Shown: positions 1 through 64,000 of the stretch, one piece after another
Numbering within the stretch: the stretch's first letter is position 1
Layout of the letters: every line of letters begins with the position of its first letter
Assembly (NCBI GenBank): GCA_030749435.1
Contig: JASMKH010000011.1
Coordinates: 3,325-67,324, forward strand
Reading direction: 5' to 3'
Source: Phycisphaerales bacterium
Lineage (GTDB): Bacteria; Planctomycetota; Phycisphaerae; Phycisphaerales; SM1A02
Length of the DNA stretch: 64,000 nt
Translations under genes and position numbers: made by a program
Notes under the pieces: model-generated
The model's input: only the letters and a program-made list of their open reading frames with translations
The model's database searches: none
Told to the model about the DNA's origin: nothing

Positions 1-558
1 GATGATCGGGGCGCCGATCGAGCGAGGCAGGTTGGGGTCGATGCCGTAGACCGCTGCAGGGCGGATCACGGTGAAGTGCAGATCGTGCGAGGCGGCAAGC
101 GCCCAGAGGTGGGACTCGAGGGCCGCTTTGCACGCGCCGTACAACCCCCCGGGCCGCGTGGGATGGGCGTGATCAATCAACCCGTTCCAGGCGGGGAGCA
201 TGGTGTGGTGGACCGCGACGGAACTGACGAAAACGACCGGGATGTTCGCAGAGGCCGCGAGATTGAAGAGTTCGATCGATGCCACGAGATTGGTGTCGAG
301 ATGCGCCGCAATGCGGCCATCGTGGATCAGGCCCCAGTTGACGGCGTTGTGAATCAAGGCATCGGCGCCCTCGAGCAGACCCTGATGCGACTCGCGGTCC
401 TCGGTCGATCCCTCGACGAATGCATCGACGGCGTTCCGGATGTGATCGCGTCTGCTCTGCGGGCGTACGAGTACACGTACCCGGTGCCCCTGATCGGCGA
501 GAAGTCGGGTTGTGACGGAGCCGATGAAGCCGCTGCCGCCGGTCATGGCAATGTTCAT
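1..558 (-). CDS. NAD-dependent epimerase/dehydratase (extended SDR); N-terminal 186 codons, 3' end runs off the window
   Basis: Minus-strand frame is open from ATG at 558 to base 1 (checked codon by codon). It is absent from the ORF track because there is no stop in the window. Translation MNIAMTGGSGFIGS... has Rossmann GxxGxxG and a later YGACK (YxxxK) motif. Confidence 0.8.
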   Translation of the reverse strand, partial: MNIAMTGGSGFIGSVTTRLLADQGHRVRVLVRPQSRRDHIRNAVDAFVEGSTEDRESHQGLLEGADALIHNAVNWGLIHDGRIAAHLDTNLVASIELFNLAASANIPVVFVSSVAVHHTMLPAWNGLIDHAHPTRPGGLYGACKAALESHLWALAASHDLHFTVIRPAAVYGIDPNLPRSIGAPII

Positions 559-608
559 GCCACCAGCGTATCGCGACCTCCCACACCTGTAGAATCCGGG
601 CCATCTTC

Positions 609-3600
609 ATGCCCCGATCGAACCGAATCCGACGCGTTCTCCGGTACTCGATCTGGGGTGGCCTTGCGATCGGCGTCATCCTGGCCCTGCTCGCGGCCCT
701 GCTGGTGTACCGGCCGACGACCTTTGCCTTCGTGCTCGAGCGATCGCTCGGGAAGATTATCGGCGGCGACGTCGAGATCGACCGTATCGCCTGGATGGAC
801 GGGGGGGACGTGGCGCTCGGTGGAATGAGCGTCCGCGTTCCGGGTCTCGATGGTCCGGCTGGCGAGGTGATCGTCATCGACGACATGACGCTGCGGTGGT
901 CGTACCGGCAGTGGGGCTTTCTGGCCGAAAGTCTGGTAATTCATGACGCGACGGTCCGCCTGGTCGAGCAGGGGGACTGGGAGTTGACGCTCGGCGGATT
1001 GCATCCGGATGGCGCCCGTGACATCACAGGGGGCATGTCCCCAGAGAGCGTGGCGGAGACCGCACTCGAGATCCCGAGGATCTCGATCGAGTCCATGCGG
1101 CTGGTCAGTGGTGAACTGGTCGAGGGTCACTATGGGGTGACCGGGGAAGCGACTTTCACCGGCGAGATATCACCGCTCGCCGATGACTCCGGCACCGCTA
1201 CGTTCTCGCTTCGGGAGAAGGGCCGGGGAGGGGCATCGTTCGCCGGCACCATCGATCCCGCCGATGAGCATCTCTTCGCCGCGGCAGAGGGCGTGTCGTT
1301 GGGGCCGGACTCACAGTCGCTGGTCCCGTTCCGGTCACTGCGCCGCATCGCACGGCAACTGGAACTCAAGGGCGAAGTGACGATCGAGATGTACATCGGC
1401 CGGAACACCGTGCCCTCGGCGTCGATGGATCTGCTCTCGCTGTCGCTTCGCTTGGACCCTGCCGTGTTCGGAGAGACAGACGGCACCGGGTTCTGGAAGA
1501 TGTACCGCAATGGCCAGGTCGATGCGGAAGCGGTGCCGCCGATCCTGTTCGTCGATTCCGGTTGGATGGAGTTCCGTGGCGACACTTTCAGGATCAGCGG
1601 CGCCGAGGGGTACATCGATGCTGGCGAGCGATGGATCGACGCCATCAAGCTTCCGTATCACGTTGACCTGGAGGTCTCCCAACTTCCAGACATCGGATCG
1701 ATGGACGACATGGAACAGGCGGCGGGCATCCTCGCCGGAGTGCCATTCGACCTGGAGGTCACCGCCCATGACTTCAGTTTCGAGCCGGATCGCGGCGCGG
1801 TCGTCCCGGCGGAGATGGCTCGGATTCTGAAGATGTTCGAGGTGAGCCAATGCGATGTGGACATGGCGTTGGTGCTCGGTCGGCAGGAGACCGGCGGAGC
1901 CGTTGAAGCAAGCGGCACGTTGAAACTGGCCGATGGGCGGGGGGCGTACGAGAACTTCCCGTATCCGCTCCACAATCTGAATGCGGAGATCAAGCTGCAG
2001 GGAGACGACATTCTCGTTGAGACGCTCAATGCGGAGGGCAGCGCGAATTCACAGGTCGGAATCACCGGCCGCGTCGAAGCGAGTCGCGGGATCGATCTGG
2101 CAGTTGGGATCTTTGCGGAAAACGTGCCGCTTGACGAGTACCTGCTGGATGCGGTGCCGCCCCGGGCGGAAGCGACGCTCCGCGAGGTGTTCAGCAGCGA
2201 GCACATCAATGAGCCGGCGAGTGAGTCGTCCCGGCACCAGCGGGTCGATCTGTCGCTGCTCGTCGAACAGCGTGAGATACCCGCTCCGCCGGGAGGCTCG
2301 GAGGACTACGAACTCAGCATCAGGGGCACGATCCCATTCGAGGATCTCCAGATAACCTGGGCCGAGTTTCCAGTCACGCTCGATTTGAAGAAGGGCTGGC
2401 TGCGATGGGCCGACGACATGATGTATCTGGAGCAGGAGGATGGCGAGCCCATCGCCATCGAGACGGCGCAGGGGGGCGGCCGGGGGACACTCGCTGGTGC
2501 CATCCACATCCCCGAGGGCGATGGTCCCGGCGGCGGGTGGATCGACTTCGCGGTTGAGGACGAGCAGATTGATACGAATCTGCTCGCGGCGCTGCATCAC
2601 GTCAGCCGCGGCGAAACCGAGCCGCTCAGCCAGGGTGGTCTGGACGGTCTGCTGGAGGCGTCGGGCCACATTCAGATCGACGGGACACAGGTCGACTACG
2701 ACGTCTCCACCATGCTTCGGCGGGGGTCGCTTGCGGTGACCCCCTCGTTGGTCACCATGGTCGGGCTGGACCTTGAGGGGCCGCTGGGTGGCATGGACCT
2801 GCTGCATCTGGACGGCTCGATTCAACTCAGCAGCGAGCGGGGGCTCGTGTTCAATCCGATGCTGGTTCGCGCCGGTGAGGTTGACGCGCAGATTGCCGGC
2901 ACATTGGATGGTGGCACGGGGTTGAAAGTGGATGCGACCGGGCTTCACGTCGGGCGGTGGGTGCTCGATTTCACTTCCACCCAGTGGCGAGACCGACTCT
3001 CCGAACTCTGGACGGTTCGGAATCCGGAGGGACACTTTGCCATCTCGGCGACTCTGACGCCGGATCCGCAAGCCCAAACGAGACTCGCCGCGCTTGAGAT
3101 TGTGGATCTCGACGTTGCGCTCGAGCCGACCCAGCGGGTTCTGCTTCGAGACGGTGCGATTCGAATTGCCGATGATGCGTTCGATTTCAACTCGGTTCGG
3201 TTCGCGGTGTTGGCGCCCGGGCAGGATGTCTCGAACATCGAAGTGCGGGGCACTGCCCATATGGGCGACGGGGAGTCCGACTTGAGGATCGACTCCGAGC
3301 ATCTTGAGGTGCAGACGCCGCTGTTTGGAGACGCCGTGGCGCTGCTCGCGGGGCCGGAGGGTGATGAGACGTGGCAGTCGCTGCAGCCCCGGGGCGTCGT
3401 TTCGATGCACGCGGCCTGGCAACGTGCTCGGAACCGGGACACTTGGGGTGTCGACATTCTGCCTCGGGAGGTGTCAGCCTTGTGGGGTGAGACGCGGCTG
3501 CACTTCGTTGACGGTGGGGGGAGCTTGCTTCGACTGCAGCCAGACGAGATTCGAATTGAGCGGCTCGCTGGATCGGCCAGCGAGATGGAGGTCGCTGTGG

Positions 3601-4637
3601 TCGGAGCGATGCGGTACGCGCCGAAGCGGATCTCGATCGGCGGTTCATGCTCGGGCAGCCTCGGATCGAAGCTGCTCAGAACACTGGCCGGCCCGGCCTG
3701 GAGCCGTGTTCTGGAGGACATCGAGTTCGCCGATCAGGGACTGACCCGCATCGACGGGCTTCACGTGGATCTGGAGGAAGGCGCGGGCGGGTGGTCCGGG
3801 GCACTGTCGGGCGAGATCGCCTTGAACGAGGCTGCACTGACAACCGGCATTCGCCTGACAAAGGTGTCTGCCGATGTTGAGGCGGCCATCGAGTTCGTCG
3901 ATGATCAACCCCTCATCGACCTGGTCGTTCGAAACGCCTGCGGTCTTGCGATCAAGGCGCCCTTCCGGGACATCCGGGGGAGAATCGTCACCGACGCCGA
4001 GCAGTCGACGCGGCTGATGCTCGACGACCTTGTCGGCGAGTTGGGCGGCGGACTCGTGGTTGTTGACGGCCTTGTCGATCCCGACGCATGGCAGGTGGGC
4101 ATCGCCGTGGCCAATGCCAGACTCGCGAAGCTCTTCCCCTCCCCCCCGGAAGCGTCTGGGGAGGCGCCGACCGGCGAAGTCGACGCCGCCCTGCATCTTC
4201 GAGGGCGGCCCGGGCACCCCGAGGCGCTTGCGGGAACCGGGTCATTCCGGGTCTCTTGTGGGCACCTTCGAACGCTGCCGGCACTGGTGGCGATCCAGCA
4301 GGTGATGCATCTCTCATCGCCGGTGGTCGGCGCGTTGTCCTTTGTCGATGTCGACTTCGTCATTCAGGGAGGAACGGCGATGCTGGAGACGATCATGCTC
4401 GCAAGCGGCCCGACCGGCCAGGGCGGGTTCAGTCTGGTCGGTGACGGGACGCTGGAGATCGAGACGATGCTCGTCGAGGCGGACCTGCGCCCGAGGGGGG
4501 CCTGGCCGATCGTGAGTGATGTCATCGGCGCGATTCAGGATCAGTTGTATGAGGTTCGGATGACCGGACACATCGGCGACCCGGAGGTCGGCTTTCAGGC
4601 GTTCCCGGGGCTGCTCGGCGGGGGCGGGGGCCGCTGA
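609..4637 (+). CDS. Large (1342 aa) membrane-anchored protein, possibly AsmA/TamB-like; function unknown
   Basis: Longest ORF in the region. N-terminal basic stretch plus TM helix (IWGGLAIGVILALLAALLVY), then a long non-repetitive body and a Gly-rich C-terminus. The AsmA/TamB resemblance rests on architecture only. Confidence 0.8.
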   Translation: MPRSNRIRRVLRYSIWGGLAIGVILALLAALLVYRPTTFAFVLERSLGKIIGGDVEIDRIAWMDGGDVALGGMSVRVPGLDGPAGEVIVIDDMTLRWSYRQWGFLAESLVIHDATVRLVEQGDWELTLGGLHPDGARDITGGMSPESVAETALEIPRISIESMRLVSGELVEGHYGVTGEATFTGEISPLADDSGTATFSLREKGRGGASFAGTIDPADEHLFAAAEGVSLGPDSQSLVPFRSLRRIARQLELKGEVTIEMYIGRNTVPSASMDLLSLSLRLDPAVFGETDGTGFWKMYRNGQVDAEAVPPILFVDSGWMEFRGDTFRISGAEGYIDAGERWIDAIKLPYHVDLEVSQLPDIGSMDDMEQAAGILAGVPFDLEVTAHDFSFEPDRGAVVPAEMARILKMFEVSQCDVDMALVLGRQETGGAVEASGTLKLADGRGAYENFPYPLHNLNAEIKLQGDDILVETLNAEGSANSQVGITGRVEASRGIDLAVGIFAENVPLDEYLLDAVPPRAEATLREVFSSEHINEPASESSRHQRVDLSLLVEQREIPAPPGGSEDYELSIRGTIPFEDLQITWAEFPVTLDLKKGWLRWADDMMYLEQEDGEPIAIETAQGGGRGTLAGAIHIPEGDGPGGGWIDFAVEDEQIDTNLLAALHHVSRGETEPLSQGGLDGLLEASGHIQIDGTQVDYDVSTMLRRGSLAVTPSLVTMVGLDLEGPLGGMDLLHLDGSIQLSSERGLVFNPMLVRAGEVDAQIAGTLDGGTGLKVDATGLHVGRWVLDFTSTQWRDRLSELWTVRNPEGHFAISATLTPDPQAQTRLAALEIVDLDVALEPTQRVLLRDGAIRIADDAFDFNSVRFAVLAPGQDVSNIEVRGTAHMGDGESDLRIDSEHLEVQTPLFGDAVALLAGPEGDETWQSLQPRGVVSMHAAWQRARNRDTWGVDILPREVSALWGETRLHFVDGGGSLLRLQPDEIRIERLAGSASEMEVAVVGAMRYAPKRISIGGSCSGSLGSKLLRTLAGPAWSRVLEDIEFADQGLTRIDGLHVDLEEGAGGWSGALSGEIALNEAALTTGIRLTKVSADVEAAIEFVDDQPLIDLVVRNACGLAIKAPFRDIRGRIVTDAEQSTRLMLDDLVGELGGGLVVVDGLVDPDAWQVGIAVANARLAKLFPSPPEASGEAPTGEVDAALHLRGRPGHPEALAGTGSFRVSCGHLRTLPALVAIQQVMHLSSPVVGALSFVDVDFVIQGGTAMLETIMLASGPTGQGGFSLVGDGTLEIETMLVEADLRPRGAWPIVSDVIGAIQDQLYEVRMTGHIGDPEVGFQAFPGLLGGGGGR

Positions 4638-4679
4638 CCGACTCGGAGGCCGATCGCTCGGGGTACAGTACGCCGTTCC

Positions 4680-5735
4680 ATGGACAGACAACCCCCCCGA
4701 CCGGATACGACCAGAGAAGGACTTCGCAGAGAGGTGGAGGCGTTCGTGCGTTCGCTCGCCCCCGAGGTTCCCGAAGACCGCAGAAGCCACGTCGAGGACA
4801 TGATGCGCACCGCCATCCGCCTCCTCGATGACGGAAGCGATGACGGACAACTGCGGCTGGTGAGTCGCGCCGTTCGCGAGATTCGGCACTCGTGGGTCCT
4901 GTTCAACCAGTACCGCGGAACCCGCAAGGTCACGATCTACGGTTCAGCCAGAACGCCCGAGGATCACTCGGACTACATCGCCGCCAGGGAGTTCAGCGGC
5001 CTGATGGCAGGCCACGACTGGATGACGATTACCGGTGCCGGCGACGGAATCATGAAGGCCGGACACGAGGGACCCAGTCGCGAGTCCATTTTCGGTTTGC
5101 GGATCAGGCTGCCGTTCGAGACGTCCGCGAACGCAGTCATCGAAGGTGACCCGAAGCTTGTGAGCTTTCGGTACTTCTTCACGCGGAAACTCATGTTCAT
5201 GGCGCACGCCGATGCGGTCGCGGTCTTCCCCGGCGGTTTTGGGACGATGGATGAGTTGTTCGAGTGCCTGACGCTGATTCAGACCGGCAAGTCCAACGTG
5301 ATTCCGGTGGTGCTGCTGGAGGGGGCCGGACGGACCTACTGGGAAGACTGGCTCGCCTTCATCACCGAGCACCTGTGCGACAACGAGTGGATCTCTCCGG
5401 AGGATCTCTCGCTGCTGCATATTGCCGAGAGCCCGGAGGATGCGGATCGCCACGTCCGGCTGTTCTATCGACGGTATCACTCGGCGCGGTACGTCGGCGC
5501 GACGTATGTGCTTCGACTCGTCACACCCCTGAGTGAGGCTCAGGTGGCCATGCTCGGTGAGGAGTTCGCCGATCTGGTCGACGCTGGTGAAATGCGGCAG
5601 TGCGATGCGCTCCCGGGGGAGACCGATCACCTCGACCTGCCTCGACTGGCCTTTGTCCACACGCGGCGGGGGTGGGGACGAGTTCGTGAGTTGATCGACC
5701 GAATCAACCTGCTTCCGCTCGACGGGTCATGTTGA
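4680..5735 (+). CDS. LOG-family / TIGR00730-type nucleotide 5'-monophosphate nucleosidase (PpnN-like)
   Basis: TIYGSAR..., ITGAGDGIMKAGHEG and the PGGFGTMDELFE (PGGxGTxxE) signature. Confidence 0.8.
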   Translation: MDRQPPRPDTTREGLRREVEAFVRSLAPEVPEDRRSHVEDMMRTAIRLLDDGSDDGQLRLVSRAVREIRHSWVLFNQYRGTRKVTIYGSARTPEDHSDYIAAREFSGLMAGHDWMTITGAGDGIMKAGHEGPSRESIFGLRIRLPFETSANAVIEGDPKLVSFRYFFTRKLMFMAHADAVAVFPGGFGTMDELFECLTLIQTGKSNVIPVVLLEGAGRTYWEDWLAFITEHLCDNEWISPEDLSLLHIAESPEDADRHVRLFYRRYHSARYVGATYVLRLVTPLSEAQVAMLGEEFADLVDAGEMRQCDALPGETDHLDLPRLAFVHTRRGWGRVRELIDRINLLPLDGSC

Positions 5736-6376
5736 CCCGTCTTGCTGCTGCGCTGTGTTTCGTCGCGGGGTGTGCTGTAGATCCCGGGCCACCCCCGAGC
5801 ACCAGCCCTGCCTTGTCACCGCAGCCAATGACCATACAAGTCGCCGGAGAAGGCACCGAGGTGCACGCGATACGGAGCGACGCCACGATCGGGGAGATTC
5901 ACCGTGCAGTGGTGCGATCGGCCGCGCGGCGACTGACCGGCGATGCTGATGAAGCGGTCGGTCTCGAACTGGCCGTTCTTGATGTCGAGGGCATCGATGC
6001 CATGATTCGAGCCCAGACCGGGGCCGATGTCACCGTCCCGGAGTGGCTGGGCATTCCCGTTCGTTGGCACCGCGTGGCAGCGGGACCGGCGTCGATGATT
6101 CTGGTGCGGTCCTGGCCGATGATCACCGAACTGGGGCCTCGCGCGGTCGTGGAGTACAAGGTGGTCACGAGTGATGGCGGGGCGGCGCACCGCGAACTTC
6201 TTCTCGTCCCGGGCCAGGCCGTGGTGCTCGTTCCCGGCGCAGCATCGTGGCCGGCAGATCCCGAACTGCAGGAACCTCCGTCCTCGCCAACGGCTGCGGC
6301 GATGGGCTGGTCGCACCGCCGATCAGAAGCCGTCATCGGGATGATCCTGCTCGTTCCCAGATTCGAGCCGCTGTGA
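5729..6376 (+). CDS. Hypothetical lipoprotein
   Basis: Signal peptide with lipobox (LCFVAGC). The ATG overlaps the upstream stop by 7 nt. Codon bias is consistent with coding. Confidence 0.65.
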   Translation: MLTRLAAALCFVAGCAVDPGPPPSTSPALSPQPMTIQVAGEGTEVHAIRSDATIGEIHRAVVRSAARRLTGDADEAVGLELAVLDVEGIDAMIRAQTGADVTVPEWLGIPVRWHRVAAGPASMILVRSWPMITELGPRAVVEYKVVTSDGGAAHRELLLVPGQAVVLVPGAASWPADPELQEPPSSPTAAAMGWSHRRSEAVIGMILLVPRFEPL

Positions 6377-6408
6377 TGGCCGAGCGGTTCGATCGATAGA
6401 ATGCATCG

Positions 6409-7359
6409 ATGCGACTGGAAGAGGAATCACGGAAGCAGGCTCCTGAACACGTGGGGTCCCGGCGACGACTCGCTGCGAAGCCCCTGAGTGGTCTGCCTCG
6501 GCTGCGACGCATTGGACCGGCGGGCGTCTGGCCGACCCTGCTGACGCTCGGGAATCTGGTCGCTGGCTTCGCGGCCATTCATTACGCAGCCAAGCCGGTC
6601 ACCGAGTCGGGTGTGTATGGACCTTGGGCGTGGAGCAGTCTGACGGTGGCGGCCTCATTGGTGCTGCTCGGTATCGTGCTCGACTCGTTCGATGGCGCGG
6701 TGGCAAGGTTGACCGACAGCGTGACCGAGATGGGCGGGCAACTCGACTCACTCGCGGACGTCGTGACCTTTGGCGTCGCGCCTGCATTCATCATGCTCAA
6801 CCTGCTCAGTCAGTATCTGGGATCGGCCGAACCGATCGTCAGCCCCGGCGCAGGACACGCGCTGGCCAAGTTCTGCTGGGCGATTGCCGCGATCTACGTG
6901 TGCTGCGGCGCGCTCCGACTCGCTCGATTCAATGTAGAGACGGCCAGCGGCCGCCTGGGGGACCATATGCAGTTCAGAGGCCTGCCCAGTCCCGGCGCGG
7001 CCGGTGCCATCGTCGGCCTGGTGCTGCTGCACGAGCACGTCGAGGCGATTCGGCAAGGTTCCGAATCTGCAGTACTCTCCGGGATTGCAGCGGCGGTGGT
7101 GCTTCTGGTGCCGCTCATCGTGCTGCTGGCGGCCATCATGATGGTCTCCGCGGTGCCCTATCCGCACATGGCGAACAAGTACCTGCGGGGGGCCCGGTCG
7201 TTCACGTATCTGGTCCGCGCCGCCATCGTGCTCTCATGCGCCATCTGGTGGCTTCAGGAGACATTGGCAATCGTGTTCCTGCTCTACGTCCTCTCGGGTC
7301 CGTACAGGCTGTGTATGGGCAGGTTCGGTACCGCTCAAGGTCAGGAGACTACTTCATGA
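6409..7359 (+). CDS. pssA: CDP-diacylglycerol--serine O-phosphatidyltransferase (CDP-alcohol phosphatidyltransferase family)
   Basis: DSFDGAVARL...GGQLDSLADVVTFGVAP matches the DGx2ARx7-8Gx3Dx3D motif with a PssA-type DSLAD..FG.AP tail. Multi-TM protein. Confidence 0.8.
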   Translation: MRLEEESRKQAPEHVGSRRRLAAKPLSGLPRLRRIGPAGVWPTLLTLGNLVAGFAAIHYAAKPVTESGVYGPWAWSSLTVAASLVLLGIVLDSFDGAVARLTDSVTEMGGQLDSLADVVTFGVAPAFIMLNLLSQYLGSAEPIVSPGAGHALAKFCWAIAAIYVCCGALRLARFNVETASGRLGDHMQFRGLPSPGAAGAIVGLVLLHEHVEAIRQGSESAVLSGIAAAVVLLVPLIVLLAAIMMVSAVPYPHMANKYLRGARSFTYLVRAAIVLSCAIWWLQETLAIVFLLYVLSGPYRLCMGRFGTAQGQETTS

Positions 7360-9023
7360 GTGTGCGTACCAGGTTCGCGCCAAGCCCGAGCGGCCACCTG
7401 CACGTCGGTGGGGCCCGCTCCGCGCTGTTCTGCTGGGCGTTTGCCGCCAATCACGGCGGGACGTTTCTGCTGCGGATCGAGGACACGGACCAAAAGCGGT
7501 CCAGTGATGCGGCAAGCAGAGGCTTCCTTGAAGACCTTGCATGGCTCGGGCTCGATTGGGATGAAGGGCCCCTGTGGCATGGCCGCGGTGGGGGCGAGAC
7601 CGGCCCGTATGAGCAGTCGAATCGGCTTGACATCTATGAGCAGTACCTGTCCCGGTTGGTCGCTGCCGGTCACGCGTACCACGCTTTCGAGACACCCGAA
7701 GAACTGGCCGAGGCTCGCCGACTTGCCAGAGCGGAGAAGCGAGCGTATCGCTACGATCGCGCGGCGCTCAATCTGGATCCGGACACGGTCGCTGCATGGC
7801 TCGCCGAGGGCCGTCCACACGTCGTGCGGTTCAGGGTCCCGGACGACTCGCCGATCATCATTCAGGACGCCGTACTTGGCGAAGTGCGTGTTGAACCTGG
7901 TGAACTCGAGGACTTCATCATTCGCAAGGCCGACGGGTTCCCGACCTATCACCTCGCGGTGGTCGTGGACGACCACCTCATGGGCGTCACCCACGTCATT
8001 CGTGGACAGGAACACCTGGCCAACAGTCCCAAGCATGCACTGCTGCAGGATGCACTCGGTTTCGATCGGCCGGTCTGGGCGCATGTGTCATTGATCTTCA
8101 ATCCGGATGGCTCGAAGATGTCCAAGCGGGACAAGGACAAGGCGCTCCGCGCCGAGGTGCGGACACGGGGTCTGGACTCGCCGCCGGAGGGCGCTGAGAT
8201 CGACGAGCAGCGCTGGGAGTCGTGGCTTGGCGACAAGACGGCCCAGTTGGAGACCGAGGAGGCCTCGCGGCTGGCTGGTGTTTTGGGGATTGACCTTCCC
8301 GCGATCAACGTCGATGACTTCCGACGTGCGGGCTATTTGCCCGAGGTGCTGCTGAACTACCTGGCCCTGCTTGGATGGTCACCCGGTGGTGATCGTGAGC
8401 AATTCGATCTGGCGTTCGTCCGGGAGAACTTCGGGCTCGATCGAATCATCAAGAGCCCTGCGAAGTTCGATCGCTCCAAGTTGCTTGCATTCAATCTGGA
8501 TGCGATTCAGGCAATGGACGACGATCAGTTCGTGGTGCGGCTCCATGCATTCTGTCAGGACTTTGAACCGATGTTTCTGGAGTCGATGACTCCGCATCAA
8601 TTCAAGTTGTTTGCGCGGGCCAACAAGGAGCGGAGCAAGACGTTCCGCGATCCTATTGAGTCGGGCCGTTTCTTCATCGAACAGGATGAGGTCATCACGT
8701 GGCCAGCGACCAAGGCGATCCGCAAGGCCCTCTGCAAGGGTGAGCCCTGTGGTTTTGACCGTCTCGCCGCGGTCCGCGATCTGCTCGCAAGCGCCGAGCC
8801 GTGGACGCCTGCGCATCTGGAGTCGATGCTGACCACATGGGCCGATGCCAATTGCGACGGTAACCTCGGCAAGATCGCGCAGCCGATTCGCGTCGCCGTC
8901 AGCGGCGGCCCGGTCAGTCCACCGATCTTCGATACGCTCGACATTCTGGGTCGCGATGCCGTGATCGCGAGGATCGACCGTTGCCTGGCTTCCCGTGGGG
9001 AACTCGAGGAGGCCGCTCTATGA
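7356..9023 (+). CDS. gltX: Glutamate--tRNA ligase
   Basis: Internal ATG at 7356 (ATGA overlap with the pssA stop) gives MSVRTRFAPSPSGHLHVGG (HIGH motif). KMSKR (KMSKS) motif is present. The 6624 start in the ORF track is an upstream extension overlapping pssA. Confidence 0.93.
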   Translation: MSVRTRFAPSPSGHLHVGGARSALFCWAFAANHGGTFLLRIEDTDQKRSSDAASRGFLEDLAWLGLDWDEGPLWHGRGGGETGPYEQSNRLDIYEQYLSRLVAAGHAYHAFETPEELAEARRLARAEKRAYRYDRAALNLDPDTVAAWLAEGRPHVVRFRVPDDSPIIIQDAVLGEVRVEPGELEDFIIRKADGFPTYHLAVVVDDHLMGVTHVIRGQEHLANSPKHALLQDALGFDRPVWAHVSLIFNPDGSKMSKRDKDKALRAEVRTRGLDSPPEGAEIDEQRWESWLGDKTAQLETEEASRLAGVLGIDLPAINVDDFRRAGYLPEVLLNYLALLGWSPGGDREQFDLAFVRENFGLDRIIKSPAKFDRSKLLAFNLDAIQAMDDDQFVVRLHAFCQDFEPMFLESMTPHQFKLFARANKERSKTFRDPIESGRFFIEQDEVITWPATKAIRKALCKGEPCGFDRLAAVRDLLASAEPWTPAHLESMLTTWADANCDGNLGKIAQPIRVAVSGGPVSPPIFDTLDILGRDAVIARIDRCLASRGELEEAAL

Positions 9024-9952
9024 GCACGCCGGCGACGCTGAGTGTTCTGCTTGATGGATTGATTGACTACGCCGGTCTGTTTCCTCCGGCGAATCTCGAC
9101 ATGCAGCCCATGGTCGATACCTATCGCCGAGTCATGCTCGATCCGCGAGGGTGGATGGTGGGGCGGGTCATTGTTCCGGTGAGCCGCCTTGAGGAGTTTG
9201 AACTCGCTGCGCAGGCCCTGCTTCCCGACGAAGAAGAGGCAGACCCATGGTGCATCTCCGCACTGGCGTCTCCATGCGGCTCCGATGGTCTGGCACCCGA
9301 CCTCGACGCGATCGCAAGGTTCAATGCGAGGCATTCGGAGGCAGGCGGCGGGAGCGCAGTCATCGATGTTGTCGAACTCAAGGGGACCGAAGCCAAGCTC
9401 ATCGACCAGGCATTGGACATGCTTCCCGACACGCTCTTTCCGTTCGTGGAGATTCCCCTCGACGATGATCCTCGCGGTTTGATTGCGGTTCTTGCCGGGT
9501 CAGAGGCAGCGGCCAAGATTCGAACTGGCGGTGTGACACCGGAGCTGTATCCGTCGAACTCGGCACTGGCCGCGTTCCTTTCGGCATCGGCGGCAGCAGG
9601 TGTCCCATTCAAGGCGACCGCCGGACTGCATCACCCACTGCCCAATGACAACGCGGCCGTCCCCGCGAGGCAGCAGGGGTTTCTGAATGTCTTCGTGGCA
9701 GCGGCGATGGCACTGCATCACGAGCTTGCCCCGGAGACGATTGAGGGGCTTCTCGAATCGGCTGATGTCGGTTCGTTCGACTTTGCCGAGGCAGCGGTGA
9801 GATTCGGCACTCATACCATCTCGCTTGAGGAACTCGAGGAGGCGCGGCTCGGTTTCGCAATCTCCTTCGGGTGCTGCAGCATCGATGAGCCGTGGGAGGA
9901 CCTGCAGGCGCTCGGCCTGCTAGGCGAGGAATCAAGGGAGCACGTTTCGTGA
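9020..9952 (+). CDS. Conserved-looking hypothetical protein, translationally coupled between gltX and fahA
   Basis: ATG at 9020 overlaps the gltX TGA (ATGA). Its TGA overlaps the fahA GTG (GTGA). Globular-looking, non-repetitive sequence with no motif I recognise. Confidence 0.75.
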   Translation: MSTPATLSVLLDGLIDYAGLFPPANLDMQPMVDTYRRVMLDPRGWMVGRVIVPVSRLEEFELAAQALLPDEEEADPWCISALASPCGSDGLAPDLDAIARFNARHSEAGGGSAVIDVVELKGTEAKLIDQALDMLPDTLFPFVEIPLDDDPRGLIAVLAGSEAAAKIRTGGVTPELYPSNSALAAFLSASAAAGVPFKATAGLHHPLPNDNAAVPARQQGFLNVFVAAAMALHHELAPETIEGLLESADVGSFDFAEAAVRFGTHTISLEELEEARLGFAISFGCCSIDEPWEDLQALGLLGEESREHVS

Positions 9953-11250
9953 CCAGTCTGGACGCAACGCATGACCCGGCTGCCCGCAGCTGGGTCGAAT
10001 CTGCCAACGAGGCGGGCTGCGACTTTCCGATTCAGAATCTGCCCTTCGGCGCTTTCTCGGGTGAGGGCGGTCAGGGGCGGATTGGTGTGGCGATCGGAAA
10101 CTGTGTGCTGGATGTGCCTGCGGCCATCGAGACGGAGTCGATTACGTTTGGTCCTGAGGTTGCCTGTGCGCTTTCGGCAGAGACGCTGAATGACTTCATG
10201 TCGCTCGGCCCTGCCGCCTGGAAGCGCGTGAGGGCCGCACTGTTTGCCATGCTTCACGAAGACGCGCCCCGGCAGGACCGACTGCTCCGGCCGATGGCCG
10301 AGACTTCCATGCGATTGCCTGCCGCGATCGGTGACTACACCGACTTCTACGCGGCCCGTCATCACGCGACCAACGTCGGCCGCATGTTTCGACCCGACGG
10401 CGAACCGCTCATGCCGAACTGGCTGCACCTGCCGGTCGGGTATCACGGTCGGGCGAGCAGCATCGTCGTCTCGGGCACCGACATTGTGAGGCCATACGGG
10501 CAGCTCCGGCCGGACGAGGGCCCGCCGGTGTTCGGTCCGTGCCAACTGCTCGACTACGAACTGGAGTTCGGCGCCTTTGTGGGTATCGGCAATGGGATGG
10601 GGACGCGGGTCGGCATTGGCGAAGCGAGCGAGCATCTGTTCGGAGTCGTGATTCTCAATGACTGGTCCGCCCGGGATGTGCAGAAGTGGGAGTATCAACC
10701 GCTCGGCCCGTTCAATGCCAAGAACTTTGCCAGCACGATCTCACCGTGGGTCGTCACGATGGAGGCATTGACGCCCTTCCGCGCCCACGGACCGGAGAGA
10801 GCCGCCGGTGACCCGCCGCTGCTGGACTACCTCACGCCCGCGCCCGGAAGCCGGGATTCGCTCGACGTTCAGGCGGAAGTGACGGTGTCATCAAAGGCGA
10901 TGCGCCGCGCTGGCACGCCGCCCATGCAACTCAGCCGTGGGACGCTTGCGGACCTCTCCTGGTCATTTGCCCAGATGCTGGCACACCACACAAGCACCGG
11001 CTGCCCGATGCATGCCGGCGACTTGCTTGGCAGCGGGACCGTCAGCGGTCCCGAAAAGAGCAGTCGCGGTTGCCTGCTGGAACTCACATGGCGCGGCACC
11101 GAGCCGATCGAGTTGCCGGACGGCACCCAGCGGAGGTTCCTCCAGGACGGCGATGAACTGACGATCAACGCGTGGTGCGAGTCGGACCGCGCTGCGCGAA
11201 TCGGTTTCGGTTCCTGCAGCGGTGTGATCCTCCCGCCGCAGGATTCCTGA
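9949..11250 (+). CDS. fahA: Fumarylacetoacetase
   Basis: N-terminal SWVESANEAGCDFPIQNLPFGAFS and a C-terminal FAH-fold region (GDLLGSGTVSG). Start placed at GTG 9949 (GTGA overlap); ORF track start 9892 is the alternative. Confidence 0.88.
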   Translation: MTSLDATHDPAARSWVESANEAGCDFPIQNLPFGAFSGEGGQGRIGVAIGNCVLDVPAAIETESITFGPEVACALSAETLNDFMSLGPAAWKRVRAALFAMLHEDAPRQDRLLRPMAETSMRLPAAIGDYTDFYAARHHATNVGRMFRPDGEPLMPNWLHLPVGYHGRASSIVVSGTDIVRPYGQLRPDEGPPVFGPCQLLDYELEFGAFVGIGNGMGTRVGIGEASEHLFGVVILNDWSARDVQKWEYQPLGPFNAKNFASTISPWVVTMEALTPFRAHGPERAAGDPPLLDYLTPAPGSRDSLDVQAEVTVSSKAMRRAGTPPMQLSRGTLADLSWSFAQMLAHHTSTGCPMHAGDLLGSGTVSGPEKSSRGCLLELTWRGTEPIELPDGTQRRFLQDGDELTINAWCESDRAARIGFGSCSGVILPPQDS

Positions 11251-11257
11251 ATGCTGC

Positions 11258-11620
11258 TCAGGGCGAGCCGGTCTGCATCAGGCAGTCCATTGGCGCTTCG
11301 TTGTAGAACGGGATACTCCAGGCACTCCCCCACGTCGCCTGCACTGCGCGGGTCGGTGGCCACGGGGTGCTGCCGTCACATGAACTCGTCCAGTTGGTGA
11401 GGACGGCCAGCAGGTCATCCGTGCCGACTACGCGGTCTCGGTTGCCGTCGCCCAGACAGTAGGGCTCCGACCACAGGTGAACAGGCCCTGAGCACTTTCG
11501 TCGACGGCCTGGCCGCCCACTGTGGAATCGATGCTCGGGGGCAGGTTGAGCGACCCGGTGAAGAAGTCCAGGCGGCAATCGCTGGCGGTCCGCAACCCAT
11601 CCGGTCGCAACAGGAGCGAT
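11258..11620 (-). pseudogene. Possible decayed remnant of a dockerin-like (GC-type dockerin?) anchored protein
   Basis: Two minus-strand frames carry fragments: ...CRLDFFTGSLNL... (ORF 11428..11697) and ...YCLGDGNRDRVVGTDDLLAVLTNWTSSC... (ORF 11258..11578, TTG start). There is no convincing start or RBS. It lies in a 370-nt gap after hmgA. Confidence 0.3.
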
Positions 11621-12838
11621 TCAGGAAGTGCCGACCGGATTGCCGACCGGAATCGGCTTCCAGTCCGCCCAGGACTCCGGGTAGTCGGCATCATCAATCT
11701 CCAGAGCCGCCGCCGTGGGGTAGAGCGGTCTGAAGGTATCGCACATGACGACGAGTTCGTCCGTGTAGGTCTGGTCGAGTGTGTTCTCGACGGTGCCAGG
11801 GTGCGGCCCGTGTGGGATGCCCTGGGGGTGCATCGTGATCGATCCCTCCGAGATGCCTCGCCGCGCGGTGTACTTGCTGTCGCAGTAGTACATCACTTCG
11901 TCGCTGTCGACATTACTGTGGTTGTAGGGGACCTTGATCGCTTCCGGATGGAAGTCGAGCATCCGTGGGCAGAAGGCGCATATGACGAAGCCGCCACCGG
12001 CGAACACCTGATGCGTCGGTGGGGGCATGTGGTGCTTCGCAACGATTGGGCTGAAGTCGTCTGCGTTGAAGCAGTAGGGGTAGTAGCAGCCGTCCCACCC
12101 GACGATATCGAGCGGGTGGTACGGATACGTGTATGAATGCACGCTGTTGACCGCCTTGATGCGGACCTCAAAGTCGCCCAACTCGTCGTAGGCCAGAGGC
12201 ATCTCCGGGATGCGAAGGTCGCGCTCGCAGTAGGGCGCATGCTCGAGAAACTGTGAGGTCTTCTCGGCGACGTAGCGTTTCGGGGGCAGTATGTGCGAGG
12301 CGTTGGCCGTCTCGATGCAGAGGAAGCGGTCGTTCGGCGCGTCCTCGTCTGTCGGGTCGAAGACCATTCGATAGATCGTCCCCTTGGGGATCACGACGAA
12401 GTCGTGGGGGCCGAACTTGAGCGTTCCGAACATTGTGTAGAGCATGCCCGTGCCGTGGTGAATGTAGAGGCACTCATCGCCCTGGCTGTTCTTGAAGTGG
12501 TAGTCCATGGGCTCGTTCGGCACGCAGATGCCGATTTCACAATCGGCATTCCCGAAGAGCACCGTCCGCCCCGTGATGGGGTCGCCCTTGGGCTTTCGGT
12601 CCATCGACTTGAGGTGGCGCATCCGCATGACGTTTGACTCGAGGTAATCAACCTTGGTCGAGTACTCGCACGTCCATCCTGTCACTTGGGTCGGCGGGTG
12701 GATGTGATACATCGTTGACGTCGGCCCGTCGAAGCCTTCGGTTCCGAAGACCTCTTCCGAATACAGCACGCCGTCAGGGCGCCTGAACTGAATGTGACGC
12801 TTCGGGGGAATCTCGCCGAGTGCGGTGTAGTAGGGCAT
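11621..12838 (-). CDS. hmgA: Homogentisate 1,2-dioxygenase
   Basis: MPYYTALGEIPPKRHIQF..., ...HMPPPTHQVF...FHPEAIKVPYNHSNVDSDEVMYY. Start taken at the MPYY Met (12838). Confidence 0.9.
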   Translation of the reverse strand: MPYYTALGEIPPKRHIQFRRPDGVLYSEEVFGTEGFDGPTSTMYHIHPPTQVTGWTCEYSTKVDYLESNVMRMRHLKSMDRKPKGDPITGRTVLFGNADCEIGICVPNEPMDYHFKNSQGDECLYIHHGTGMLYTMFGTLKFGPHDFVVIPKGTIYRMVFDPTDEDAPNDRFLCIETANASHILPPKRYVAEKTSQFLEHAPYCERDLRIPEMPLAYDELGDFEVRIKAVNSVHSYTYPYHPLDIVGWDGCYYPYCFNADDFSPIVAKHHMPPPTHQVFAGGGFVICAFCPRMLDFHPEAIKVPYNHSNVDSDEVMYYCDSKYTARRGISEGSITMHPQGIPHGPHPGTVENTLDQTYTDELVVMCDTFRPLYPTAAALEIDDADYPESWADWKPIPVGNPVGTS

Positions 12839-12939
12839 CCTCAACCTCCAAGTCCGGATTGTACAGAGGATCGTCCCCTTCACGGCGCATCTCCGCCGGG
12901 CATCGCATATCACGCCTTCGGGCGGATACGCTCTCCGGC

Positions 12940-14130
12940 ATGCTTCACATCGCTGTCGTCTCGACCTCTCGCGCCGACTGGGGGCACGTCGAACCCGTGC
13001 TCAGGGCAGTGCTGGCCAGAAACGGCTGTCGCGCCTCGCTGCTGGTGGGAGGGGCGCACATGGAGCCTCGGTTCGGCCAGACCGAGAAGGCCATCCAGGA
13101 GGCCGGATATGGCATCGAGGCCAGGATTCCCTTTCTGGCAGGGGACGACTCGGACCGCGGCATGGGCGAGGGGATTGGCCGGGCGGTTCTCGGATTCACC
13201 GAGGCGCTCGACCGGCTGCGGCCAGACCTGCTGCTGCTCATTGCCGATCGCTTCGAGATGCTGGCGCCGGCGGCCGCAGCGATGGCGCTTCGCATTCCAA
13301 TCGCGCATATCGAGGGCGGCGAGATCAGCGAAGGGGCGATCGATCAGCAGGTGCGTGATGCCCTCACCAAGATGAGCCACCTGCATCTGGTGCCCACGCA
13401 GGACGCTGCGGACCGCGTGATCGCGATGGGGGAGGAACCATGGCGTGTCCACGTAACGGGGGCGCCATCGCTCGATCACCTGCGGCTCGACGTGATTCCG
13501 CGCCGGGAGGGCGTGGAAGCGGCCGTCGGCATGGCGCTCGATCCCGCCCCCATTGTCGTGGCCTTTCATCCGACGACCATGCGCCGTGACACGGTGGACG
13601 AAGCGGTAGCCTTCTTTGAGGCGATCGAGCAGGCGACGTCGCCGCTGGTCTTCTGCTTTCCGAATGCCGACGCCGGGTACACACGCATCATCACGATGGC
13701 CGAAGGCATCTGCGACCGCCGAGACGACGCGGTGCTGAGGGTCAACCTCGATCACCTGCACTACTGGGGGCTGCTCCAGCACGCGGCGTGTCTGGCGGGG
13801 AACTCCAGCAGTGGCATCATGGAAGCCGCATCGCTCGAACTGCCCGTCGTCAATGTCGGCATCCGCCAGCAGGGCCGTACCCGCGCGGCAAACATCATCG
13901 ATGCGCCTGCGGAGAAAGGGGCCATTCAATCCGCGATTGCCGAGGCCACGGCACCATCGTTCCGCGCATCACTCACCGGGCTGGTGAATCCGTACGGTGA
14001 TGGCCACGCCGCCGAGGCGATCGTCGAGGCGCTCACCACACAGGCCTGGGGCCCGCAGATGCTGCTCAAGGCGTGCGGTGAGCAGGCAGCGCCCCCAATC
14101 GGTCACGCGATGGCTCCACAGCAGGCATGA
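12940..14130 (+). CDS. neuC: UDP-N-acetylglucosamine 2-epimerase (hydrolysing), NeuC-like
   Basis: MLHIAVVSTSRADWGH..., ADRFEMLAPAAAAMALRIPIAHIEGGEISEGAIDQQVRDALTKMSHLHL is typical of the NeuC/epimerase_2 family. Start at ATG 12940. Confidence 0.75.
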   Translation: MLHIAVVSTSRADWGHVEPVLRAVLARNGCRASLLVGGAHMEPRFGQTEKAIQEAGYGIEARIPFLAGDDSDRGMGEGIGRAVLGFTEALDRLRPDLLLLIADRFEMLAPAAAAMALRIPIAHIEGGEISEGAIDQQVRDALTKMSHLHLVPTQDAADRVIAMGEEPWRVHVTGAPSLDHLRLDVIPRREGVEAAVGMALDPAPIVVAFHPTTMRRDTVDEAVAFFEAIEQATSPLVFCFPNADAGYTRIITMAEGICDRRDDAVLRVNLDHLHYWGLLQHAACLAGNSSSGIMEAASLELPVVNVGIRQQGRTRAANIIDAPAEKGAIQSAIAEATAPSFRASLTGLVNPYGDGHAAEAIVEALTTQAWGPQMLLKACGEQAAPPIGHAMAPQQA

Positions 14131-14143
14131 CCGCCGGTGGTGG

Positions 14144-15337
14144 CTACAGGTTTCCGCGCCGCTCCTGCTCCAGTTCCAGCGACTCGAAGAGGGCCTTGAA
14201 GTTGCCCTTGCCGAAGGACTGACTCCCGCGGCGGCCGATGATCTCGAAGAAGAGCGTGGGGCGGTCCTGCAGCGGTTTGGTGAAGAGTTGCAGCAGGTAA
14301 CCCTGATCGTCGGCGTCGACGAGGATGCCGAGGTCCTTGATCCGCTCATGATCCTCGCGGACAGCATCGTGGCCGTGTTCGGTCAGCGTCCGGTCGACCC
14401 GACTCCAGACCGACTCGTAGTACTCGTCCGGAATGCGCAGGAAGTCCACGCCGCGGCGACGGAGCTCGGCGACCGATTCGACGCAGTCGTTGGTGCGGAA
14501 CGCGAGGTGCTGTACACCGGGAGTCATGTCGTGCCACTCCAGGTACTCCTGGATCTGGCTCTTCTTCTTTCCGACGGCTGGCTCGTTGATCGGAAACTTG
14601 ATGAGATTGTTGCCCGACGCCATGACCTTGGACATCAGCGCCGAGTGTTCGGTGGAGATGTCCTCGTCATCAAAGTGCTTGAACATCGCGAATCCGAGGG
14701 TGTTCTCGTACCAGGACACCCAGTGATTCATCTTTCCCTCGTCGACGTTGCCGACGCAGTGGTCCAGAAACATCAACCCACATGGATGCGCTCGGTTGTA
14801 CGTGTTCACCGAGAGGTCATCGACCCGCCGGAACCCTGGCTCGAAGTCGCCACCCTTCTTGACGTTGGCGATGTCATACTCGCCGGTTCGACTGACGAAC
14901 GAGTGAACCGCGCGGCCGTAGGTCTTGATGCCCGCCGTCGTGACGGTGCCCCGGTCATCGGAGATCGTGATGGGCTCGTATGCAGGTTCAGCGCCGTTGG
15001 CAATGGCCTGATTCCATGCGAGCTCGGCGTCGGCGACGGTGAACGCGATGTCCTTGACGCCGTCGCCGTATCGTTGAATCTCCTCGGAGGCGGGATCACG
15101 CTTGGACAGCGGCGTCTCCAGAAGCAGGCGTATATTGCCCTGTGTCAGCAGGTATCGCGCGCGGTCGCGACTTCCCGTCGTGAGGTCCGCCATCTGTTCG
15201 ATGATGAACCCGAATGTATGGGCGTAGAAGAAGGCTGCCTGCTTGGCGTTGCCGACGAAGAAGCGAACGTGATCGACATCGATCAGATCGAGCGGGTCGG
15301 CGGCGGTGTCCGCCTGCGAGAGGTGTGCAGTGGTCAT
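14144..15337 (-). CDS. hppD: 4-hydroxyphenylpyruvate dioxygenase
   Basis: IDHVRFFVGNAKQAAFFYAHTFGF, ...GVQHLAFRTNDCVESV..., and a C-terminal FGKGNFKALFESLELEQ typical of HPPD. Confidence 0.9.
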   Translation of the reverse strand: MTTAHLSQADTAADPLDLIDVDHVRFFVGNAKQAAFFYAHTFGFIIEQMADLTTGSRDRARYLLTQGNIRLLLETPLSKRDPASEEIQRYGDGVKDIAFTVADAELAWNQAIANGAEPAYEPITISDDRGTVTTAGIKTYGRAVHSFVSRTGEYDIANVKKGGDFEPGFRRVDDLSVNTYNRAHPCGLMFLDHCVGNVDEGKMNHWVSWYENTLGFAMFKHFDDEDISTEHSALMSKVMASGNNLIKFPINEPAVGKKKSQIQEYLEWHDMTPGVQHLAFRTNDCVESVAELRRRGVDFLRIPDEYYESVWSRVDRTLTEHGHDAVREDHERIKDLGILVDADDQGYLLQLFTKPLQDRPTLFFEIIGRRGSQSFGKGNFKALFESLELEQERRGNL

Positions 15338-15455
15338 GTCGTGGCTCCGTGTGGGGTCCCCCTTCCTGAACAGGGAACGCCCCGATGAGCCCTCCATGAT
15401 ACCGCAATCCAAATCGTCGCAACCCGGCGAATTGGTTCCGGCTCCTGTCGGTGGA

Positions 15456-15974
15456 TCAATACTTCAGGACGCTGTGAACCTGCCGAGGCGCGATTTTGGC
15501 GGCACCACCGAGCGAGCACAGTTCAATGAGCACGGTGATGCCGACGAGCTCACCGCCGAGGGCGTCGATGAGTTGGCAGCTCGCCTCCATGGTGCCGCCG
15601 GTGGCGATGAGGTCGTCCACCAGAAGCACCCGCTGCCCGGGAGAAACGGCGTCGGCGTGGATCTCAAGCGTGTCGCTGCCATACTCAAGGTCGTACGCGC
15701 GGGACTCGGTGGTCCCGGGAAGTTTCCCTGGCTTGCGGATGGGCACGAATCCCGCATTCAAGGCCCGGGCGAGCAGCGTGCCGAAGATGAAGCCGCGTGA
15801 TTCGGCACCTACAACAATGTCAATATCCGCGTGTCTGAACGGATTGACCATCAACTCGGCCGCGAGCGCGAGACCGGCACGGTCCCGAAGGAGCGGCGTG
15901 ATGTCGCGAAACAGCACCCCCTCCTGCGGGTAGTCGGAGATGTCGCGGACGAGCGAACGAAGGCGTTCCGGCAT
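15456..15974 (-). CDS. apt: Adenine phosphoribosyltransferase
   Basis: IRDISDYPQEGVLFRDITPLL, VVGAESRGFIFG, VLLVDDLIATGGT (PRPP-binding motif). Confidence 0.92.
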   Translation of the reverse strand: MPERLRSLVRDISDYPQEGVLFRDITPLLRDRAGLALAAELMVNPFRHADIDIVVGAESRGFIFGTLLARALNAGFVPIRKPGKLPGTTESRAYDLEYGSDTLEIHADAVSPGQRVLLVDDLIATGGTMEASCQLIDALGGELVGITVLIELCSLGGAAKIAPRQVHSVLKY

Positions 15975-16018
15975 GCAAGGCTCCTTCCAGTCGCCGGGGA
16001 TCGTAGAATGTGCCAGCC

Positions 16019-16336
16019 ATGTCTGCCAAGAAGACGACAGCAAAGATGGAGATCGTTGAGCCGCTGGGTCTGCGGGTCCTCCTCCGGAAGGATGAGGACC
16101 GCAAGACGACGAAGGCCGGCATCCACCTTCCGGACAAGATCGAGATTCCGACCATCACCGGGCGGGTGGTGGCCGTGAGCGGGCAGATCGAATCGGACGA
16201 CGATTGGCCGATCGCCCAATATGACAAGGTGCTGTTCAATCCGAAGCGGGCCGTTCCAGTCGACTTCGAGGGAGATAACCGGCTCTTCGTCGTTCCGGTC
16301 GAGGACATCGTCGCCGTCTTCCGTCGGGGTGGCTGA
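16019..16336 (+). CDS. groES: GroES-family co-chaperonin-like protein (no groEL adjacent)
   Basis: MEIVEPLGLRVLLRK...TKAGIHLPD...GRVVAVS...VVPVEDIVAVF follows the Cpn10 pattern. Possible starts are GTG 16010, ATG 16019 and ATG 16046. Confidence 0.7.
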   Translation: MSAKKTTAKMEIVEPLGLRVLLRKDEDRKTTKAGIHLPDKIEIPTITGRVVAVSGQIESDDDWPIAQYDKVLFNPKRAVPVDFEGDNRLFVVPVEDIVAVFRRGG

Positions 16337-16339
16337 GCG

Positions 16340-17665
16340 ATGATGCAGACCCTCGACCCGATGCCGGTGCCGGCGTGCGTCGGCCCGAGGCGCGTGACTA
16401 TTCGCGTGCCGGGGTCCAAGAGCATCTCATGCCGCGCCATCGTGTTGGCGTGCCTCGCCGAAGGCACCTCGCACCTGCGGGGACTGCTTCGGGGCGACGA
16501 CACCGATGCGCTTGCGAAGGCCTTGTCCAGTCTTGGCGTGGACATCGTGCTCGATGGATCGACTGCGACGATCGATGGAGGCGGCCCGCTTGTCGGAGGA
16601 GGTCGGACGCTCGACCTGGGGCATGGAGGAACACCGGCGCGGTTCATGTTGGCCGCCGCAAGCCTCGCCGAGGGCGACACCGTGATCGACGGCAGCGGGC
16701 GGCTCCGCGAACGGCCCATGAAGGACCTGATTGATCTGCTGACGACGCTCGGCGTGGAGGTGCAGGGCGAGGGCGATCACCTGCCGATTCGCGTGCGCGG
16801 CAACGTCTGGTGCCGGCGAACGCTCGACGTCGGCCGCACCGCCTCCAGCCAGTTTCTCTCGGCCTTGCTGCTTGTGGCGCCGCGGATGCCGGACGGCATT
16901 GAGTTGCGACTGACCGAGGCGCCGACCAGCGCGCCCTATCTGGCGATGACGATTGCGGAACTGCGGCGATGGGGCGTCGAAGTGAACACGGGATATGGCC
17001 ATGGGTTCGCCGCGACGATCAGCGTCACGCCTGGGGCGATCAGTCCCCACGATCGGTACATTCCGGCAGACGCCAGTTCGGCACTCTTCTGGGCGGTGGC
17101 GGCGGCCATCACTCCGGGGACGACGCTCCTCCTGCCTGGTGTTGCAATCGGTGAGGGCCAACCCGACGCCGCGGCATTCCCCGTGCTTGCTGAAATGGGA
17201 CTTCGTATCGAGCAGGTCGAAGGGGGCGTGAGACTCTTCTCACCGCTCACGCTTCGCTCGGTCGGTCTGATCGACTGCTGCAACATGCCCGATGCGGCGC
17301 CGGCACTGGCAGTCGCTGCATGCATGGCCGATGCGCCTACCAGGCTGACGGGGCTGGACACCCTCCGGAGCAAGGAATCCGATCGAATCGAGGCGATCGC
17401 CTCGGAACTCACTCGCGCCGGCGCGGGTGTGGAGGTGGCCGGGGACGATCTTCACATCATCCCCAGGCCGCTCCCCGAAACCCCGATCACCATGCAGGCC
17501 TGGCAGGACCACCGGATTGCCATGGCCATGGCGGTGCTGGGCCTCCGGCGGGGCGGCGTGTCAATCGCCGATCCTGGATGCGTGGCGAAGAGTTACCCCG
17601 CTTTCTGGGACGATCTGGCACACTTTGCCGCAGCGACGGGCAGCGGGGATACTGCGCAGCCATGA
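16340..17665 (+). CDS. aroA: 3-phosphoshikimate 1-carboxyvinyltransferase (EPSP synthase)
   Basis: VPGSKSISCRAIVLACLAEG, ...LGHGGTPARF..., ...SKESDRIEA..., DHRIAMAMAVLG. Confidence 0.92.
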   Translation: MMQTLDPMPVPACVGPRRVTIRVPGSKSISCRAIVLACLAEGTSHLRGLLRGDDTDALAKALSSLGVDIVLDGSTATIDGGGPLVGGGRTLDLGHGGTPARFMLAAASLAEGDTVIDGSGRLRERPMKDLIDLLTTLGVEVQGEGDHLPIRVRGNVWCRRTLDVGRTASSQFLSALLLVAPRMPDGIELRLTEAPTSAPYLAMTIAELRRWGVEVNTGYGHGFAATISVTPGAISPHDRYIPADASSALFWAVAAAITPGTTLLLPGVAIGEGQPDAAAFPVLAEMGLRIEQVEGGVRLFSPLTLRSVGLIDCCNMPDAAPALAVAACMADAPTRLTGLDTLRSKESDRIEAIASELTRAGAGVEVAGDDLHIIPRPLPETPITMQAWQDHRIAMAMAVLGLRRGGVSIADPGCVAKSYPAFWDDLAHFAAATGSGDTAQP

Positions 17666-19479
17666 GACCGTTCTGGCACATCGCGCGGCGGATGCTGATT
17701 CGGCGGGGCATGCTGATCTCGGCCTTGCTGCTGGCTTTCATCTCGGCGGCAGGGCTCGGGATCGGGCTGCTCAGCCTCGGCCCGATGCTCGAGCAGATCC
17801 TCCACCCGGAGACGGGCCATGGCCTGCGGGCCATGGCGGAAGAGGCCAACGCCGCCGGCGGTTTCTGGCACATCCCCGACGGGATCGTCGGCATGCTGCC
17901 AGCGGATCGGTTCAACGGCGTGCTGCTGCTGATTGTCGTCATCTGGTGCCTCACGATCCTGGGCGCGACGGCGAACTTCCTGCATCAGTACCTCAGCCAG
18001 ACGCTGGCGACGATCACCATCGCCGATGTGCGGAGGGATCTCTTCGACCACGTGCTGCGTCTTCCCCTCTCACGGGTGGCCGGGCAAGGGTCCAGCGAGT
18101 ACACCGCGCGGATCATTCGCGACACCGCCGGGCTTGAGGCGGGCTTCATTGGCTTGCTCGGCAAATCCGTCGCGCAGATCAGCAAGGGTGTGGCGGCACT
18201 TGTGGTCGCCGTCATCTTCGACTGGAAGATCGTTGTTGTTGCGTGCCTCGTCGCGCCGATTCTGGCAGTGACGCTTCGAAAGATAGCCAAGCGGATCCGC
18301 CGCGGGTCGCGAGGTTCGCTCGCCGCGCAGCAGGACCTCCTTCGACTGGCAGGCGAGCGGATTCAGGGATTGAGGGCCGTCAAGACCAGCACGGCAGAGC
18401 AGACTGCGGCCGAACAATTCGACGAAGCGAATGCTCGCGTTGTTCACAATGAACTTCGCATGCGGACCGCCAAGGCCATGAGCAGTCCGATCATGGAGAC
18501 GCTGGCGATCTTCGTGCTCGGATCGCTGGCGCTGCTGGCAGCCAACAGTATTCTGAGTGGAAGCCTTCCCTTCGAGCGATTCCTGCTCTCGGTCGGCGCA
18601 CTGGCAGTCGCAGGCGCATCATTCAGGCCCCTGGCAAACATCGTCAATGACATCAGCGCCGCGTCCGCCCCTGCGAAGCGGATTCTTGACGTGCTCGGCG
18701 AGTCGACCGAGCCAGACGGCAGCACGCCGCTTTCGCGGCACGAGGGACTGCTGGAACTGCGGTCCGTGTCGTTTGCCTATCCCGGCGCAGCCACGCCGTC
18801 GGTTCGGGACGTGAGCCTCACCGTGAGGTTTGGCGAACACGTCGCCGTTGTCGGTCCGAACGGATCTGGGAAGACGACGCTGCTCAGTCTGGTGCCCCGC
18901 CTGCTCGTGCCGACCAGCGGTGAAGTGCTGATCGACGGGCAGGACATCGCAGACGCACGCCTCACCGATCTGCGGCGACAGATTGCGGTCGTGACGCAGG
19001 AGCCGTTCATCATGCGCGGCACAATTGCTGAGAACATTGCGTTCGGAGTGCCGGATGCAAGCGATGCGGACATCCGGGAGGCTGCCAAGGCGAGCTGTGC
19101 GGCTGGCTTCATCGAGTCGCTGCCGAACGGCTATCAGTCGGTCATCGCGGAGCATGGAGCGACCCTCTCGGGTGGGCAGCGACAACGTCTCGCCATCGCG
19201 CGGGCGCTGCTCCGCAGTCCTTCAATCCTGATTCTTGATGAGGCCACCAGTCAGGTGGACAGTGAGTCGGAAGCGGCGATTGCCGAGGCCATCAGAGGCG
19301 TGAGCGACTGCACCGTGCTCGTGATTGCGCACCGCCTGACGACGGTGCTCGAGTGCAGTCGAATCGTCGTGATGGATGAAGGGGCCGTCGTGGACTGCGC
19401 TTCGCACGATGATCTGCTTGCCCGATGCAGCCTCTACGAGCGGCTCATCAGGACGCAGCTCGTGGCGGTGGAGTCGTGA
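17662..19479 (+). CDS. ABC transporter permease/ATP-binding fusion (MsbA/exporter type)
   Basis: ATG 17662 overlaps the aroA stop (ATGA). Six-TM N-domain, Walker A GPNGSGKTT, signature LSGGQRQR, Walker B ILILDEATS. Confidence 0.88.
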   Translation: MRPFWHIARRMLIRRGMLISALLLAFISAAGLGIGLLSLGPMLEQILHPETGHGLRAMAEEANAAGGFWHIPDGIVGMLPADRFNGVLLLIVVIWCLTILGATANFLHQYLSQTLATITIADVRRDLFDHVLRLPLSRVAGQGSSEYTARIIRDTAGLEAGFIGLLGKSVAQISKGVAALVVAVIFDWKIVVVACLVAPILAVTLRKIAKRIRRGSRGSLAAQQDLLRLAGERIQGLRAVKTSTAEQTAAEQFDEANARVVHNELRMRTAKAMSSPIMETLAIFVLGSLALLAANSILSGSLPFERFLLSVGALAVAGASFRPLANIVNDISAASAPAKRILDVLGESTEPDGSTPLSRHEGLLELRSVSFAYPGAATPSVRDVSLTVRFGEHVAVVGPNGSGKTTLLSLVPRLLVPTSGEVLIDGQDIADARLTDLRRQIAVVTQEPFIMRGTIAENIAFGVPDASDADIREAAKASCAAGFIESLPNGYQSVIAEHGATLSGGQRQRLAIARALLRSPSILILDEATSQVDSESEAAIAEAIRGVSDCTVLVIAHRLTTVLECSRIVVMDEGAVVDCASHDDLLARCSLYERLIRTQLVAVES

Positions 19480-20489
19480 CTCGAGGGGAGTCGCGGCGCG
19501 TACTGGCGCTGCTGCTCGTGGCGACCGTGTTCGTCGGCCTCATCCGCATGCTGCTTGACCGGGATCCATTGGCCGGTGGGCTCGGGCTGGCGTGGCCGGA
19601 CGCTCAGTGGCGGGCGTTTCGGATGACGGCCACCGCCACGGCCCTGCTGACCGGTGCCATGCTGGGGGTGGCTGGGATGCTTCTGCAGGCGGCGCTTCGC
19701 AATCCACTGGCCTCACCGTCGGTGCTCGGAGTGAGCAGCGGCGCGGGGTTGGGGGTGATGGCCGCGCTCTTCGCCTCGTACCACCTTGGCGTGGGCGCCC
19801 CTCCCTGGAGCGTTCCGGCGTTGGCAGGCGCGGCGACGGCCGTGCTGGTGGTGGTGTTGCTGGGGCGGCGGCATGGATGGCCGGATCCCGTGTCCACGAT
19901 TCTCGCTGGCGTGATCGTCGCAACGATGTGCGGCGCGGGCATGGTGCTGCTGCAGGGGCTGGTTCCGGACGGACTTCGTGGTCGCTTCCTTGCGTGGGCG
20001 CTTGGCACGGTGCCCGAACTTGTTCCACGCGGGGCAATCCCCGCGATGGCGGCGCTGCTGGGCGTTGGCGCACTGTGGAGCTGGATCAATCACGGCCGGC
20101 TTGATGCGCTTCTGCTGGACCACGCCAGCGCCGAAGCGATCGGCGCCCGGCCAGGTCCGGCGCGGCTCGGATGCCTGGTTCTCGCGGGCATTCTCACCGC
20201 GGTGACGGTCGCCATCTGTGGTCCGCTCGGATTCGTCGGGCTGGTGGCGCCGCACGTAGCGAGGCTGATGGTCGGTCCCGCGCACCGCACGCTCCTGCCA
20301 GCGACCCTGCTGTGCGGCGCGATGCTCGTGTGCGGCGCCGATGTGCTGCGGCAGGCGATCGACCTCGGCTCCGGGCGGTTGCCAGTCGGTGTGTTGACGA
20401 CGCTCGGAGGGGGCCCCCTGTTCCTGTGGCTGCTTCGCCGGGGCGCCGGATCTGACTGGAGGGGGGGCCGCGACGTTGCTTCAATGTGA
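19476..20489 (+). CDS. FecCD/BtuC-family ABC importer permease (iron-siderophore/cobalamin type)
   Basis: LRNPLASPSVLGVSSGAGLG and multiple TM helices. GTG 19476 overlaps the upstream stop (GTGA); ORF track start 19425 is the alternative. Confidence 0.82.
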   Translation: MTRGESRRVLALLLVATVFVGLIRMLLDRDPLAGGLGLAWPDAQWRAFRMTATATALLTGAMLGVAGMLLQAALRNPLASPSVLGVSSGAGLGVMAALFASYHLGVGAPPWSVPALAGAATAVLVVVLLGRRHGWPDPVSTILAGVIVATMCGAGMVLLQGLVPDGLRGRFLAWALGTVPELVPRGAIPAMAALLGVGALWSWINHGRLDALLLDHASAEAIGARPGPARLGCLVLAGILTAVTVAICGPLGFVGLVAPHVARLMVGPAHRTLLPATLLCGAMLVCGADVLRQAIDLGSGRLPVGVLTTLGGGPLFLWLLRRGAGSDWRGGRDVASM

Positions 20490-21234
20490 TCACATCGAAG
20501 TCCGCCGCGGCGCTTTCACGCTTGGCCCCGTGACCTGCGAGGCGCCGCCCGCCGCCATCACGGCCGTGGTGGGGCCCAACGCAAGCGGGAAGACGACCTT
20601 GTTGCATGCTGCGGCTGGGATTCTCGCGCCAACTGCCGGGCGTGTGTTCTGCGGCGGAGTGAACATGGTGGACATGCCGACCTCAGCGCGAGCCGCATCC
20701 GTCGTGCTGCTCCCGCAGCGACCGGCAGCCGATCTCCCGCTGGCCGTGGAGCGGCTGGTGGAACTGGGCTGCCTGCGAAGGGAGGGCGGGGCCGCCGCTG
20801 CACTGGTTGCAGAGGCCATCGAGCGATTTGGCCTTGAGGACCTGCGCGACCGTCCCGTCGCGTCGCTCTCGGCTGGTCAGGCGCAGCGAGCGCATCTGGC
20901 CCGGGTCTGGTCACAGCGCAGCAGCAACGCGGTGTTGGTCCTGGATGAGCCGACCGCGCCGCTCGATCATCGATGGGCCGGTCGGGTCTGGGCGATGCTT
21001 CACGAGCATGCCGGGGCGGGAGGGAGCGTGCTGGTGGCGGTCCACGACCTCGCGGTCGCCGCAGACGCTGCCGACGAGGCCTGGCTGCTTCGCGATGGAA
21101 CACTTGCCGCGTCCGGCCCGGGCGAGGCTGTGCTGCAACCCGAGCGGCTCGAGGAGGCATTTGAAGCCGGTTTCGAGTGGGCACCGCGGGGCGATGGCAG
21201 TCGCTGGCTGGTGCCGAGCACTTCCTCGGTCTGA
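20476..21234 (+). CDS. ABC transporter ATP-binding protein (FecE/BtuD-like)
   Basis: Walker A GPNASGKTT, LSAGQAQR signature, Walker B LVLDEPTAPLD. TTG start overlaps the permease end by 14 nt, so the start is uncertain. Confidence 0.85.
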   Translation: MLQCDHIEVRRGAFTLGPVTCEAPPAAITAVVGPNASGKTTLLHAAAGILAPTAGRVFCGGVNMVDMPTSARAASVVLLPQRPAADLPLAVERLVELGCLRREGGAAAALVAEAIERFGLEDLRDRPVASLSAGQAQRAHLARVWSQRSSNAVLVLDEPTAPLDHRWAGRVWAMLHEHAGAGGSVLVAVHDLAVAADAADEAWLLRDGTLAASGPGEAVLQPERLEEAFEAGFEWAPRGDGSRWLVPSTSSV

Positions 21235-21271
21235 CCGCGAGTCCGGCGGTTCCGGCTACACTCTGCTCGCA

Positions 21272-21700
21272 ATGGATCTGGGCGACATCATCATCATCGG
21301 CGGAGTCTTGCTGTCGGGAATCTTCAGCGCGATTGGTGCCAAGAAGAAGAAGGCTGCGTCTGCAAAGATGCGCACCGCCCTGGGTGATCAAGCGCGTTCT
21401 CTCAAACGCGCGGCGCCGATCAATCCTGCGGCAGCCCCTCAAGTCGCGACGGGACTTCCGAAGTCCGTGAAGATGCCCGCTGCGAGCCAGCCACGCACAC
21501 CCCCGTCGCTGGCCGAAGAAGCCGGGGAGGTCGGTCGCCTGAATCCTGCAGTCCCCGAACCTGCGTACGCCGGCACGCCGGAGGGGACCCGGCGGCGGGC
21601 TCGGTGGACATGGAAGCAGGCGGTCATCGCTCAGACGCTCCTGGGCCCACCGCGGGCACTCGAGGGGTGGCCAGGCGAGCGGGAACGTCACGGCCACTGA
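21272..21700 (+). CDS. Small hypothetical membrane protein
   Basis: Internal ATG gives MDLGDIIIIGGVLLSGIFSAIG (TM) followed by a KKKK stop-transfer. The rest is low-complexity. The upstream part of ORF 20807..21700 overlaps the ABC ATPase out of frame. Confidence 0.5.
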   Translation: MDLGDIIIIGGVLLSGIFSAIGAKKKKAASAKMRTALGDQARSLKRAAPINPAAAPQVATGLPKSVKMPAASQPRTPPSLAEEAGEVGRLNPAVPEPAYAGTPEGTRRRARWTWKQAVIAQTLLGPPRALEGWPGERERHGH

Positions 21701-21771
21701 AAGCAACACGATCGGGAGCGATCGCTGCACGATGGCGGCGGATCGATAGAAGATCGCTATACTCCCGCCCC

Positions 21772-22932
21772 ATGACGGCAGTGCGTGAGATGACTATCGG
21801 GGCCGAGGACCTCGCCCGGATCGAGTCGAGGTTGACCTCGGTTCGACAGGCGTTGGACGCCAAGGGTGTCCCGTCGCTGCTCGTCAGCGGCGAGGAGGAC
21901 GTTCGGTTCCTGGCCGGCTGCTTCGGGCACGACACACGCGTGCTGGTGACCAGCAGCCGGGCCGTGATCATCTCCGACCGCCGATACGAGGAGTACCTCG
22001 CGCCGTGGCAGGAGTGCGGCGCCTGTGAGGTCGCCATCTTCAATCGACCAGGGCAACTCGACCACATCGCCTCGGTGCTCGCGGACGAGGGGCTCGACAC
22101 CCTTGGCGTGCAGGCTGCCCACTTGACCCTCGATGCCAAGGCATCTCTTGAGTCGTCCTTGGGGGCGATTGAACTCTGCCCTGTCCATGGGCTCATTGCG
22201 ACGCTCCGAATGCGGAAGTCTCCCGACGAGATTGAGGCAATCGAGCGGGCCATTGCGGTGCAGACGGCAGCTCTGGATGCCACGCTGCAGGACCTGCGAA
22301 TCGGAATGCGGGAGGGCCAGGTCGCGGCGCGGTTGATCTACGAGATGCGGGTCCGAGGCGCCGAGGGCGAGGCCTTCGAGCCGATCGTCGCCAGCGGTCC
22401 CAATGCCAGTGTGATTCACCATGTGCCGGGCCGCCATCCAATTTCGCCGGGCGTGCTGCTGATCGATTGGGGGGCCCGGGTCGATGGGCTCTGTAGCGAC
22501 CTGACCCGGACGTTCTTTCTGGGAACGCCGGACGATGAGATGCGCCGCATCTATTCGGTCGTCGCCGAGGCCGAGCGTGCTGCGATCGATGCGTGCCGTG
22601 CCGGCACGCCGACCTCCGAAGTCGACGCTGCAGCACGGGAGATCATCGCAGCGGCGGGGTGGGGACCGCAGTTCGCGCACAGTGTCGGCCACGGGCTCGG
22701 GCGAGACGTGCATGAACGGCCGTTTCTGGGACGAGATGGCGAGGCGACCGTGCTGGAGCCTGGCATGGTCGTGACGATCGAGCCGGGCATCTACATTCCG
22801 GGCCGGGGCGGCGTCAGAATTGAAGACGACATACTTGTGACCGAGGACGGGCCGCGTGTGCTGTCCGAGGCTCTTGACTCAAGCCTGGATGCGGCCCTCC
22901 GCCCCGTCCCGGAAGGAGATGAGGCGCGATGA
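21772..22932 (+). CDS. M24-family Xaa-Pro aminopeptidase/dipeptidase
   Basis: Creatinase-like N-domain. C-domain metal ligands are in context (LLIDWGARVDGLCSDLTRT, HSVGHGLG..VHE, VVTIEPGIY, GGVRIEDD). Confidence 0.88.
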   Translation: MTAVREMTIGAEDLARIESRLTSVRQALDAKGVPSLLVSGEEDVRFLAGCFGHDTRVLVTSSRAVIISDRRYEEYLAPWQECGACEVAIFNRPGQLDHIASVLADEGLDTLGVQAAHLTLDAKASLESSLGAIELCPVHGLIATLRMRKSPDEIEAIERAIAVQTAALDATLQDLRIGMREGQVAARLIYEMRVRGAEGEAFEPIVASGPNASVIHHVPGRHPISPGVLLIDWGARVDGLCSDLTRTFFLGTPDDEMRRIYSVVAEAERAAIDACRAGTPTSEVDAAAREIIAAAGWGPQFAHSVGHGLGRDVHERPFLGRDGEATVLEPGMVVTIEPGIYIPGRGGVRIEDDILVTEDGPRVLSEALDSSLDAALRPVPEGDEAR

Positions 22933-23420
22933 TCGACATCCGCAAACTCAAAGAACTGGTCAAGCTGATGGTGCAGAACGATCTCACCGAGATGGATCTG
23001 CGGGACAGTGAGGAGCAGGTCACCCTGCAGCGGCCCAATCAGTTGGCCGCGCCGCAGGTGCTGCAGGCAGCGCCGCCGCCATCTGTTGCAGTGCCGCCGC
23101 CAGCGGCGGCCCCAGCCGCCGCGTCTGCCCCTGCGCCGGCGGCACCACCGGCTGCGAATGCGTCCTCGGGGCGCGAGGGGCTCGTGGCGATCGAGAGCCC
23201 GATGGTGGGAACCTATTACTCGGCCTCGTCCCCGGACGCCGACCCGTTCATCACCGTGGGCAAGGACGTCGGAGATGGCAGCGTCGTCTGCCTCATCGAG
23301 GCCATGAAGATCTTCAACGAGATCAAGTCGGAAGTCACTGGGACTGTCGTACAGATCCTCGTCAGCAACGGCGACGCGGTCGAGTTCGGTCAGGAACTGG
23401 TGCTGGTCAGACCTGCTTGA
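22929..23420 (+). CDS. accB: Acetyl-CoA carboxylase biotin carboxyl carrier protein
   Basis: Ala/Pro linker plus the EAMKIFNEI biotinylation motif. ATGA overlap with the upstream stop. Confidence 0.92.
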   Translation: MIDIRKLKELVKLMVQNDLTEMDLRDSEEQVTLQRPNQLAAPQVLQAAPPPSVAVPPPAAAPAAASAPAPAAPPAANASSGREGLVAIESPMVGTYYSASSPDADPFITVGKDVGDGSVVCLIEAMKIFNEIKSEVTGTVVQILVSNGDAVEFGQELVLVRPA

Positions 23421-23430
23421 GGGAAACGGT

Positions 23431-24795
23431 ATGTTCGAACGAATACTGATCGCCAATCGTGGCGAGATCGCGCTGCGTATCATCCGCGCGGCCCGCGAAT
23501 TGGGATGCGAGACAGTCTGCGTGTTTTCCGAAGCAGACCGCAACGGGCCCTGGCTGGAGCAGGCCGATCAGGCCATCTGCATCGGTCCCGGGCCCTCGGC
23601 CGAGTCCTATCTGAGAATCGACCGCATCATCTCCGCCGCCGAAACCTCGCACGCCGATGCGATTCATCCGGGATACGGCTTCCTGGCGGAGAATGCCCCC
23701 TTCGCCGAGGTCTGCCGTGACTGCAATATCGAGTTCATCGGGCCGAGCCCCGAGGCCATGGCGTTGCTGGGCGACAAGATCTCCTGTAAGCGCATGGCCC
23801 GTGAAGCCGGGACGCCGATCTTCCCCGGAAGCGAAGAGGCGATTGAGGATCCGGACGAGGCGCTGCAGGTGGCCAGAGAAATCGGATTCCCGGTGATCGT
23901 CAAGGCCGCAGCCGGCGGTGGGGGCCGTGGCATGCGAATCGCCCGCAACAACGATGATCTCGTGGAAGGGCTCGCCTCCGCGGCTCAGGAGGCGGCCGCC
24001 GCATTTGGAAACGGCGCGGTCTACGTGGAGAAGTTCCTGGAGCATGCCCGCCACGTCGAGGTCCAGTGCCTAGGCGATAAGCACGGGAATGCGGTGCATC
24101 TCTACAACCGGGACTGCACATCGCAGCGGCGGCATCAGAAGCTGATCGAGGAGGCGCCCGCGCCGGGCGTGGATCCGGAGATCCGAGACCGCGTATGCGA
24201 GTCGGCCGCGGCGATGCTTCGGAACGCCCGCTACAGCGGCGCGGCAACGGTCGAGTTCCTGATGGATCGCGATCAGCACTTCTACATGCTCGAAGTCAAC
24301 ACCCGCGTGCAGGTGGAGCACCCCGTCACCGAGGCGGTGACGGGCGTCGACATTGTCAAGGAGTCCATTCGCGTCGCTGCCGGAGCGCCGCTCTCGGTTG
24401 AGCAGCATGACATTGAACTGCGTGGCCACGCTATCGAATGCCGTGTGAACGCGGAGGATCCGGACAGGGGCTTCATGCCCCAGCCCGGTCTGGTCGAGCA
24501 ATTCGCGATTCCCGGCGGGATGGGTGTGCGGGTTGATACGCATGTCCGGGCCGGGTACCGGATTCCGCCAAACTACGATTCCATGATCGGCAAGTTGATC
24601 GTCCACGCCGGAGATCGCACCGAGGCCATCGCCCGGATGGACTCCGCGATCGGCGAGTTTCAGATCGGGCCGATCAAGACAACCCTGCCGCTGCACAAGC
24701 GGCTCATCGCAGCGGCGCCATTCGTGGAACACGACTTTGACATCCACTGGGTCGAGCGGTTGCTCGAAGACGCGGCGCCGGTCGCGGCCGATTGA
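23431..24795 (+). CDS. accC: Acetyl-CoA carboxylase biotin carboxylase
   Basis: MFERILIANRGEIALRIIRA..., GGGGRGMRI, EVNTRVQVEHPVTE. Confidence 0.95.
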   Translation: MFERILIANRGEIALRIIRAARELGCETVCVFSEADRNGPWLEQADQAICIGPGPSAESYLRIDRIISAAETSHADAIHPGYGFLAENAPFAEVCRDCNIEFIGPSPEAMALLGDKISCKRMAREAGTPIFPGSEEAIEDPDEALQVAREIGFPVIVKAAAGGGGRGMRIARNNDDLVEGLASAAQEAAAAFGNGAVYVEKFLEHARHVEVQCLGDKHGNAVHLYNRDCTSQRRHQKLIEEAPAPGVDPEIRDRVCESAAAMLRNARYSGAATVEFLMDRDQHFYMLEVNTRVQVEHPVTEAVTGVDIVKESIRVAAGAPLSVEQHDIELRGHAIECRVNAEDPDRGFMPQPGLVEQFAIPGGMGVRVDTHVRAGYRIPPNYDSMIGKLIVHAGDRTEAIARMDSAIGEFQIGPIKTTLPLHKRLIAAAPFVEHDFDIHWVERLLEDAAPVAAD

Positions 24796-24800
24796 TGACT

Positions 24801-24833
24801 GCCGCCGCGATCAGCGATAGCGCGGCGGCTTTG
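24801..24833. terminator. Possible bidirectional hairpin terminator between accC and the convergent cvpA-like gene
   Basis: gccgccgcg (24801-09) pairs with cgcggcggc (24821-29) over an 11-nt loop, followed by TTTG. It overlaps the last codons of the minus-strand gene. Confidence 0.4.
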
Positions 24834-26556
24834 CGGTGATGTTCTCGAAGAACCCGATGCGTTCATCGTCGAGCATGAGCCGGTCAAGTGAAACGCCCAC
24901 AGGCACGACGAAGATCAACGCGAACTGATTTGAGTCGCTCTTCGGGCGGTGCCGGATGTCGCTCCATCGGGAGATCGGAACGTTGTAGGAGATCGTCGTC
25001 TTCGCGTCGTTCTTGAGTTCAAACCCGTAGGGCGAATACTCGCCCCCCTGGGTGTCAATGAGCCGGATTTCGCCGTCGCCGCCCATGCGCCGGGCGAGTT
25101 TGGCAATGTCGGCCGATGTCCCCGGCCCCACCTTGATCTTGATGATGGCTTTGCTGTCATCCAGCTCGCGCGCCTGCCCGCCGTCTACCCTCGAGACCAG
25201 GCGCTCAATGCCATATCCGGACACCTTGAGTTTGCCCTTGCCGCGGGACTTGTTGCCGACCTGAGTGGCCTCGGCCCGGAGAATGCGGTTGCCCTGTTCA
25301 GAGAATTGCGGGGATCCGCCTCGGAAGTCACTGATGCTCGGCCTGGCGCCTCGCGGCAGGCCCGCCTTCATGTCCACCAGGCTGGAGATGTCGCCACCCC
25401 ACAGTTCGCCCGCTTCAGAGCCAGCCCCGACGGCACCGGTGTGCAGGCAGAATTCCTCCCATGATTCGTCATCTCTGGCATCGGGAAGATCGAACCGTGT
25501 GCCGCGGATCTGAATGAACCTCGGTTCAAAGGAATCGTCCGGCGCGTCGAACAGCAGTTGAAACTCAGCGTCGTTGCGACTTGTGCCGTAGAAGTATGGA
25601 TTCTCGGTGGAGAACTCGAAGAAGGCCTTGGCCGGTACGTTGGTCCCGTCCTCAGGATGCCTGGAGTAGGTGAGTTGGGACCAGAACTTCGGGTACCGAA
25701 TCACCGTGCCCTCGTCAGAGTCGCCGACGAGTCGAACCTGCGGACCTCCAATCGCGATGCTCCGCCGGACATCCATACCCTTCTTTTCGAAGGCCAGCGG
25801 CACCATCCACCAGTGGACGTCGTCAACCCCGATCGAACGAAGCGGTGGTGATACGGTGACGGTGCCGGGCGCCTGAAAGAGCTGCGTGGCCACGTACGGG
25901 TCCTCGGACTGCAGCCGGGTTCGCAGCAGCGTCGCCTGCCGGTCCAGGTGAGGATTCCAGTCGGCCATCGGTTTGCCACCGATGTCCGGGTGCAGCGATC
26001 CGGTGCTGAAGCGTTGGAACATCGAGGCGGTGAGCGTGTCCACCGGAATCCACAACTGCTTGGGATACTTTGCGCTGTCCTTGTCGGTGTCGCCCCGGGC
26101 ATCCTCCGCGGCGCTGGCTGCCTCGTGCACGTTGCCGCCGGAGTCGACGCCCCACCCTGTATGCCCGAGCGCGCCCGCAGGGATGTCGATGAACCCGGTG
26201 CCGATGACGAGCATTCCGGCGGTCACGACGCCGGAGGCGGCGCCGAAGACGGCTCCGCCAGTGAGGTCGGCTGCCCGCGGAATGCGGGTGTTGCCTCCCG
26301 CAACTTTGTCGGTAATGCTCCGGAAGAGCAGCAGGGCCCCCAAGAAGAGCAGCAGCAGGACCGAGCCGGGGATCAGACCGTTCCACTTGGACGGGCCGAG
26401 CAGCATGTCGAATCCAAGCGGCTCCCACAAGGCAAAGGCCACCGCGGCAGCGCAGACCACGCAGATGAAGTGCAGCAGCGCGCTGAAGAAGCCCTGATTG
26501 GACCACCAGTAGGCGATGAGGGCAATGACCAGAATGACGGCAACATTGATGACCAT
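24811..26556 (-). CDS. CvpA-family membrane protein with a large uncharacterised C-terminal domain
   Basis: MVINVAVILVIALIAYWW..FFSALLHFICVV..ALWEPLG is the CvpA-type 4-TM N-domain. About 400 aa of unassigned sequence follows. Start at Met 26556. Confidence 0.75.
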   Translation of the reverse strand: MVINVAVILVIALIAYWWSNQGFFSALLHFICVVCAAAVAFALWEPLGFDMLLGPSKWNGLIPGSVLLLLFLGALLLFRSITDKVAGGNTRIPRAADLTGGAVFGAASGVVTAGMLVIGTGFIDIPAGALGHTGWGVDSGGNVHEAASAAEDARGDTDKDSAKYPKQLWIPVDTLTASMFQRFSTGSLHPDIGGKPMADWNPHLDRQATLLRTRLQSEDPYVATQLFQAPGTVTVSPPLRSIGVDDVHWWMVPLAFEKKGMDVRRSIAIGGPQVRLVGDSDEGTVIRYPKFWSQLTYSRHPEDGTNVPAKAFFEFSTENPYFYGTSRNDAEFQLLFDAPDDSFEPRFIQIRGTRFDLPDARDDESWEEFCLHTGAVGAGSEAGELWGGDISSLVDMKAGLPRGARPSISDFRGGSPQFSEQGNRILRAEATQVGNKSRGKGKLKVSGYGIERLVSRVDGGQARELDDSKAIIKIKVGPGTSADIAKLARRMGGDGEIRLIDTQGGEYSPYGFELKNDAKTTISYNVPISRWSDIRHRPKSDSNQFALIFVVPVGVSLDRLMLDDERIGFFENITAKPPRYR

Positions 26557-26575
26557 GGCAGTGCCTCCTCCGGTC

Positions 26576-28234
26576 TCAGGCCTTGGTGGCCGGTGTCGCT
26601 GCTGATCGGCTGCGACCACCGCCGCCGAGTACCCGTGAGACTTCTTCCACAGAGGTGATTCCCGCCGCCGCTCGCTGCAATCCGACCTCCTGCAGCAGCA
26701 GCATCTTCTTGCGGCGGGCGTGCACCATCGCGGCCTTGAGATCGCCCGCAGCCAGGATCTCTCGGCACTCCTCGTCTACCGGGAAGACTTCGAAGAGCCC
26801 GGTCACACCGGTGTACCCGGTGCCGTTGCAGGTGGGGCACTCCTCGACCCGATTGCGAACCTGAACCTGCCCGCTTGCCTTGTACAGGGTTGTGCCGTCC
26901 GGGAAACCGAGTTTGCCGGGCTCGGCGGGGGTGTAGGGCTGCTTGCAGTCAGGGCACAGCACACGGACGAGCCGCTGACAAACAACAGCGCGGAGGGGCT
27001 TGGTGGCCAGGTCGACGTCTCCGGACAACTGGCACCAGGTTCGAATAGCTGCGGCCGCGCTGTCGGCGTTGAAGACCAGATACTGAAGCACGCCGTCTCG
27101 ACCTGCCCGGCACGCAGTCTGCACAGTCTCGGCGTCGATTGCCTCGGTCACGACCACATCGGGGTCGCGACGCAGGATCGACTGCAGGCTGGTGGCGAAG
27201 TCGAGATTGGGATTGGACGGATCCCACAACACATGGTCGACGCCCTCGAGCTGCTTGAGCGTCTTGCGCTCGAGAATCTTGAGGTTGCTCGTGTACGCGT
27301 CATGCTGCCCAAGCAGCGAGATGGCGGTCGTGGAGAGCCCCTGCCCCTTCGGCGCGGTCAGGAGGACGATGCCGTGGCGATTCTGAGGACTCAGGAACGC
27401 GTCCAGTCGCTCCCGCTGCCTCGGCAGCAGGCCGAGCGCGTCGATGGGCATGACGATTCTCGCTTCCTCGTCGATGTCCACACGAACAAACTGCCCCTTC
27501 GAGGATCCCGTCACGGTCACCGTGAGGACGTGTCGATCAGTCGGGGTGGAGACCGTGAATCGCCCGTACTGCGCGCGGCGGGTATCCGCAAGGTCCATGC
27601 CCGCGATCTGCTTGATCATGTTGACGATGGAAGCGCCTTCGTCAGCCGGGAGCGGCTCCTGAGCAGTTCGCACCGAGTGCACTGTGACTCCAGACGCGAG
27701 GCCCTTGGCACCAAGCGCCAGGTCGATACGGCTGGCACCCTGCAGAAACGCCAGCGACAGGAGCCCATCCAGTTGCAGGTAGGCCTCCTGCAGCGGGTCC
27801 TCCTGATCTGGAACCGGGACCTCGCCACCGGCACCGTGAAACACGAGCGTCGCCCCCTTTGATCGTTGGCGCCGCTTCTTCTTCTCGGCCTGTCCTTCGC
27901 CCTTGGCGAACAGCTTGAACTTGCGCGACTCGGGGACCTCGGCGTTTCGAATCCGCCAGTAAACCAGGATGGGCACGAGCAGCACGGCGGTGCCGGCGAC
28001 CCACGAGATGTAGAAGATGCCGGCGAAGAGCATCACGCCGAACCCGACGATGCCTGCCCCGAGGTTGATGAAGTTCCACTTGACGGGATTGAGCCGAAGC
28101 ACTCGCGCATCGGAGTCGATGTGGTTGCCGACCAGCCACGCCCAGCCGAGGAAAGTCGCCCAGATCAGGACGGGCTTCCACGGGCTCAGGAGAAAGACGG
28201 ACGTCTGTGCGAGTTCAGTCATGGGGGATGTCAT
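26576..28234 (-). CDS. GspE/PilB-family ATPase homologue, membrane-anchored, with degenerate Walker A and His box (probable pseudo-ATPase)
   Basis: ATG 28234 lies 4 nt after the pilT stop. The N-terminus has TM helices (VFLLSPWKPVLIWATFLGWAWL; LGAGIVGFGVMLFAGIFYISWVAGTAVLLVPILVY). The core is GspE-like (RRDPDVVV, CPDC...CPTCNGTGYTG), but Walker A reads TAPKGQGLST with no Lys. Confidence 0.8.
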   Translation of the reverse strand: MTSPMTELAQTSVFLLSPWKPVLIWATFLGWAWLVGNHIDSDARVLRLNPVKWNFINLGAGIVGFGVMLFAGIFYISWVAGTAVLLVPILVYWRIRNAEVPESRKFKLFAKGEGQAEKKKRRQRSKGATLVFHGAGGEVPVPDQEDPLQEAYLQLDGLLSLAFLQGASRIDLALGAKGLASGVTVHSVRTAQEPLPADEGASIVNMIKQIAGMDLADTRRAQYGRFTVSTPTDRHVLTVTVTGSSKGQFVRVDIDEEARIVMPIDALGLLPRQRERLDAFLSPQNRHGIVLLTAPKGQGLSTTAISLLGQHDAYTSNLKILERKTLKQLEGVDHVLWDPSNPNLDFATSLQSILRRDPDVVVTEAIDAETVQTACRAGRDGVLQYLVFNADSAAAAIRTWCQLSGDVDLATKPLRAVVCQRLVRVLCPDCKQPYTPAEPGKLGFPDGTTLYKASGQVQVRNRVEECPTCNGTGYTGVTGLFEVFPVDEECREILAAGDLKAAMVHARRKKMLLLQEVGLQRAAAGITSVEEVSRVLGGGGRSRSAATPATKA

Positions 28235-28238
28235 GGGT

Positions 28239-29396
28239 TCAGGAGATGCCCTTGAGTCGCATCTTGAGTTCCTCAGGTTTGGGCGTGGCATCCATGGCGA
28301 CGCGGTGGTGGATCCACTCCTCCTCGACCAGCCTGACGAGCGTCGAAGTGAAGTCGACCATGCCCTCTTCGTGGCTCTGCTTGATGATGTCGAGCAATTC
28401 GCCTTCCCGTCCCTCAAGAATGTACTTCTGGACCGAGGGCGTGCCCAGCAGGATCTCCAGGGCCGGAATCCGCGGCGTCGTGTCCGGATGCAGCGTCTTG
28501 AGCAACTTCTGGTAGATGATGGCTCGCATGTTGAATGCCAGCAACTTCCTGATCTGTGGTACCTCGCCCTCTTCAAAGAGGTCGTAAATCCGACCGAAGG
28601 TCTGCCAGGCGGAGGAAGCGTGAATGGTCCCGAAGACGACGTGACCGGTCTCCGCGGCACGGATCGCCGCCTCAAAGGTCTCCTTGTCACGCATTTCGCC
28701 GACGAGGACGACGTCCGGATCTTCACGCACCAGGGCCCGGAGGGCCTCGTTGAAACTCAGGCAGTCGATGCCGACTTCCCGCTGATTGATGGTCGCCTTG
28801 GCCTCGGTGAAGATGTACTCGATCGGATCTTCGATCGTCACGATGTGGCACCGGCGTCGTTCATTGACGTGCTGCAGCATGGCGGCAATCGACGTGCTCT
28901 TGCCGCTGCCGGTGACGCCTGCGAAGAGAATGAGCCCGTTGGCGGCCAGCGCCACCTCGCCCAGGAGTTCAGGTACGTGAAGGTCCTCGAAACGTTTGAT
29001 GTCCGAAGTGATGAGACGGCATGCGTACGAGACCTTGCCCCGGCTCATGAAGATGTTCACCCGGAAGCGATGTTCCTCGTCATAGTCGTAGGCGATGTCC
29101 ATCTGCCCGTGGGACGCGAAGATCTCATACTGGTACTCGTCGAGCACATCCTTGGCGACCTGATGGGTCTCGTCGTGGGTGACGTGCGCAGTGTCCAGTG
29201 GGCGAAGTTCGCCGCGAACGCGGATCCGCGGAGGTCCGTCGGCTTTGATGTGCAGATCGGATGCGGCGTAAGTGATACACGCCTTGAGAAACTTGCGGAA
29301 GAGCGTCTCGCCTGCGCCGGGTGTCGTGCCTTTGGCATGGTGGACGAGTCGGGCGTCCGGGAGCGGATTGGACACGATGATCACTCCTTCGAGCAT
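28239..29396 (-). CDS. pilT: Type IV pilus retraction ATPase PilT/PilU family
   Basis: ASDLHIKADGPPRIRV, Walker A GVTGSGKST, Walker B/Asp box DPDVVLVGEMRD, His box TGHVVFGTIHA. Confidence 0.88.
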   Translation of the reverse strand: MLEGVIIVSNPLPDARLVHHAKGTTPGAGETLFRKFLKACITYAASDLHIKADGPPRIRVRGELRPLDTAHVTHDETHQVAKDVLDEYQYEIFASHGQMDIAYDYDEEHRFRVNIFMSRGKVSYACRLITSDIKRFEDLHVPELLGEVALAANGLILFAGVTGSGKSTSIAAMLQHVNERRRCHIVTIEDPIEYIFTEAKATINQREVGIDCLSFNEALRALVREDPDVVLVGEMRDKETFEAAIRAAETGHVVFGTIHASSAWQTFGRIYDLFEEGEVPQIRKLLAFNMRAIIYQKLLKTLHPDTTPRIPALEILLGTPSVQKYILEGREGELLDIIKQSHEEGMVDFTSTLVRLVEEEWIHHRVAMDATPKPEELKMRLKGIS

Positions 29397-29474
29397 GCCC
29401 CCTCACAGCGGGGCTCTCGTTGGGCTTTGGAAGGGGCGATCGTACCATAGGACGCGCCTGGGGGCGAAGCGCGG

Positions 29475-29503
29475 TTGACACCCGCGGCCCGATGCCGCAT
29501 CAT
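29475..29503 (+). promoter_or_regulatory. Candidate sigma70-like promoter for guaB (TTGACA-17 nt-CATCAT)
   Basis: Perfect -35 hexamer at 29475-80. A 4/6 -10 match sits at 29498-503. The predicted TSS would coincide with ATG 29510. Promoter rules for this lineage are unknown. Confidence 0.25.
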
Positions 29504-29509
29504 CCGCAG

Positions 29510-30994
29510 ATGGAGCGTCTCTCGATCCCCGAAGGCATCACGTTCGACGATGTGCTGCTGGTTCCCCAGCGGAGCAACCTCACGCCGGATCAGGTCGATG
29601 TCTCGACACGCCTGACTCGTCGAATCTCCCTGCAACTCCCGCTCGTCTCCGCGCCCATGGACACCGTGACGGAGTCCCGGCTGGCGATCTCGTTGGCACA
29701 GGAGGGGGGCGTTGGCATCATCCACAAGAACCTCACGCCCGCGATGCAGGCAGCGGAAGTTGCCCGCGTCAAGCGAAGCCAGAACGGCATCATCACCGAC
29801 CCGGTCACGCTGAGCCCGGATGATTCTGTGCAACGGGCGATCGACTTGATGGAGTCACACCACGTCTCCGGGTTCCCGGTGACGCTCGACGGCACCGGAG
29901 GGGCCCGCGTTGCCGGAATCCTGACCCGGCGAGACATCAACTTCGTCGAGTCACCGCTCGATCGTGTCGGTGACGTCATGACGCCCCGGGAACGATTGGT
30001 GACCGCCGCCGCCGACATCAATCTGGCCGACGCAGAGTCACTCATGAGCCGTGGCAGAATCGAAAAACTGATTCTCGTCGATTCGGACGACGCCCTCGCA
30101 GGGCTCATCACGATGCGGGACATTGAGAATGTCCGCCGGCATCCGAACGCGTGCCGCGATGACCGTGGTCGGCTTCGAGCCGGCGCAGCCGTGGGCGTGC
30201 ACCAGATGGATCGGGTGGCAGCCCTCATTGCCGCCGATGTCGATGTGCTCGTCGTGGATACGGCCCATGGTCACTCTGAAAACGTGCTGCAGTCCGTCCG
30301 CGACATCAAGGCTGCCTACGACATCGACGTCATCGCTGGCAACATCGCCACGGGTGAGGCCGCCGAGGACCTCATCGAGGCTGGCGCCGATGCGGTCAAG
30401 GTCGGCATTGGCCCGGGAAGCATCTGCACCACGCGCATCGTTAGTGGGGTCGGCGTGCCGCAACTCACCGCGATTGCCAATGCCTGCGTGGCGTGCCAGG
30501 CCTCCGGCGTGCCGGTCATTGCCGACGGAGGTATTCGACAGAGCGGCGATGTCCCCAAGGCGATTGGCTTCGGGGCCTCTGCCGTTATGTTGGGATCACT
30601 GTTTGCGGGCATGGAAGAGAGTCCGGGCGAATTGGTGCTGCACGGCGGCCGACGCTACAAGACCTACCGCGGCATGGGCAGCATCGGCGCCATGGGTCGT
30701 GGCTCGGCCGATCGGTACGGGCAGGCCGGGGTCACCGAATCCACCAAACTGGTGCCCGAAGGGGTCGAAGGTCGGGTGCCGTATCGGGGCTCGCTGAGCG
30801 ACTTTGTCCATCAGATGATCGGGGGGTTGCGGGCCGCCATGGGCTACTGCGGATGTGAGACCGTCGAGGCGCTTCGCCAACGAGCGAGTTTCGTGCGGGT
30901 GAGCGGCGCTTCGCTGGTCGAGTCGCACGCGCACGACATCCAGATCACCAAGGAGTCGCCCAATTACACGACGTCCCCAAGGGGAAGCGAGTAG
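29510..30994 (+). CDS. guaB: IMP dehydrogenase
   Basis: [25 protein letters not shown] pair, [11 protein letters not shown] catalytic loop, [11 protein letters not shown] 29492 is the alternative start. Confidence 0.95.
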
Positions 30995-31049
30995 GCTGAC
31001 CTGACCCCGCGTCCGAGTTGGACGCCCGCCAAGTGGGTCGGGGAGTCTC

Positions 31050-32180
31050 ATGCCAACAGCCAACGCAACTCAGAACGCCGAGCCCCCGATGCCCACGCGG
31101 CGACGGGATCGGATTCTCATGTTGGGACGCCGCAAGGCCGGCAAGACGGTCTTCCTGGCGCGGCTCTATGAACAGGCATGGCGGGGCGGTGATGGACTGC
31201 ACATGCGGGCCGCCGAAGGCGCGATGCACGAACTGTGCATGGAAATCGTGGAGCAACTGCACCACGGCCAGTGGCCCGCCGCCACCGCGGGTTCGCTCTG
31301 CAGCGAGGTCGAGGTCACGTGGCTCGGCATGCAGGCCACCATGCTCATGCTCGACTACCCGGGCGAAGTGTTTCGCCAGGCATTCGTCGAAGGTGGGGGC
31401 GGCGCGCAGGCCGACGAGTTGATTGACCATCTCGACCATGCCGCTGCTGTGATCCTGCTCATTGACCCGGGCAATGTGCACGCGGGCTCCGCCCGCGAAG
31501 TGGTGGACGATGACTATGGAATGGTGCAGGCGGTGGACTACCTCCGCCGCAGCCCGGGCGGCACTCAAGTCCCCCTCGCCGTCGCGCTCACCAAGTGCGA
31601 CGAGCACGTGGGACTGGTTCGATCTGCCGGCGGGGCGCGGGGTTTCATCGAGTCGAAGATTCCGAACCTGACGCAGTACGGCGGCCGGATGCGCATTTTT
31701 GCGACGGCCGCGGTGCGGACCCGCGGCGATGCGCTCGGTCGTCCGGTCCCCAATACCCAGCACGAGCCAGCGGGCCTCTCCGACGCGTTGAAGTATTGCA
31801 TGAAGCACGTCGGCGCCGCCATGGCCCAAGCAGCGAGAAACAATCGGGAGGCGGCCCGCCGCGACGAGCTCAACAGGGCTGCCGCCCGTGACCGCCGCTT
31901 CGCCCAGCAGTCGTTTCGCAGGTGGGTCGGTTTTTGGGTGGCGATGGGGATCTTCGGTGTCGTCGTCATCGTCGTGGCATTGTTCGTTGCGTTCCGGGAG
32001 CCGCAGCCCACCGAGTCGATTGCACCTCCGGTCATGGCGCCGCCGGCTGAGGTGGTGCCAGTTCCAGAGCCTGAGCCAGTTCCAGAGCCAGAGCCAGTGC
32101 CCGAGCCCGAAGCCACCGAGGATCCGGGACCGCGTATCGGCAAACTCAAGCCTTCCACTGCTGGCGGAAGCGAACCGTGA
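31050..32180 (+). CDS. Membrane-anchored Ras-like small GTPase (locus gene A)
   Basis: G1 GRRKAGKT (31125-31148), G3 DYPGE, G4 TKCD. C-terminal TM WVGFWVAMGIFGVVVIVVALFVAF, then a (PVPEPE)3 tail. GGGAG sits 5 nt upstream of the ATG. Confidence 0.85.
   Translation: MPTANATQNAEPPMPTRRRDRILMLGRRKAGKTVFLARLYEQAWRGGDGLHMRAAEGAMHELCMEIVEQLHHGQWPAATAGSLCSEVEVTWLGMQATMLMLDYPGEVFRQAFVEGGGGAQADELIDHLDHAAAVILLIDPGNVHAGSAREVVDDDYGMVQAVDYLRRSPGGTQVPLAVALTKCDEHVGLVRSAGGARGFIESKIPNLTQYGGRMRIFATAAVRTRGDALGRPVPNTQHEPAGLSDALKYCMKHVGAAMAQAARNNREAARRDELNRAAARDRRFAQQSFRRWVGFWVAMGIFGVVVIVVALFVAFREPQPTESIAPPVMAPPAEVVPVPEPEPVPEPEPVPEPEATEDPGPRIGKLKPSTAGGSEP
32058..32111 (+). repeat. 3 x 18-nt in-frame tandem repeat encoding (PVPEPE)3 in the GTPase tail
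   Basis: ccagttccagagcctgag / ccagttccagagccagag / ccagtgcccgagcccgaa. Confidence 0.8.
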
Positions 32181-33871
32181 TCTTCGAGACGCACCTCATG
32201 GGTTCCGATGGGGGCTATGGGGAGCGGGCGTGGTCGGCCGGACTGAGTGAGCGAGAACGCCAGGCCCTTCGGGACGTCGATCTTGGACATCCCAACGTGC
32301 GCACACTTGAACTCGGATCGGTCATGCTGTTCGGTCGGCCCCTCCCGGCCGGGCGAATCGCAGTGACGGCATGCGTTGCCGGGCCGAACGATGAAGCCGG
32401 ACGGCGGACTGTCGAGTTCCGGTCCATCGTCATGGCACGAGCGGACTGGACCTGCCGCGCTCGGCACGACCCCCCGCAACTGCTCGACGCTGCGCTCTGG
32501 GAAGATCCGTCCTTCGAGCAGGGCCGGACGCTCAATGTCTCGCCGGGGACGGTTGATGAGGCCGATCCCTGCAGCGACGCCCGCCTGCTGGCAGCCGCGG
32601 TGCGGCTGGGCGTGGGGCCGATTCATCTGGTCCACGGCCCGCAGACCCACGCGGCCATGCTGGGCATGCTGAGCGCACTGTCCGATCATGAGGCCGGCAA
32701 TCTGCGATGGGGCCTTCGGCTCAATCGCCCGTCCGCCGATCTTGACGTGGCAACGCTCGACCCGGCAGCACCCACCGGCGGTGTCAGCCGCACAACGCTC
32801 AAGGCGCTCCGACACATCGTGGACGAAGCACGGGAGGAGGCTGCCCTCCATGCCTCCGGTGCGGACGCTGCAGCCAGTGGCAGCGACCTTCCCCGCGGCG
32901 GCCGCGGGTTGCGCGTGGCGAGCGGGGTGCTGATCGCACTGGCAGTGGTGCTGACCGGTTGGTTGATTTCGGCGCGTTGGCAGGATGCCCCGGTTCCGCC
33001 GCCAACCGACCCGCCCGCCCCGCACCTTCCGACCACCGTGCCGAGCCCGCCAGTCACCTCGAGGACCTCGCCGAAACCTCACCCCCCGCGGCCGCCCGCA
33101 GATCCGCAGCCACCACCGGACCCGGTTCCAGCAGCGCCGCCCAACTCGTCCACACCCTCCGAGCAGGAGGCCCCCCCAACGCCGGATCCCGCTGTTCCGA
33201 CGCCTGCGCCGCCCGAGATCCCGAGCGATCCGCGAGTCGTGGCCGATGCAATCGGGGCCTTCAACCGCGATGCATTCGATTGGTGCGAGCACGCCGCCAT
33301 GGGCACCCTGACCCGGTCGGTGCGTCGGCATTGCATCGATGCCGCCATCACCGAGTTCTACGACTCCACATCCGGGTGGACTGCCCAACTCGGCGATTCG
33401 TACCAGATGCCGGACGAACTCTCACTCTGCACCCTTCTCGAACGAGCACAACGCGCCGATGCACTCTTTGAGTGGATGGGCGGGGGGACTACGCCCCCAT
33501 GGGCCGACCTTGATGAGACGATGGAATGGCTCCGCGACATCCCCGAACGCCCGCAGTCGGTGTGGCTCGGGCAGGTGAACGATCGCATCACGGCCCTCCA
33601 GGACTGCCAGCGCAAACTGGCGACCTTCACCAAGTTCCTCGCCGCGGTGCAGACCCCGTGGCGTCACGCGCCGCAGGCACCGTGCTCGCTCGAGACGGCC
33701 GCCAGAGAACTCGCCTCCTACCAGGCCCCATGTGCGCCGGAAGCCGTCGCGCTGATCGCTGATCCGCCGGGCACCAGATGGCCCCTGCGAGACCTGCCAC
33801 TCAACTCGGTGGCGAAATCCTGGACATTTCTGCAACAACAACGCGATGCTGTGACGAACCCCAGAGAGTGA
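32177..33871 (+). CDS. Bitopic protein: cytoplasmic N-domain (paralogous to gene H), TM, Pro-rich spacer, Cys-containing C-domain (locus gene B)
   Basis: GTG 32177 overlaps the gene A TGA (GTGA). TM is VASGVLIALAVVLTGWLISA. About 90 aa of P-rich linker follows. The C-terminal ~200 aa contains 6 Cys. Confidence 0.8.
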   Translation: MIFETHLMGSDGGYGERAWSAGLSERERQALRDVDLGHPNVRTLELGSVMLFGRPLPAGRIAVTACVAGPNDEAGRRTVEFRSIVMARADWTCRARHDPPQLLDAALWEDPSFEQGRTLNVSPGTVDEADPCSDARLLAAAVRLGVGPIHLVHGPQTHAAMLGMLSALSDHEAGNLRWGLRLNRPSADLDVATLDPAAPTGGVSRTTLKALRHIVDEAREEAALHASGADAAASGSDLPRGGRGLRVASGVLIALAVVLTGWLISARWQDAPVPPPTDPPAPHLPTTVPSPPVTSRTSPKPHPPRPPADPQPPPDPVPAAPPNSSTPSEQEAPPTPDPAVPTPAPPEIPSDPRVVADAIGAFNRDAFDWCEHAAMGTLTRSVRRHCIDAAITEFYDSTSGWTAQLGDSYQMPDELSLCTLLERAQRADALFEWMGGGTTPPWADLDETMEWLRDIPERPQSVWLGQVNDRITALQDCQRKLATFTKFLAAVQTPWRHAPQAPCSLETAARELASYQAPCAPEAVALIADPPGTRWPLRDLPLNSVAKSWTFLQQQRDAVTNPRE

Positions 33872-33873
33872 CC

Positions 33874-36207
33874 ATGTCGATCGGTCTGCGACATCTCGAC
33901 CGCGCAGTGCTCAGTTGCGGCCTGCTCACGCTCGCCCTCGGGTGCCAGTCCCCGCAGCAGGCCACCGAAGCCGCTGCCGACGAGACGCCGGTTCGAGACC
34001 CGAGGCCCGACGGGCGCGACGAAACGCGATGGGCGCAGCGGCAACGACCGGCCCCGAGCGCCACCTTGCCGAACAGCCAACTGTGGGCGGATGCATCATC
34101 CCCTACGCCGACCGGACGACCCTCGCCACCGCAGCGAACTGACGCCTCGGCAGCGGCACCCCCCCCGGATTCCCCCCCGGATTCCCCCCCGGATTCCCCC
34201 CCGGATTCCCCCCCGGAGTCCCCCTCGGAATCTCCCTCGGAATCTCCCTCGGAATCTCCCCCGGAATCCCCCCCGCAATCAACACCCCCCCCGGAGTCCC
34301 CCCAGCAGTCAACACCCCCCCGGGACGCCGCCCCGCCAGTCGATCCCCAGCAGCAGTCCCAATCACCACCGACCCGCACGCAGCCATCTGCGGCGACATC
34401 CGAAGACCTCCCGTCACCGGAGCGCCAGCCCCCCGCAACGTGTGATGGCGGTAGTGAGTCGGGAAGCGGTGGCGTTCCATCGGCCGGGGCGAATGACGCG
34501 CAGCCATCCACGTCTGCGCCGCAAGGCGCGACCTCGCAGGCAGGGGGTGACCCCAGCGATGAACCTGCCGCGGATCCCGGACGATCGCGGCAACTCGAAT
34601 CGCTCGAGGTGGCGGAGGGGGAGACCATCTCGCAGCGCCGCCCGGGTGGCCTCGACTCAAACGCCAGCCCCACCCCGCCAGAGGGGTCCGAGGCCGGTCC
34701 GGCACGTGAGGAGGGCGCCCAAGGCGATTTGGATGGCCACACGATGGAGCCGCAGGGCCTGCTTGAGGCGGCAAGGGCCGAGGGCCCCGACCAGTCACGC
34801 CCTGAGTGGGCCGTGTCGCCCGAAGCGACAACTCCGCCCGAGCCCGGGGCAGGGGGTGGCCCCTCGGGTGATCAGACCGGCAGCAGCGACGGGGACGCGG
34901 GCGGTTCGGACGGGTCGGGGGGGGCCGCGATGGAGGACGCTTCCGGTCGATCCGCCAGGGCCAGCCAGTCGGATGCACTCGAGCACACCGCCGGGACAAG
35001 TACCGCCGAGGGCGAGATCGAGGGCACACAGCCGCCGGAGCCGGCAGACGCCCAGGTGGAGGCTTCTGCCGCAGAGACCGCGCAGGCCGCCGGTGAGCGG
35101 CCCATCGACGTGGCCGCAGCCGCTGCTGCAGCGGCCGCCGCAGTGGAGAACGCGAGGAACTTCCACGCCGCCTTCAGCGCCGACCCGGGAGTCACCGACA
35201 CCGGTGACGATCTCGTTTCCAGAGGTGAGCACTTTGAGCCGTGGCACCGCGAGGTCCGCGGCGTCTGGGAACTCGTCTCGGTCACCGATGCCGATGAGGA
35301 CTTCATTCCCGGCGGCGCCACGCGTCGCTTGATCGGGATCGATCCCGTGCAGCGCGAACTCAACGCCTACATGGCCACCGGTGGGCGGTCCCGGGAGTGG
35401 CAGTCACTTGCATTCGAGGCGGCGTTTCGCAAAGCGCAGGTGGAGATCAGACCACTCGCCGATCGCCCCTCCGCGCTGGGTGAGCACAGCGGACTCCATC
35501 CCGCTGCAGTCGAGGTGCCCTGCGAGACCGCTTGGGCGAGGGAGGGAAGGTTTCTGCATCTCGCAGGTGGGGTCTACGCTCCGGGAGATCCCGAAGAAGT
35601 CGTCCAGATCATGGAGGCGCCGGATGTCACCCCGACTCCGACCACGCCCCTGGCCGGGCCTCTGGACCATGGGGCCGGTGGCGCATCGGCCGCATCTCCG
35701 ACGGTCGACTTCTTCGGTGTGCAGTCGCATGGTCGTTTCGTCGCCTACATCCTCGATGTGTCGCGATCCATGCGGGGTCGCATGGCTCGCCTGCAGGGGG
35801 AACTCGAAGCATCGCTCACATCGCTTCCGAGAAACGCGAGATTCGTGGTGCTTCCGTTCAACAGCACACTGCTCAAACTGCAGCCGCAATGGACCTTGGC
35901 CAGTCAGGGAAATACACGACGGGTTGGACGGGCGCTTGCCGACGTCGCGGCTGGAGGGGGGACCGATCCTGCCGAGGCCTTCGAGTGGGCGTTTCGAACC
36001 CTCGACCCCCGACCGGATGAGATCTACTTCATGACCGACGGCGCCGTCGAAGAGAGTCGCCAGTTGCTCAAGCGGCTTCGCACCTTGAATGCAGGAAGTG
36101 GGAAGACCCGAATCCACGCCATCGGACTGGGGCTCAATGCTGAAATCGGTTTCCTGAAGGCGGTGGCGGGGGACCATGGCGGTCGGTTCGTGCACGTCAC
36201 GCAGTGA
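33874..36207 (+). CDS. Lipoprotein with >400-aa acidic disordered linker and C-terminal von Willebrand factor A domain (locus gene C)
   Basis: ATG 33874 lies 2 nt after the gene B stop. Lipobox is LTLALGC. PPDS/PSES repeats are present. The vWA domain has an intact MIDAS: DVSRS (D at 35755), GGTD and MTDG. Confidence 0.85.
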   Translation: MSIGLRHLDRAVLSCGLLTLALGCQSPQQATEAAADETPVRDPRPDGRDETRWAQRQRPAPSATLPNSQLWADASSPTPTGRPSPPQRTDASAAAPPPDSPPDSPPDSPPDSPPESPSESPSESPSESPPESPPQSTPPPESPQQSTPPRDAAPPVDPQQQSQSPPTRTQPSAATSEDLPSPERQPPATCDGGSESGSGGVPSAGANDAQPSTSAPQGATSQAGGDPSDEPAADPGRSRQLESLEVAEGETISQRRPGGLDSNASPTPPEGSEAGPAREEGAQGDLDGHTMEPQGLLEAARAEGPDQSRPEWAVSPEATTPPEPGAGGGPSGDQTGSSDGDAGGSDGSGGAAMEDASGRSARASQSDALEHTAGTSTAEGEIEGTQPPEPADAQVEASAAETAQAAGERPIDVAAAAAAAAAAVENARNFHAAFSADPGVTDTGDDLVSRGEHFEPWHREVRGVWELVSVTDADEDFIPGGATRRLIGIDPVQRELNAYMATGGRSREWQSLAFEAAFRKAQVEIRPLADRPSALGEHSGLHPAAVEVPCETAWAREGRFLHLAGGVYAPGDPEEVVQIMEAPDVTPTPTTPLAGPLDHGAGGASAASPTVDFFGVQSHGRFVAYILDVSRSMRGRMARLQGELEASLTSLPRNARFVVLPFNSTLLKLQPQWTLASQGNTRRVGRALADVAAGGGTDPAEAFEWAFRTLDPRPDEIYFMTDGAVEESRQLLKRLRTLNAGSGKTRIHAIGLGLNAEIGFLKAVAGDHGGRFVHVTQ
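34159..34325 (+). repeat. 12-nt periodic tandem repeats with iterated C7-C8 tracts inside the vWA lipoprotein gene
   Basis: (ccccccggattc)x4, ccccccggagtc, (ccctcggaatct)x3, and related units. Two ~24-nt ...gcaRtcaacaccccccc units follow. Encodes PPDSx4, PPES, PSESx3... Confidence 0.9.
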
Positions 36208-36215
36208 TCGGTCCG

Positions 36216-37136
36216 CTACTGCGCAATGGAGGTGCCATGACGTATCGCGTCGTTGTACCTGAGCGTGGGTGAGGCGAGGATCGGTTCGACGTTGTGCTCG
36301 AACCCGCGCTCAACGACGAGTCGCCTCGCGGCGTGAAACTTCTCGAACGAGTCCGGCGTCACCCGGAACGAAATGAACTGCGATCGCGGTTCCAACTGAT
36401 CGAGCAGCGTTCCGATTGCCCGCAAGTCGTTGTCGGTCTCCATCGGCAGGCCGCCGTCCGGCCGAAGCTGGAGGCTGCGATCGATCCGCCGACCTCCCGT
36501 CCGAAACTCGCACGTTCCGTGGTCCTCGAAGGTGGAGGCGTCCGGATCGACCGCCTGCACATTCCAGGTGGACCAGAACCGGCACCGATCACCGATGGGA
36601 TTCGGCGTCAGTTTCCAGTCGGACCAGTCATTGACCAGATACAGGCGGTCATTTGTGAGATACACCTGAACCGGAATGCGATGCTCGATGGCGTGCCTGC
36701 GCGGCGTCCGCAGCGGAATCGTCTGCTTGTCCTTCGCGTCCTGCACCTGCCGCGTGAGGCTGCGGATGCGGGCTTGGCGGGCTTCCAGTTCACCCTCGGA
36801 ATCTGAGGCGCGGAGGTTGTCGCGGAAGCGGTCGATCAATCCGCCGAGTTCCAGCTTGATGCTCAGCATGCGTTCCATTTCACCACGCGTTCGCTCGCGG
36901 GCGGTGCGAAGCGTCATGTCGGCATCCTGCTCGATCGACTCGATGGCCAACCGCAGTCTGGCCGCCTCGAGCGATCGTTCGGGCGTCCGGGCTTCCATCG
37001 CGTCGATCGTTCGTTCGCCTCGCGCCGCGGCCAACACCGCCGCCAGCACGGCGATGAAGATCACCATGCCGAACATATTGCAGATCGTGTCGAGCAGAAG
37101 GTCAAGGCTCGACTCGTGCTCACTGGAGCGTCTCAT
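36216..37136 (-). CDS. ExbD/TolR-topology protein: N-terminal TM with conserved Asp, coiled coil, C-terminal domain (locus gene D)
   Basis: ATG 37136 overlaps the gene E TGA (ATGA). MRRSSEHESSLDLLLDTICNMFGMVIFIAVLAAVLAA has Asp16 at 37089-91. A heptad-like helical segment follows, then a Trp-rich C-domain. Confidence 0.8.
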   Translation of the reverse strand: MRRSSEHESSLDLLLDTICNMFGMVIFIAVLAAVLAAARGERTIDAMEARTPERSLEAARLRLAIESIEQDADMTLRTARERTRGEMERMLSIKLELGGLIDRFRDNLRASDSEGELEARQARIRSLTRQVQDAKDKQTIPLRTPRRHAIEHRIPVQVYLTNDRLYLVNDWSDWKLTPNPIGDRCRFWSTWNVQAVDPDASTFEDHGTCEFRTGGRRIDRSLQLRPDGGLPMETDNDLRAIGTLLDQLEPRSQFISFRVTPDSFEKFHAARRLVVERGFEHNVEPILASPTLRYNDAIRHGTSIAQ

Positions 37137-37909
37137 GGCTCCGACCTTCGGCCGGGGAACTGGCCCGTCGTGCTTGAGTCTTCGGAGATGAGGTCGATGC
37201 CGACGGCGACATCCGAGAACCGCGGGTCCCGGTCGATCTTCCGCATGATCGCCTGCCATGCGGCGAAGCCCGACGGTTTGATGCTGAGAAGCAGGTGCGT
37301 GGGCCTGGACGTCGAGGCGGTGAGCCACGCCTCGAGCGCGGCTGTCGCGATCTGCTCGGGTGTTCCGGTTCGCATCCGCGGGGCGATCCGCGGGTCGGTC
37401 CTCGAGAGCACGACGCGACCACCCATCAACTCCGTGACGAGCGCGTCGCTGTCGTCGTCTGCGACGAGGTAGGAGATCTGCCGCCGACGTTTGATTGCTT
37501 CAAGTTCACCTTGAAGCTGGCCCTCTCGGGTCGCCAGCCTGTCCAACTCGGCGAGGTCTCCGCGTCGCAGCGAGTTCGCGGCCTGCGTCTGCAGGGACTC
37601 CAGTTCCCATCGCCGCGACTCGACCAGCCCAGCTTCCAACTCCAGTGCGGCCTGGAGTTGCTCGAGTTCCGCCAGAATCACATCCCGGCCGGGCCGCGCC
37701 TGGAGTTCTTCGAGCCGGGCGCGGAGTGACTCGACCGCTTCCTCCGAGTCCTCGGAGTACACGGCGGCGACCGCCTGTGAAGTGCGTTTGCCAATGCTCA
37801 GCAGCAGCACGAGCGTGATGATCAGCACGACCCCGATCGTTCCGATCATGACGTCCTGAAACGAGAAGAAACTGATCGGCGCCGCGCGACCCGCCCGCCG
37901 CCGGCTCAT
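37133..37909 (-). CDS. ExbD/TolR-topology protein with long coiled coil (locus gene E)
   Basis: ATG 37909 overlaps the gene F TGA (ATGA). ISFFSFQDVMIGTIGVVLIITLVLLL resembles the ExbD 'IDVMLVLLIIF' segment, with Asp19 at 37853-55. An E/L/Q/R-rich coiled coil follows. Confidence 0.8.
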   Translation of the reverse strand: MSRRRAGRAAPISFFSFQDVMIGTIGVVLIITLVLLLSIGKRTSQAVAAVYSEDSEEAVESLRARLEELQARPGRDVILAELEQLQAALELEAGLVESRRWELESLQTQAANSLRRGDLAELDRLATREGQLQGELEAIKRRRQISYLVADDDSDALVTELMGGRVVLSRTDPRIAPRMRTGTPEQIATAALEAWLTASTSRPTHLLLSIKPSGFAAWQAIMRKIDRDPRFSDVAVGIDLISEDSSTTGQFPGRRSEP

Positions 37910-38796
37910 GCCGGTTCGTCCGGGGCCACCCTGACATGCGCCGTGATGTTGCGAGCGGCGTACTGCCGGCAGTCGTCGAGGAGCCGTTCGTCGCTCCGCC
38001 GTACGAATGTCAGGCTCAAGTGCAGCAGCAGGGCGGCAATGAGCCCCTCGCCGGTCGTGACAAAGGCCGTGTCGAGCCCGGCGATGACGTCAGTGAGCCG
38101 GTCGGTCAACCCGCCCATCGTGGCGTCACTTGACTCGAGCACGCCTCCGAACCCGGAGATGGCCTCGGTCAGACCGATGATGGTTCCGATGAATCCGAGG
38201 ACCGGGATGGCCCAGATGAGCCCACGGACGACCGTGTAGCCGCTGTCCATGGCATCCTCATCGGCTTCGGCCGCCGACTTGAGCATTTCATCCAGATCGG
38301 CGATTCGCCCAATGTTGCGGATCGACTTGAGCGCAATCACGACGCGGTCGAGCAGCAGAAAGCGATGCGGTTCGTCGACACCATGTTCGATCGAGTCAAT
38401 CACCCGGTCCACGGTCCGTACCGAGAGCGTGAAGCCAGCGTCAGAGGGCACAAACCGAAGCCGAAGTGCGGCCCGCTGCGCCGCAACCTTGCCAGCCTTG
38501 AGCAGCAGGATGGCAGCTGCCCAGCACGAGAGCAGCATGATGGGAATGGGGATGCCTGAGAATCCGGTGAGGTACTCCCAGACGACCGCGCCCCATCCCG
38601 TCCCCCGCACTGCCCAGGCGGTGGCATAGACCACGCCCATGAATGCAAGTCCGACAACCATCGAGGCACTTGAAGATGGCGTTGTGAAGCGCCCGGAGGG
38701 CAGGCCGAGTCGCCTCTCGGGATCGAGCGAGGCGTACGAAAGAACTCGAATGGGCTGCTGGTCCCAGGCCGCCGGCGGTGGTGCTGATCCCGTCAT
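37906..38796 (-). CDS. MotA/TolQ/ExbB-family proton-channel protein (locus gene F)
   Basis: ATG 38796 overlaps the gene G TGA (ATGA). Three TM helices. C-terminal signature WAIPVLGFIGTIIGL...GLDTAFVTTGEGLIAALLL. Confidence 0.85.
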   Translation of the reverse strand: MTGSAPPPAAWDQQPIRVLSYASLDPERRLGLPSGRFTTPSSSASMVVGLAFMGVVYATAWAVRGTGWGAVVWEYLTGFSGIPIPIMLLSCWAAAILLLKAGKVAAQRAALRLRFVPSDAGFTLSVRTVDRVIDSIEHGVDEPHRFLLLDRVVIALKSIRNIGRIADLDEMLKSAAEADEDAMDSGYTVVRGLIWAIPVLGFIGTIIGLTEAISGFGGVLESSDATMGGLTDRLTDVIAGLDTAFVTTGEGLIAALLLHLSLTFVRRSDERLLDDCRQYAARNITAHVRVAPDEPA

Positions 38797-41642
38797 GGCG
38801 CTACGAAGATAATCGCTGGAGCATGGGGCATGTTGCCAGGCCATGGCATTGACCCTGAGGCGTCGGAGGTATCGATGCGATGGAATCGCCAGCCCAGCGG
38901 TGCTCGCAGCAACACTTCGGCGGGCTGGTCGGCTCCGTCAGGCATGTCCATGGCTGCAACGTGCGGATTCTCGGAGTCCGGTCGAAGCAGGCCGCCGATG
39001 ATGCGAGGCTTCACGGCCTCGGAGAGTTCAGCCACTTCCCTTCGCCACGCCTGCCGGATCTCGTCGGATGATGGGGCGGCGTGCGGCGCATGCAGCGCCT
39101 GGCGGCGCACTTCATGCTGCGTTGGCGCGGCAGCCTTCGGCGCCAGTTTGACCCAATCGGCGGTGGTGGCACTCGGGGCTGGCGCCGAGAGTGTGTCCAA
39201 CCAATGCGCCCCGGCTTCAGCAATGCCCTCAGGCAAGGGCACGGCCGGGCTGCGCAGTGTGCTCCATACCGTGCGAAGAATGGCGAGCACGAGGAGCGGG
39301 TCCTGCTCATTGCACTGTTCAACAGCCTGCAGCAACGCTGCGGCCGCTTCGGGACTGCGGCTCCCTCTCCACGCTTCCAGCCCGCGGTGCAGGGCGGCGA
39401 CCGCGGGGGGCGGACTCGGTTCGACGCCGGCGAACATCACCCGCTGCGCCTCGTGTGTGAGGGGCTCAAGGTGGGATGCCGGAACTCGAAGATCCTGGCG
39501 GGACTCCAGACGCCGCCAGGAATGACCGGCCCGCTTCAGATAGTGGTACCCCGTTGGAGTCTCGGCGCGGTACAGATCGAGGAGCCCCGAGTCCTCAAGC
39601 GCCGCTTCGAGCGGGTCAAGATGGCGGGCGTCCTGCATGGCCGATGCGATGCGAACAAGCCGCTCGGCGGCGGATCGATACGGCGAGTGCATGCCGTGGG
39701 CGTCCAGATGTGACTGCAGGCTTGTCTTGGCGCCACCCACGAGCGGCAACTGGGGCGGCCCATCGGTGGACCACAATTGGGCCTCGGCGATTCCAGAGAG
39801 GCGCGATCGCCAGTCCTCGACAGCCCTGGCCGCCGAGGCGGCCTCGGCCGCGAGACCCCACTTCGCCCGGTCGCCCGCGTTGATGACGTCCGGATACTCG
39901 GAGATCAGCGTGTCCCACGCGCGAGCCCACATCGACTCGGTCGTCGGAACGTGGCTGAGTACCTTCAGGGCTCGTTGACCCTCCAGGAGGCGGTCGACCC
40001 TGGTCGTGGCGAGTGACCGCAACGTCGTGACGCGATGCTCCAGTGATTCGAGCCGCTGCTGCGTTGTGATCTCATCGGCGGCGGGCCGCAGGCGGATCGC
40101 CGCCAGCAGGCGAGCTGCCTCGCGGGCCTCGGCGAGACGGGCGGTCCAACCAGCCAGATCCCCAGGAAGGGGGTTGGGCTCCTTGAACAGCAACTCGATG
40201 GATGCCAACTCCTCCAGACGGGCGGTTCGCTCCTGTTGCAGCAGGGCCGTGCGGTGTGCCGTGGCCTGCTCGAGGGCCGCGTCGCTGGCCGCGTGCAGCG
40301 GTGGTGGAAGATCCGGCTGCACCCGGCGGAGCAGCGCGATGGCCGACTGGACGGATGCGAGCGAGTCGGCCTCACGCTCCAGCATCGACGTGGCTCGAAG
40401 GAGGGCGTCCTCCGCAGCAGTTCGACGGACGGCAAGGGTCTCGGATGCCCGCCCGATGGCGGCCCGGTGCGAAGCGATCTCAGCGACCTCCGTGAGGTGG
40501 GCTCGCTCGGCCTCAGCCCAGCAGTCCAGCGCCTCCGGGAGCCGGTCGGTCTGCAGCGCCGCAGCCATGCAATCCGAGAGGTACGTAATGGTTCGTGCTC
40601 GCTCAAGGCTCTGATGTCTGACGAATATGATCACCGCCAGTGCCGAGGCCACCGCGACGATGGCCAACGCGCCGACTGTGAATCGGCGGGCGCGGGCTCG
40701 CCGCTCCTCCGCGATTCGGTGGGCCACGCGGGTCTCGACGGTCCGCGGGATGGCAGCCCCGGCCTCGATCGCGGCGGCGTAGCGGCGTTCGATTCCATGC
40801 ACGGGCTCGAGTTCATCCAGCGACCGAACGAGGTCGATCACCAGATTGGCCTTGGCATCGACGCGGTCCCTGCGATCCTGATCGGCCTCGAGCCAACTTA
40901 GAACTCCTCGAATGGCGATGTCGGAGCCGCCACCGGATGCTTCGGCCTGCGTGCGCCACTGCTGCACGAGCTCGGCAGCGGCCCCTGCATCCATGGCGGC
41001 CCACGCCAGATGCAACGCACGTTCGATGGCATCGAGGCGGCTGCCGGCTGCTTGGCGGGCAAGGTCCGCCATCGCATCGTCCAACTGATGCAGGAGGTGC
41101 TGGCCGCTGGCGGTGAGGAACTCCATCCGCTGTGCCTGCCTGGACATTTCGGCAATGGCACGCTCGTCTCCAGACCCAAGGCAACGCTCCACTTCAGTTG
41201 ACCACAGTGCAACGGCCGCCTGTTCCAGCGGCTCGTGCACTCGTTTCCAAAGCGGGTTGTTGGGCTCGAGCAGCCGCAGGGCCCGTGCGGCAGCGAGACG
41301 CGCTGGGAGCGGCCGATCTTCCAGATTGGCCAGCGTCCACTGATCGACCTCGTCGCGGTGCAGCTGCCCGGTTGCGGGGATTCTGGCCAGCGCTTCGAGA
41401 GAAGGGGTGGCAGGGAGTCTCAAGCCGGACGGAAGTGGCTGCCCCGACTCGTGCAGGGTCAGGCACAGCCCAATGATGTTGCCCGCGTCGGCATTGAGCG
41501 CCGCTGCTGCGATGGCGTCCCCGCGAACCGCCCATGTGGCGCACCATGCGAGCGATCGGGAGACAGCCTCGGCTGCGGCCCGCAGCGTCACTTCGTCATC
41601 GGGCTGGCGCATCGCCGCTCGGAGTGTCTCGGCCTGATTCAT
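38793..41642 (-). CDS. 949-aa all-helical bitopic membrane protein (locus gene G)
   Basis: ATG 41642 overlaps the gene H TGA (ATGA). A single TM (FTVGALAIVAVASALAVIIFV, 40618-40680) splits a ~320-aa N-part from a ~600-aa C-part. Both parts are A/L/R/E-rich and helical. No catalytic motif seen. Confidence 0.8.
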   Translation of the reverse strand: MNQAETLRAAMRQPDDEVTLRAAAEAVSRSLAWCATWAVRGDAIAAAALNADAGNIIGLCLTLHESGQPLPSGLRLPATPSLEALARIPATGQLHRDEVDQWTLANLEDRPLPARLAAARALRLLEPNNPLWKRVHEPLEQAAVALWSTEVERCLGSGDERAIAEMSRQAQRMEFLTASGQHLLHQLDDAMADLARQAAGSRLDAIERALHLAWAAMDAGAAAELVQQWRTQAEASGGGSDIAIRGVLSWLEADQDRRDRVDAKANLVIDLVRSLDELEPVHGIERRYAAAIEAGAAIPRTVETRVAHRIAEERRARARRFTVGALAIVAVASALAVIIFVRHQSLERARTITYLSDCMAAALQTDRLPEALDCWAEAERAHLTEVAEIASHRAAIGRASETLAVRRTAAEDALLRATSMLEREADSLASVQSAIALLRRVQPDLPPPLHAASDAALEQATAHRTALLQQERTARLEELASIELLFKEPNPLPGDLAGWTARLAEAREAARLLAAIRLRPAADEITTQQRLESLEHRVTTLRSLATTRVDRLLEGQRALKVLSHVPTTESMWARAWDTLISEYPDVINAGDRAKWGLAAEAASAARAVEDWRSRLSGIAEAQLWSTDGPPQLPLVGGAKTSLQSHLDAHGMHSPYRSAAERLVRIASAMQDARHLDPLEAALEDSGLLDLYRAETPTGYHYLKRAGHSWRRLESRQDLRVPASHLEPLTHEAQRVMFAGVEPSPPPAVAALHRGLEAWRGSRSPEAAAALLQAVEQCNEQDPLLVLAILRTVWSTLRSPAVPLPEGIAEAGAHWLDTLSAPAPSATTADWVKLAPKAAAPTQHEVRRQALHAPHAAPSSDEIRQAWRREVAELSEAVKPRIIGGLLRPDSENPHVAAMDMPDGADQPAEVLLRAPLGWRFHRIDTSDASGSMPWPGNMPHAPAIIFVAP

Positions 41643-42463
41643 GGCTCGATTCCATTCCAGAGAATCAGCGCCAGCACCGCCACCAGGCCGATGATCACCA
41701 TCGGGATGATCCACGCGCGGCGCCGCTCCGGTGGTTCCAGTGAGAGAACCGCCGCCTCACCGGCTTCGGTGGCCGGCGCCTCGCGGGTATCCGCGGGCTC
41801 CGCTTCGGCCAGGTCCAGTACGCTCGCCGCGGCGGTTGGCTGTGACTCGGCCGAAAGGAGTCGCACCAGCACGCCATCGGTGAACGCCGCACCGCCGAGC
41901 AGGAAGGTGAGGTCCCATTGACGCTCGAGTGGAATCGCCTGTTCAAGTTGCCGCAACGCCTCGATCGCGTCGACGTCACGTGGGAGTCGGGCGATGAAGC
42001 CTGTCCCACGCAGCACGAGCGAGGCGAGGTGGTTGGCCCAGCGATCGTCGAGCGGGCCCGCGGGCGGGGCACCGACGCTGGCAGGCAGCCGAGGCATGTC
42101 ATGTCGGTCTGTGCCCGACCGCGAGGTGAGAAACCAGCCACTCTGCAGCAGCGACACCGGTCCGTAGTCGGGACGTTCGCCTGCCGGCAGCACCAGATGG
42201 TGCGCCACCCGACCGGGTCGATCGCCGGCTGCCCCGGGCGTGCGGGAGATTCGGGTCAACACGGAGTGCCAACCGCCCTCGATTCTCAGTGATCGATGGG
42301 CCACCAGCGGCGGCGTGTCGACAGGGGGGCTCATCACAAGCCCGGATCTGGCCTCAAGCGTTGCGGCATCCTCGGCCGAGAGATGCGGGCTCTTCCACAC
42401 CGTCGCAAAGCCGGGGACGCCTGCGGCGGTTTGGGCGGACCAGGTATGAATCAACTCATGCAT
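41639..42463 (-). CDS. Tail-anchored protein with an N-domain paralogous to gene B (GAP1-N-like?) (locus gene H)
   Basis: ATG 42463 overlaps the gene I end by 8 nt (ATGCATGA). MHELIHTWSAQTAAGVPGFATVWKSPHLS ... GDRPGRVAHHLVL. C-terminal TM AWIIPMVIIGLVAVLALILW. Confidence 0.8.
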   Translation of the reverse strand: MHELIHTWSAQTAAGVPGFATVWKSPHLSAEDAATLEARSGLVMSPPVDTPPLVAHRSLRIEGGWHSVLTRISRTPGAAGDRPGRVAHHLVLPAGERPDYGPVSLLQSGWFLTSRSGTDRHDMPRLPASVGAPPAGPLDDRWANHLASLVLRGTGFIARLPRDVDAIEALRQLEQAIPLERQWDLTFLLGGAAFTDGVLVRLLSAESQPTAAASVLDLAEAEPADTREAPATEAGEAAVLSLEPPERRRAWIIPMVIIGLVAVLALILWNGIEP

Positions 42464-43160
42464 GGGCAGCGGTGTCCTCGCGGAGGCCGGTTGCCAGGAG
42501 CAGTGCCGCGGCCATCGCTTCGGGTCCCTCTTCGACTTCGATGGCGCCGGAGTCGAGTGTGCCGCACCGCGCCAACGTCACGCGATTCGTGATCGAGATC
42601 AGCGGCGGTGGCGGCTGGCCCGACGCGGCCAGTTGAAGCGTGGTCGTTCCGGGCCGGGCAGGGGGGGCGTCAGTGCCTGCGCCAGCGAGCACGACCTCGG
42701 GCCCTCGGGGCGTGTCGGTCGTCGTCAGAAACACCGTGCGGTGCGACCCATCCGGAAAGGCAAGCATGCAGGCGGCGATATCAAGATCGGCCGTGGGCTG
42801 CGCGGCTGCAACCTGTGAGAGGATGATCTCCAGCGTGCTCAACCGCTGGCGGGCATGCGCGATCAGTTTGGTGCGGGTTGACGCGGCGTCGTCTCCAGTG
42901 AGTCGCACCAGGCCCGTCGCTGCGCTCGACCAGAGGCACTCGGGCCACGCTCGCCGGCATGCGGGGCAGGCCGGCTGAGGCGACCTGCCACCATCGGGAT
43001 CGACCGGGCAGCCGCCAGCATCGAACCGGGTGGGCATGAATCGCAGTTGCTGGTCCGATCCGAGCACCGGATCTCCGATGAGCGACGCCGAGGTCGCGAT
43101 GAATCGCGAATCGGTCGAGGACCCGCAGAATCCGCACCAGGGGCACGTGAAGTTCCTCAT
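42456..43160 (-). CDS. Cytoplasmic Zn-ribbon protein, possibly a degenerate (P-loop-less) GTPase-like paralogue (locus gene I)
   Basis: Start at ATG 43160; the longer ORF to 43220 would overlap tRNA-Arg. CPWCGFC ... CPAC Cys pairs. GLVRLTGDDAASTRT aligns loosely with the P-loop region of gene A but lacks GK[ST]. Confidence 0.7.
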   Translation of the reverse strand: MRNFTCPWCGFCGSSTDSRFIATSASLIGDPVLGSDQQLRFMPTRFDAGGCPVDPDGGRSPQPACPACRRAWPECLWSSAATGLVRLTGDDAASTRTKLIAHARQRLSTLEIILSQVAAAQPTADLDIAACMLAFPDGSHRTVFLTTTDTPRGPEVVLAGAGTDAPPARPGTTTLQLAASGQPPPPLISITNRVTLARCGTLDSGAIEVEEGPEAMAAALLLATGLREDTAAHA

Positions 43161-43213
43161 GGGCACCAGTCTACGGTGAGGCGCCCGCGGCAGCGCTCTT
43201 GAAGTGACCGCGA

Positions 43214-43287
43214 CGTCCACGGCAGGACTCGAACCTGCAACCTTCGGCTTCGGAGGCCGACGCTCTATCCAATTGAGCTACGTGGAC
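43214..43287 (-). tRNA. tRNA-Arg (anticodon CCG)
   Basis: Hand-folded cloverleaf: acceptor GTCCACG/CGTGGAC, D-arm GCTC..GAGC, anticodon stem TCGGC/GCCGA with loop CTCCGAA, T-arm GCAGG-TTCGAGT-CCTGC, discriminator G. CCA is not encoded. Confidence 0.9.
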
Positions 43288-43450
43288 CGAAGCGAGGAGT
43301 GTACCCGTGGCTCGCCGCAGGAGGGTGCGACGCTTTCGGGCTCGCGGCGGCAATCGCCGAGGCGGGGCACGTCCGGATCGAAGCCCCAAACCACGCTGCG
43401 GTAGTATCTCGCCGGTGACCGATTCGAACCAGCCGGAACAGACTGCAGCG

Positions 43451-45037
43451 ATGCTCCGCCTCACGAGCGTTCGCGGACCCACTGTGCCCGCAGTGGAAGT
43501 GACCCGATCCGGCGGTGTCATCGGTCGCAGTTCGGCCTGCGAGGTGCGGCTGGTTGACGCCACGGTCTCGCGGCGGCATGCCGAGATTCGCTATCTGGGT
43601 GACCGGTGGATGCTGGTCGACCTCGGAGGCGCGAACGGCACGTGGCTCAATGATGTCCGGCTCGATGCCGAAACGGCAACGCCGCTGGCGCCCGGCGACC
43701 GAATCGGGGTCGGACCATGGGTGTTGCGGGTGGGCTCCTGGGCACCAACGACCATCGCCATGGCCGATGCGGATGCAAGCGAGGATGCGGCACTGATCCA
43801 GCCGCTGCAGCCCGATGCTGCCGGACAACTCGCGCACCACCGCCTTCAACTGGTGATCGACTGTGCCGGACGGATCAATGAGGCAGTGGACGAGCGGGAT
43901 CTGGCCCAGTCCCTGCTTGAGTCCGTGATCGAGGGAACGGGCTACTGCCGCGCGGCGCTCGTTCGTCTGGCTGGCGATGAAGAGGGTGTCGAGGTCCTCG
44001 GACGCCGCTCAAGCGATGACGGGCCCCCCGACCAATTCAGTCGAACACTCGTGACGCGGGCCTCGGCTGGCGAGTTTGTGACGCTTGCGGGCCAGCAGAC
44101 GGCGGACTGGGGCAGGAGCATCGCCGACCTGGCGATCCATTCGGCCATGTGCTGCCCGGTCCAGGTGGACGATCAGGTGGCGGCATGCCTGTACCTCGAC
44201 GCGCGAGGCAGCGAGGATCGGGTTGCCGACGACGCCGCTGGATTCTGCTACGCCCTGGCCAAGCTCGGCGGGCTCGCCATCGCCAACCTGCGACGACGAT
44301 CGATGCAGGACCGGCAGCGAGAGATGGACGCCGAGATGGCCGCCGCTCGCGAGGCCCAGCAACTGATGGTGCCGCTCAAACCAGCGGAACTCGTCGGGTT
44401 GGACTATGCAGTCGAGTTTCACCCGGGCCGGGTCGCCTCGGGCGATCTCTTCGATGTGGTGGAACTCTCGGGCGGTCGCATTGCGGTGATGCTTGGAGAC
44501 GTGTCGGGCAAGGGCGTGGGCGCCGCCATCCTCATGGCTGCTGCGCAGGCCTTTCTTCACTCGGCCCTGAGCCGGCACGAGCACCCGAATGACGCGGTGG
44601 CGGAGTTGAATGACTTCGTGAGGGAGCGAAGTGCGGCCAACCGATTCCTGACGCTGTGGGTGGGCGTCTTTCATCCCGGGGGAACCCTGGAGTATGTGGA
44701 CGCGGGCCACGGGTACTGGGCCCACTGCCGGGCGGGCGGAGCCGAAATCCATTCCGCCGCGGTCTCGCCCCTGGTCGGCGCTCTGGAGGACATCGAGTTC
44801 GTGGCGACGAAGATCGACGTGACCTCCGGCGACCGCATTGTGCTGATGACAGACGGCGTGCCCGAGCAGCCCGATCGCGAAGGGGCGCCGTTTGGGCTCG
44901 ACCGAATCCTCGAGGTGCTCGAGCGGACGCGGACATGCCAGGAGGATGTGCTTGAGTTACTCGCGGCGGTTCGGGCGTGGGCGGGGTCCGATGCGCTCGC
45001 CGATGACACGACCGTTGCGAGTGTGGCAGCCCGGTGA
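43451..45037 (+). CDS. FHA-GAF-PP2C (SpoIIE-type) serine/threonine phosphatase
   Basis: FHA: GVIGRSSACEVRLVDATVSRRHAEI...LVDLGGANGTWLN. Central GAF-like region. PP2C/SpoIIE: GDLFDVV..., MLGDVSGKGVGAAILMA, DAGH, LMTDGV. Start at ATG 43451 is uncertain. Confidence 0.85.
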   Translation: MLRLTSVRGPTVPAVEVTRSGGVIGRSSACEVRLVDATVSRRHAEIRYLGDRWMLVDLGGANGTWLNDVRLDAETATPLAPGDRIGVGPWVLRVGSWAPTTIAMADADASEDAALIQPLQPDAAGQLAHHRLQLVIDCAGRINEAVDERDLAQSLLESVIEGTGYCRAALVRLAGDEEGVEVLGRRSSDDGPPDQFSRTLVTRASAGEFVTLAGQQTADWGRSIADLAIHSAMCCPVQVDDQVAACLYLDARGSEDRVADDAAGFCYALAKLGGLAIANLRRRSMQDRQREMDAEMAAAREAQQLMVPLKPAELVGLDYAVEFHPGRVASGDLFDVVELSGGRIAVMLGDVSGKGVGAAILMAAAQAFLHSALSRHEHPNDAVAELNDFVRERSAANRFLTLWVGVFHPGGTLEYVDAGHGYWAHCRAGGAEIHSAAVSPLVGALEDIEFVATKIDVTSGDRIVLMTDGVPEQPDREGAPFGLDRILEVLERTRTCQEDVLELLAAVRAWAGSDALADDTTVASVAAR

Positions 45038-45098
45038 GTGACGCCGGGAGCGGGCGCCGGCTCGGTATGATGCCACCCATCGCTTTGAGGGAGCCCCG

Positions 45099-45854
45099 AT
45101 GAGACTGTTGAAGTTCTATCAGACCGCCGTCGGCAAGAAGGTCGTCGTGGCAGTGACCGGGGTGGTGCTGTTTCTGTTTTTGATCGCGCACATGGCAGGG
45201 AACTTCAAGGTCTTCGCGGGCCCGGGAGTCATCGACGAGTATGCGCTGCACCTTCGAACCATGCTTGAGCCCATCTTCGGGTGGGCCGGTGTGTTGTGGA
45301 TCATGCGAGCGGTGTTGCTGGCTTGCGTGCTTGCCCACATCATCACGGTGGCCCTGCTGATCCGCCAGAACAGGAAGGCGCGACCGCACAAGTACCACCG
45401 GCATCACCTGCAGGCATCGACGCTGGCCGCGCGGCTCATGCAGGTCTCGGGCGCGGTGATTCTCGTGTTCATCGTGCTGCACATCCTGCAATTCACGACC
45501 GGCACGGTGCAGCCGGCGCCGGTGCTATTTCACGAGGAGGGCGGCCACATGATGGCCGAGGTCTACCGCAACCTCCATGCGGCCTTCTCGTTGTGGTGGG
45601 TGGCGGCCCTCTACATCTTCGTCATGGCCTGCATCTGCGTCCATCTGTATCACGGAGGGTGGTCCTTTCTGCAGACCCTGGGCGCCGACAATCAGGATCG
45701 CAACCGGTGTTTCCGGATCTGGGCGATCGTGCTGGCACTCGGACTCTTCATCGGGTTCTCTTCCGTGCCCTTCTGCTTCTGGACCGGCATGCTGCCTCCT
45801 CCCGCCGCGGATGAGGTCGCCCACACGCCTGCCACTTCGACGGAGGGTCACTGA
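45099..45854 (+). CDS. sdhC: Succinate dehydrogenase/fumarate reductase cytochrome b subunit (b558 family)
   Basis: [30 protein letters not shown], five TM helices, position upstream of sdhAB. Confidence 0.85.
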
Positions 45855-45856
45855 CC

Positions 45857-47770
45857 ATGCTTGAACTCGACGCCAGTATTCCGGAGGGGGACATTCGCGA
45901 GAAGTGGCGCAACCATCTGGAGCACGTCAAGCTCGTGGGGCCGCGAAACCGTCCGAAGTACGACATCGTCGTCGTGGGCACGGGCCTGGCCGGGGCTGCG
46001 GCGGCCTCGTCGCTCGCAGCGCAGGGCTACCGCGTGCACGTGATGTGCTTTCAGGATTCGTCGCGGCGTGCCCACTCCATCGCCGCGCAAGGCGGCATCA
46101 ACGCGCCAAAGAACTACCGCAATGACGGCGACGGTGTGTACCGGCTGTTCTACGACACGCAGAAGGGCGGCGACTTCCGGGCGCGCGAGGCCAACGTGTG
46201 GCGTCTCGCCGAGGTCGCGACTGGCATCATTGACCAGTGCGCGGCGCAGGGGGTGCCCTTTGCCAGGGAGTACGGTGGTCAGTTGGCCAACCGCTCCTTC
46301 GGTGGGGTCCTCGTGGAGCGGACGTTCTATTGCCGTGGTCAGACCGGCCAGCAACTCATGCTCGGGGCCTACCAGGCCCTCCACCAGCAGGTCGCCGCGG
46401 GCAATGCAGTCATGTACCCGCGAACTGAGTTGCAGGATGTCGTCAACATCGACGGGCGGTGCCGTGGTGTCGTCTATCGCTGCCTGCAGACCGGTGAGAT
46501 TCGGAGCATCGCGGCGGACGCAGTCGTTCTGGCTACCGGTGGCTACGGCAACGTCTTCTTTCAGAGTACGAACGCCTTCAACTGCAACGTCACGGCCGCC
46601 TGGAGGGCCCACAAGCGGGGGGCTGGGTTCGCCAATCCCTGCTACGTCCAGATCCACCCGACGTGCATTCCAGTGAGCGGAGACTTTCAGTGCAAACTGA
46701 CGCTCATGAGCGAGTCACTTCGGAACGACGGTCGCGTCTGGGTGCCGAAAAAACCGGGTGACACGCGACGTCCCGAGCAGATTCCAGAGGACGAACGGTA
46801 CTACTACCTTGAAGAACGCTATCCATCCTTCGGCAACCTGGTGCCCCGCGATGTCGCAGCCCGCAACGCCAAGTACGTATGCGATGAGGGGCTTGGTGTG
46901 GACGGCAAGCGGCAGGTCTACCTCGACTTCGCGGATGCTATTCGGGACCGGGGCGAGAACGTGATCGGCGAGCGGTACGGCAATCTCTTCGACATGTACG
47001 AGGAGATCACGACCGACTCGCCGTACAAGGTTCCCATGAGAATTTTCCCGGCCGTCCACTACTGCATGGGCGGTCTCTGGGTTGACTACAACCTGATGAC
47101 CAACATCCCGGGCCTCTACGCGATCGGCGAAGCAAACTTCTCCGACCACGGCGCGAACCGTCTCGGGGCGAGCAGTCTGATGCAGTGCCTGGCCGACGGC
47201 TACATGATCCTCCCGCAAACGATCAACGACAGCCTGCACGACATCTATATGGACAAGGTGACGACGGACCATCCCGCATTTGCGGCACACGAGCAGTCGG
47301 TCCGTGACCACATTGCCGGGTTGATGGCGCGGCGAGGCAGTCGGTCACCCATGGCGATCCACAAGGAACTCGGTGAGGTCATGTGGCACCATTGCGGGAT
47401 GGCTCGGACTGCCGAAGGGCTCACGGAGGCGATGGGGAAGATCGATTCCCTGAAGCACGCCTGCGAGCATGACATGGTTGTTCCGGGTCGCGCCGACACC
47501 ACGAATCAGGCGCTCGAGCGGGCAGGTCGTCTCGGCGACTTCCTCGATCTGGCCCATCTCATGTGCCGGGATGCCCTGGAGCGGGACGAGTCCTGCGGAT
47601 GCCACTTCCGCGAGGAGCATCAGACCGATGACGGAGAAGTGGTCCGGAACGACGAAGCGTTTGGCAACGTTGCGGTCTGGGAGTGGAAGGGCGAGGGATC
47701 GCCGCACGAGAAGACCACGGAGGCCTTGTCGTTCGATGCGTTGCCGCTGATGACCAGGAGTTACAAGTGA
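45857..47770 (+). CDS. sdhA: Succinate dehydrogenase/fumarate reductase flavoprotein subunit
   Basis: [28 protein letters not shown] (FAD-linking His), [10 protein letters not shown]. Confidence 0.95.
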
Positions 47771-48546
47771 TGCGGGTCATTCTTCATGTATGGCGGCAGG
47801 ATGGCCCGGAGGCCAGCGGCGGCTTTGAACGGCACGAACTCTCGGCCGTTGAGCCCGACATGTCCTTTCTTGAGATGCTCGACACGCTCAACGAACAATT
47901 GATCTCAAACGGTCACGATCCGGTGACCTTTGACAGCGACTGCCGCGAGGGAATCTGCGGCGCATGTTCATGCGTGATCAATGGCCGGCCGCATGGTCCG
48001 GGACACAAGTCGACGACGTGTCAGATTCGGATGCGCGCCTTTTGCGACGGCGACGAGATCTGGATCGAGCCGTTTCGGAGCGGCGCCTTTCCGGTGGTCA
48101 AGGATCTCATGGTGGATCGAACGGCGTTCGATCGCATCATTGAGGCGGGCGGCTACATCTCGACGCACAGCGGCCCCAAGCCCGAGCCCAACGCGTCGCT
48201 CGTTCCCCATTCGATCGCCGAGGAAGCGATGGACGCCGCCGAGTGCATCGGATGCGGGGCTTGCGTGGCGGCCTGCCCCAACGCCGCGGCCATGCTGTTC
48301 ACAGCCGCCAAGGTCTCGCACCTGGGCCTCCTGCCGCAAGGTCAGCCCGAGCGTTGGAAGCGAGCGCGGTCCATGGTCGAGAAGATGGATGAGGAAGGCT
48401 TCGGCGCGTGCACCAATTTCGCCGAGTGCCAGGACGCCTGCCCGAAGGGTGTGTCGATCCGCTTCATTGGACGCATGAACCGCGACTACATGAAAGCTGC
48501 CTTGTGCGAGCCCGAGACGCGACAGGGGCCACTCAAGGCGCACTGA
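47770..48546 (+). CDS. sdhB: Succinate dehydrogenase/fumarate reductase iron-sulfur subunit
   Basis: ATG 47770 shares 1 nt with the sdhA TGA. Cys clusters CREGICGACS, CIGCGACVAACP, CTNFAECQDACPKG. Confidence 0.93.
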   Translation: MRVILHVWRQDGPEASGGFERHELSAVEPDMSFLEMLDTLNEQLISNGHDPVTFDSDCREGICGACSCVINGRPHGPGHKSTTCQIRMRAFCDGDEIWIEPFRSGAFPVVKDLMVDRTAFDRIIEAGGYISTHSGPKPEPNASLVPHSIAEEAMDAAECIGCGACVAACPNAAAMLFTAAKVSHLGLLPQGQPERWKRARSMVEKMDEEGFGACTNFAECQDACPKGVSIRFIGRMNRDYMKAALCEPETRQGPLKAH

Positions 48547-48994
48547 CCTCAGCGGGGGGTTTGGCCCGCACGCGGACTTCAAGCCGGGGCGGGGGCGAGA
48601 CGCTTCCGTTGATCGGCGGGAGGCGTCCGGTTGACCAGTCGGTGGCCCCGGCCACACTCACGCTGCCCGCCTGCAGCGTCAGGTGCAATGGGGCGTATCC
48701 CTGGGCGGTCACCGTGAGTTCATTGGGACGGTTTCCTGCCAGCACGATGGCAACGGCGCCGTCGGCCCCGGACTCGAATCGGCCGGCCGGGGGATCGGCC
48801 CATGGTGAGATGGGGGGCTGCAGCACACTGAGGCCGGTCGTTCGGACTGCAGCCCCGGCGATCGGAGCGCCGGTTCGGGCGTCCCGCACCTCCAGATCGG
48901 CTGCCAGCGGCGAGGAACCGGCCAGGCACCCTCCAAGCAGCCACACCGCAGCCCCTGTCGTCGCGGCCCGGATCACCATTGCGGTTCTGCTCAT
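48533..48994 (-). CDS. Hypothetical lipoprotein (carboxypeptidase-regulatory-like beta domain?)
   Basis: Signal peptide plus lipobox (VWLLGGC). Short beta-rich body. Converges on sdhB with a 14-nt overlap. Confidence 0.6.
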   Translation of the reverse strand: MSRTAMVIRAATTGAAVWLLGGCLAGSSPLAADLEVRDARTGAPIAGAAVRTTGLSVLQPPISPWADPPAGRFESGADGAVAIVLAGNRPNELTVTAQGYAPLHLTLQAGSVSVAGATDWSTGRLPPINGSVSPPPRLEVRVRAKPPAEVSAP

Positions 48995-49019
48995 CGGCTC
49001 ACCTACGCTGTCGCACCAA

Positions 49020-49106
49020 CGGTGGGGGCGGGATTCGAACCCGCGATACGCCGAAACGTATACCGGTTTTCAAGACCGGCGCATTCAACCGCTCTGCCAC
49101 CCCACC
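49020..49106 (-). tRNA. tRNA-Ser (anticodon UGA), class II with long variable arm
   Basis: GGTGGGG TG GCAG AGCGGTTGAA TGC G CCGGT CTTGAAA ACCGG, long variable arm, GCGGG TTCGAAT CCCGC, CCCCACC, G. Confidence 0.9.
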
Positions 49107-49195
49107 TGATTGGAACATGCATCGTACCAAGGCTTCCCGGTATCCTGCCCCGGTCGCGGAACGACCCGGCCACCACGTGCGGAAGGAAACCGATT

Positions 49196-49555
49196 ATGCA
49201 CATAGAACTGATCGCTCTTGGCGCAGCAACCTGCCTCCTGGCGGGTTGTCATCAGCCGCTGGATACGAGCGGGCTGCCTGGGCAGGAAGCAGCGCTTGCT
49301 GCCGAAGGCGCCGCGGACATGCGCGGCCAGGACGGTACCGCCGGAGATCCGAATCTGGCCTCGATCGACGGCGACGACCACACAGCATCGGACCCGTTCG
49401 ATCCGGATCCGTTCATCACCAGGGAGCGGATCGACCGGGCCGCCGATCTGGATGAGTCCGATCTGGCGCCGGGAGCGTCCACGCTCGAGCCTGGTCCTGA
49501 TTCCCCAACGGGGGATCCCATGGACCAGCCCGGCGTCAATGTGCAGGACGAATAG
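49196..49555 (+). CDS. Small acidic lipoprotein, hypothetical
   Basis: ATG 49196 is preceded by GGAAGGAAAC. MHIELIALGAATCLLAGC lipobox. D/P-rich remainder. Confidence 0.6.
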   Translation: MHIELIALGAATCLLAGCHQPLDTSGLPGQEAALAAEGAADMRGQDGTAGDPNLASIDGDDHTASDPFDPDPFITRERIDRAADLDESDLAPGASTLEPGPDSPTGDPMDQPGVNVQDE

Positions 49556-49561
49556 CGCCGC

Positions 49562-50440
49562 TCAAAGACGCGCTGCGCCAAACACGCCACTGCTGTCGCC
49601 ATGCGCGGCGGGCACCAGTCGCGTCCGAATCGAGTCACTGAACACCAGATCCGTCCACCTCGCCGGCACGTCGGTGTAGATCGACGCGATCGCATTGAGC
49701 CCGCCGCCGACGACAATGACTTCGGGATCAAGAATGTCGATAATGACCGCCGTAGCCCGTGCCAGGCGATCGACCCATGACCGCATGACGGGCGACTCGG
49801 GATGCGCACGAGCGATGGCAGTGGCCCGCAGCGGCTCGCCTCCGATCTCGATCCATTCTCGCTCAAGTGCAGGACCAGCGAGCCACGTCTCGAGGCATCC
49901 GCGGCGGCCACACCAGCAGGTCGGCCCGGGCGACTCGGCAGGCGTTGGCCACGGCAGTGGCATGTGGCCCCATTCGCCCGAAACTCCATTGGCACCGACC
50001 ACCAATGTGCCGTCGATGACGACGCCGCCGCCCACGCCCGTTCCAAGGATGATGGCGAAGACTGAGGCGGCACCTTTCGCCGCGCCGTCCAATGCTTCCG
50101 AGAGTGCCAGGCAGTTGGCGTCGTTGGCGAGCCTGACCTCACGTGAGAGTGCACGCGTGAGATCCTCGCGAAGCGAGCGGCCGTTCAGCACCGTTGAGTT
50201 GCAGTTTCGCATGAGCCCGCCGTGGGGCGAGGGGCTTCCCGGAACGCCGATTCCGACGTGCTCGCCGCCGCCCCCGGCCTCGGCTTCGGTCGCCGCGACC
50301 AGGGAAGCAATCGCGGCAATGATGTCGTCATACGCGCCGTCTGGCGTCGGGACACGATTCCGCGCCAGCACGTGGTCCTCGCGGTCGAGTACAACAGCCT
50401 CGATCTTTGTTCCGCCGAGATCGACACCGGTTCGCATCAC
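49562..50440 (-). CDS. nagK: ROK-family sugar kinase, N-acetylglucosamine kinase-like
   Basis: GVDLGGTKIE, RLANDANCLALSEA, ILGTGVGGG, GEWGH, and the Zn motif CWCGRRGCLE. Close in pattern to E. coli NagK as I recall it. Confidence 0.8.
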   Translation of the reverse strand: MMRTGVDLGGTKIEAVVLDREDHVLARNRVPTPDGAYDDIIAAIASLVAATEAEAGGGGEHVGIGVPGSPSPHGGLMRNCNSTVLNGRSLREDLTRALSREVRLANDANCLALSEALDGAAKGAASVFAIILGTGVGGGVVIDGTLVVGANGVSGEWGHMPLPWPTPAESPGPTCWCGRRGCLETWLAGPALEREWIEIGGEPLRATAIARAHPESPVMRSWVDRLARATAVIIDILDPEVIVVGGGLNAIASIYTDVPARWTDLVFSDSIRTRLVPAAHGDSSGVFGAARL

Positions 50441-50491
50441 GGCACTGTACTTTCCCGATGCCTCGGGGCCTTCTTGAACGGAGTGAGCACC

Positions 50492-52162
<1,671 letters not shown>

Positions 52163-53614
52163 TTACCCGGCTTGCAGGCCCGATGCGGCTCGCGCATCGC
52201 GCAGCGCCGCTTTGACGCGGGCGTTCGCGGGCCATTGCCGTGAGAGCCGCTCAAGCGGCTCAACGGCCTGATCCGGACGGTTGAGCAGGATTGCGGTCCT
52301 GGCCATGCGATCATTCACGTAGGGGGGCGTCCAGATGCCCCAACGGTGAAGCCACTGGAGTTCTCGCATGAGTTGGTATCCGGCCTCAACCGAGCCGGCG
52401 TGGCCCGCTTCGACGTGCGGCCACAGGTGGTGGCCCCGCTGCTCGTGAATCCTGACGACGCTGCTGTGCAGCGTGAAGGCCAGAAACGCAGCAGCCAGGA
52501 CCGAGGCGACCCATCCGGCGGGGCCGATGCGGCCGGCCCGCTTCAGTTGGAACGGCTTGAGTCTGAGGTCCCGCCGCCGGAGGGTGTGAACGATCAGAAT
52601 CGTGGCCCACCCGGCGAGGATGCCCAGGGCGGCGGCCAGCAGCAGCGGGATCTGCCCGTAGAGGCTTCGAAAGGCGAAGAACCCGAGTACGCCCACCGCC
52701 AGCGCCAGCAGTTCCTCGCCCCAGGTGAAGTCATACCGGCGATGCCGCGAGGCGGCGGACCAGGACCGCCATCCCGAGGGGCGGGCCCAGCCCCAGTGAA
52801 GCGCCCCCTGTGGGCATGCCGAGACGCAGTCGAGGTCCTTGAGACACGATGGACTGACCACAGCGCCGAACCGCTTGATCTCCTCGTGTACCCGGATGTC
52901 AGAGGAGCAGGCGGCGGTGCAGGTGCCGCAGGAAACGCAGTCGGCACCCGGATCCAGCCTGATGCGGCTCGGGGCGAGTCGGTCCGCGAGGCTGAAGACC
53001 GCGCCGTACGGGCAGACGTAGCGGCAGAAGGACCTGCTCCCGAGCAGGTACACGATGAGACCACCGCAGACGAGGAAGGTCAGGATCGTGATTCCCGGGC
53101 CGGGCAGGTTTCGGAGGAAGTCTGCCGTGATGAGCGAGCCGAATCCTTCTGCGTCGGTTGAAAGGAAGAGCTCCGGGAAGGGGCGGCCCGCTGCGAGCCG
53201 CTCCACCTGCGGCCAGATGAACATGGCCCCCATCACTGCCAGCGGCCCCAGGAGCAGCAGGCGGCTCCGAACGGGCTTCGGTTTGATGTGCACCTTCTCC
53301 AGAAGCCAGGCCGCGAGATCCTGAAGGGCCAGGACGTGGCACCCCCAGGAGCAGAAGAAGCGACCGAACACGAGCGACGAGAGGACGATGAGTCCCATGA
53401 AGATGAACCCGACGGTCACGATGCCGAGTTCCAGCGTGAACATCGCTTCGTTGAGTTCGAGCGGGGCGAGGGTCTCGCCCAGCAGGAGCCAGGTGGCGAT
53501 GTGGATGGCGATGACCAGATGCACCAGAATGAGCACCACGGCGCGTCGCCGGCCGTACCGCTTGGGGCGACGGGCGGGGGGTGGCTCGCAGGGGGCAGGG
53601 GTGTGGGGGACCAT
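52163..53614 (-). CDS. Membrane-bound 4Fe-4S ferredoxin-type protein (NapH/MauN-like) with C-terminal helical-repeat domain
   Basis: FFCSWGCH, FCRYVCPYG, CVSCGTCTAAC, CVSACPQGAL, plus several TM helices. Its stop codon abuts the ettA stop with 0 nt between them. Confidence 0.8.
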   Translation of the reverse strand: MVPHTPAPCEPPPARRPKRYGRRRAVVLILVHLVIAIHIATWLLLGETLAPLELNEAMFTLELGIVTVGFIFMGLIVLSSLVFGRFFCSWGCHVLALQDLAAWLLEKVHIKPKPVRSRLLLLGPLAVMGAMFIWPQVERLAAGRPFPELFLSTDAEGFGSLITADFLRNLPGPGITILTFLVCGGLIVYLLGSRSFCRYVCPYGAVFSLADRLAPSRIRLDPGADCVSCGTCTAACSSDIRVHEEIKRFGAVVSPSCLKDLDCVSACPQGALHWGWARPSGWRSWSAASRHRRYDFTWGEELLALAVGVLGFFAFRSLYGQIPLLLAAALGILAGWATILIVHTLRRRDLRLKPFQLKRAGRIGPAGWVASVLAAAFLAFTLHSSVVRIHEQRGHHLWPHVEAGHAGSVEAGYQLMRELQWLHRWGIWTPPYVNDRMARTAILLNRPDQAVEPLERLSRQWPANARVKAALRDARAASGLQAG

Positions 53615-53757
53615 ATTGGATCTGCGCGTCCAGTATGACCGGGGGGCCGGGTTGTGCAACCGGAACGAAGGCGGATTTGGAGGATTGAGGAGGGTTCGGT
53701 TCAGTCTGGTACGGCCCTGCCCGATGCGGGAGGGTGATCCCGCTGGAGTTCCGAGTC

Positions 53758-54567
53758 ATGCCATCACGAGCCTTCGCCTTGCTGACCGCTGTGTTGCTGG
53801 CAGTCCCTGCAGTTGCTTGCGGGGCCGCCACCGAGGCGGATCAGCTGCGGCTTCGTTCCAGTGCCGAGACCGGTGACTTGCGGGCGATGCGGGGGCTGGC
53901 AGCCCGTCTGCTGGAGACCGGGCAGACCGCCGCGGCCGAGGAAGCCGGCGACTGGCTCGCAGCGGCGGTCGATCAGGGCGATGCCGAGGCCATGCATCAA
54001 CTCGCCTGCCTGCGATTCTCGGGCCGCGATGGGCAACGTGACTTCCGGGCCGCGGTGTCCCTGTGGCAGGCGGCCGCCTCACTGGGACACGCCGATGCGA
54101 TGTACAACCTGGCCGTGTGCTACCGAGATGCCCGCGGCACCTTCCGCAGCGCGTTGCGGGCCTCGATGTGGTTTCGGCTCGCCGCCGAGCAGGGCCAGGT
54201 GGAGGCGATGACCGCCTGGGGCCGGTGCCTCTTTGACGGTGTCGGGACCCAGTATGACGAGCAGGCCGCGACCGAGTGGTGGACGCGAGCGGCCCGGGCG
54301 GGCGAGGTGGAGGCCATGGTTGCCCTGGCGGTCGCTGCCCAGACCGGTCGCGGGCTGCCACGGGACGACCGAGCCGCCGCCGGGTGGTGGAGGCGGGCCG
54401 CCGATGCAGGGAATCGAGCCGCCATGGTGGTGCTCGCGGCCCACTATGAAGTGGGGCGGGGGCTCCAGCAGGACGCCCAGGCAGCCAGCACGTGGTACCG
54501 CCAGGCCCGGCGGGCCGAGACGCCCGCCACCGTGGCGGGCGGCCTGGTGCTGGCCCTTCCCGAATAG
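53758..54567 (+). CDS. Secreted Sel1-like (TPR-family) repeat protein
   Basis: Signal peptide MPSRAFALLTAVLLAVPAVA. Repeated ...GDAEAMHQLA...G..RD...A..W...AA..G.. units (at least 5). Confidence 0.82.
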   Translation: MPSRAFALLTAVLLAVPAVACGAATEADQLRLRSSAETGDLRAMRGLAARLLETGQTAAAEEAGDWLAAAVDQGDAEAMHQLACLRFSGRDGQRDFRAAVSLWQAAASLGHADAMYNLAVCYRDARGTFRSALRASMWFRLAAEQGQVEAMTAWGRCLFDGVGTQYDEQAATEWWTRAARAGEVEAMVALAVAAQTGRGLPRDDRAAAGWWRRAADAGNRAAMVVLAAHYEVGRGLQQDAQAASTWYRQARRAETPATVAGGLVLALPE

Positions 54568-54615
54568 CCCCGATCAGGTGGCGTCGACCCCCGGGGTTGT
54601 TACCATTCGCGGCTC

Positions 54616-54687
54616 GGCCCCGTCGTCTAGCGGCTAGGACGTGAGGTTCTCATCCTCAAAACAGGAGTTCGATTCTCCTCGGGGTCA
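54616..54687 (+). tRNA. tRNA-Glu (anticodon CUC)
   Basis: GGCCCCG TC GTCT AGCGGCTA GGAC G TGAGG TTCTCAT CCTCA AAAC AGGAG TTCGATT CTCCT CGGGGTC A. CCA is not encoded. Confidence 0.88.
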
Positions 54688-54695
54688 TTGCATCG

Positions 54696-54725
54696 GCAAG
54701 GCCGCCCCCAGGCGGGCGGCCTTGC
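54696..54725 (+). terminator. Strong hairpin immediately 3' of tRNA-Glu (12-bp perfect stem, no U-tract)
   Basis: gcaaggccgccc - ccaggc - gggcggccttgc. Confidence 0.45.
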
Positions 54726-55021
54726 TCCTCGGCCCCGCAGACGCCGTATCCTTCTGTCCCCCAGAGGTTTCCAGGTCCAGTCTGGAAGTGCCTCGGTGGC
54801 AGGCAGCGAAGCCGCTTGGCGGGTCGGTGGGGGCCGTGGGGGGGGAAGAATCCCCCCAAAAATTGAATTTCGTGGGTTGACGAGGCGGCAGATCAACTAC
54901 AGTGGCTGGCGGAAGCGGCGCCCCACGCAATGCGCTGGGCGATTTACAGGAGATGTCCGAGGCGTTGAGGCGCCGAGGATGAAGGATTCTTTCCCGCCAT
55001 TGGTGGGAGGAGAAAAAGCAG

Positions 55022-55693
55022 ATGAAAGCAACGATTATGCTTGGGGCCGCTGGCGCGCTGACGCTCGCCGGCATCACCCAAGCGTCCCCGTTTGGGGGCT
55101 TTACTTTCGAGTCGCTTGGCGATGCTGGCTACGGCGAGACCTATCGCTTGTATGTCAACATGGAGGCCGGCACTCGGATCGATGCTGTTTTCGGCAACTC
55201 GGTCGGCTCCCTGTCGATCGGCTTGCAGGACGGCATGAACTTTTATCAGAATGGGCTTGGTGGACCGACTTCAACGTCGATCAACAGCGCATTCTTCCCG
55301 CTGGCTCCATCGCTTGAATTCGACAGCTACGTCACGGTCGGCGCGCTCTACGCCAACGGGGCGCCATTCGCTGAGAACAAGCTGTTGGATATCGGTATCG
55401 ATTTCGCCTCGTTTGAAGCTGGTGGCGAGCTCGCGACCAACAACGGTTCGTGGTTCGTGACCCCGGCGGATGCGCAGGGTGAAGAGCTCGGTGGCATGGT
55501 CCTGATCGGCCAGTTCACCGTCATTGGTGGCTCCGGCAACGGCGCCGCTGATCTCACCGGCCAGATCAGCATCCAGGGTAAGGATGTTGACGGCAACACC
55601 TTCCAGGAACTCGGTATCACTTGGGTACCTGCTCCTGGCGCGTTGGCCCTTCTCGGCCTCGCCGGCCTCGCCGGTCGCCGACGTCGTCGCTGA
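55022..55693 (+). CDS. PEP-CTERM sorting-domain secreted protein
   Basis: GGAGGAG RBS. Signal peptide MKATIMLGAAGALTLAGITQA. C-terminal VPAPGALALLGLAGLAGRRRRR, which is a VPAP variant of the PEP motif followed by a TM and an Arg cluster. Confidence 0.88.
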   Translation: MKATIMLGAAGALTLAGITQASPFGGFTFESLGDAGYGETYRLYVNMEAGTRIDAVFGNSVGSLSIGLQDGMNFYQNGLGGPTSTSINSAFFPLAPSLEFDSYVTVGALYANGAPFAENKLLDIGIDFASFEAGGELATNNGSWFVTPADAQGEELGGMVLIGQFTVIGGSGNGAADLTGQISIQGKDVDGNTFQELGITWVPAPGALALLGLAGLAGRRRRR

Positions 55694-55751
55694 ATGCGAT
55701 GACATGATCTTGTCCCTCTTCTGGGACAGTGGTATCCCCACGCAACTCTGG

Positions 55752-55787
55752 CTCCGCCGCAGTTCAACTGCGGCGGAGTTCTTTTTT
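55752..55787 (+). terminator. Rho-independent terminator downstream of the PEP-CTERM gene
   Basis: ctccgccgcag - ttcaa - ctgcggcggag (11-bp perfect stem) followed by TTCTTTTTT. Confidence 0.8.
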
Positions 55788-55961
55788 GGTGGCCCCCGCA
55801 GGGGGGCCCTCGGCGCAGCCGACTGAGGGGGTGCGCTGTCCTCACCGCTCCCCCGCCTGCGGGGGAGCTGTCGGCGAAGCCGACTGTGGGGGTGCCGCGC
55901 TCCAAAACCGCTCCCCCGCCTGCGGGGGAGCTGTCGGCGAAGCCGACTGAGGGGGTGCCGC
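55788..55961 (+). repeat. Three tandem copies of a ~55-63-nt double-hairpin unit (REP-like intergenic repeat)
   Basis: Copies 2 and 3 (55844-55898, 55907-55961; period 63) are near-identical: accgctcccccgcctgcgggggagctgtcggcgaagccgactgNgggggtgccgc. Copy 1 (55788-55836) is diverged. Each copy has a G/C hairpin (55791-808, 55847-68, 55910-31), and copies 2 and 3 also carry a tcggc-gaa-gccga hairpin, which is disrupted in copy 1 (tcggcgcagccga). Confidence 0.85.
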
Positions 55962-56080
55962 TGGACTGCCGGGAGTTGCTCCCCCCACAAGTGGGGGGAC
56001 GGCTTTGGAAGGGGGCCGCGGGGCAGGCGGTTCTTGGTCTGGTTGACCGATATCCTTCAGGTTGGGCTTCAGAAGGCCCG

Positions 56081-56977
56081 ATGGAGGGAGTCGGGCCCGC
56101 AGACATGATGGACCGTGTGACCACCTTCAACAAGCTTCGCTCGGCCCTGGCCCCGGCGGTTCGGCCGATCCTCGAGTACGTGCCGCCCGTTCGGTGGGCT
56201 GCAATGTGGTGGTTGGGCAGGCGGCAGCCCTCGGAGGTGGTGGTGGATGGACTTGCCTACGCGGTGCACCCAGCCGACTTCGGGGTGACCTTTGAAATCG
56301 CTCGCACGGGCGATTACGAACCCGCTACCAGGTCGGCCTGCCTCGAACTTCTTGAGCCGGGCATGACTTTCGTGGACATCGGCGCTCACGTGGGACTCTT
56401 CGCGGTGCCGGCAGCCATGGCCGTCGGGCCCGAGGGCCATGTGCACGCCTTCGAGCCAGACCCGGACAACCGCGCACTGCTTGAGCGAAACGTCGCCCGG
56501 CACACGTGCGGAAACGTCGAGGTGCATCCGGAAGCCGTGGCAGCGGCGCCCGGCTCGCTGACGCTGGCGCGATCACGTTACAACACGGGTGATCATCGAT
56601 TGGTGGAGGGGCCATCGCGCGGCGGCGTGTCGGTCGATGTGATCGCCCTGGCGCCGTGGCTTGCAACTCGCGGCATCACGCCTGATGTCATCAAGATGGA
56701 TGTGCAGGGCGCCGAGCCGCTGGTGATTCGGGGCATGTCCGACTTCCTTGAAGGAGATCTCGCCCTCGCCTTGCTGATGGAGTTTGCCCCAGCCATGCTT
56801 CGCAGCGCCGGGACCGACCCGTCGAACTTGCTCGCGGACCTGGTGTCCCACGGTTTCGACCTCGAACTGATCGACGAGCGAACCGGTCTTCGGTCACAGG
56901 CGAGTGTCGCCGACATCATGTCGGCGTGTCCGGCGCACGGGTACGTCAACCTGCTTGCGAGGCGGGGCGGCCAATGA
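56081..56977 (+). CDS. FkbM-family SAM-dependent methyltransferase
   Basis: FVDIGAHVGLFAV...GHVHAFEPDPDN...L..N, typical of FkbM. Start is uncertain (ATG 56081, 56105 or 56108). The ORF track start 55886 runs through the repeat array. Confidence 0.8.
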   Translation: MEGVGPADMMDRVTTFNKLRSALAPAVRPILEYVPPVRWAAMWWLGRRQPSEVVVDGLAYAVHPADFGVTFEIARTGDYEPATRSACLELLEPGMTFVDIGAHVGLFAVPAAMAVGPEGHVHAFEPDPDNRALLERNVARHTCGNVEVHPEAVAAAPGSLTLARSRYNTGDHRLVEGPSRGGVSVDVIALAPWLATRGITPDVIKMDVQGAEPLVIRGMSDFLEGDLALALLMEFAPAMLRSAGTDPSNLLADLVSHGFDLELIDERTGLRSQASVADIMSACPAHGYVNLLARRGGQ

Positions 56978-58395
56978 CATCACTGTGTTGCGATCACGAG
57001 GTGCGGCGGGATCGCCTCTGGGCGATCGCCGCGATGGCGTTGGTGCTCGCAGCCACTTTGGGCCTGCGTTGGACGACTGATATCGCGGCGAAACCACCAA
57101 CCTTCGATGAGCGGTGGATTACGCGGCCCATCGCTGACCTGATGCGGCGGGGGTGGACGGTTGAGACAGCCATCGACTTTCAGGAGGCGAAGGGGCCCGG
57201 GATGATCTGGCCCTACGCCGCGATCGGGCAGCTGCTGGTCGTGGATCCGAACGAAGTCGCCCCGGTCGATCCGGCCGACGCCAGTGCCGAGGTCTGGACC
57301 TCGCCGACGCCCGGCGGCCCACACCCCGCGCCACCCCAGATGCTCTCGGTACTCCGAGTTCTGTCCATGGTGTGCTTCGTGATCTCCATCATCCCGCTGC
57401 TCATGCTCGCGCAGGCTGCAGGGATCCGAGGCCCTCCGATGGTCCTTGTGGCGGCTGGCTATCTCGTGCTGCCGTACGCCGCTGTGCTGGGCCAACTGGC
57501 GATGGGAGAGGCTTCCTTTGTCCTGCTCTCTCTGATGCTCTGGGCAGTGGTTGTGCTGGGATGCGGCGAAGGCAATCGGACCCGGCATCCCGTCGCGGGA
57601 CCGATTCTGGCAGGCATCCTGATGGTGGTACTGCTGCACAGCCGCCCGCATGCGGCTGCCTTCGCGCCAGCCATCTGCATTGTGACCTGGCAGCGTGAGT
57701 CGTGGCGGTGCTGGCCCTGGGTGCTGGCCATGGTCATGGCCGTGCTGCTTCGGATCCCGCTTTGGGTGCGTTGGGGCGGCCTGGTGAGCAGCGACTTCCA
57801 GAACCTGCACGGGCTGGGCTTCCGACTGGAGAGCCTGACCTATCTCGCAGCCGCGCTCTCGCCGCTGCTCGGCGCCTTTTTGGTGGCATGGCTTCTCGAT
57901 CAGGGTCGGCGGACGCTGCGATGGATGCCGCTGACAGGAGTCGGGCTTGGGTGCCTGCTCGGCGTGTTGGCATCGCCGGACCTCACGCCAATGGAGGGCC
58001 TCGATCTGGACAGGCAATTCAATCACTACGCAGGGATTGCTTCGACGGCGACTCGGCAACTGTCGGCGGGCTCCGGCATCCCTTCGGCGGTCATCCTGTC
58101 GGCGGCCTCGGCCATCGGGCTGGGCGGGCTGGGCGCCTTTGCTGCCATGGCGTACCAACACTCGGTCCGGGGTGCACTTGGCATGTTGCTGCGATTGCAG
58201 GTGCTAACCCTCGTCTGGGGGCTGCTGCTCTACACGCTGACCCGCGGCGCGGTCTTCGATCGCTATCTGTTGGTCTGGATCGGTGTGTTGCCGGTGGCGT
58301 GGACCGGGCTGCTGCCGCGATGGCTCGCCTGCATCCAGATCGCCGGTTTGGCCTTCGTGGCCGCCTGGTCCGCCAGCACGTGGCTGATGGCCTGA
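56974..58395 (+). CDS. Polytopic membrane protein, possibly a GT-C-fold glycosyltransferase (ArnT/PMT-like)
   Basis: ATGA overlap with the methyltransferase stop. At least 10 predicted TM helices with a loop after TM1. The functional call is weak and rests on architecture only. Confidence 0.7.
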   Translation: MTSLCCDHEVRRDRLWAIAAMALVLAATLGLRWTTDIAAKPPTFDERWITRPIADLMRRGWTVETAIDFQEAKGPGMIWPYAAIGQLLVVDPNEVAPVDPADASAEVWTSPTPGGPHPAPPQMLSVLRVLSMVCFVISIIPLLMLAQAAGIRGPPMVLVAAGYLVLPYAAVLGQLAMGEASFVLLSLMLWAVVVLGCGEGNRTRHPVAGPILAGILMVVLLHSRPHAAAFAPAICIVTWQRESWRCWPWVLAMVMAVLLRIPLWVRWGGLVSSDFQNLHGLGFRLESLTYLAAALSPLLGAFLVAWLLDQGRRTLRWMPLTGVGLGCLLGVLASPDLTPMEGLDLDRQFNHYAGIASTATRQLSAGSGIPSAVILSAASAIGLGGLGAFAAMAYQHSVRGALGMLLRLQVLTLVWGLLLYTLTRGAVFDRYLLVWIGVLPVAWTGLLPRWLACIQIAGLAFVAAWSASTWLMA

Positions 58396-58404
58396 TGGCA
58401 GCGA

Positions 58405-58854
58405 TCAGTCGGGCATCACGATGCCGGGGCCCGATTTCGCATCGGGGGCATCGGCTGGCTGTGTCACCTGCTGCGCGATCAACTGGGTGACCTGGACAAA
58501 CCTGGCTCTCAACTCGGTCAAGACGGTTGCGACTTCCCTGGCCTCATCGTCGGTGAGGTTTCCGGAGGTCTTCTCTTCGAGCACAGCAAGCAGGTCGATC
58601 GCAAACTTGGCGCCATCCAGATCGATGAGTACGCCCTTGCCGGACTCGTCCGGAACCGCGCCCAGACCCATGACCGCCTGCGAGGCGAGAATGCCGACGA
58701 GCCCCTGAAAGTTCGCTGGTGGCAACTTCTTGGGGTCTGAAGCCGCCGAAGCCTCTTTGTCCCGCTCGGCTGCAGCGAGCTTCTCCTTCTCGGCCTGCGC
58801 TTCGGCCTTCCAGTCGGAGTCGATGTGGATCTGTGGTGAATCGTCGGGTGTCAT
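58405..58854 (-). CDS. DUF1844-like acidic protein
   Basis: Start at ATG 58854 (MTPDDSPQIHIDSDWK...). LPPANFQGLVGILASQAVMGLG...IDLLAVLEEKTSGNLTDDE matches my recollection of DUF1844. Confidence 0.7.
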   Translation of the reverse strand: MTPDDSPQIHIDSDWKAEAQAEKEKLAAAERDKEASAASDPKKLPPANFQGLVGILASQAVMGLGAVPDESGKGVLIDLDGAKFAIDLLAVLEEKTSGNLTDDEAREVATVLTELRARFVQVTQLIAQQVTQPADAPDAKSGPGIVMPD

Positions 58855-58926
58855 GGCTTCTCCTCGGTGGTGCCGAACGGCAGGATTGCCAGTATAGGGA
58901 TCCCCCTGCGGTATCATCGCGGCACG

Positions 58927-60150
58927 ATGCGAAGCGAGGCATGGATGACGGTGGCGATCGGGGGGCTCTTGGGTCTTCTTGCGGGCTGCGGTCCGGAGGG
59001 CGTTTCGGGGCCTGCGTTGGCGACGGCCGACTTCTCCGACCAGACCCGCGTGACCGAGCAGCGACCGAGCAGGGACGCAGCCGAAGCAGTGCTGGCCGAG
59101 TCCGGGCTGATGGCGGAGCCGCCGATTCGATACATCACACGAGATGAGCTGGAGCTCGAGACGTTCTTCGACGTCAGCAGTACCGTCGGGCACCGCGTCT
59201 ACGTTGACAGCCTGATCGGCCAGGTGAACGGCCGGCCCATCTATGCGGATGAAGTGCTGGCGCCGCTGATGGACCGGTTGAATGCAACGTATCGTGACGA
59301 GCCCTACCAGTCCTTTCGAGGGCAGCTCGTGGAGCTCGTGATTGGCCAGCTCCGAGCCGTCATCATCAACGAGTTGATTGTGGCCGAATCTCGAGCGGCG
59401 CTCAGTACCGAGCAACAGGGTGGTCTGCTCGCCTTCATGAGCCAGTTGCGTGAGGACGCGGTTCGGAAACGCGGCGGGGTTCAGCATGAAGCGGAGCGAC
59501 AACTTCTGGAAGAGGAAGGCAAGACGATCGATGAGTACATGGATGCCGAGCGGCAGAAACTGCTGATCGGGGAACTCCTCCGTGAGAAGATCTCACCCCA
59601 TACGCTCGTGTCGTGGCGAGACATCGAGCGGGCCTACCGGTCGCGGCTCAGAGAGTTTCAACCGGCCGCTACCGTGACGCTTGGGCGGATTCGACTCCGC
59701 ACCGAAGGGAATGAAGACCGGATTCTCCTGCTGGATCGCGAGTTGAAGGCCGGTGAACCGTTTGAGGTGGTCGCCGAGCAGGCGGGCATGAAGGAGTCTG
59801 GCGTCTGGGAGACTTTCACCATGCCCGAGGGCGGTCTGGAGGCACTGCCGCTCGCGGAGTTCTACAGGCCACACATCGCCGACCTTGGCCCGGGCGATAC
59901 CTCGAACGCCTTTGAGCGTGGCAGTTGGACGATCTGGGTGTCGGTCATTGATGTGCACCAACCTCCGCACCGCTCGCTGGACGATCCCGATGTGCAGCGA
60001 CAACTGCAGCAGCAACTCGCAATTGCCCGCGGCCAGGAGGAGGAGGCCCGCTTCATTGGTCGTGTGCTGCAGCGGGGGATCTACGACGATATGGAGACGA
60101 TGGCCAGGCGTGCCGTCGACATCGCATCCTCCCGCTTTCCTCAGCGGTGA
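58927..60150 (+). CDS. SurA-N-like periplasmic chaperone lipoprotein (hypothetical)
   Basis: MRSEAWMTVAIGGLLGLLAGC lipobox. The helical region IYADEVLAPLMDRL...LVELVIGQLRAVIINELIVAE resembles the SurA N-domain. No clear parvulin motif. Confidence 0.7.
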   Translation: MRSEAWMTVAIGGLLGLLAGCGPEGVSGPALATADFSDQTRVTEQRPSRDAAEAVLAESGLMAEPPIRYITRDELELETFFDVSSTVGHRVYVDSLIGQVNGRPIYADEVLAPLMDRLNATYRDEPYQSFRGQLVELVIGQLRAVIINELIVAESRAALSTEQQGGLLAFMSQLREDAVRKRGGVQHEAERQLLEEEGKTIDEYMDAERQKLLIGELLREKISPHTLVSWRDIERAYRSRLREFQPAATVTLGRIRLRTEGNEDRILLLDRELKAGEPFEVVAEQAGMKESGVWETFTMPEGGLEALPLAEFYRPHIADLGPGDTSNAFERGSWTIWVSVIDVHQPPHRSLDDPDVQRQLQQQLAIARGQEEEARFIGRVLQRGIYDDMETMARRAVDIASSRFPQR

Positions 60151-60530
60151 TACGCAACCGAGACCGCAGACGCATCTGGAAACGCGGCGAGCGTGCAGCG
60201 CGTCGCTGGATGCGCATTCGCGGGTGGCGGATTCTCGGTCGAAATGTGCGGATCGGCCGCGACGAACTTGACATCGTGGCGATTCCTCGAAGGGGGAAGG
60301 TGCTGGCCATTGTCGAGGTGAAGGCGACTGGCGGATCACGAAGCACACTCCATCGAGTAGATGTTCCCAAGCAGCGGCGGGTTGCTCGCGCTGCCGAGCG
60401 TCTGCCCCGTGGGTGGCGGCGGGGACGGCGACTGCGATTTGACGTGGCCTGTGTTGAGGTCGGAAGGTGGCGATGCCGCGTTCGGCTCATGGAGGCTGCG
60501 TTTGATGACTCGCGTCCGCGAATCCGATGA
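60147..60530 (+). CDS. YraN-family (UPF0102) endonuclease-like protein
   Basis: GERAARRWMRIRGWRILGRNVRIGRDELDIVA...LAIVEVK fits the YraN pattern (GE..A..yL...G..il.rN.r...gEiDii...v.VEVK). GTGA overlap with the upstream stop. Confidence 0.8.
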   Translation: MIRNRDRRRIWKRGERAARRWMRIRGWRILGRNVRIGRDELDIVAIPRRGKVLAIVEVKATGGSRSTLHRVDVPKQRRVARAAERLPRGWRRGRRLRFDVACVEVGRWRCRVRLMEAAFDDSRPRIR

Positions 60531-60800
60531 AGCGTGGAGCCATCCCCTGACGCATCGGGCGCCTCCTGCAGGCTGCCCCAGTGGGCGGCGTGAGGCGTTG
60601 GGCAGTGCATTCCGTTGCCACCGGGATCGGACTTGCTGCCCTCGGACTGGGATCGGTCGCTGCGGAGACTTCGCCTCTGATCGAGGCGCTCCATCGGGAC
60701 GCCATTGACGAGCAGGGCCTCCGCTTCGGTGGACCGCTGTCGGTGCCGCTGGCCCCGCAGTGGCATCGCCCGGTAGACGGGCAGACTCGACATCGCCTCT

Positions 60801-61832
60801 TCAGGCCTCGGGAAGAATCCTTGCCTCTTGTGGCGGGGGCGGCGCCGCTCCCGCGATCGCTGCTGCAATTCGGGGGCCGTGGTCATGGCTCGTCTCGATG
60901 TAGGCCTTGAATCGCTGCTGGGTGCCGGCGATGGCCGTCCCCGCGACGAAGACCCCGGCCACATCGGTCTCCAGAGTTTCCGGGTTGTGTGAAGGGGCAC
61001 CCTGAGGCTCGGTGAGCGTGACTCCGAAGAGCCTGAAGAGCGCGTCATCCTGCTCATACCCGATCTGGAGAATGACATCGTCGGCGTCGATGTCGGTGGT
61101 GGCGCCCGTCGCCATGTGTTCCACGCGAGCAATGCCCGGCTCAATGGACACGACTCTCGAGGATCGATGCGCGGTGATCTTGCCCTCCTCGATGAGCGCC
61201 ATCACTTCCGGTCGAAGCCAGTACTTGACCCGCTCGTGGATCTCCTCTTCCCGCAGGCACAGCGTGACCTCGGCATGGACTCGCCAGCACCGCAGCGCCG
61301 ACTCGACCGCCGAGTTCTTGCCGCCGACGATGAGTACGCGGCGTCCGAAGAACCGATGGGGATTGCCGAGGTGGGAGGTGACGTGCGGCAGGTCCTCCCC
61401 GGGCACGCCGAGCGTCCGAGGTCGATGCGTGCCGCCACAGGCCAGCACCACTTTGCTGGCATGGACATGGTGTCGACGCCCCGACAGCTCCTCCATGGTG
61501 ACGGAAAACCCTTCGCTCGAGGGTTCGGCAGCGACCACTCGATGAAACGTCTGAACGGGAAGATCCCTCGTGATGGCAACGCTTCGCAGGTAGGCGAGGT
61601 ACTCCTCGCCGGTGATCTTCTCCTGAGTGGGCACCGGAAGGTCCACACCAGCGATGGCAATGCGTTCGGGGGAACTGAAGAATCGCGTCGCTGGCGGGAA
61701 CAGCCGCGCGATGGTCTCCCCTACGGCACCGGCATCGACGTGAAGCGTGTCCTGGCAGGCAGATCGAACGTGCCAGGCGACTTCAAGGCCGATCGGGCCA
61801 GCACCGACAATGAGAACCTCACATGACTTCAT
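60801..61832 (-). CDS. FAD/NAD(P)-dependent pyridine nucleotide-disulfide oxidoreductase, YpdA-like
   Basis: VLIVGAGPIGLEVA, ...FFSSPERIAIAGVDLP..., second Rossmann VLIVGGKNSAVESA. Confidence 0.8.
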   Translation of the reverse strand: MKSCEVLIVGAGPIGLEVAWHVRSACQDTLHVDAGAVGETIARLFPPATRFFSSPERIAIAGVDLPVPTQEKITGEEYLAYLRSVAITRDLPVQTFHRVVAAEPSSEGFSVTMEELSGRRHHVHASKVVLACGGTHRPRTLGVPGEDLPHVTSHLGNPHRFFGRRVLIVGGKNSAVESALRCWRVHAEVTLCLREEEIHERVKYWLRPEVMALIEEGKITAHRSSRVVSIEPGIARVEHMATGATTDIDADDVILQIGYEQDDALFRLFGVTLTEPQGAPSHNPETLETDVAGVFVAGTAIAGTQQRFKAYIETSHDHGPRIAAAIAGAAPPPPQEARILPEA

Positions 61833-61869
61833 CGGCGTAGACTACTGTCCCGCGAAGGAGCGAGCCCGG

Positions 61870-63237
61870 ATGGTGTGTGTGCTGACGACCTTGTGTGTTC
61901 CGCTGGTAACAGGGGCCGGGAATCCGCTGCTGGCTCCCGAGTTGCTGCGGCGTGACCTCCCGGTCATTATCCAGCAGATGCAGTTGGATCAGGAGCAGCG
62001 GGCGGTGCTGGATCTTGTGTTCGCTGAGTACCTTGATGCGTTTGAAGATGCCCGGGGGGAGACGATTGCCGCGATCGATGCGATCGAGCCTGAGTCCCTG
62101 CACGACGCATGGCGGGGGACAGACTGGTCCGCGCAGCACGCAGCCTGGGCGGAGGCCAGATCGGCTGCCGCCGCAATCGAAGATGCCGCTGAGGCGACGG
62201 CCTGGCTCGACTACCACCGGCAGCTCGCCCGGGAAGAGTTCGATGGCATCCTTCAGCGGCAGCCGCCGCCGCAGCCTTCGCTGCGGACCGAGCTACTCGA
62301 CGACTGGCGAGAGACGCGTCTGCGGTTGCGTCAGGGCCTGCTGAGCGACATCGAGTTGGTCATCCCTCCCGATCAGACAGCGCGGTGGGATCGGGTCGAG
62401 TGGGCGATCAGGCGTCAACGCACTCCCTTCGCCGGAGTTCTTGCAGGCGAGAACGTGGATCTCGGCGGACTCGTTCGCCGACAGTTCGCTCAGGAGCCTG
62501 CGGTTTTGGGTTCGCTCGCGGCCGATCTGAGTGCTTATGAGCGCGCGTGGGCGGAGGCCGCGGGGAAACGAGATGAAGTGCTCACGGGTCTGCATGCCCG
62601 AAGGCTGGATGCAGAAGAGCGGGGGGACCGGCTTGAACTTCTGAAGGTGGCGCAGGCGGAGGTCGCGTCTCGGCTGCTGGTTCGAGATGTGAATCTGGCC
62701 TGGTTCGACCGCCTGGGGGGCAAACTTCCGGCGGACGCATTGATCGAGTATCAGCGTCGATTCAACGAGGCCATGCATCCGGACATCTTTCTCTCGTCGC
62801 AGCCGGCCCGCGTCAGCGCGTGGCTGCTTGAGCAGCCGGATCTTCCCGAGGATGTCCGGCAGGGCGTCGTGGCACTCCGGGTTCGGTTCGGGGGTCCGAG
62901 ACTGCGTGCCGCTGCGAACGAACGCGGGGCCGAGCGGGCAACAGCGGGGCGGGCGTTGATCTCGAACGCGGAGCAGCGCGCCATGGCGGAGGTGTTCGGC
63001 CCGACGGCGCTCTTTCGGCTGACCGAGTCGCCCCAGGACGCGGCCCAGCGGAGGGCTGCTTCGTTCGCCGATCGCCGGCAGCAGTTGGATGTGTCGTGGA
63101 TGGGGCAACTGCGATCGCTGCTTGGGACGGAGGGCTGGGCTGCGCTTCCGACCGAAGTGCGACTTCCTCCGAAGTCCATTCGCGGTGTGATGCTGGATGA
63201 GGACGGCGAGCCGCTTCGGTTCGTTCCGACTGAATAG
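61870..63237 (+). CDS. Secreted helical hypothetical protein (paralogue of the next gene)
   Basis: Start at ATG 61870 (MVCVLTTLCVPLVTGAG signal-like). A/R/E-rich helical sequence. Shares segments with the downstream partial ORF. Confidence 0.7.
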   Translation: MVCVLTTLCVPLVTGAGNPLLAPELLRRDLPVIIQQMQLDQEQRAVLDLVFAEYLDAFEDARGETIAAIDAIEPESLHDAWRGTDWSAQHAAWAEARSAAAAIEDAAEATAWLDYHRQLAREEFDGILQRQPPPQPSLRTELLDDWRETRLRLRQGLLSDIELVIPPDQTARWDRVEWAIRRQRTPFAGVLAGENVDLGGLVRRQFAQEPAVLGSLAADLSAYERAWAEAAGKRDEVLTGLHARRLDAEERGDRLELLKVAQAEVASRLLVRDVNLAWFDRLGGKLPADALIEYQRRFNEAMHPDIFLSSQPARVSAWLLEQPDLPEDVRQGVVALRVRFGGPRLRAAANERGAERATAGRALISNAEQRAMAEVFGPTALFRLTESPQDAAQRRAASFADRRQQLDVSWMGQLRSLLGTEGWAALPTEVRLPPKSIRGVMLDEDGEPLRFVPTE

Positions 63238-63261
63238 CGATCATCTGATACGGAGTCATTC

Positions 63262-64000
63262 ATGGTTCGATGCCTGAGTCTTCTGATGGTGTGCATGGTC
63301 GCGACGAACGCTTCAGCGGCGACGACGCTCCCCGGATATCGGCCACAGACGATTGGCGTGGCCGAGGTTGACCCGCAGGACCTGAGAACACTCGTCTCCC
63401 TGCTCGGCCTGCGTGGTGATGAGGTGAAGGCTGCACATGCAGCACTCACGACATATTGCGATGCAATCAAGCAGGGCGGTGCAGAGGCACGCGCCGACAT
63501 TGCCGCGACGCAGCCGGAGGGTGCGGTGGAGGCGGCGAACAATGAAGTGCGCCGAACACAGGCGATGGAAGCGGTGCGAGAGGGAATTGAAGCCCGGCGT
63601 CGTGCCGGTGAATTCGCAGGTGACGATGCGGCGCTTCGTGAAGCCTTGCAGGAGGCGGCTCGCGAGGCGCAGGAGGAACTTGACCGGTCCATTTCTGAGG
63701 GGGACCGCCTCCCCGGGTGGGGCGAGTCGTTTCAGACGCAGGCCTCCAGGCTCGCGCAGTGGTACGACGATCGGGAGGTCCTTGGTCACAGGTTGCGAGC
63801 CGAACTGATGGCCATTGCAGGCGAGGATCGCCAAGCGGCCCTCGATCGATGGTGGGCCGAGTCGGCGGTTCGGCGGGCGATGAAGCGTGGGCGACTGAGC
63901 GCGGAGGCATTTGATCCCGCTTCCGCACTGGATTCGAACACCCTGGCATCGTCGCCTCTGCTCCTTGATGCGTACGCGCACTGGCTTCAGCGTCACGCCC
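63262..64000 (+). CDS. Secreted helical hypothetical protein, 5' part (runs off the window)
   Basis: ATG 63262 gives MVRCLSLLMVCMVATNASAATT (signal peptide). The frame is open to the window end, so it is not in the ORF track. High third-position GC. Confidence 0.65.
   Translation, partial: MVRCLSLLMVCMVATNASAATTLPGYRPQTIGVAEVDPQDLRTLVSLLGLRGDEVKAAHAALTTYCDAIKQGGAEARADIAATQPEGAVEAANNEVRRTQAMEAVREGIEARRRAGEFAGDDAALREALQEAAREAQEELDRSISEGDRLPGWGESFQTQASRLAQWYDDREVLGHRLRAELMAIAGEDRQAALDRWWAESAVRRAMKRGRLSAEAFDPASALDSNTLASSPLLLDAYAHWLQRHA

What the first reader, a model, noticed from the sequence alone, without database searches (positions are those of the whole stretch)
41639..42463. Paralogous N-terminal domain in genes H and B, resembling GTPase-associated protein (GAP1-N-type) signatures
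H begins MHELIHTWSAQTAAGVPGFATVWKSPHLSAEDAATL and later has ISRTPGAAGDRPGRVAHHLVL. B (32177-32460) begins IFETHLMGSDGGYGERAWSAGLSERERQAL and later has VTACVAGPNDEAGRRTVEFRSIVM. The shared pattern is G-x-G-[EF]-x-[AV]-W-x-S-x-x-LS ... T-x5-P-x4-GR-x7-[VL]. So each operon contributes one copy of the same domain, one bitopic (B) and one tail-anchored (H). The H motifs recall the 'LHYTS...GxxGFQ...S.G...GR.GN.FAH.LV' signature that I remember from GAP1 N-terminal domains of GTPase-centred systems. This is a recollection, not a search result.
Basis: partly seen in the sequence, partly recalled or inferred. Interest (0 to 1): 0.65.

Follow-up and report, generated by a model that had tools for sequence, protein, structure and literature searches.

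The report
Two paralogous GTPase-partner domains, membrane-anchored
Genes H and B each start with a copy of the same ~200-residue cytoplasmic module (GAP1-N2 type, with a predicted longin/TagF-like fold). It belongs to a computationally described but experimentally untested GTPase switch, which in this marine planctomycete is conserved together with an ExbB/ExbD-like proton motor and a vWA lipoprotein.

Summary

- **H (41639-42463, minus strand):** matches Pfam GAP1-N2 above its curated cut-off (35.6 bits against 24).
- **B (32177-33871):** scores only 16.8 bits alone. However, 34 of 75 scanned members of its family match GAP1-N2.
- **B and H compared:** family profiles align over about 177 columns (hhalign probability 95%, P = 5e-8; best of 31 controls P = 0.03). 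The predicted secondary structures are colinear.
- **Partners:** B follows the DO-GTPase A. H follows G, a zinc-ribbon protein. G is homologous to the N-terminus of the ZnR-DO-GTPases that precede H-type genes in distant relatives, but it has no detectable GTPase domain.
- **System:** both gene pairs, a ~950-aa bitopic protein, a MotA/ExbB homologue, two ExbD-like proteins and a vWA lipoprotein are conserved together in Phycisphaerales MAGs and in more distant metagenomic contigs. In one contig they form a single operon.
- **Fold:** the B-module model (pLDDT 95) is longin-type plus an α/β subdomain; its best PDB match is TagF.

I read this as a new variant of the DO-GTPase/GAP1-N2 systems of Kaur et al. 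2020. The domain identity is secure. The mechanism is inferred.

The parts
41639..42463 (-). Gene H, 274 aa: GAP1-N2 module plus C-terminal tail anchor
   Evidence: ORF and translation. Pfam GAP1-N2 35.6 bits. Conserved in at least 12 loci.
42086..42460 (-). H residues 2-126: stretch matched by Pfam GAP1-N2 (profile 3-136 of 139)
41849..42085 (-). H residues 127-205: second α/β subdomain shared with B; possibly a divergent GAP1-M
   Evidence: The hhalign alignment extends to H205/B196. Weak GAP1-M hit in the L004 orthologue at aa 141-194, E = 0.0032. 'Faint' GAP1-M hit in the L024 H-type protein.
41660..41716 (-). H transmembrane tail anchor (aa 250-268)
   Evidence: Hydropathy. Predicted helix 245-269.
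32177..33871 (+). Gene B, 564 aa: GAP1-N2-like module, TM, Pro-rich linker, periplasmic C-terminal domain
32177..32791 (+). B residues 1-205: cytoplasmic GAP1-N2-like module (Pfam sub-threshold match covers aa 9-112)
   Evidence: Exhaustive phmmer: 195 homologues aligning over about aa 3-205. AF2 model with pLDDT 95.2. hhalign to the H family.
32915..32971 (+). B transmembrane helix (aa 247-265)
31050..32180 (+). Gene A, 376 aa: DO-GTPase with C-terminal TM (aa 297-315) and a PEPEPV-repeat tail. Its stop overlaps the start of B (GTGA).
   Evidence: Pfam DO-GTPase2/1. Motifs GRRKAGKT, DYPGE and TKCD. TM.
33874..36207 (+). Gene C: lipoprotein (signal ...LALGC) with a long Pro/Ser-rich region and a C-terminal vWA domain
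   Evidence: Pfam VWA_3 9.3e-12. N-terminal sequence. Conserved in relatives.
42456..43160 (-). Gene G, 234 aa: zinc-ribbon module (aa 1-77; 42930-43160) plus a non-GTPase extension. Its stop overlaps the start of H.
   Evidence: Translation. Alignment to the ZnR-DO-GTPases. hhalign probability 98.8%, P = 8e-17 for the ZnR, and none for the remainder.
38793..41642 (-). Gene I, 949 aa: bitopic (TM aa 323-341), no known domain; ATGA overlap with H
37906..38796 (-). Gene L: MotA/ExbB/TolQ-family proton-channel subunit. The ORF runs to 38844; the start at 38796 follows the gene call in L003.
   Evidence: Pfam MotA_ExbB 1.3e-10. Weak ZorA hits in PADLOC. Gene call.
37133..37909 (-). Gene M, 258 aa: single-pass, ExbD/TolR/MotB-like N-terminus with invariant FQDVM Asp
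   Evidence: weak ZorB2 hit
36216..37136 (-). Gene N, 306 aa (from Met65 of the 370-codon ORF): single-pass, invariant LLLDT(I/V)CN motif at the TM
43214..43287 (-). tRNA-Arg(CCG), 53 bp upstream of G; in the same position in relatives
   Evidence: ARAGORN. Same sequence upstream of G in L001, L004, L006-L008 and L010.

Best explanation
H and B are ancient paralogues. Each carries the same ~200-residue cytoplasmic module: a GAP1-N2 domain with a longin-type ββαβββα topology, followed by a small α/β subdomain that may be a divergent GAP1-M. A transmembrane helix just after the module holds it at the inner face of the cytoplasmic membrane.

They are the 'GTPase-associated protein 1' components of a DO-GTPase/GAP1-N2 system. 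The ancestral system had two GTPase-GAP1 gene pairs: a TM-anchored GTPase followed by a bitopic GAP1 (A then B), and a ZnR-GTPase followed by a tail-anchored GAP1 (G then H). In this lineage the second GTPase has been reduced to its zinc-ribbon module (G), so A is the only active GTPase.

Most likely mechanism (inferred). The two modules dock the GTPase A, as longin and roadblock platforms do for other small GTPases. They may act together as a B-H pair, with the invariant loop arginine (B R76, H R82) a candidate catalytic or contact residue. In this way they would couple the nucleotide state of A to the trans-envelope parts:
- B reaches the periplasm with its own C-terminal domain, next to the vWA lipoprotein C.
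- H is translationally coupled to the bitopic protein I and to an ExbB/ExbD-type proton-driven motor (L, M, N).

Whether the machine serves defence, as Kaur et al. propose for this class, or a housekeeping envelope function is open.

Shown here: domain identity, paralogy, topology, gene linkage and conservation. Inferred: GTPase binding, B-H pairing, the role of the arginine, and coupling to the motor.
For: - **Pfam:** H matches GAP1-N2 at 35.6 bits against a cut-off of 24. 12 of 12 H-family members match, best 5.9e-16. 34 of 75 scanned B-family members match, best 1.9e-8.
- **Profile-profile:** probability 94.9%, P = 4.8e-8 over 177 columns, with clean controls.
- **Predicted structure:** the same order of elements in both models. 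B: E2-10, E14-19, H25-32, E50-55, E61-71, E77-86, helices, H133-143, E149-152, H155-167, H170-175, E178-182, E191-194 (pLDDT 95.2). H: E2-9, E18-24, H30-39, E53-61, E64-75, E84-93, H102-108, H140-151, E156-159, H166-176, H179-184, E187-189, E200-203 (pLDDT 68).
- **Fold search of B:** TagF 9t0n E = 6e-5 over 244 columns; TagF 6iz8; Lst4 longin (probability 0.96); an Asgard Roadblock-Longin protein; GATOR1 and FLCN-FNIP2.
- **GTPase partners:** A is a DO-GTPase with intact motifs. The stop of A overlaps the start of B.
- **G and H:** the ZnR of G is homologous to the ZnR of the 396-402-aa ZnR-DO-GTPase2 proteins, which carry GAPGSGKT, DNAGE and TKAD and lie directly upstream of H-type genes in L017-L021.
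- **Conservation:** the whole gene set is conserved in L004-L012 and in L014 and L015/L017. It forms one co-directional operon in L024.
- **Literature:** Kaur et al. 2020 (PMC7159879) define GAP1 as encoded downstream of, or fused to, DO-GTPases and often fused to C-terminal TMs in N2 systems. Longin domains are recurrent GTPase platforms and form heterodimeric GAPs with an arginine finger (PMC3521125; PMC12290439).
Against: - B by itself is below the Pfam threshold (16.8 bits). BLASTP and HMM-to-sequence comparison do not link B and H.
- GAP1-C is absent. GAP1-M is at best sub-threshold.
- No FNIII protein is present in this locus, although FNIII is said to typify N2 systems.
- The H model is only moderately confident (pLDDT 68), and its PDB matches are weak: PAS/LOV and TagF at E of about 0.01-0.04.
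- TM-scores of the B model to TagF and to longin domains are modest (0.3-0.4).
- No binding, GAP or GEF activity has been shown for any GAP1 protein. I could not superpose models, so equivalence of the arginine to longin-GAP arginine fingers is untested.
- No multimer prediction was possible.
Confidence: 0.75

Rival explanations
1. The modules act as TagF-like adaptors or repressors that bind the neighbouring FHA-GAF-PP2C protein, that is, a phospho-threonine pathway as in type VI secretion, and not primarily as GTPase partners.
For: The best PDB matches of the B module are TagF structures (9t0n E = 6e-5; 6iz8 E = 1e-3). TagF also appears among the H matches. An FHA-GAF-SpoIIE/PP2C gene (43307-45037) is divergent from G-H and keeps that position in L001, L006, L007, L008 and L012. 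From my own knowledge: TagF binds the FHA protein Fha and is fused to the PP2C phosphatase PppA in Agrobacterium.
Against: No Pfam TagF-family match in H, B or their families. No type VI secretion genes in the cluster. FHA-PP2C is not adjacent in the distant loci L014, L015/L017, L019-L022 and L024, whereas a DO-GTPase gene directly precedes the GAP1-N2 gene wherever the upstream gene is on the contig. No protein kinase was seen in the cluster.
Confidence: 0.1
2. The N-terminal subdomain is a PAS-like small-molecule sensor, and the resemblance to GTPase platforms is only a shared general fold.
For: PAS/LOV domains are the top matches for the H model (E of about 0.01-0.05) and appear lower down for B. 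The longin fold is PAS-like (PMC3521125).
Against: For the confident B model, TagF and longin domains outrank PAS/LOV. The strict gene adjacency to DO-GTPases and the Pfam family definition point to a protein partner. No cofactor-binding motif is apparent.
Confidence: 0.05
3. The B-H resemblance is chance or compositional similarity between two unrelated high-GC proteins.
For: BLASTP E = 1.3. About 14% identity in the hhalign alignment.
Against: hhalign P = 4.8e-8 against a best of 0.029 in 31 controls. Independent Pfam hits of both families to the same model. Colinear predicted secondary structure. Equivalent gene position after a DO-GTPase or ZnR gene.
Confidence: 0.02

Closest known systems
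DO-GTPase / GAP1-N2 GTPase-centric systems (Kaur, Burroughs, Iyer & Aravind, eLife 2020; Pfam PF20013, PF19993, PF19975)
   Same: DO-GTPase with a Walker-B Glu. The GAP1-N2 gene lies immediately downstream. GAP1 is fused to a C-terminal TM. There are two paralogous GTPase pairs in relatives, a ZnR on one GTPase, a vWA component and a planctomycete host, with GYF-domain genes near relatives' loci.
   Different: - GAP1 here has no GAP1-C and at most a cryptic GAP1-M.
- No FNIII protein in this locus.
- One GTPase is reduced to a stand-alone ZnR protein.
- A MotA/ExbB plus two ExbD-like proteins and a ~950-1020-aa bitopic protein are constant components. The paper's text never mentions MotA, ExbB or TolQ.
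- Gene content is constant rather than hypervariable.
- No recognisable effector.
TagF (type VI secretion accessory protein; PDB 9t0n, 6iz8, 2qnu)
   Same: Best structural match of the B module across both subdomains (244 columns, E = 6e-5).
   Different: No sequence-family match and no T6SS context. TM-score is only about 0.3-0.4. As far as I know, TagF is not known as a GTPase partner.
Longin-domain GTPase regulators (Lst4/FNIP, FLCN, Nprl2/3, C9orf72-SMCR8) and the roadblock GAP MglB
   Same: ββαβββα topology of the first subdomain. Foldseek matches to the Lst4 longin domain, an Asgard Roadblock-Longin protein, GATOR1 and FLCN-FNIP2. Two paralogous longin-type proteins associated with one GTPase, as in heterodimeric longin GAPs. 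An invariant Arg in a β-hairpin loop.
   Different: The GTPase is a TRAFAC DO-GTPase, not a Rag, Arf or MglA type. Membrane anchoring is by the proteins' own TM helices. No evidence for dimerisation or for an arginine finger.
ExbB-ExbD / TolQ-TolR / MotA-MotB / AglRQS / ZorAB proton-driven stator units
   Same: L matches MotA_ExbB. M and N are single-pass proteins with an invariant Asp at the start of the TM. One channel subunit with two TolR-like subunits recalls AglRQS of Myxococcus, which is controlled by a small GTPase (MglA) and a roadblock GAP (my own knowledge).
   Different: M and N match no ExbD, MotB or OmpA Pfam model. There are no TonB, Pal, flagellar, Glt or ZorC/D partners. PADLOC hits are only weak ZorA/ZorB family-level matches.

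Membership tests
GAP1 (GTPase-associated protein 1), N2 type | GAP1-N2 domain (Pfam PF20013) - protein H | tested here: met
   35.6 bits, E = 1.1e-8, gathering score 24, aa 2-126. 12 of 12 family members match.
GAP1 (GTPase-associated protein 1), N2 type | GAP1-N2 domain (Pfam PF20013) - protein B | tested here: inconclusive
   B alone scores 16.8 bits, below 24. Support comes from 34 of 75 scanned family members matching and from hhalign to the H family at P = 4.8e-8. Homology is supported; the curated threshold is not reached.
GAP1 (GTPase-associated protein 1), N2 type | GAP1-M middle domain (PF20014) | tested here: inconclusive
   No hit in window H or B, even at E up to 10. Sub-threshold hit in 2 of 12 H-family members (L004 aa 141-194, 18.1 bits against 24). 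'Faint' hit in the L024 H-type protein.
GAP1 (GTPase-associated protein 1), N2 type | GAP1-C C-terminal domain | tested here: not met
   No Pfam hit. H ends in a TM after a short acidic linker. In B the module is followed by a TM and periplasmic sequence.
GAP1 (GTPase-associated protein 1), N2 type | Encoded directly downstream of (or fused to) a DO-GTPase gene | tested here: met
   A then B with overlapping stop and start. H follows G, whose ZnR is homologous to that of the ZnR-DO-GTPase2 proteins upstream of H-type genes in L017-L021 and L024. In the window itself G has no detectable GTPase domain.
GAP1 (GTPase-associated protein 1), N2 type | Accompanying FNIII-repeat protein | tested here: not met
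   No fn3 hit in the cluster proteins scanned. Some B-family relatives do carry fn3.
DO-GTPase (protein A) | Pfam DO-GTPase1/2 match, P-loop, Walker B with conserved Glu | tested here: met
   33.1 and 31.8 bits against a cut-off of 27. GRRKAGKT, DYPGE and TKCD are present.
DO-GTPase (protein G) | GTPase domain after the N-terminal zinc ribbon | tested here: not met
   ZnR homologous at P = 8e-17. The remainder shows no similarity to the GTPase domain (P = 0.87), and LTGDDAAST lies where the P-loop would be. G is only 84-97 aa in L004-L007.
TagF family (T6SS) | Sequence-family match and T6SS gene context | tested here: not met
   No TagF Pfam hit. No T6SS genes among the neighbours. Only fold similarity.
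Longin-domain GAP complexes | Longin topology | tested here: met
   ββαβββα in a model with pLDDT 95. Foldseek longin matches with probability 0.84-0.97 but E of only 0.01-0.2.
Longin-domain GAP complexes | Heterodimer of two longin subunits with a catalytic arginine finger contacting the GTPase | not testable with these tools
   No multimer prediction or model superposition was available. I can only note the invariant aligned Arg (B R76, H R82).
ExbB-ExbD/TolQR/MotAB stator | MotA/ExbB channel subunit plus a single-pass partner with a TM Asp | tested here: met
   L matches MotA_ExbB at 1.3e-10. M (FQDVM) and N (LLLDT) motifs are invariant across loci. M and N have no ExbD or MotB Pfam match.
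Zorya defence system | ZorA and ZorB with ZorC/D or ZorE | tested here: not met
   Only weak family-level ZorA (3.9e-5) and ZorB2 (0.013) hits. No other PADLOC hit in 10 proteins.

The most novel reading that the evidence does not exclude
B and H form a membrane-tethered heterodimer of longin-type modules that acts as the GAP, or otherwise as the nucleotide-state regulator, of the bacterial DO-GTPase A. This would be analogous to FLCN-FNIP, Nprl2-Nprl3 and C9orf72-SMCR8. The switch would gate an ExbB/ExbD-type proton-driven trans-envelope machine. It would be a bacterial counterpart of eukaryotic longin-GAP complexes, coupled to a PMF motor, and would give GAP1 and TagF-like proteins a shared biochemical role.
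Probability: 0.15. Interest if true: 0.85.

Novelty: new variant of a known kind. Interest (0 to 1): 0.55.

Why it matters
DO-GTPase/GAP1 systems are known only from comparative genomics. No member has a determined structure, biochemical activity or phenotype in the literature I could search. This locus and its relatives offer a compact, constant version of the system:
- two GAP1-N2 modules;
- one live GTPase and one that has lost its GTPase domain;
- a proton-motor module and a vWA lipoprotein.

The confident model of the B module suggests that GAP1-N2 is a longin-type domain. That gives a concrete, testable biochemical role (a GTPase docking or GAP platform). It also links GAP1 to TagF at fold level.

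The constant association with an ExbB/ExbD-like motor is not mentioned in the describing paper. It suggests energy-dependent trans-envelope signalling or work under GTPase control in Planctomycetota.

Tried and rejected
- **BLASTP of the H and B modules:** nothing significant.
- **HMM-to-sequence search** of each family against all window ORFs: each finds only itself, with B-HMM against H at E = 0.056.
- **Word-index search with full-length B:** found only B itself, probably swamped by the Pro-rich linker. The exhaustive search with the N-module alone then worked.
- **Profile of the B family against PDB sequences:** only Pro-rich low-complexity hits.
- **G's C-terminal 150 residues as a decayed GTPase domain:** the MAFFT alignment places LTGDDAAST under the P-loop, but hhalign finds no similarity (P = 0.87). 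I claim only loss of the GTPase domain, not a recognisable remnant.
- **Structure prediction of H with the 12-sequence alignment:** The 7-sequence alignment gave only pLDDT 68.
- **PADLOC and NCBIfam:** no system-level match. The GltJ and TonB hits are Pro-rich artefacts.
- **Mobile island at the tRNA-Arg:** rejected, because the same flanks (FHA-PP2C and tRNA; sdh in the closest relatives) are kept in relatives down to about 30% identity.
- **Terminator between the convergent stop codons (36207 and 36216):** none found.
- **Supplement of Kaur et al.** for MotA, ExbB or TolQ: nothing in the one file held as text.

Full report
**1. Observation**

The region 41639-42463 on the minus strand is a 274-codon ORF (H) with exactly the quoted sequences. 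The ORF starting at the GTG at 32177 (B, 564 aa) also carries the quoted sequences. The window has about 65% G+C.

Hydropathy gives one TM helix in each protein. In B it lies at aa 247-265, followed by about 300 residues. In H it lies at aa 250-268 of 274.

The shared Trp is one position out of register and is not conserved in either family. Corrected gap-free motifs fit both proteins at equivalent positions:
- G-[FY]-x5-S-x2-[LIVM]-[ST] at H18 and B13;
- T-x5-P-x5-R-x7-hhh at H70 and B64.

**2. Is the resemblance more than chance?**

Not at the pairwise level. BLASTP gives E = 1.3, and a B-family HMM scores H at E = 0.056.

It is significant at the family level.
- H matches Pfam GAP1-N2 (PF20013) at 35.6 bits, E = 1.1e-8, against a gathering score of 24, over aa 2-126.
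- B matches the same model at only 16.8 bits (E = 0.007).
- An exhaustive phmmer search with B aa 1-240 found 195 proteins (E up to 1e-3), all aligned over about aa 3-205 at their N-termini. Of 75 of these scanned, 34 match GAP1-N2, best E = 1.9e-8.
- All 12 H-family members match GAP1-N2, best E = 5.9e-16.
- hhalign of a 14-sequence H family against the 150-sequence B family gives probability 94.9% and P = 4.8e-8. It aligns 177 colinear columns, H14-205 to B9-196.
- With the first 10-sequence H alignment, the real score was 39.9 (P = 2.5e-5). Thirty column-shuffled controls and one reversed control reached at most 20.6 (P = 0.029).
- An invariant arginine of the B family (R76, in DDAGR) aligns with the nearly invariant R82 of the H family. 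Both families keep a His at position 6 of the first strand.

**3. Structure**

An AlphaFold2 model of B aa 1-220 (75-sequence alignment) has mean pLDDT 95.2 and pTM 0.91. Its element order is ββαβββα (with further short helices) followed by αβααββα. The first part is the longin topology.

The H model used only a 7-sequence alignment and reached pLDDT 68. It shows the same order of elements plus the C-terminal TM helix.

Foldseek of the B model against the PDB gave:
- TagF 9t0n: E = 6.1e-5, probability 1.0, 244 columns, TM-score 0.42/0.31;
- TagF 6iz8: E = 1e-3;
- the Lst4 (FNIP) longin domain: E = 0.012, probability 0.96;
- further down: an Asgard Roadblock-Longin protein, GATOR1 and FLCN-FNIP2;
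- PAS/LOV domains, weaker.

The H model gave only weak matches: PAS/LOV at about 0.01, FNIP2 with probability 0.91, and TagF at about 0.04.

The fold assignment is therefore moderate. The topology is clear, but the TM-scores are modest. Kaur et al. 2020 do not mention longin, roadblock, DENN or TagF.

**4. Surroundings in the window**

Plus strand:
- **A (31050-32180)** is a DO-GTPase. It scores 33.1 bits on DO-GTPase2 and 31.8 on DO-GTPase1, against a cut-off of 27. It has GRRKAGKT, DYPGE and TKCD motifs and a C-terminal TM.
- **B** starts on the stop codon of A.
- **C (33874-36207)** is a lipoprotein (LALGC lipobox) with a Pro/Ser-rich region and a C-terminal vWA domain.

Minus strand, converging on C with 8 bp between the stop codons:
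- tRNA-Arg(CCG) at 43214-43287;
- **G (42456-43160)**, with CxxC...CxxC motifs;
- **H**;
- **I (38793-41642)**, 949 aa, one TM, no known domain;
- **L**, MotA/ExbB family, E = 1.3e-10;
- **M and N**, single-pass proteins with an Asp at the start of the TM (FQDVM in M, LLLDT in N), as in ExbD and TolR.

Gene junctions G/H, H/I, I/L, L/M and M/N overlap by a few bases. PADLOC gave only weak ZorA/ZorB family-level hits.

**5. Relatives**

H has few close relatives. A scan of GTDB genomes found nine loci, all in marine Phycisphaerales or 'Isosphaeraceae' MAGs of the Planctomycetota.

tblastn shows the same layout in these loci, at H identities of 30-52%: FHA-PP2C, then G-H-I-L-M-N, converging on C-B-A. 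The tRNA-Arg sequence lies upstream of G in L001, L004, L006-L008 and L010.

More distant metagenomic contigs keep the system:
- **L014 and L015/L017** have DO-GTPase, B-type, (one extra gene), vWA, converging on a 318-aa protein, a 256-273-aa protein, MotA_ExbB, a ~1010-aa protein and GAP1-N2. A 402-aa protein lies upstream of the GAP1-N2 gene in L015/L017. In L014 the contig ends within that gene.
- **L019-L022** keep the H-side module.
- **L024**, on an 822-kb contig, has everything in one co-directional operon: DO-GTPase, B-type GAP1-N2, a 1047-aa protein, DO-GTPase2, GAP1-N2 plus GAP1-M, a 999-aa protein, MotA_ExbB, and so on.

The two 'operons' of the window are therefore halves of one system.

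**6. What G is**

The 396-402-aa proteins upstream of H-type genes in L017-L021 have the same N-terminal zinc-ribbon module as G. BLASTP gives 36% identity at E = 1.8e-11, and hhalign gives probability 98.8% and P = 8e-17. In those proteins the module is followed by an intact GTPase with GAPGSGKT, DNAGE and TKAD motifs, scoring 28.1 bits on DO-GTPase2 against a cut-off of 27.

In the window's clade G is either 84-97 aa (ZnR only; L004-L007) or 180-238 aa with an extension. That extension shows no detectable similarity to a GTPase (P = 0.87). A is the only DO-GTPase in the 64-kb window.

So the ancestral system had two GTPase-GAP1 pairs. This lineage kept both GAP1 paralogues but only one GTPase domain.

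**7. Second subdomain**

The B-H alignment runs well beyond the Pfam GAP1-N2 region. Two of 12 H-family members give a sub-threshold GAP1-M hit on this part (L004 aa 141-194, 18.1 bits against 24). The L024 H-type protein has a 'faint' GAP1-M hit on record.

The shared module is therefore probably GAP1-N2 plus a divergent GAP1-M. GAP1-C is absent.

**8. Mechanism**

Shown: domain identity, paralogy, topology, linkage and conservation.

Inferred: the two membrane-tethered modules dock the GTPase A. Three observations support this:
- GAP1 genes lie next to, or are fused with, DO-GTPase genes.
- Longin and roadblock domains are recurrent GTPase platforms.
- Longin GAPs work as heterodimers of two longin subunits with an arginine finger.

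A B-H pair would explain why both paralogues persist while one GTPase was lost.

B would link the switch to the periplasm, through its own C-terminal domain and the vWA lipoprotein C. H would link it to protein I and the ExbB/ExbD-like motor.

The biological role is open. Kaur et al. argue for conflict systems. Here the gene content is constant, the chromosomal position is conserved, and no effector is recognisable. This is equally compatible with a housekeeping envelope function.

**9. Comparison and novelty**

This is a member of the DO-GTPase/GAP1-N2 class (Kaur et al. 2020), which includes planctomycete examples with GYF-domain genes. Such genes are seen near relatives' loci.

It differs from the description of that class in these ways:
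- GAP1 proteins with only the N domain (plus possibly M) and a TM;
- no FNIII protein;
- a ZnR protein that has lost its GTPase domain;
- a constant ExbB/ExbD-like motor and a ~1000-aa bitopic protein, not mentioned in the paper's text.

I rate it a new variant of a known kind.

Noticed in passing
window 43307-45037 (+): An FHA-GAF-SpoIIE/PP2C phosphatase gene lies divergent from the tRNA-Arg/G-H genes. It keeps this position in L001, L006, L007, L008 and L012, even where the sdh neighbours differ. It is absent next to the distant loci. This is intriguing because the best fold match of the module is TagF, which from my own knowledge works with Fha and PppA in T6SS.
   Followed up: partly
window 43214-43287 (-): tRNA-Arg(CCG) lies 53 bp upstream of G on the same strand, and the same sequence is upstream of G in relatives. 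It may be co-transcribed with the G-H-I-L-M-N genes. It does not mark a mobile island.
   Followed up: partly
window 42456-43160 (-); L004:103-357, L006:9715-10008: G varies from 84-97 aa (zinc ribbon only) to 234-238 aa among close relatives. This suggests stepwise loss of a GTPase domain, with the zinc-ribbon module retained under selection.
   Followed up: yes
window 34160-34336 (+) and 32057-32107 (+): In-frame tandem repeats. A 12-bp unit repeated about 10 times encodes the PPDS/PSES repeats in the disordered region of lipoprotein C. An 18-bp unit repeated 2.8 times encodes PEPEPV in the periplasmic tail of GTPase A.
   Followed up: no
window 36207-36216: The convergent genes C and N stop 8 bp apart, with no terminator-like hairpin detected. 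The same tight convergence is seen in relatives (for example L002, 16248/16257).
   Followed up: partly
L004 and L007: Both loci come from the same MAG (Arabian9_MAG_66) but encode clearly different copies of G-H-I. Either there are two copies of the system in one genome, as Kaur et al. report for such systems, or the bin is mixed.
   Followed up: no
L011:291-803: The H homologue is truncated to 170 aa with an unrelated tail, while I and L follow normally. This is a probable frameshift or assembly error.
   Followed up: no
L017:1207-1953, L019:10993-11772, L021:276-932: GYF_2-domain proteins are encoded near the distant homologous systems. This matches the planctomycete GYF association mentioned by Kaur et al. 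None was seen in the window cluster.
   Followed up: no
window 26576-28726 (-) and 28017-29450 (+): A T2SSE-family secretion ATPase ORF (716 aa, Pfam 1.1e-37) overlaps a 477-aa plus-strand ORF with no Pfam match by about 700 bp. Only one of the two is likely to be real over the overlap. IMPDH (guaB, 29420-30994) lies immediately upstream of A.
   Followed up: no
L024:12271-15414: In the single-operon version of the system, a 1047-aa protein with a weak Trypsin_2 hit sits between the two GTPase-GAP1 pairs, where the window has the vWA lipoprotein C. This may be a variable 'effector/sensor' slot.
   Followed up: no

Follow-up and report, generated by a model that had tools for sequence, protein, structure and literature searches.

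A probable zinc-ribbon pseudo-GTPase, related to DO-GTPase2 proteins, leading a GAP1-N2 operon in a Phycisphaerales bacterium

Can one of two paired GTPases lose its nucleotide site and still be kept, and if so, what is it kept for? This question is raised by a locus in the window (the whole stretch of DNA analysed, 64,000 nucleotides from a Phycisphaerales bacterium) in which a gene for a GTPase, A, is accompanied by a zinc-ribbon gene, I, that an earlier note suspected of being its P-loop-dead paralogue. The systems concerned, DO-GTPase/GAP1 systems, are widespread and have been known since 2020 from a computational prediction; we found no experimental study of them in the literature. Our reading, to which we give a probability of roughly 0.7, is that gene I encodes a pseudo-GTPase, orthologous to the zinc-ribbon DO-GTPase2 proteins that lead the same operon in related bacteria, and that it serves as a fixed, nucleotide-independent subunit. 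The genes first needed are these:

42456–43160, minus strand: gene I, zinc-ribbon pseudo-GTPase (probable), a degenerate DO-GTPase2 orthologue of 234 aa (ORF translation, orthologues and hhalign)
43214–43287, minus strand: tRNA-Arg(CCG), lying 53 nt 5' of gene I and co-oriented with it
31050–32180, plus strand: gene A, live DO-GTPase with motifs GRRKAGKT, DYPGE and TKCD (Pfam DO-GTPase2 33.1 bits and DO-GTPase1 31.8 bits, cut-off 27)
32177–33871, plus strand: gene B, a second GAP1-N2-like protein, paired with A (Pfam GAP1-N2 16.8 bits, below cut-off)

Gene I and its zinc ribbon

Gene I begins at the ATG at 43160, since all of its homologues open with M-x-x-x-[TI]-C-P-W-C. A GTG at 43220 was rejected as the start because the reading frame would then overlap the tRNA-Arg gene. 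This tRNA gene is itself kept upstream, 22–206 nt from the start of gene I, at six other loci (L022–L026 and L031). The public gene call (P0002) is a protein of 150 aa that begins at V85 and so misses the zinc ribbon; the start given here corrects it. Orthologues of 234–241 aa are intact at five loci with the same gene order (L021–L025) and in P0004 (235 aa). These six further sequences, each of about 235 aa, have intact frames, at 31–50% identity; together with gene I they are referred to below as the ‘short forms’. The relatives of gene I came mostly from an exhaustive search, a word-indexed homologue search having given two to four only. Gene I matches no Pfam family at E <= 0.1 and nothing in NCBIfam, it scores below the gathering score of the DO-GTPase family HMMs (Pfam PF19993 and PF19975), and the short-form profile finds nothing below E 0.9 among PDB sequences.

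The N-terminal third of the protein is a zinc-ribbon module:

42918–43160, minus strand: zinc-ribbon module, residues 1–81, two CxxC knuckles with a strongly conserved insert of about 55 aa between them (translation and 39-sequence alignment)
43134–43145, minus strand: first CxxC knuckle, C6-P-W-C9 (translation and alignment)
42957–42968, minus strand: second CxxC knuckle, C65-P-A-C68 (translation and alignment)

The two cysteine pairs (C6-x2-C9 and C65-x2-C68) lie 55 residues apart and had been read in the earlier note as a split zinc ribbon, as indeed they appear to be. In an alignment of 39 sequences, comprising short forms and longer relatives, C6, C9, D30, G34, R40, F41, D54, A64, C65 and C68 are invariant. 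The pattern is not due to chance, because all four cysteines are among these positions, and gene I thus has the N-terminal ribbon of the DO-GTPases, with predicted zinc binding. Such a ribbon is reported in 60% of DO-GTPase members, and is usual in GAP1-N2 systems.

Descent from zinc-ribbon DO-GTPase2 proteins and loss of the nucleotide motifs

Related Phycisphaerae encode zinc-ribbon DO-GTPase2 proteins of about 400–500 aa, here called ‘long forms’. They carry GxxxxGKS, DNAGE and xK[AS]D (the last in all 10 long forms examined), and two of these orthologues, P0009 and P0028, match Pfam DO-GTPase2 with 30.3 and 37.6 bits (cut-off 27). Compared with 29 long forms by hhalign, the short forms match with 99.5% probability (E 1e-22) over residues 2–120 of gene I, and the match continues without a break from the ribbon through strand 1 and the P-loop site as far as helix 1. 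In the reverse direction, a long-form profile searched against the window’s genome (84% complete) finds gene I only, at E 4.7e-24 and over profile positions 13–117. Homology of gene I to bona fide DO-GTPase members is thereby demonstrated.

The long forms are in turn paralogous to the family of gene A, which they match across the whole G domain (hhalign probability 97.6%, E 3.3e-12), and their intact G domains align with the ILMLGRRKAGKT segment of gene A. The segment of gene I behind the ribbon had been lined up with A by eye. That correspondence stands by way of the intact long forms, but not directly: the profile comparison of short forms with the gene A family, the check that the earlier note had named, is non-significant (probability 0.13%). 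Gene I is a degenerate orthologue of a separate zinc-ribbon DO-GTPase2 lineage, not a recent copy of A.

The site of the lost P-loop is located as follows:

42834–42917, minus strand: residues 82–109, spanning strand 1, the dead P-loop (2–3 residues shorter than in intact forms) and helix 1 (hhalign and AF2 models)
42873–42896, minus strand: P-loop relic GDDAASTR, against GxxxxGKS in intact orthologues (translation and alignment)

Residues G83–L107 of gene I align with strand 1, the P-loop and helix 1 of the intact zinc-ribbon GTPases (in the hit at E 1e-22). With GDDAASTR at the P-loop site and GK[ST] absent, gene I is P-loop-dead as first supposed; GK[ST] is found at this site in none of the seven short forms, and the site varies among them, so no substitute motif is present. 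A relative of 157 aa in genome G242 reads GPGGLTKA here, which looks like an intermediate. The Walker B motif DxxGE with its hallmark Glu (DNAGE in the long forms, D[YF]xGE in the A family) is absent from gene I, as is a G4 motif ([NT]KxD-like; xK[AS]D). The earlier alignment of CMLAFPDGS with the Walker B segment was not confirmed: this candidate relic, AFPDGSH, aligns only in a low-stringency, non-significant comparison (E 0.22). About 200 residues of G domain are missing, and with them all helices that should lie between the first and the last. From the loss of the P-loop, Walker B, xK[AS]D and these helices, gene I would be predicted to be unable to bind or hydrolyse GTP in the canonical way, and we consider it probable, as for the reading as a whole, that it is a pseudo-GTPase in this sense.

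Gene A, by comparison, passes both DO-GTPase families of Pfam, and its motifs are intact in 12 orthologues. A occurs in all three whole genomes with a reduced gene I that were searched (G000, G179 and G242) and also in the long-form genomes G278, G151 and G148. Because gene I is probably a nucleotide-blind remnant of a ‘double-GTPase’, this membrane-linked system of marine planctomycetes can be read as having one live GTPase and one dead one. The suspicion that it is a DO-GTPase-type system is borne out by the Pfam scores of A and of the full-length orthologues of I. A regulator role, also suggested in the note, is possible.

What remains beyond the ribbon

Both parts of gene I appear to be under purifying selection (dN/dS about 0.25), and gene I is a real, conserved gene. 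In the one unsaturated pair (L023 and L024) dN/dS is 0.25 for the remnant that follows the ribbon and 0.33 for the ribbon. In deep comparisons, where synonymous sites are saturated, the remnant changes about three times faster (dN ~0.6 versus ~0.2), and just four of its positions are invariant among five short forms. Some relatives have lost more still. They are cut to 157 aa (G242), 98 aa (G179) and 87 aa (L026), and the zinc ribbon is always kept; the 87-aa and 98-aa proteins consist of this module alone. On a tree of the MotA-like protein, L026 is nested within the clade of 235-aa forms. The remnant is evidently dispensable in some lineages, since L026 and G179 have lost it and kept the operon.

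It might be, then, that the ribbon is the only functional part, an adaptor of some 80 aa for the GAP1-N2 protein, and that residues 82–234 are a tolerated, slowly eroding tail. The three shortened relatives, the nested position of L026, the faster divergence of the remnant and its few invariant positions all speak for this. We nevertheless think it unlikely: dN/dS of the remnant is as low as that of the ribbon in the unsaturated pair, some 150 codons stay open in six further sequences despite synonymous saturation, and the predicted model of the protein is compact and confident.

In that model (AlphaFold, AF2; pLDDT 90.8, pTM 0.85) the first strand and the first helix are kept, together with a sheet and the final helix; helices 2–4 are absent. 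Strand and helix fall at residues 82–88 and 92–109, against 100–107 and 113–126 in an intact orthologue. The parts that follow are:

42459–42833, minus strand: remnant sheet region, residues 110–234, which lacks Walker B and G4 and is predicted to fold into six strands plus a single C-terminal helix (AF2 model)
42492–42524, minus strand: C-terminal helix, residues 213–223, aligned by MAFFT to the W-x-x-V-P-L-L helix that ends intact GTPases

A structural search against the PDB with VIA-align gave, as its best 31 matches, nearly all GTPase G domains, at Z 5.0–6.6, rmsd 3.4–5.2 and 100–127 residues aligned, within model residues 77–230 only. The top match is the G domain of AAGAB (PDB 9dds; Z 6.6, rmsd 4.1, 113 residues). 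The intact orthologue reaches Z 11–14 with many of the same chains. The G-domain scores of gene I are thus middling, all below 8, and CheY-like receiver domains follow at Z 4.8–5.0. Foldseek found no PDB match at E <= 0.001, only weak Rab matches (TM 0.28–0.41) and poor ones to uridine phosphorylase. The predicted fold behind the ribbon, as far as it resembles anything, would be closest to a TRAFAC-type G domain, in weak agreement with the P-loop NTPase-like fold whose absence the note had named as refuting its claim. The fold is not an independent witness, because the AF2 input alignment included long forms and the ESM Atlas single-sequence model is poor (pTM 0.23). That poor model, the ESM Atlas feature matches to PemK toxins (score <0.9) and its structure matches (TM <0.35) were all treated as noise.

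Sequence similarity fades over the same region. Profile comparisons of residues 112–234, or of 82–234, against both the long forms and the family of gene A give probabilities below 1%, whether run in local, global or low-stringency mode (region 82–234 by itself, P 0.09 only). P0015, a full-size, P-loop-dead relative that matches the long forms at E 4.6e-11, was tried as a bridge and has no match to the short-form remnant in profile comparison. Past residue ~120, the case for homology would come from the predicted structure and the position of the gene; sequence does not contribute. Both this lack of significant similarity and the nearly equal scores of the flavodoxin-like receiver domains would suit a different history, in which an unrelated small alpha/beta domain replaced the GTPase after strand 1 and helix 1, so that residues 110–234 do not derive from a G domain. 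Such a replacement seems to us improbable, given that the match list is mostly G domains (many of the chains being common to the list of the intact orthologue), that no break in the alignment separates the ribbon from strand 1 and helix 1, that the helix at the C-terminus lines up with the one that ends the long forms, and that the 157-aa form, with GPGGLTKA, is intermediate-like. That gene I is a pseudogene or unexpressed, its sole product being the 150-aa call from V85 or none at all, has that call in its favour and is highly improbable, indeed rejected by the dN/dS values and intact frames, since M-x-x-x-[TI]-C-P-W-C marks the start of every homologue, no part of the protein is better conserved than the ribbon, both parts are under purifying selection and the overlap with the start of gene H is conserved.

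The operon, a proposed role and comparison with known systems

Gene I leads an operon in the order I, H (GAP1-N2), G (a large helical protein), F (MotA/ExbB), E and D:

41639–42463, minus strand: gene H, a GAP1-N2 protein with a tail anchor and the presumed partner that gene I contacts directly (Pfam GAP1-N2 35.6 bits, cut-off 24)
42456–42463, minus strand: 8-nt stop/start overlap of genes I and H, ATGCATGA (sequence)

Short forms lead I-H-G-F-E-D operons at six loci. Long forms lead H-G-F-E-D operons in G151 (L028) and G148 (L037); in G278 (L027) H and F-E-D accompany the long form, and G was not detected. The overlap of I with H is conserved at the five intact short-form loci (L021–L025) and at L026, and overlaps of 4–11 nt occur at the long-form loci L027, L028 and L030 (possibly L037) and at the reduced loci L031 and L032. 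The stop/start overlap with the GAP1-N2 gene is kept in live and dead forms alike.

Among these marine Phycisphaerales gene I has lost its P-loop (shortened, and without Gly, Lys and Ser), its Walker B motif DNAGE and the guanine-specificity motif xK[AS]D, and has kept a nearly unchanged zinc-ribbon module and, as predicted, a compact sheet with two helices. Under the pseudo-GTPase reading it would act as a fixed subunit independent of nucleotide, the stop/start overlap fixing its ratio to H. H, and possibly A, may be held by its zinc-ribbon module, perhaps together with a residual face of the G domain, at the membrane, where G and the MotA/ExbB-type unit F-E-D would form a complex. Nucleotide switching would all be left to A, with its own GAP1-N2 partner B.

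More tentatively, and with the odds in our view against it, the forms may record a stepwise reduction of a GTPase within a constant machine, from a live protein of ~400–500 aa to a dead, helix-stripped one of 235 aa, then to 157 aa, and finally to a ribbon of 87–98 aa. If so, docking of GAP1-N2 would depend on the zinc-ribbon module, which would be the essential organizer in place of the G domain; in the 235-aa form half of a G domain would persist, minimal in size but still under selection for the binding surface it offers; two-GTPase DO systems would work as heterodimers, asymmetric in that one of the two nucleotide sites can be done without; and we would have a first concrete, testable model of how DO-GTPase/GAP1 is wired to a MotA/ExbB-type motor.

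These loci amount to a natural experiment: in one and the same operon the zinc-ribbon GTPase is live, or dead and shrunken, or reduced to the ribbon, and every whole genome with a reduced form that was searched also has a second GTPase, which is live. The ribbon is the part kept; the second nucleotide site can be lost. The pairs I–H and I–A are the first candidates for binding. A term search of the 2020 prediction paper found neither an inactive DO-GTPase nor an association with MotA/ExbB.

Gene I resembles the DO-GTPases of GAP1-N2 systems in its N-terminal zinc ribbon, in its position directly 5' of, and overlapping, a GAP1-N2 gene (A likewise precedes B), in having beside it a second, membrane-anchored paralogous GTPase, in its occurrence in planctomycetes and in its demonstrable homology. 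It differs in having no P-loop, no Walker B with the hallmark Glu and no G4, in being ~200 residues shorter and in matching no Pfam family. Unlike GAP1-N2 systems, which include a protein with fast-evolving FNIII repeats, the locus yielded no FNIII-repeat protein: Pfam detects no FNIII family at E <= 0.1 in the nine locus proteins, although divergent repeats could escape it.

Partnerships of active and inactive GTPases occur elsewhere: the GMS-type IRGM proteins regulate GKS-type IRG proteins, and septins form hetero-oligomers with non-hydrolysing subunits. By analogy, and if gene I is what we suppose, I and A would likewise be paralogous GTPases that act together, one of them altered at the P-loop. 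The altered members of the IRGM and septin pairs still bind nucleotide, unlike gene I on our reading, and contact between A and I is putative.

Also comparable are the eukaryotic pseudoGTPases, among them CENP-M, the pG domains of p190RhoGAP and, structurally, the G domain of AAGAB. Gene I appears to share with these a G-domain-like fold without nucleotide motifs, predicted here and presumably serving as a binding module. It differs from them in its unrelated lineage, in its far greater reduction (to two long helices), in being bacterial and in its fusion to a zinc ribbon. Descended from a G domain and stripped of its motifs, with loss of nucleotide binding as the predicted consequence, gene I would add a heavily reduced bacterial case to the pseudoGTPase class.

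The gene I locus and its upstream region

Gene I heads a minus-strand chain of overlapping genes, I-H-G-F-E-D, that converges with a plus-strand operon, A-B-C:

42456-43160 (-): gene I, an ORF of 234 residues, first of the chain
41639-42463 (-): gene H, Pfam GAP1-N2 (35.6 bits)
(-): gene G, a helical protein of ~950 aa
(-): gene F, Pfam MotA_ExbB
(-): genes E and D, last in the chain
31050-32180 (+): gene A, Pfam DO-GTPase2 (33.1 bits) and DO-GTPase1 (31.8 bits)
(+): gene B, weak GAP1-N2 match
(+): gene C, vWA domain

By the Pfam content of the chain and the operon, this locus is a 'GTPase-centric' system of the GAP1-N2 type, as Kaur et al. 2020 (PMC7159879) use the term.

The two cysteine pairs that the earlier note saw in gene I, C6-x2-C9 and C65-x2-C68, are confirmed: all four cysteines are invariant in 39 aligned relatives, together with D30, G34, R40, F41, D54 and A64. 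Since all homologues open with M-x-x-x-[TI]-C-P-W-C at the same point, alignment places the true start at the ATG at 43160. An upstream GTG was rejected as it would overlap the tRNA-Arg(CCG) gene at 43214-43287 (-). The public gene call, P0002 (150 aa; 42456-42908, minus strand), begins at V85 and leaves out the zinc ribbon, where the protein is best conserved.

This tRNA gene lies on the same strand as gene I, 53 nt 5' of it, and is found 22-206 nt 5' of the reduced gene I in the related loci L022-L026 and L031. No tRNA was found around the genes for intact orthologues in the fetched stretches of genomes G278 and G151, and no sigma-70-like promoter in the gap between the tRNA and gene I. The tRNA promoter may drive the gene I operon, with tRNA processing setting its transcript free. 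Divergent from gene I is an FHA-GAF-PP2C (SpoIIE) phosphatase gene (43307-45037, plus strand), syntenic in all loci with reduced forms at 63-85% identity. Its ORF as listed starts only 20 nt from the tRNA; with homology setting in at about residue 26-44, the gene probably starts further downstream than that. Some intact zinc-ribbon DO-GTPases (P0017, P0020) have an FHA domain at the N-terminus, accompanied by GYF or not, and these FHA domains hint at a phospho-threonine link to the zinc-ribbon GTPase.

Relationship of gene I to the DO-GTPases

A six-frame search found matches in 50 of 301 Phycisphaerae genomes. Nearly all the strong ones fall within open frames of 436-693 codons, in which the same ribbon leads straight into a strand and an intact P-loop (e.g. 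GSPGAGKS, GAPSSGKS). Ten proteins of this long form were read, and each has GxxxxGKS, DNAGE and xK[AS]D; representatives match Pfam DO-GTPase2 above threshold. When 1.8 billion representatives were searched exhaustively with HMMER, 310 were hit, including a small set of ~235 aa, alignable end-to-end with gene I (P0003, P0004, P0005, P0006 and P0008), which we call short forms.

Short forms match 29 long forms over residues 2-120 (hhalign probability 99.5%, E 1e-22), taking in the ribbon, strand 1, the P-loop site, helix 1 and the start of the next strand. Opposite the long-form G-a-P-x-S-G-K-S stands G89-D-D-(gap of 3)-A-A-S; the eight residues at the site in gene I are GDDAASTR, and each short form has a different sequence there. 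The long forms also match the gene A family, over the whole G domain to the last helix (97.6%, E 3.3e-12), and gene I is therefore related to A via the long forms. The earlier note had read gene I as a possible zinc-ribbon, P-loop-dead relative of A, and had paired their strand-1/helix-1 segments by eye. Its observation is confirmed, this pairing is correct by way of the long forms, and the reading is supported with corrections. The direct profile comparison of A and I that it proposed is not significant, and its Walker-B pairing, seen only at E 0.22, stays a guess. Past residue ~120, no profile comparison gave a significant match.

The AF2 model of gene I, built with the 39-sequence alignment, has pLDDT 90.8 and pTM 0.85. 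After the ribbon strands come a short helix (74-78), a strand (82-88), a three-residue loop, a helix (92-109), six strands and a final helix (213-223). In the model of P0009, an intact orthologue (pLDDT 83.5), strands and helices alternate fully, and a five-residue loop precedes the helix, which begins at the P-loop lysine. Against all of the PDB, the best 31 matches of the gene I model are almost all GTPase G domains, including AAGAB, Rab3C, YcjX, Gem, Era, Der and MnmE (Z 5.0-6.6, rmsd 3.4-5.2, 100-127 residues aligned, model residues 77-230). Receiver domains come next (Z 4.8-5.0). Many of the chains matched by gene I are hit by the intact orthologue too, at Z 11-14, and Foldseek alone gives gene I only weak Rab matches. 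The earlier note would have given up its reading if no P-loop NTPase fold followed the ribbon; the best matches being G domains, the model does not refute that reading, but the scores are middling. Descent of residues 110-234 from a G domain is probable rather than proven, because of these scores and because the AF2 alignment contained real GTPases.

Two metagenomic relatives differ in other ways. P0012 (367 aa) has the same zinc ribbon and P-loop start, then an AAA_24 domain (43 bits) in place of the DO-GTPase body; it reflects either chimeric assembly or a genuine swap of domains. P0015 (372 aa) keeps a near full-size G domain (long-form match E 4.6e-11) with TGSGNPTP at the P-loop site. It looks like an independent P-loop-dead relative, and inactivation seems recurrent in this family.

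Reduction of gene I

Six loci from species-representative genomes share one order, FHA-PP2C gene, tRNA-Arg, I, H, G, F, E, D, followed by C and B on the opposite strand. Gene I itself varies.

State of gene I ahead of the same operon
G278, G151, G148: intact zinc-ribbon GTPase; A-type GTPase present (in G278, H and F-E-D detected, G not)
Window genome, G000: 234 aa, dead; A-type present
G242 (locus L031): 157 aa; A-type present
G179 (locus L032): 98 aa, ribbon only; A-type present (6.3-kb contig, with room for H and part of G only)
Locus L026: 87 aa, ribbon only; A not on contig

No other zinc-ribbon DO-GTPase was found in the window genome (84% complete). Given this and the distribution above, the ancestor had a pair of live GTPases, both provided with a GAP1-N2 partner of their own, and it is the zinc-ribbon GTPase that died in the window clade. 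The 157-aa form, which has lost its C-terminal part, still has GPGGLTKA at the P-loop site. In a tree of the MotA-like protein F, the window, L021, L022, L025 and L026 form one clade (support 97/95). L026, which has only the 87-aa ribbon protein (L026:2198-2461), is nested within it, and loss of the whole remnant (in gene I, residues 82-234) is therefore secondary. In G109 and G186 (L029, L030), intact zinc-ribbon DO-GTPases adjoin a pair of genes with vWA domains; the fetched stretches showed no MotA-like gene, and neither genome yielded an A-type GTPase. Within the same family of genomes, the GTPase here has another kind of neighbourhood.

Possible role, and comparison with known systems

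The stop of gene I overlaps the start of gene H by 8 nt (ATGCATGA), which accounts for the conserved C-terminal [HD]-A of short forms. Overlaps of this kind persist in short forms, ribbon-only forms and several of the long ones, and speak for I and H being synthesised in a coupled way. The 87-, 98- and 157-aa proteins, too, each still overlap the GAP1-N2 gene start.

The main alternative is that only the zinc-ribbon module functions and the rest is a tolerated tail. Its basis is that the proteins of 87 and 98 aa manage without the remnant; in deep pairs, moreover, the remnant evolves about three times as fast as the ribbon. On the other side, L021-L025 and P0004 keep an intact frame of 234-241 aa even though most pairs are saturated at synonymous sites. 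The only unsaturated pair, L023/L024, has a dN/dS of 0.33 in the ribbon and 0.25 in the remnant. On our reading, gene I would be a subunit blind to nucleotide. The ribbon is never lost and most likely serves to dock H, the GAP1-N2 protein; the residual sheet, helix 1 and last helix may still offer the face with which an intact DO-GTPase would meet its paralogue or GAP1. That would leave switching to A alone.

In their treatment of DO-GTPases, Kaur et al. 2020 (PMC7159879) describe the presence of two paralogues as frequent, N-terminal zinc ribbons as usual in GAP1-N2 systems, and a gene position just 5' of the GAP1 gene as typical. A term search of that article turned up neither inactive DO-GTPases nor MotA/ExbB partners, and the handful of later papers in which the family is named contain no experiments on it. 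Gene I belongs to a known kind that is experimentally untouched. Particular to the window locus are a live paralogue in the same locus as the dead GTPase, a G domain stripped to an extreme, and a graded series of reduction inside one clade.
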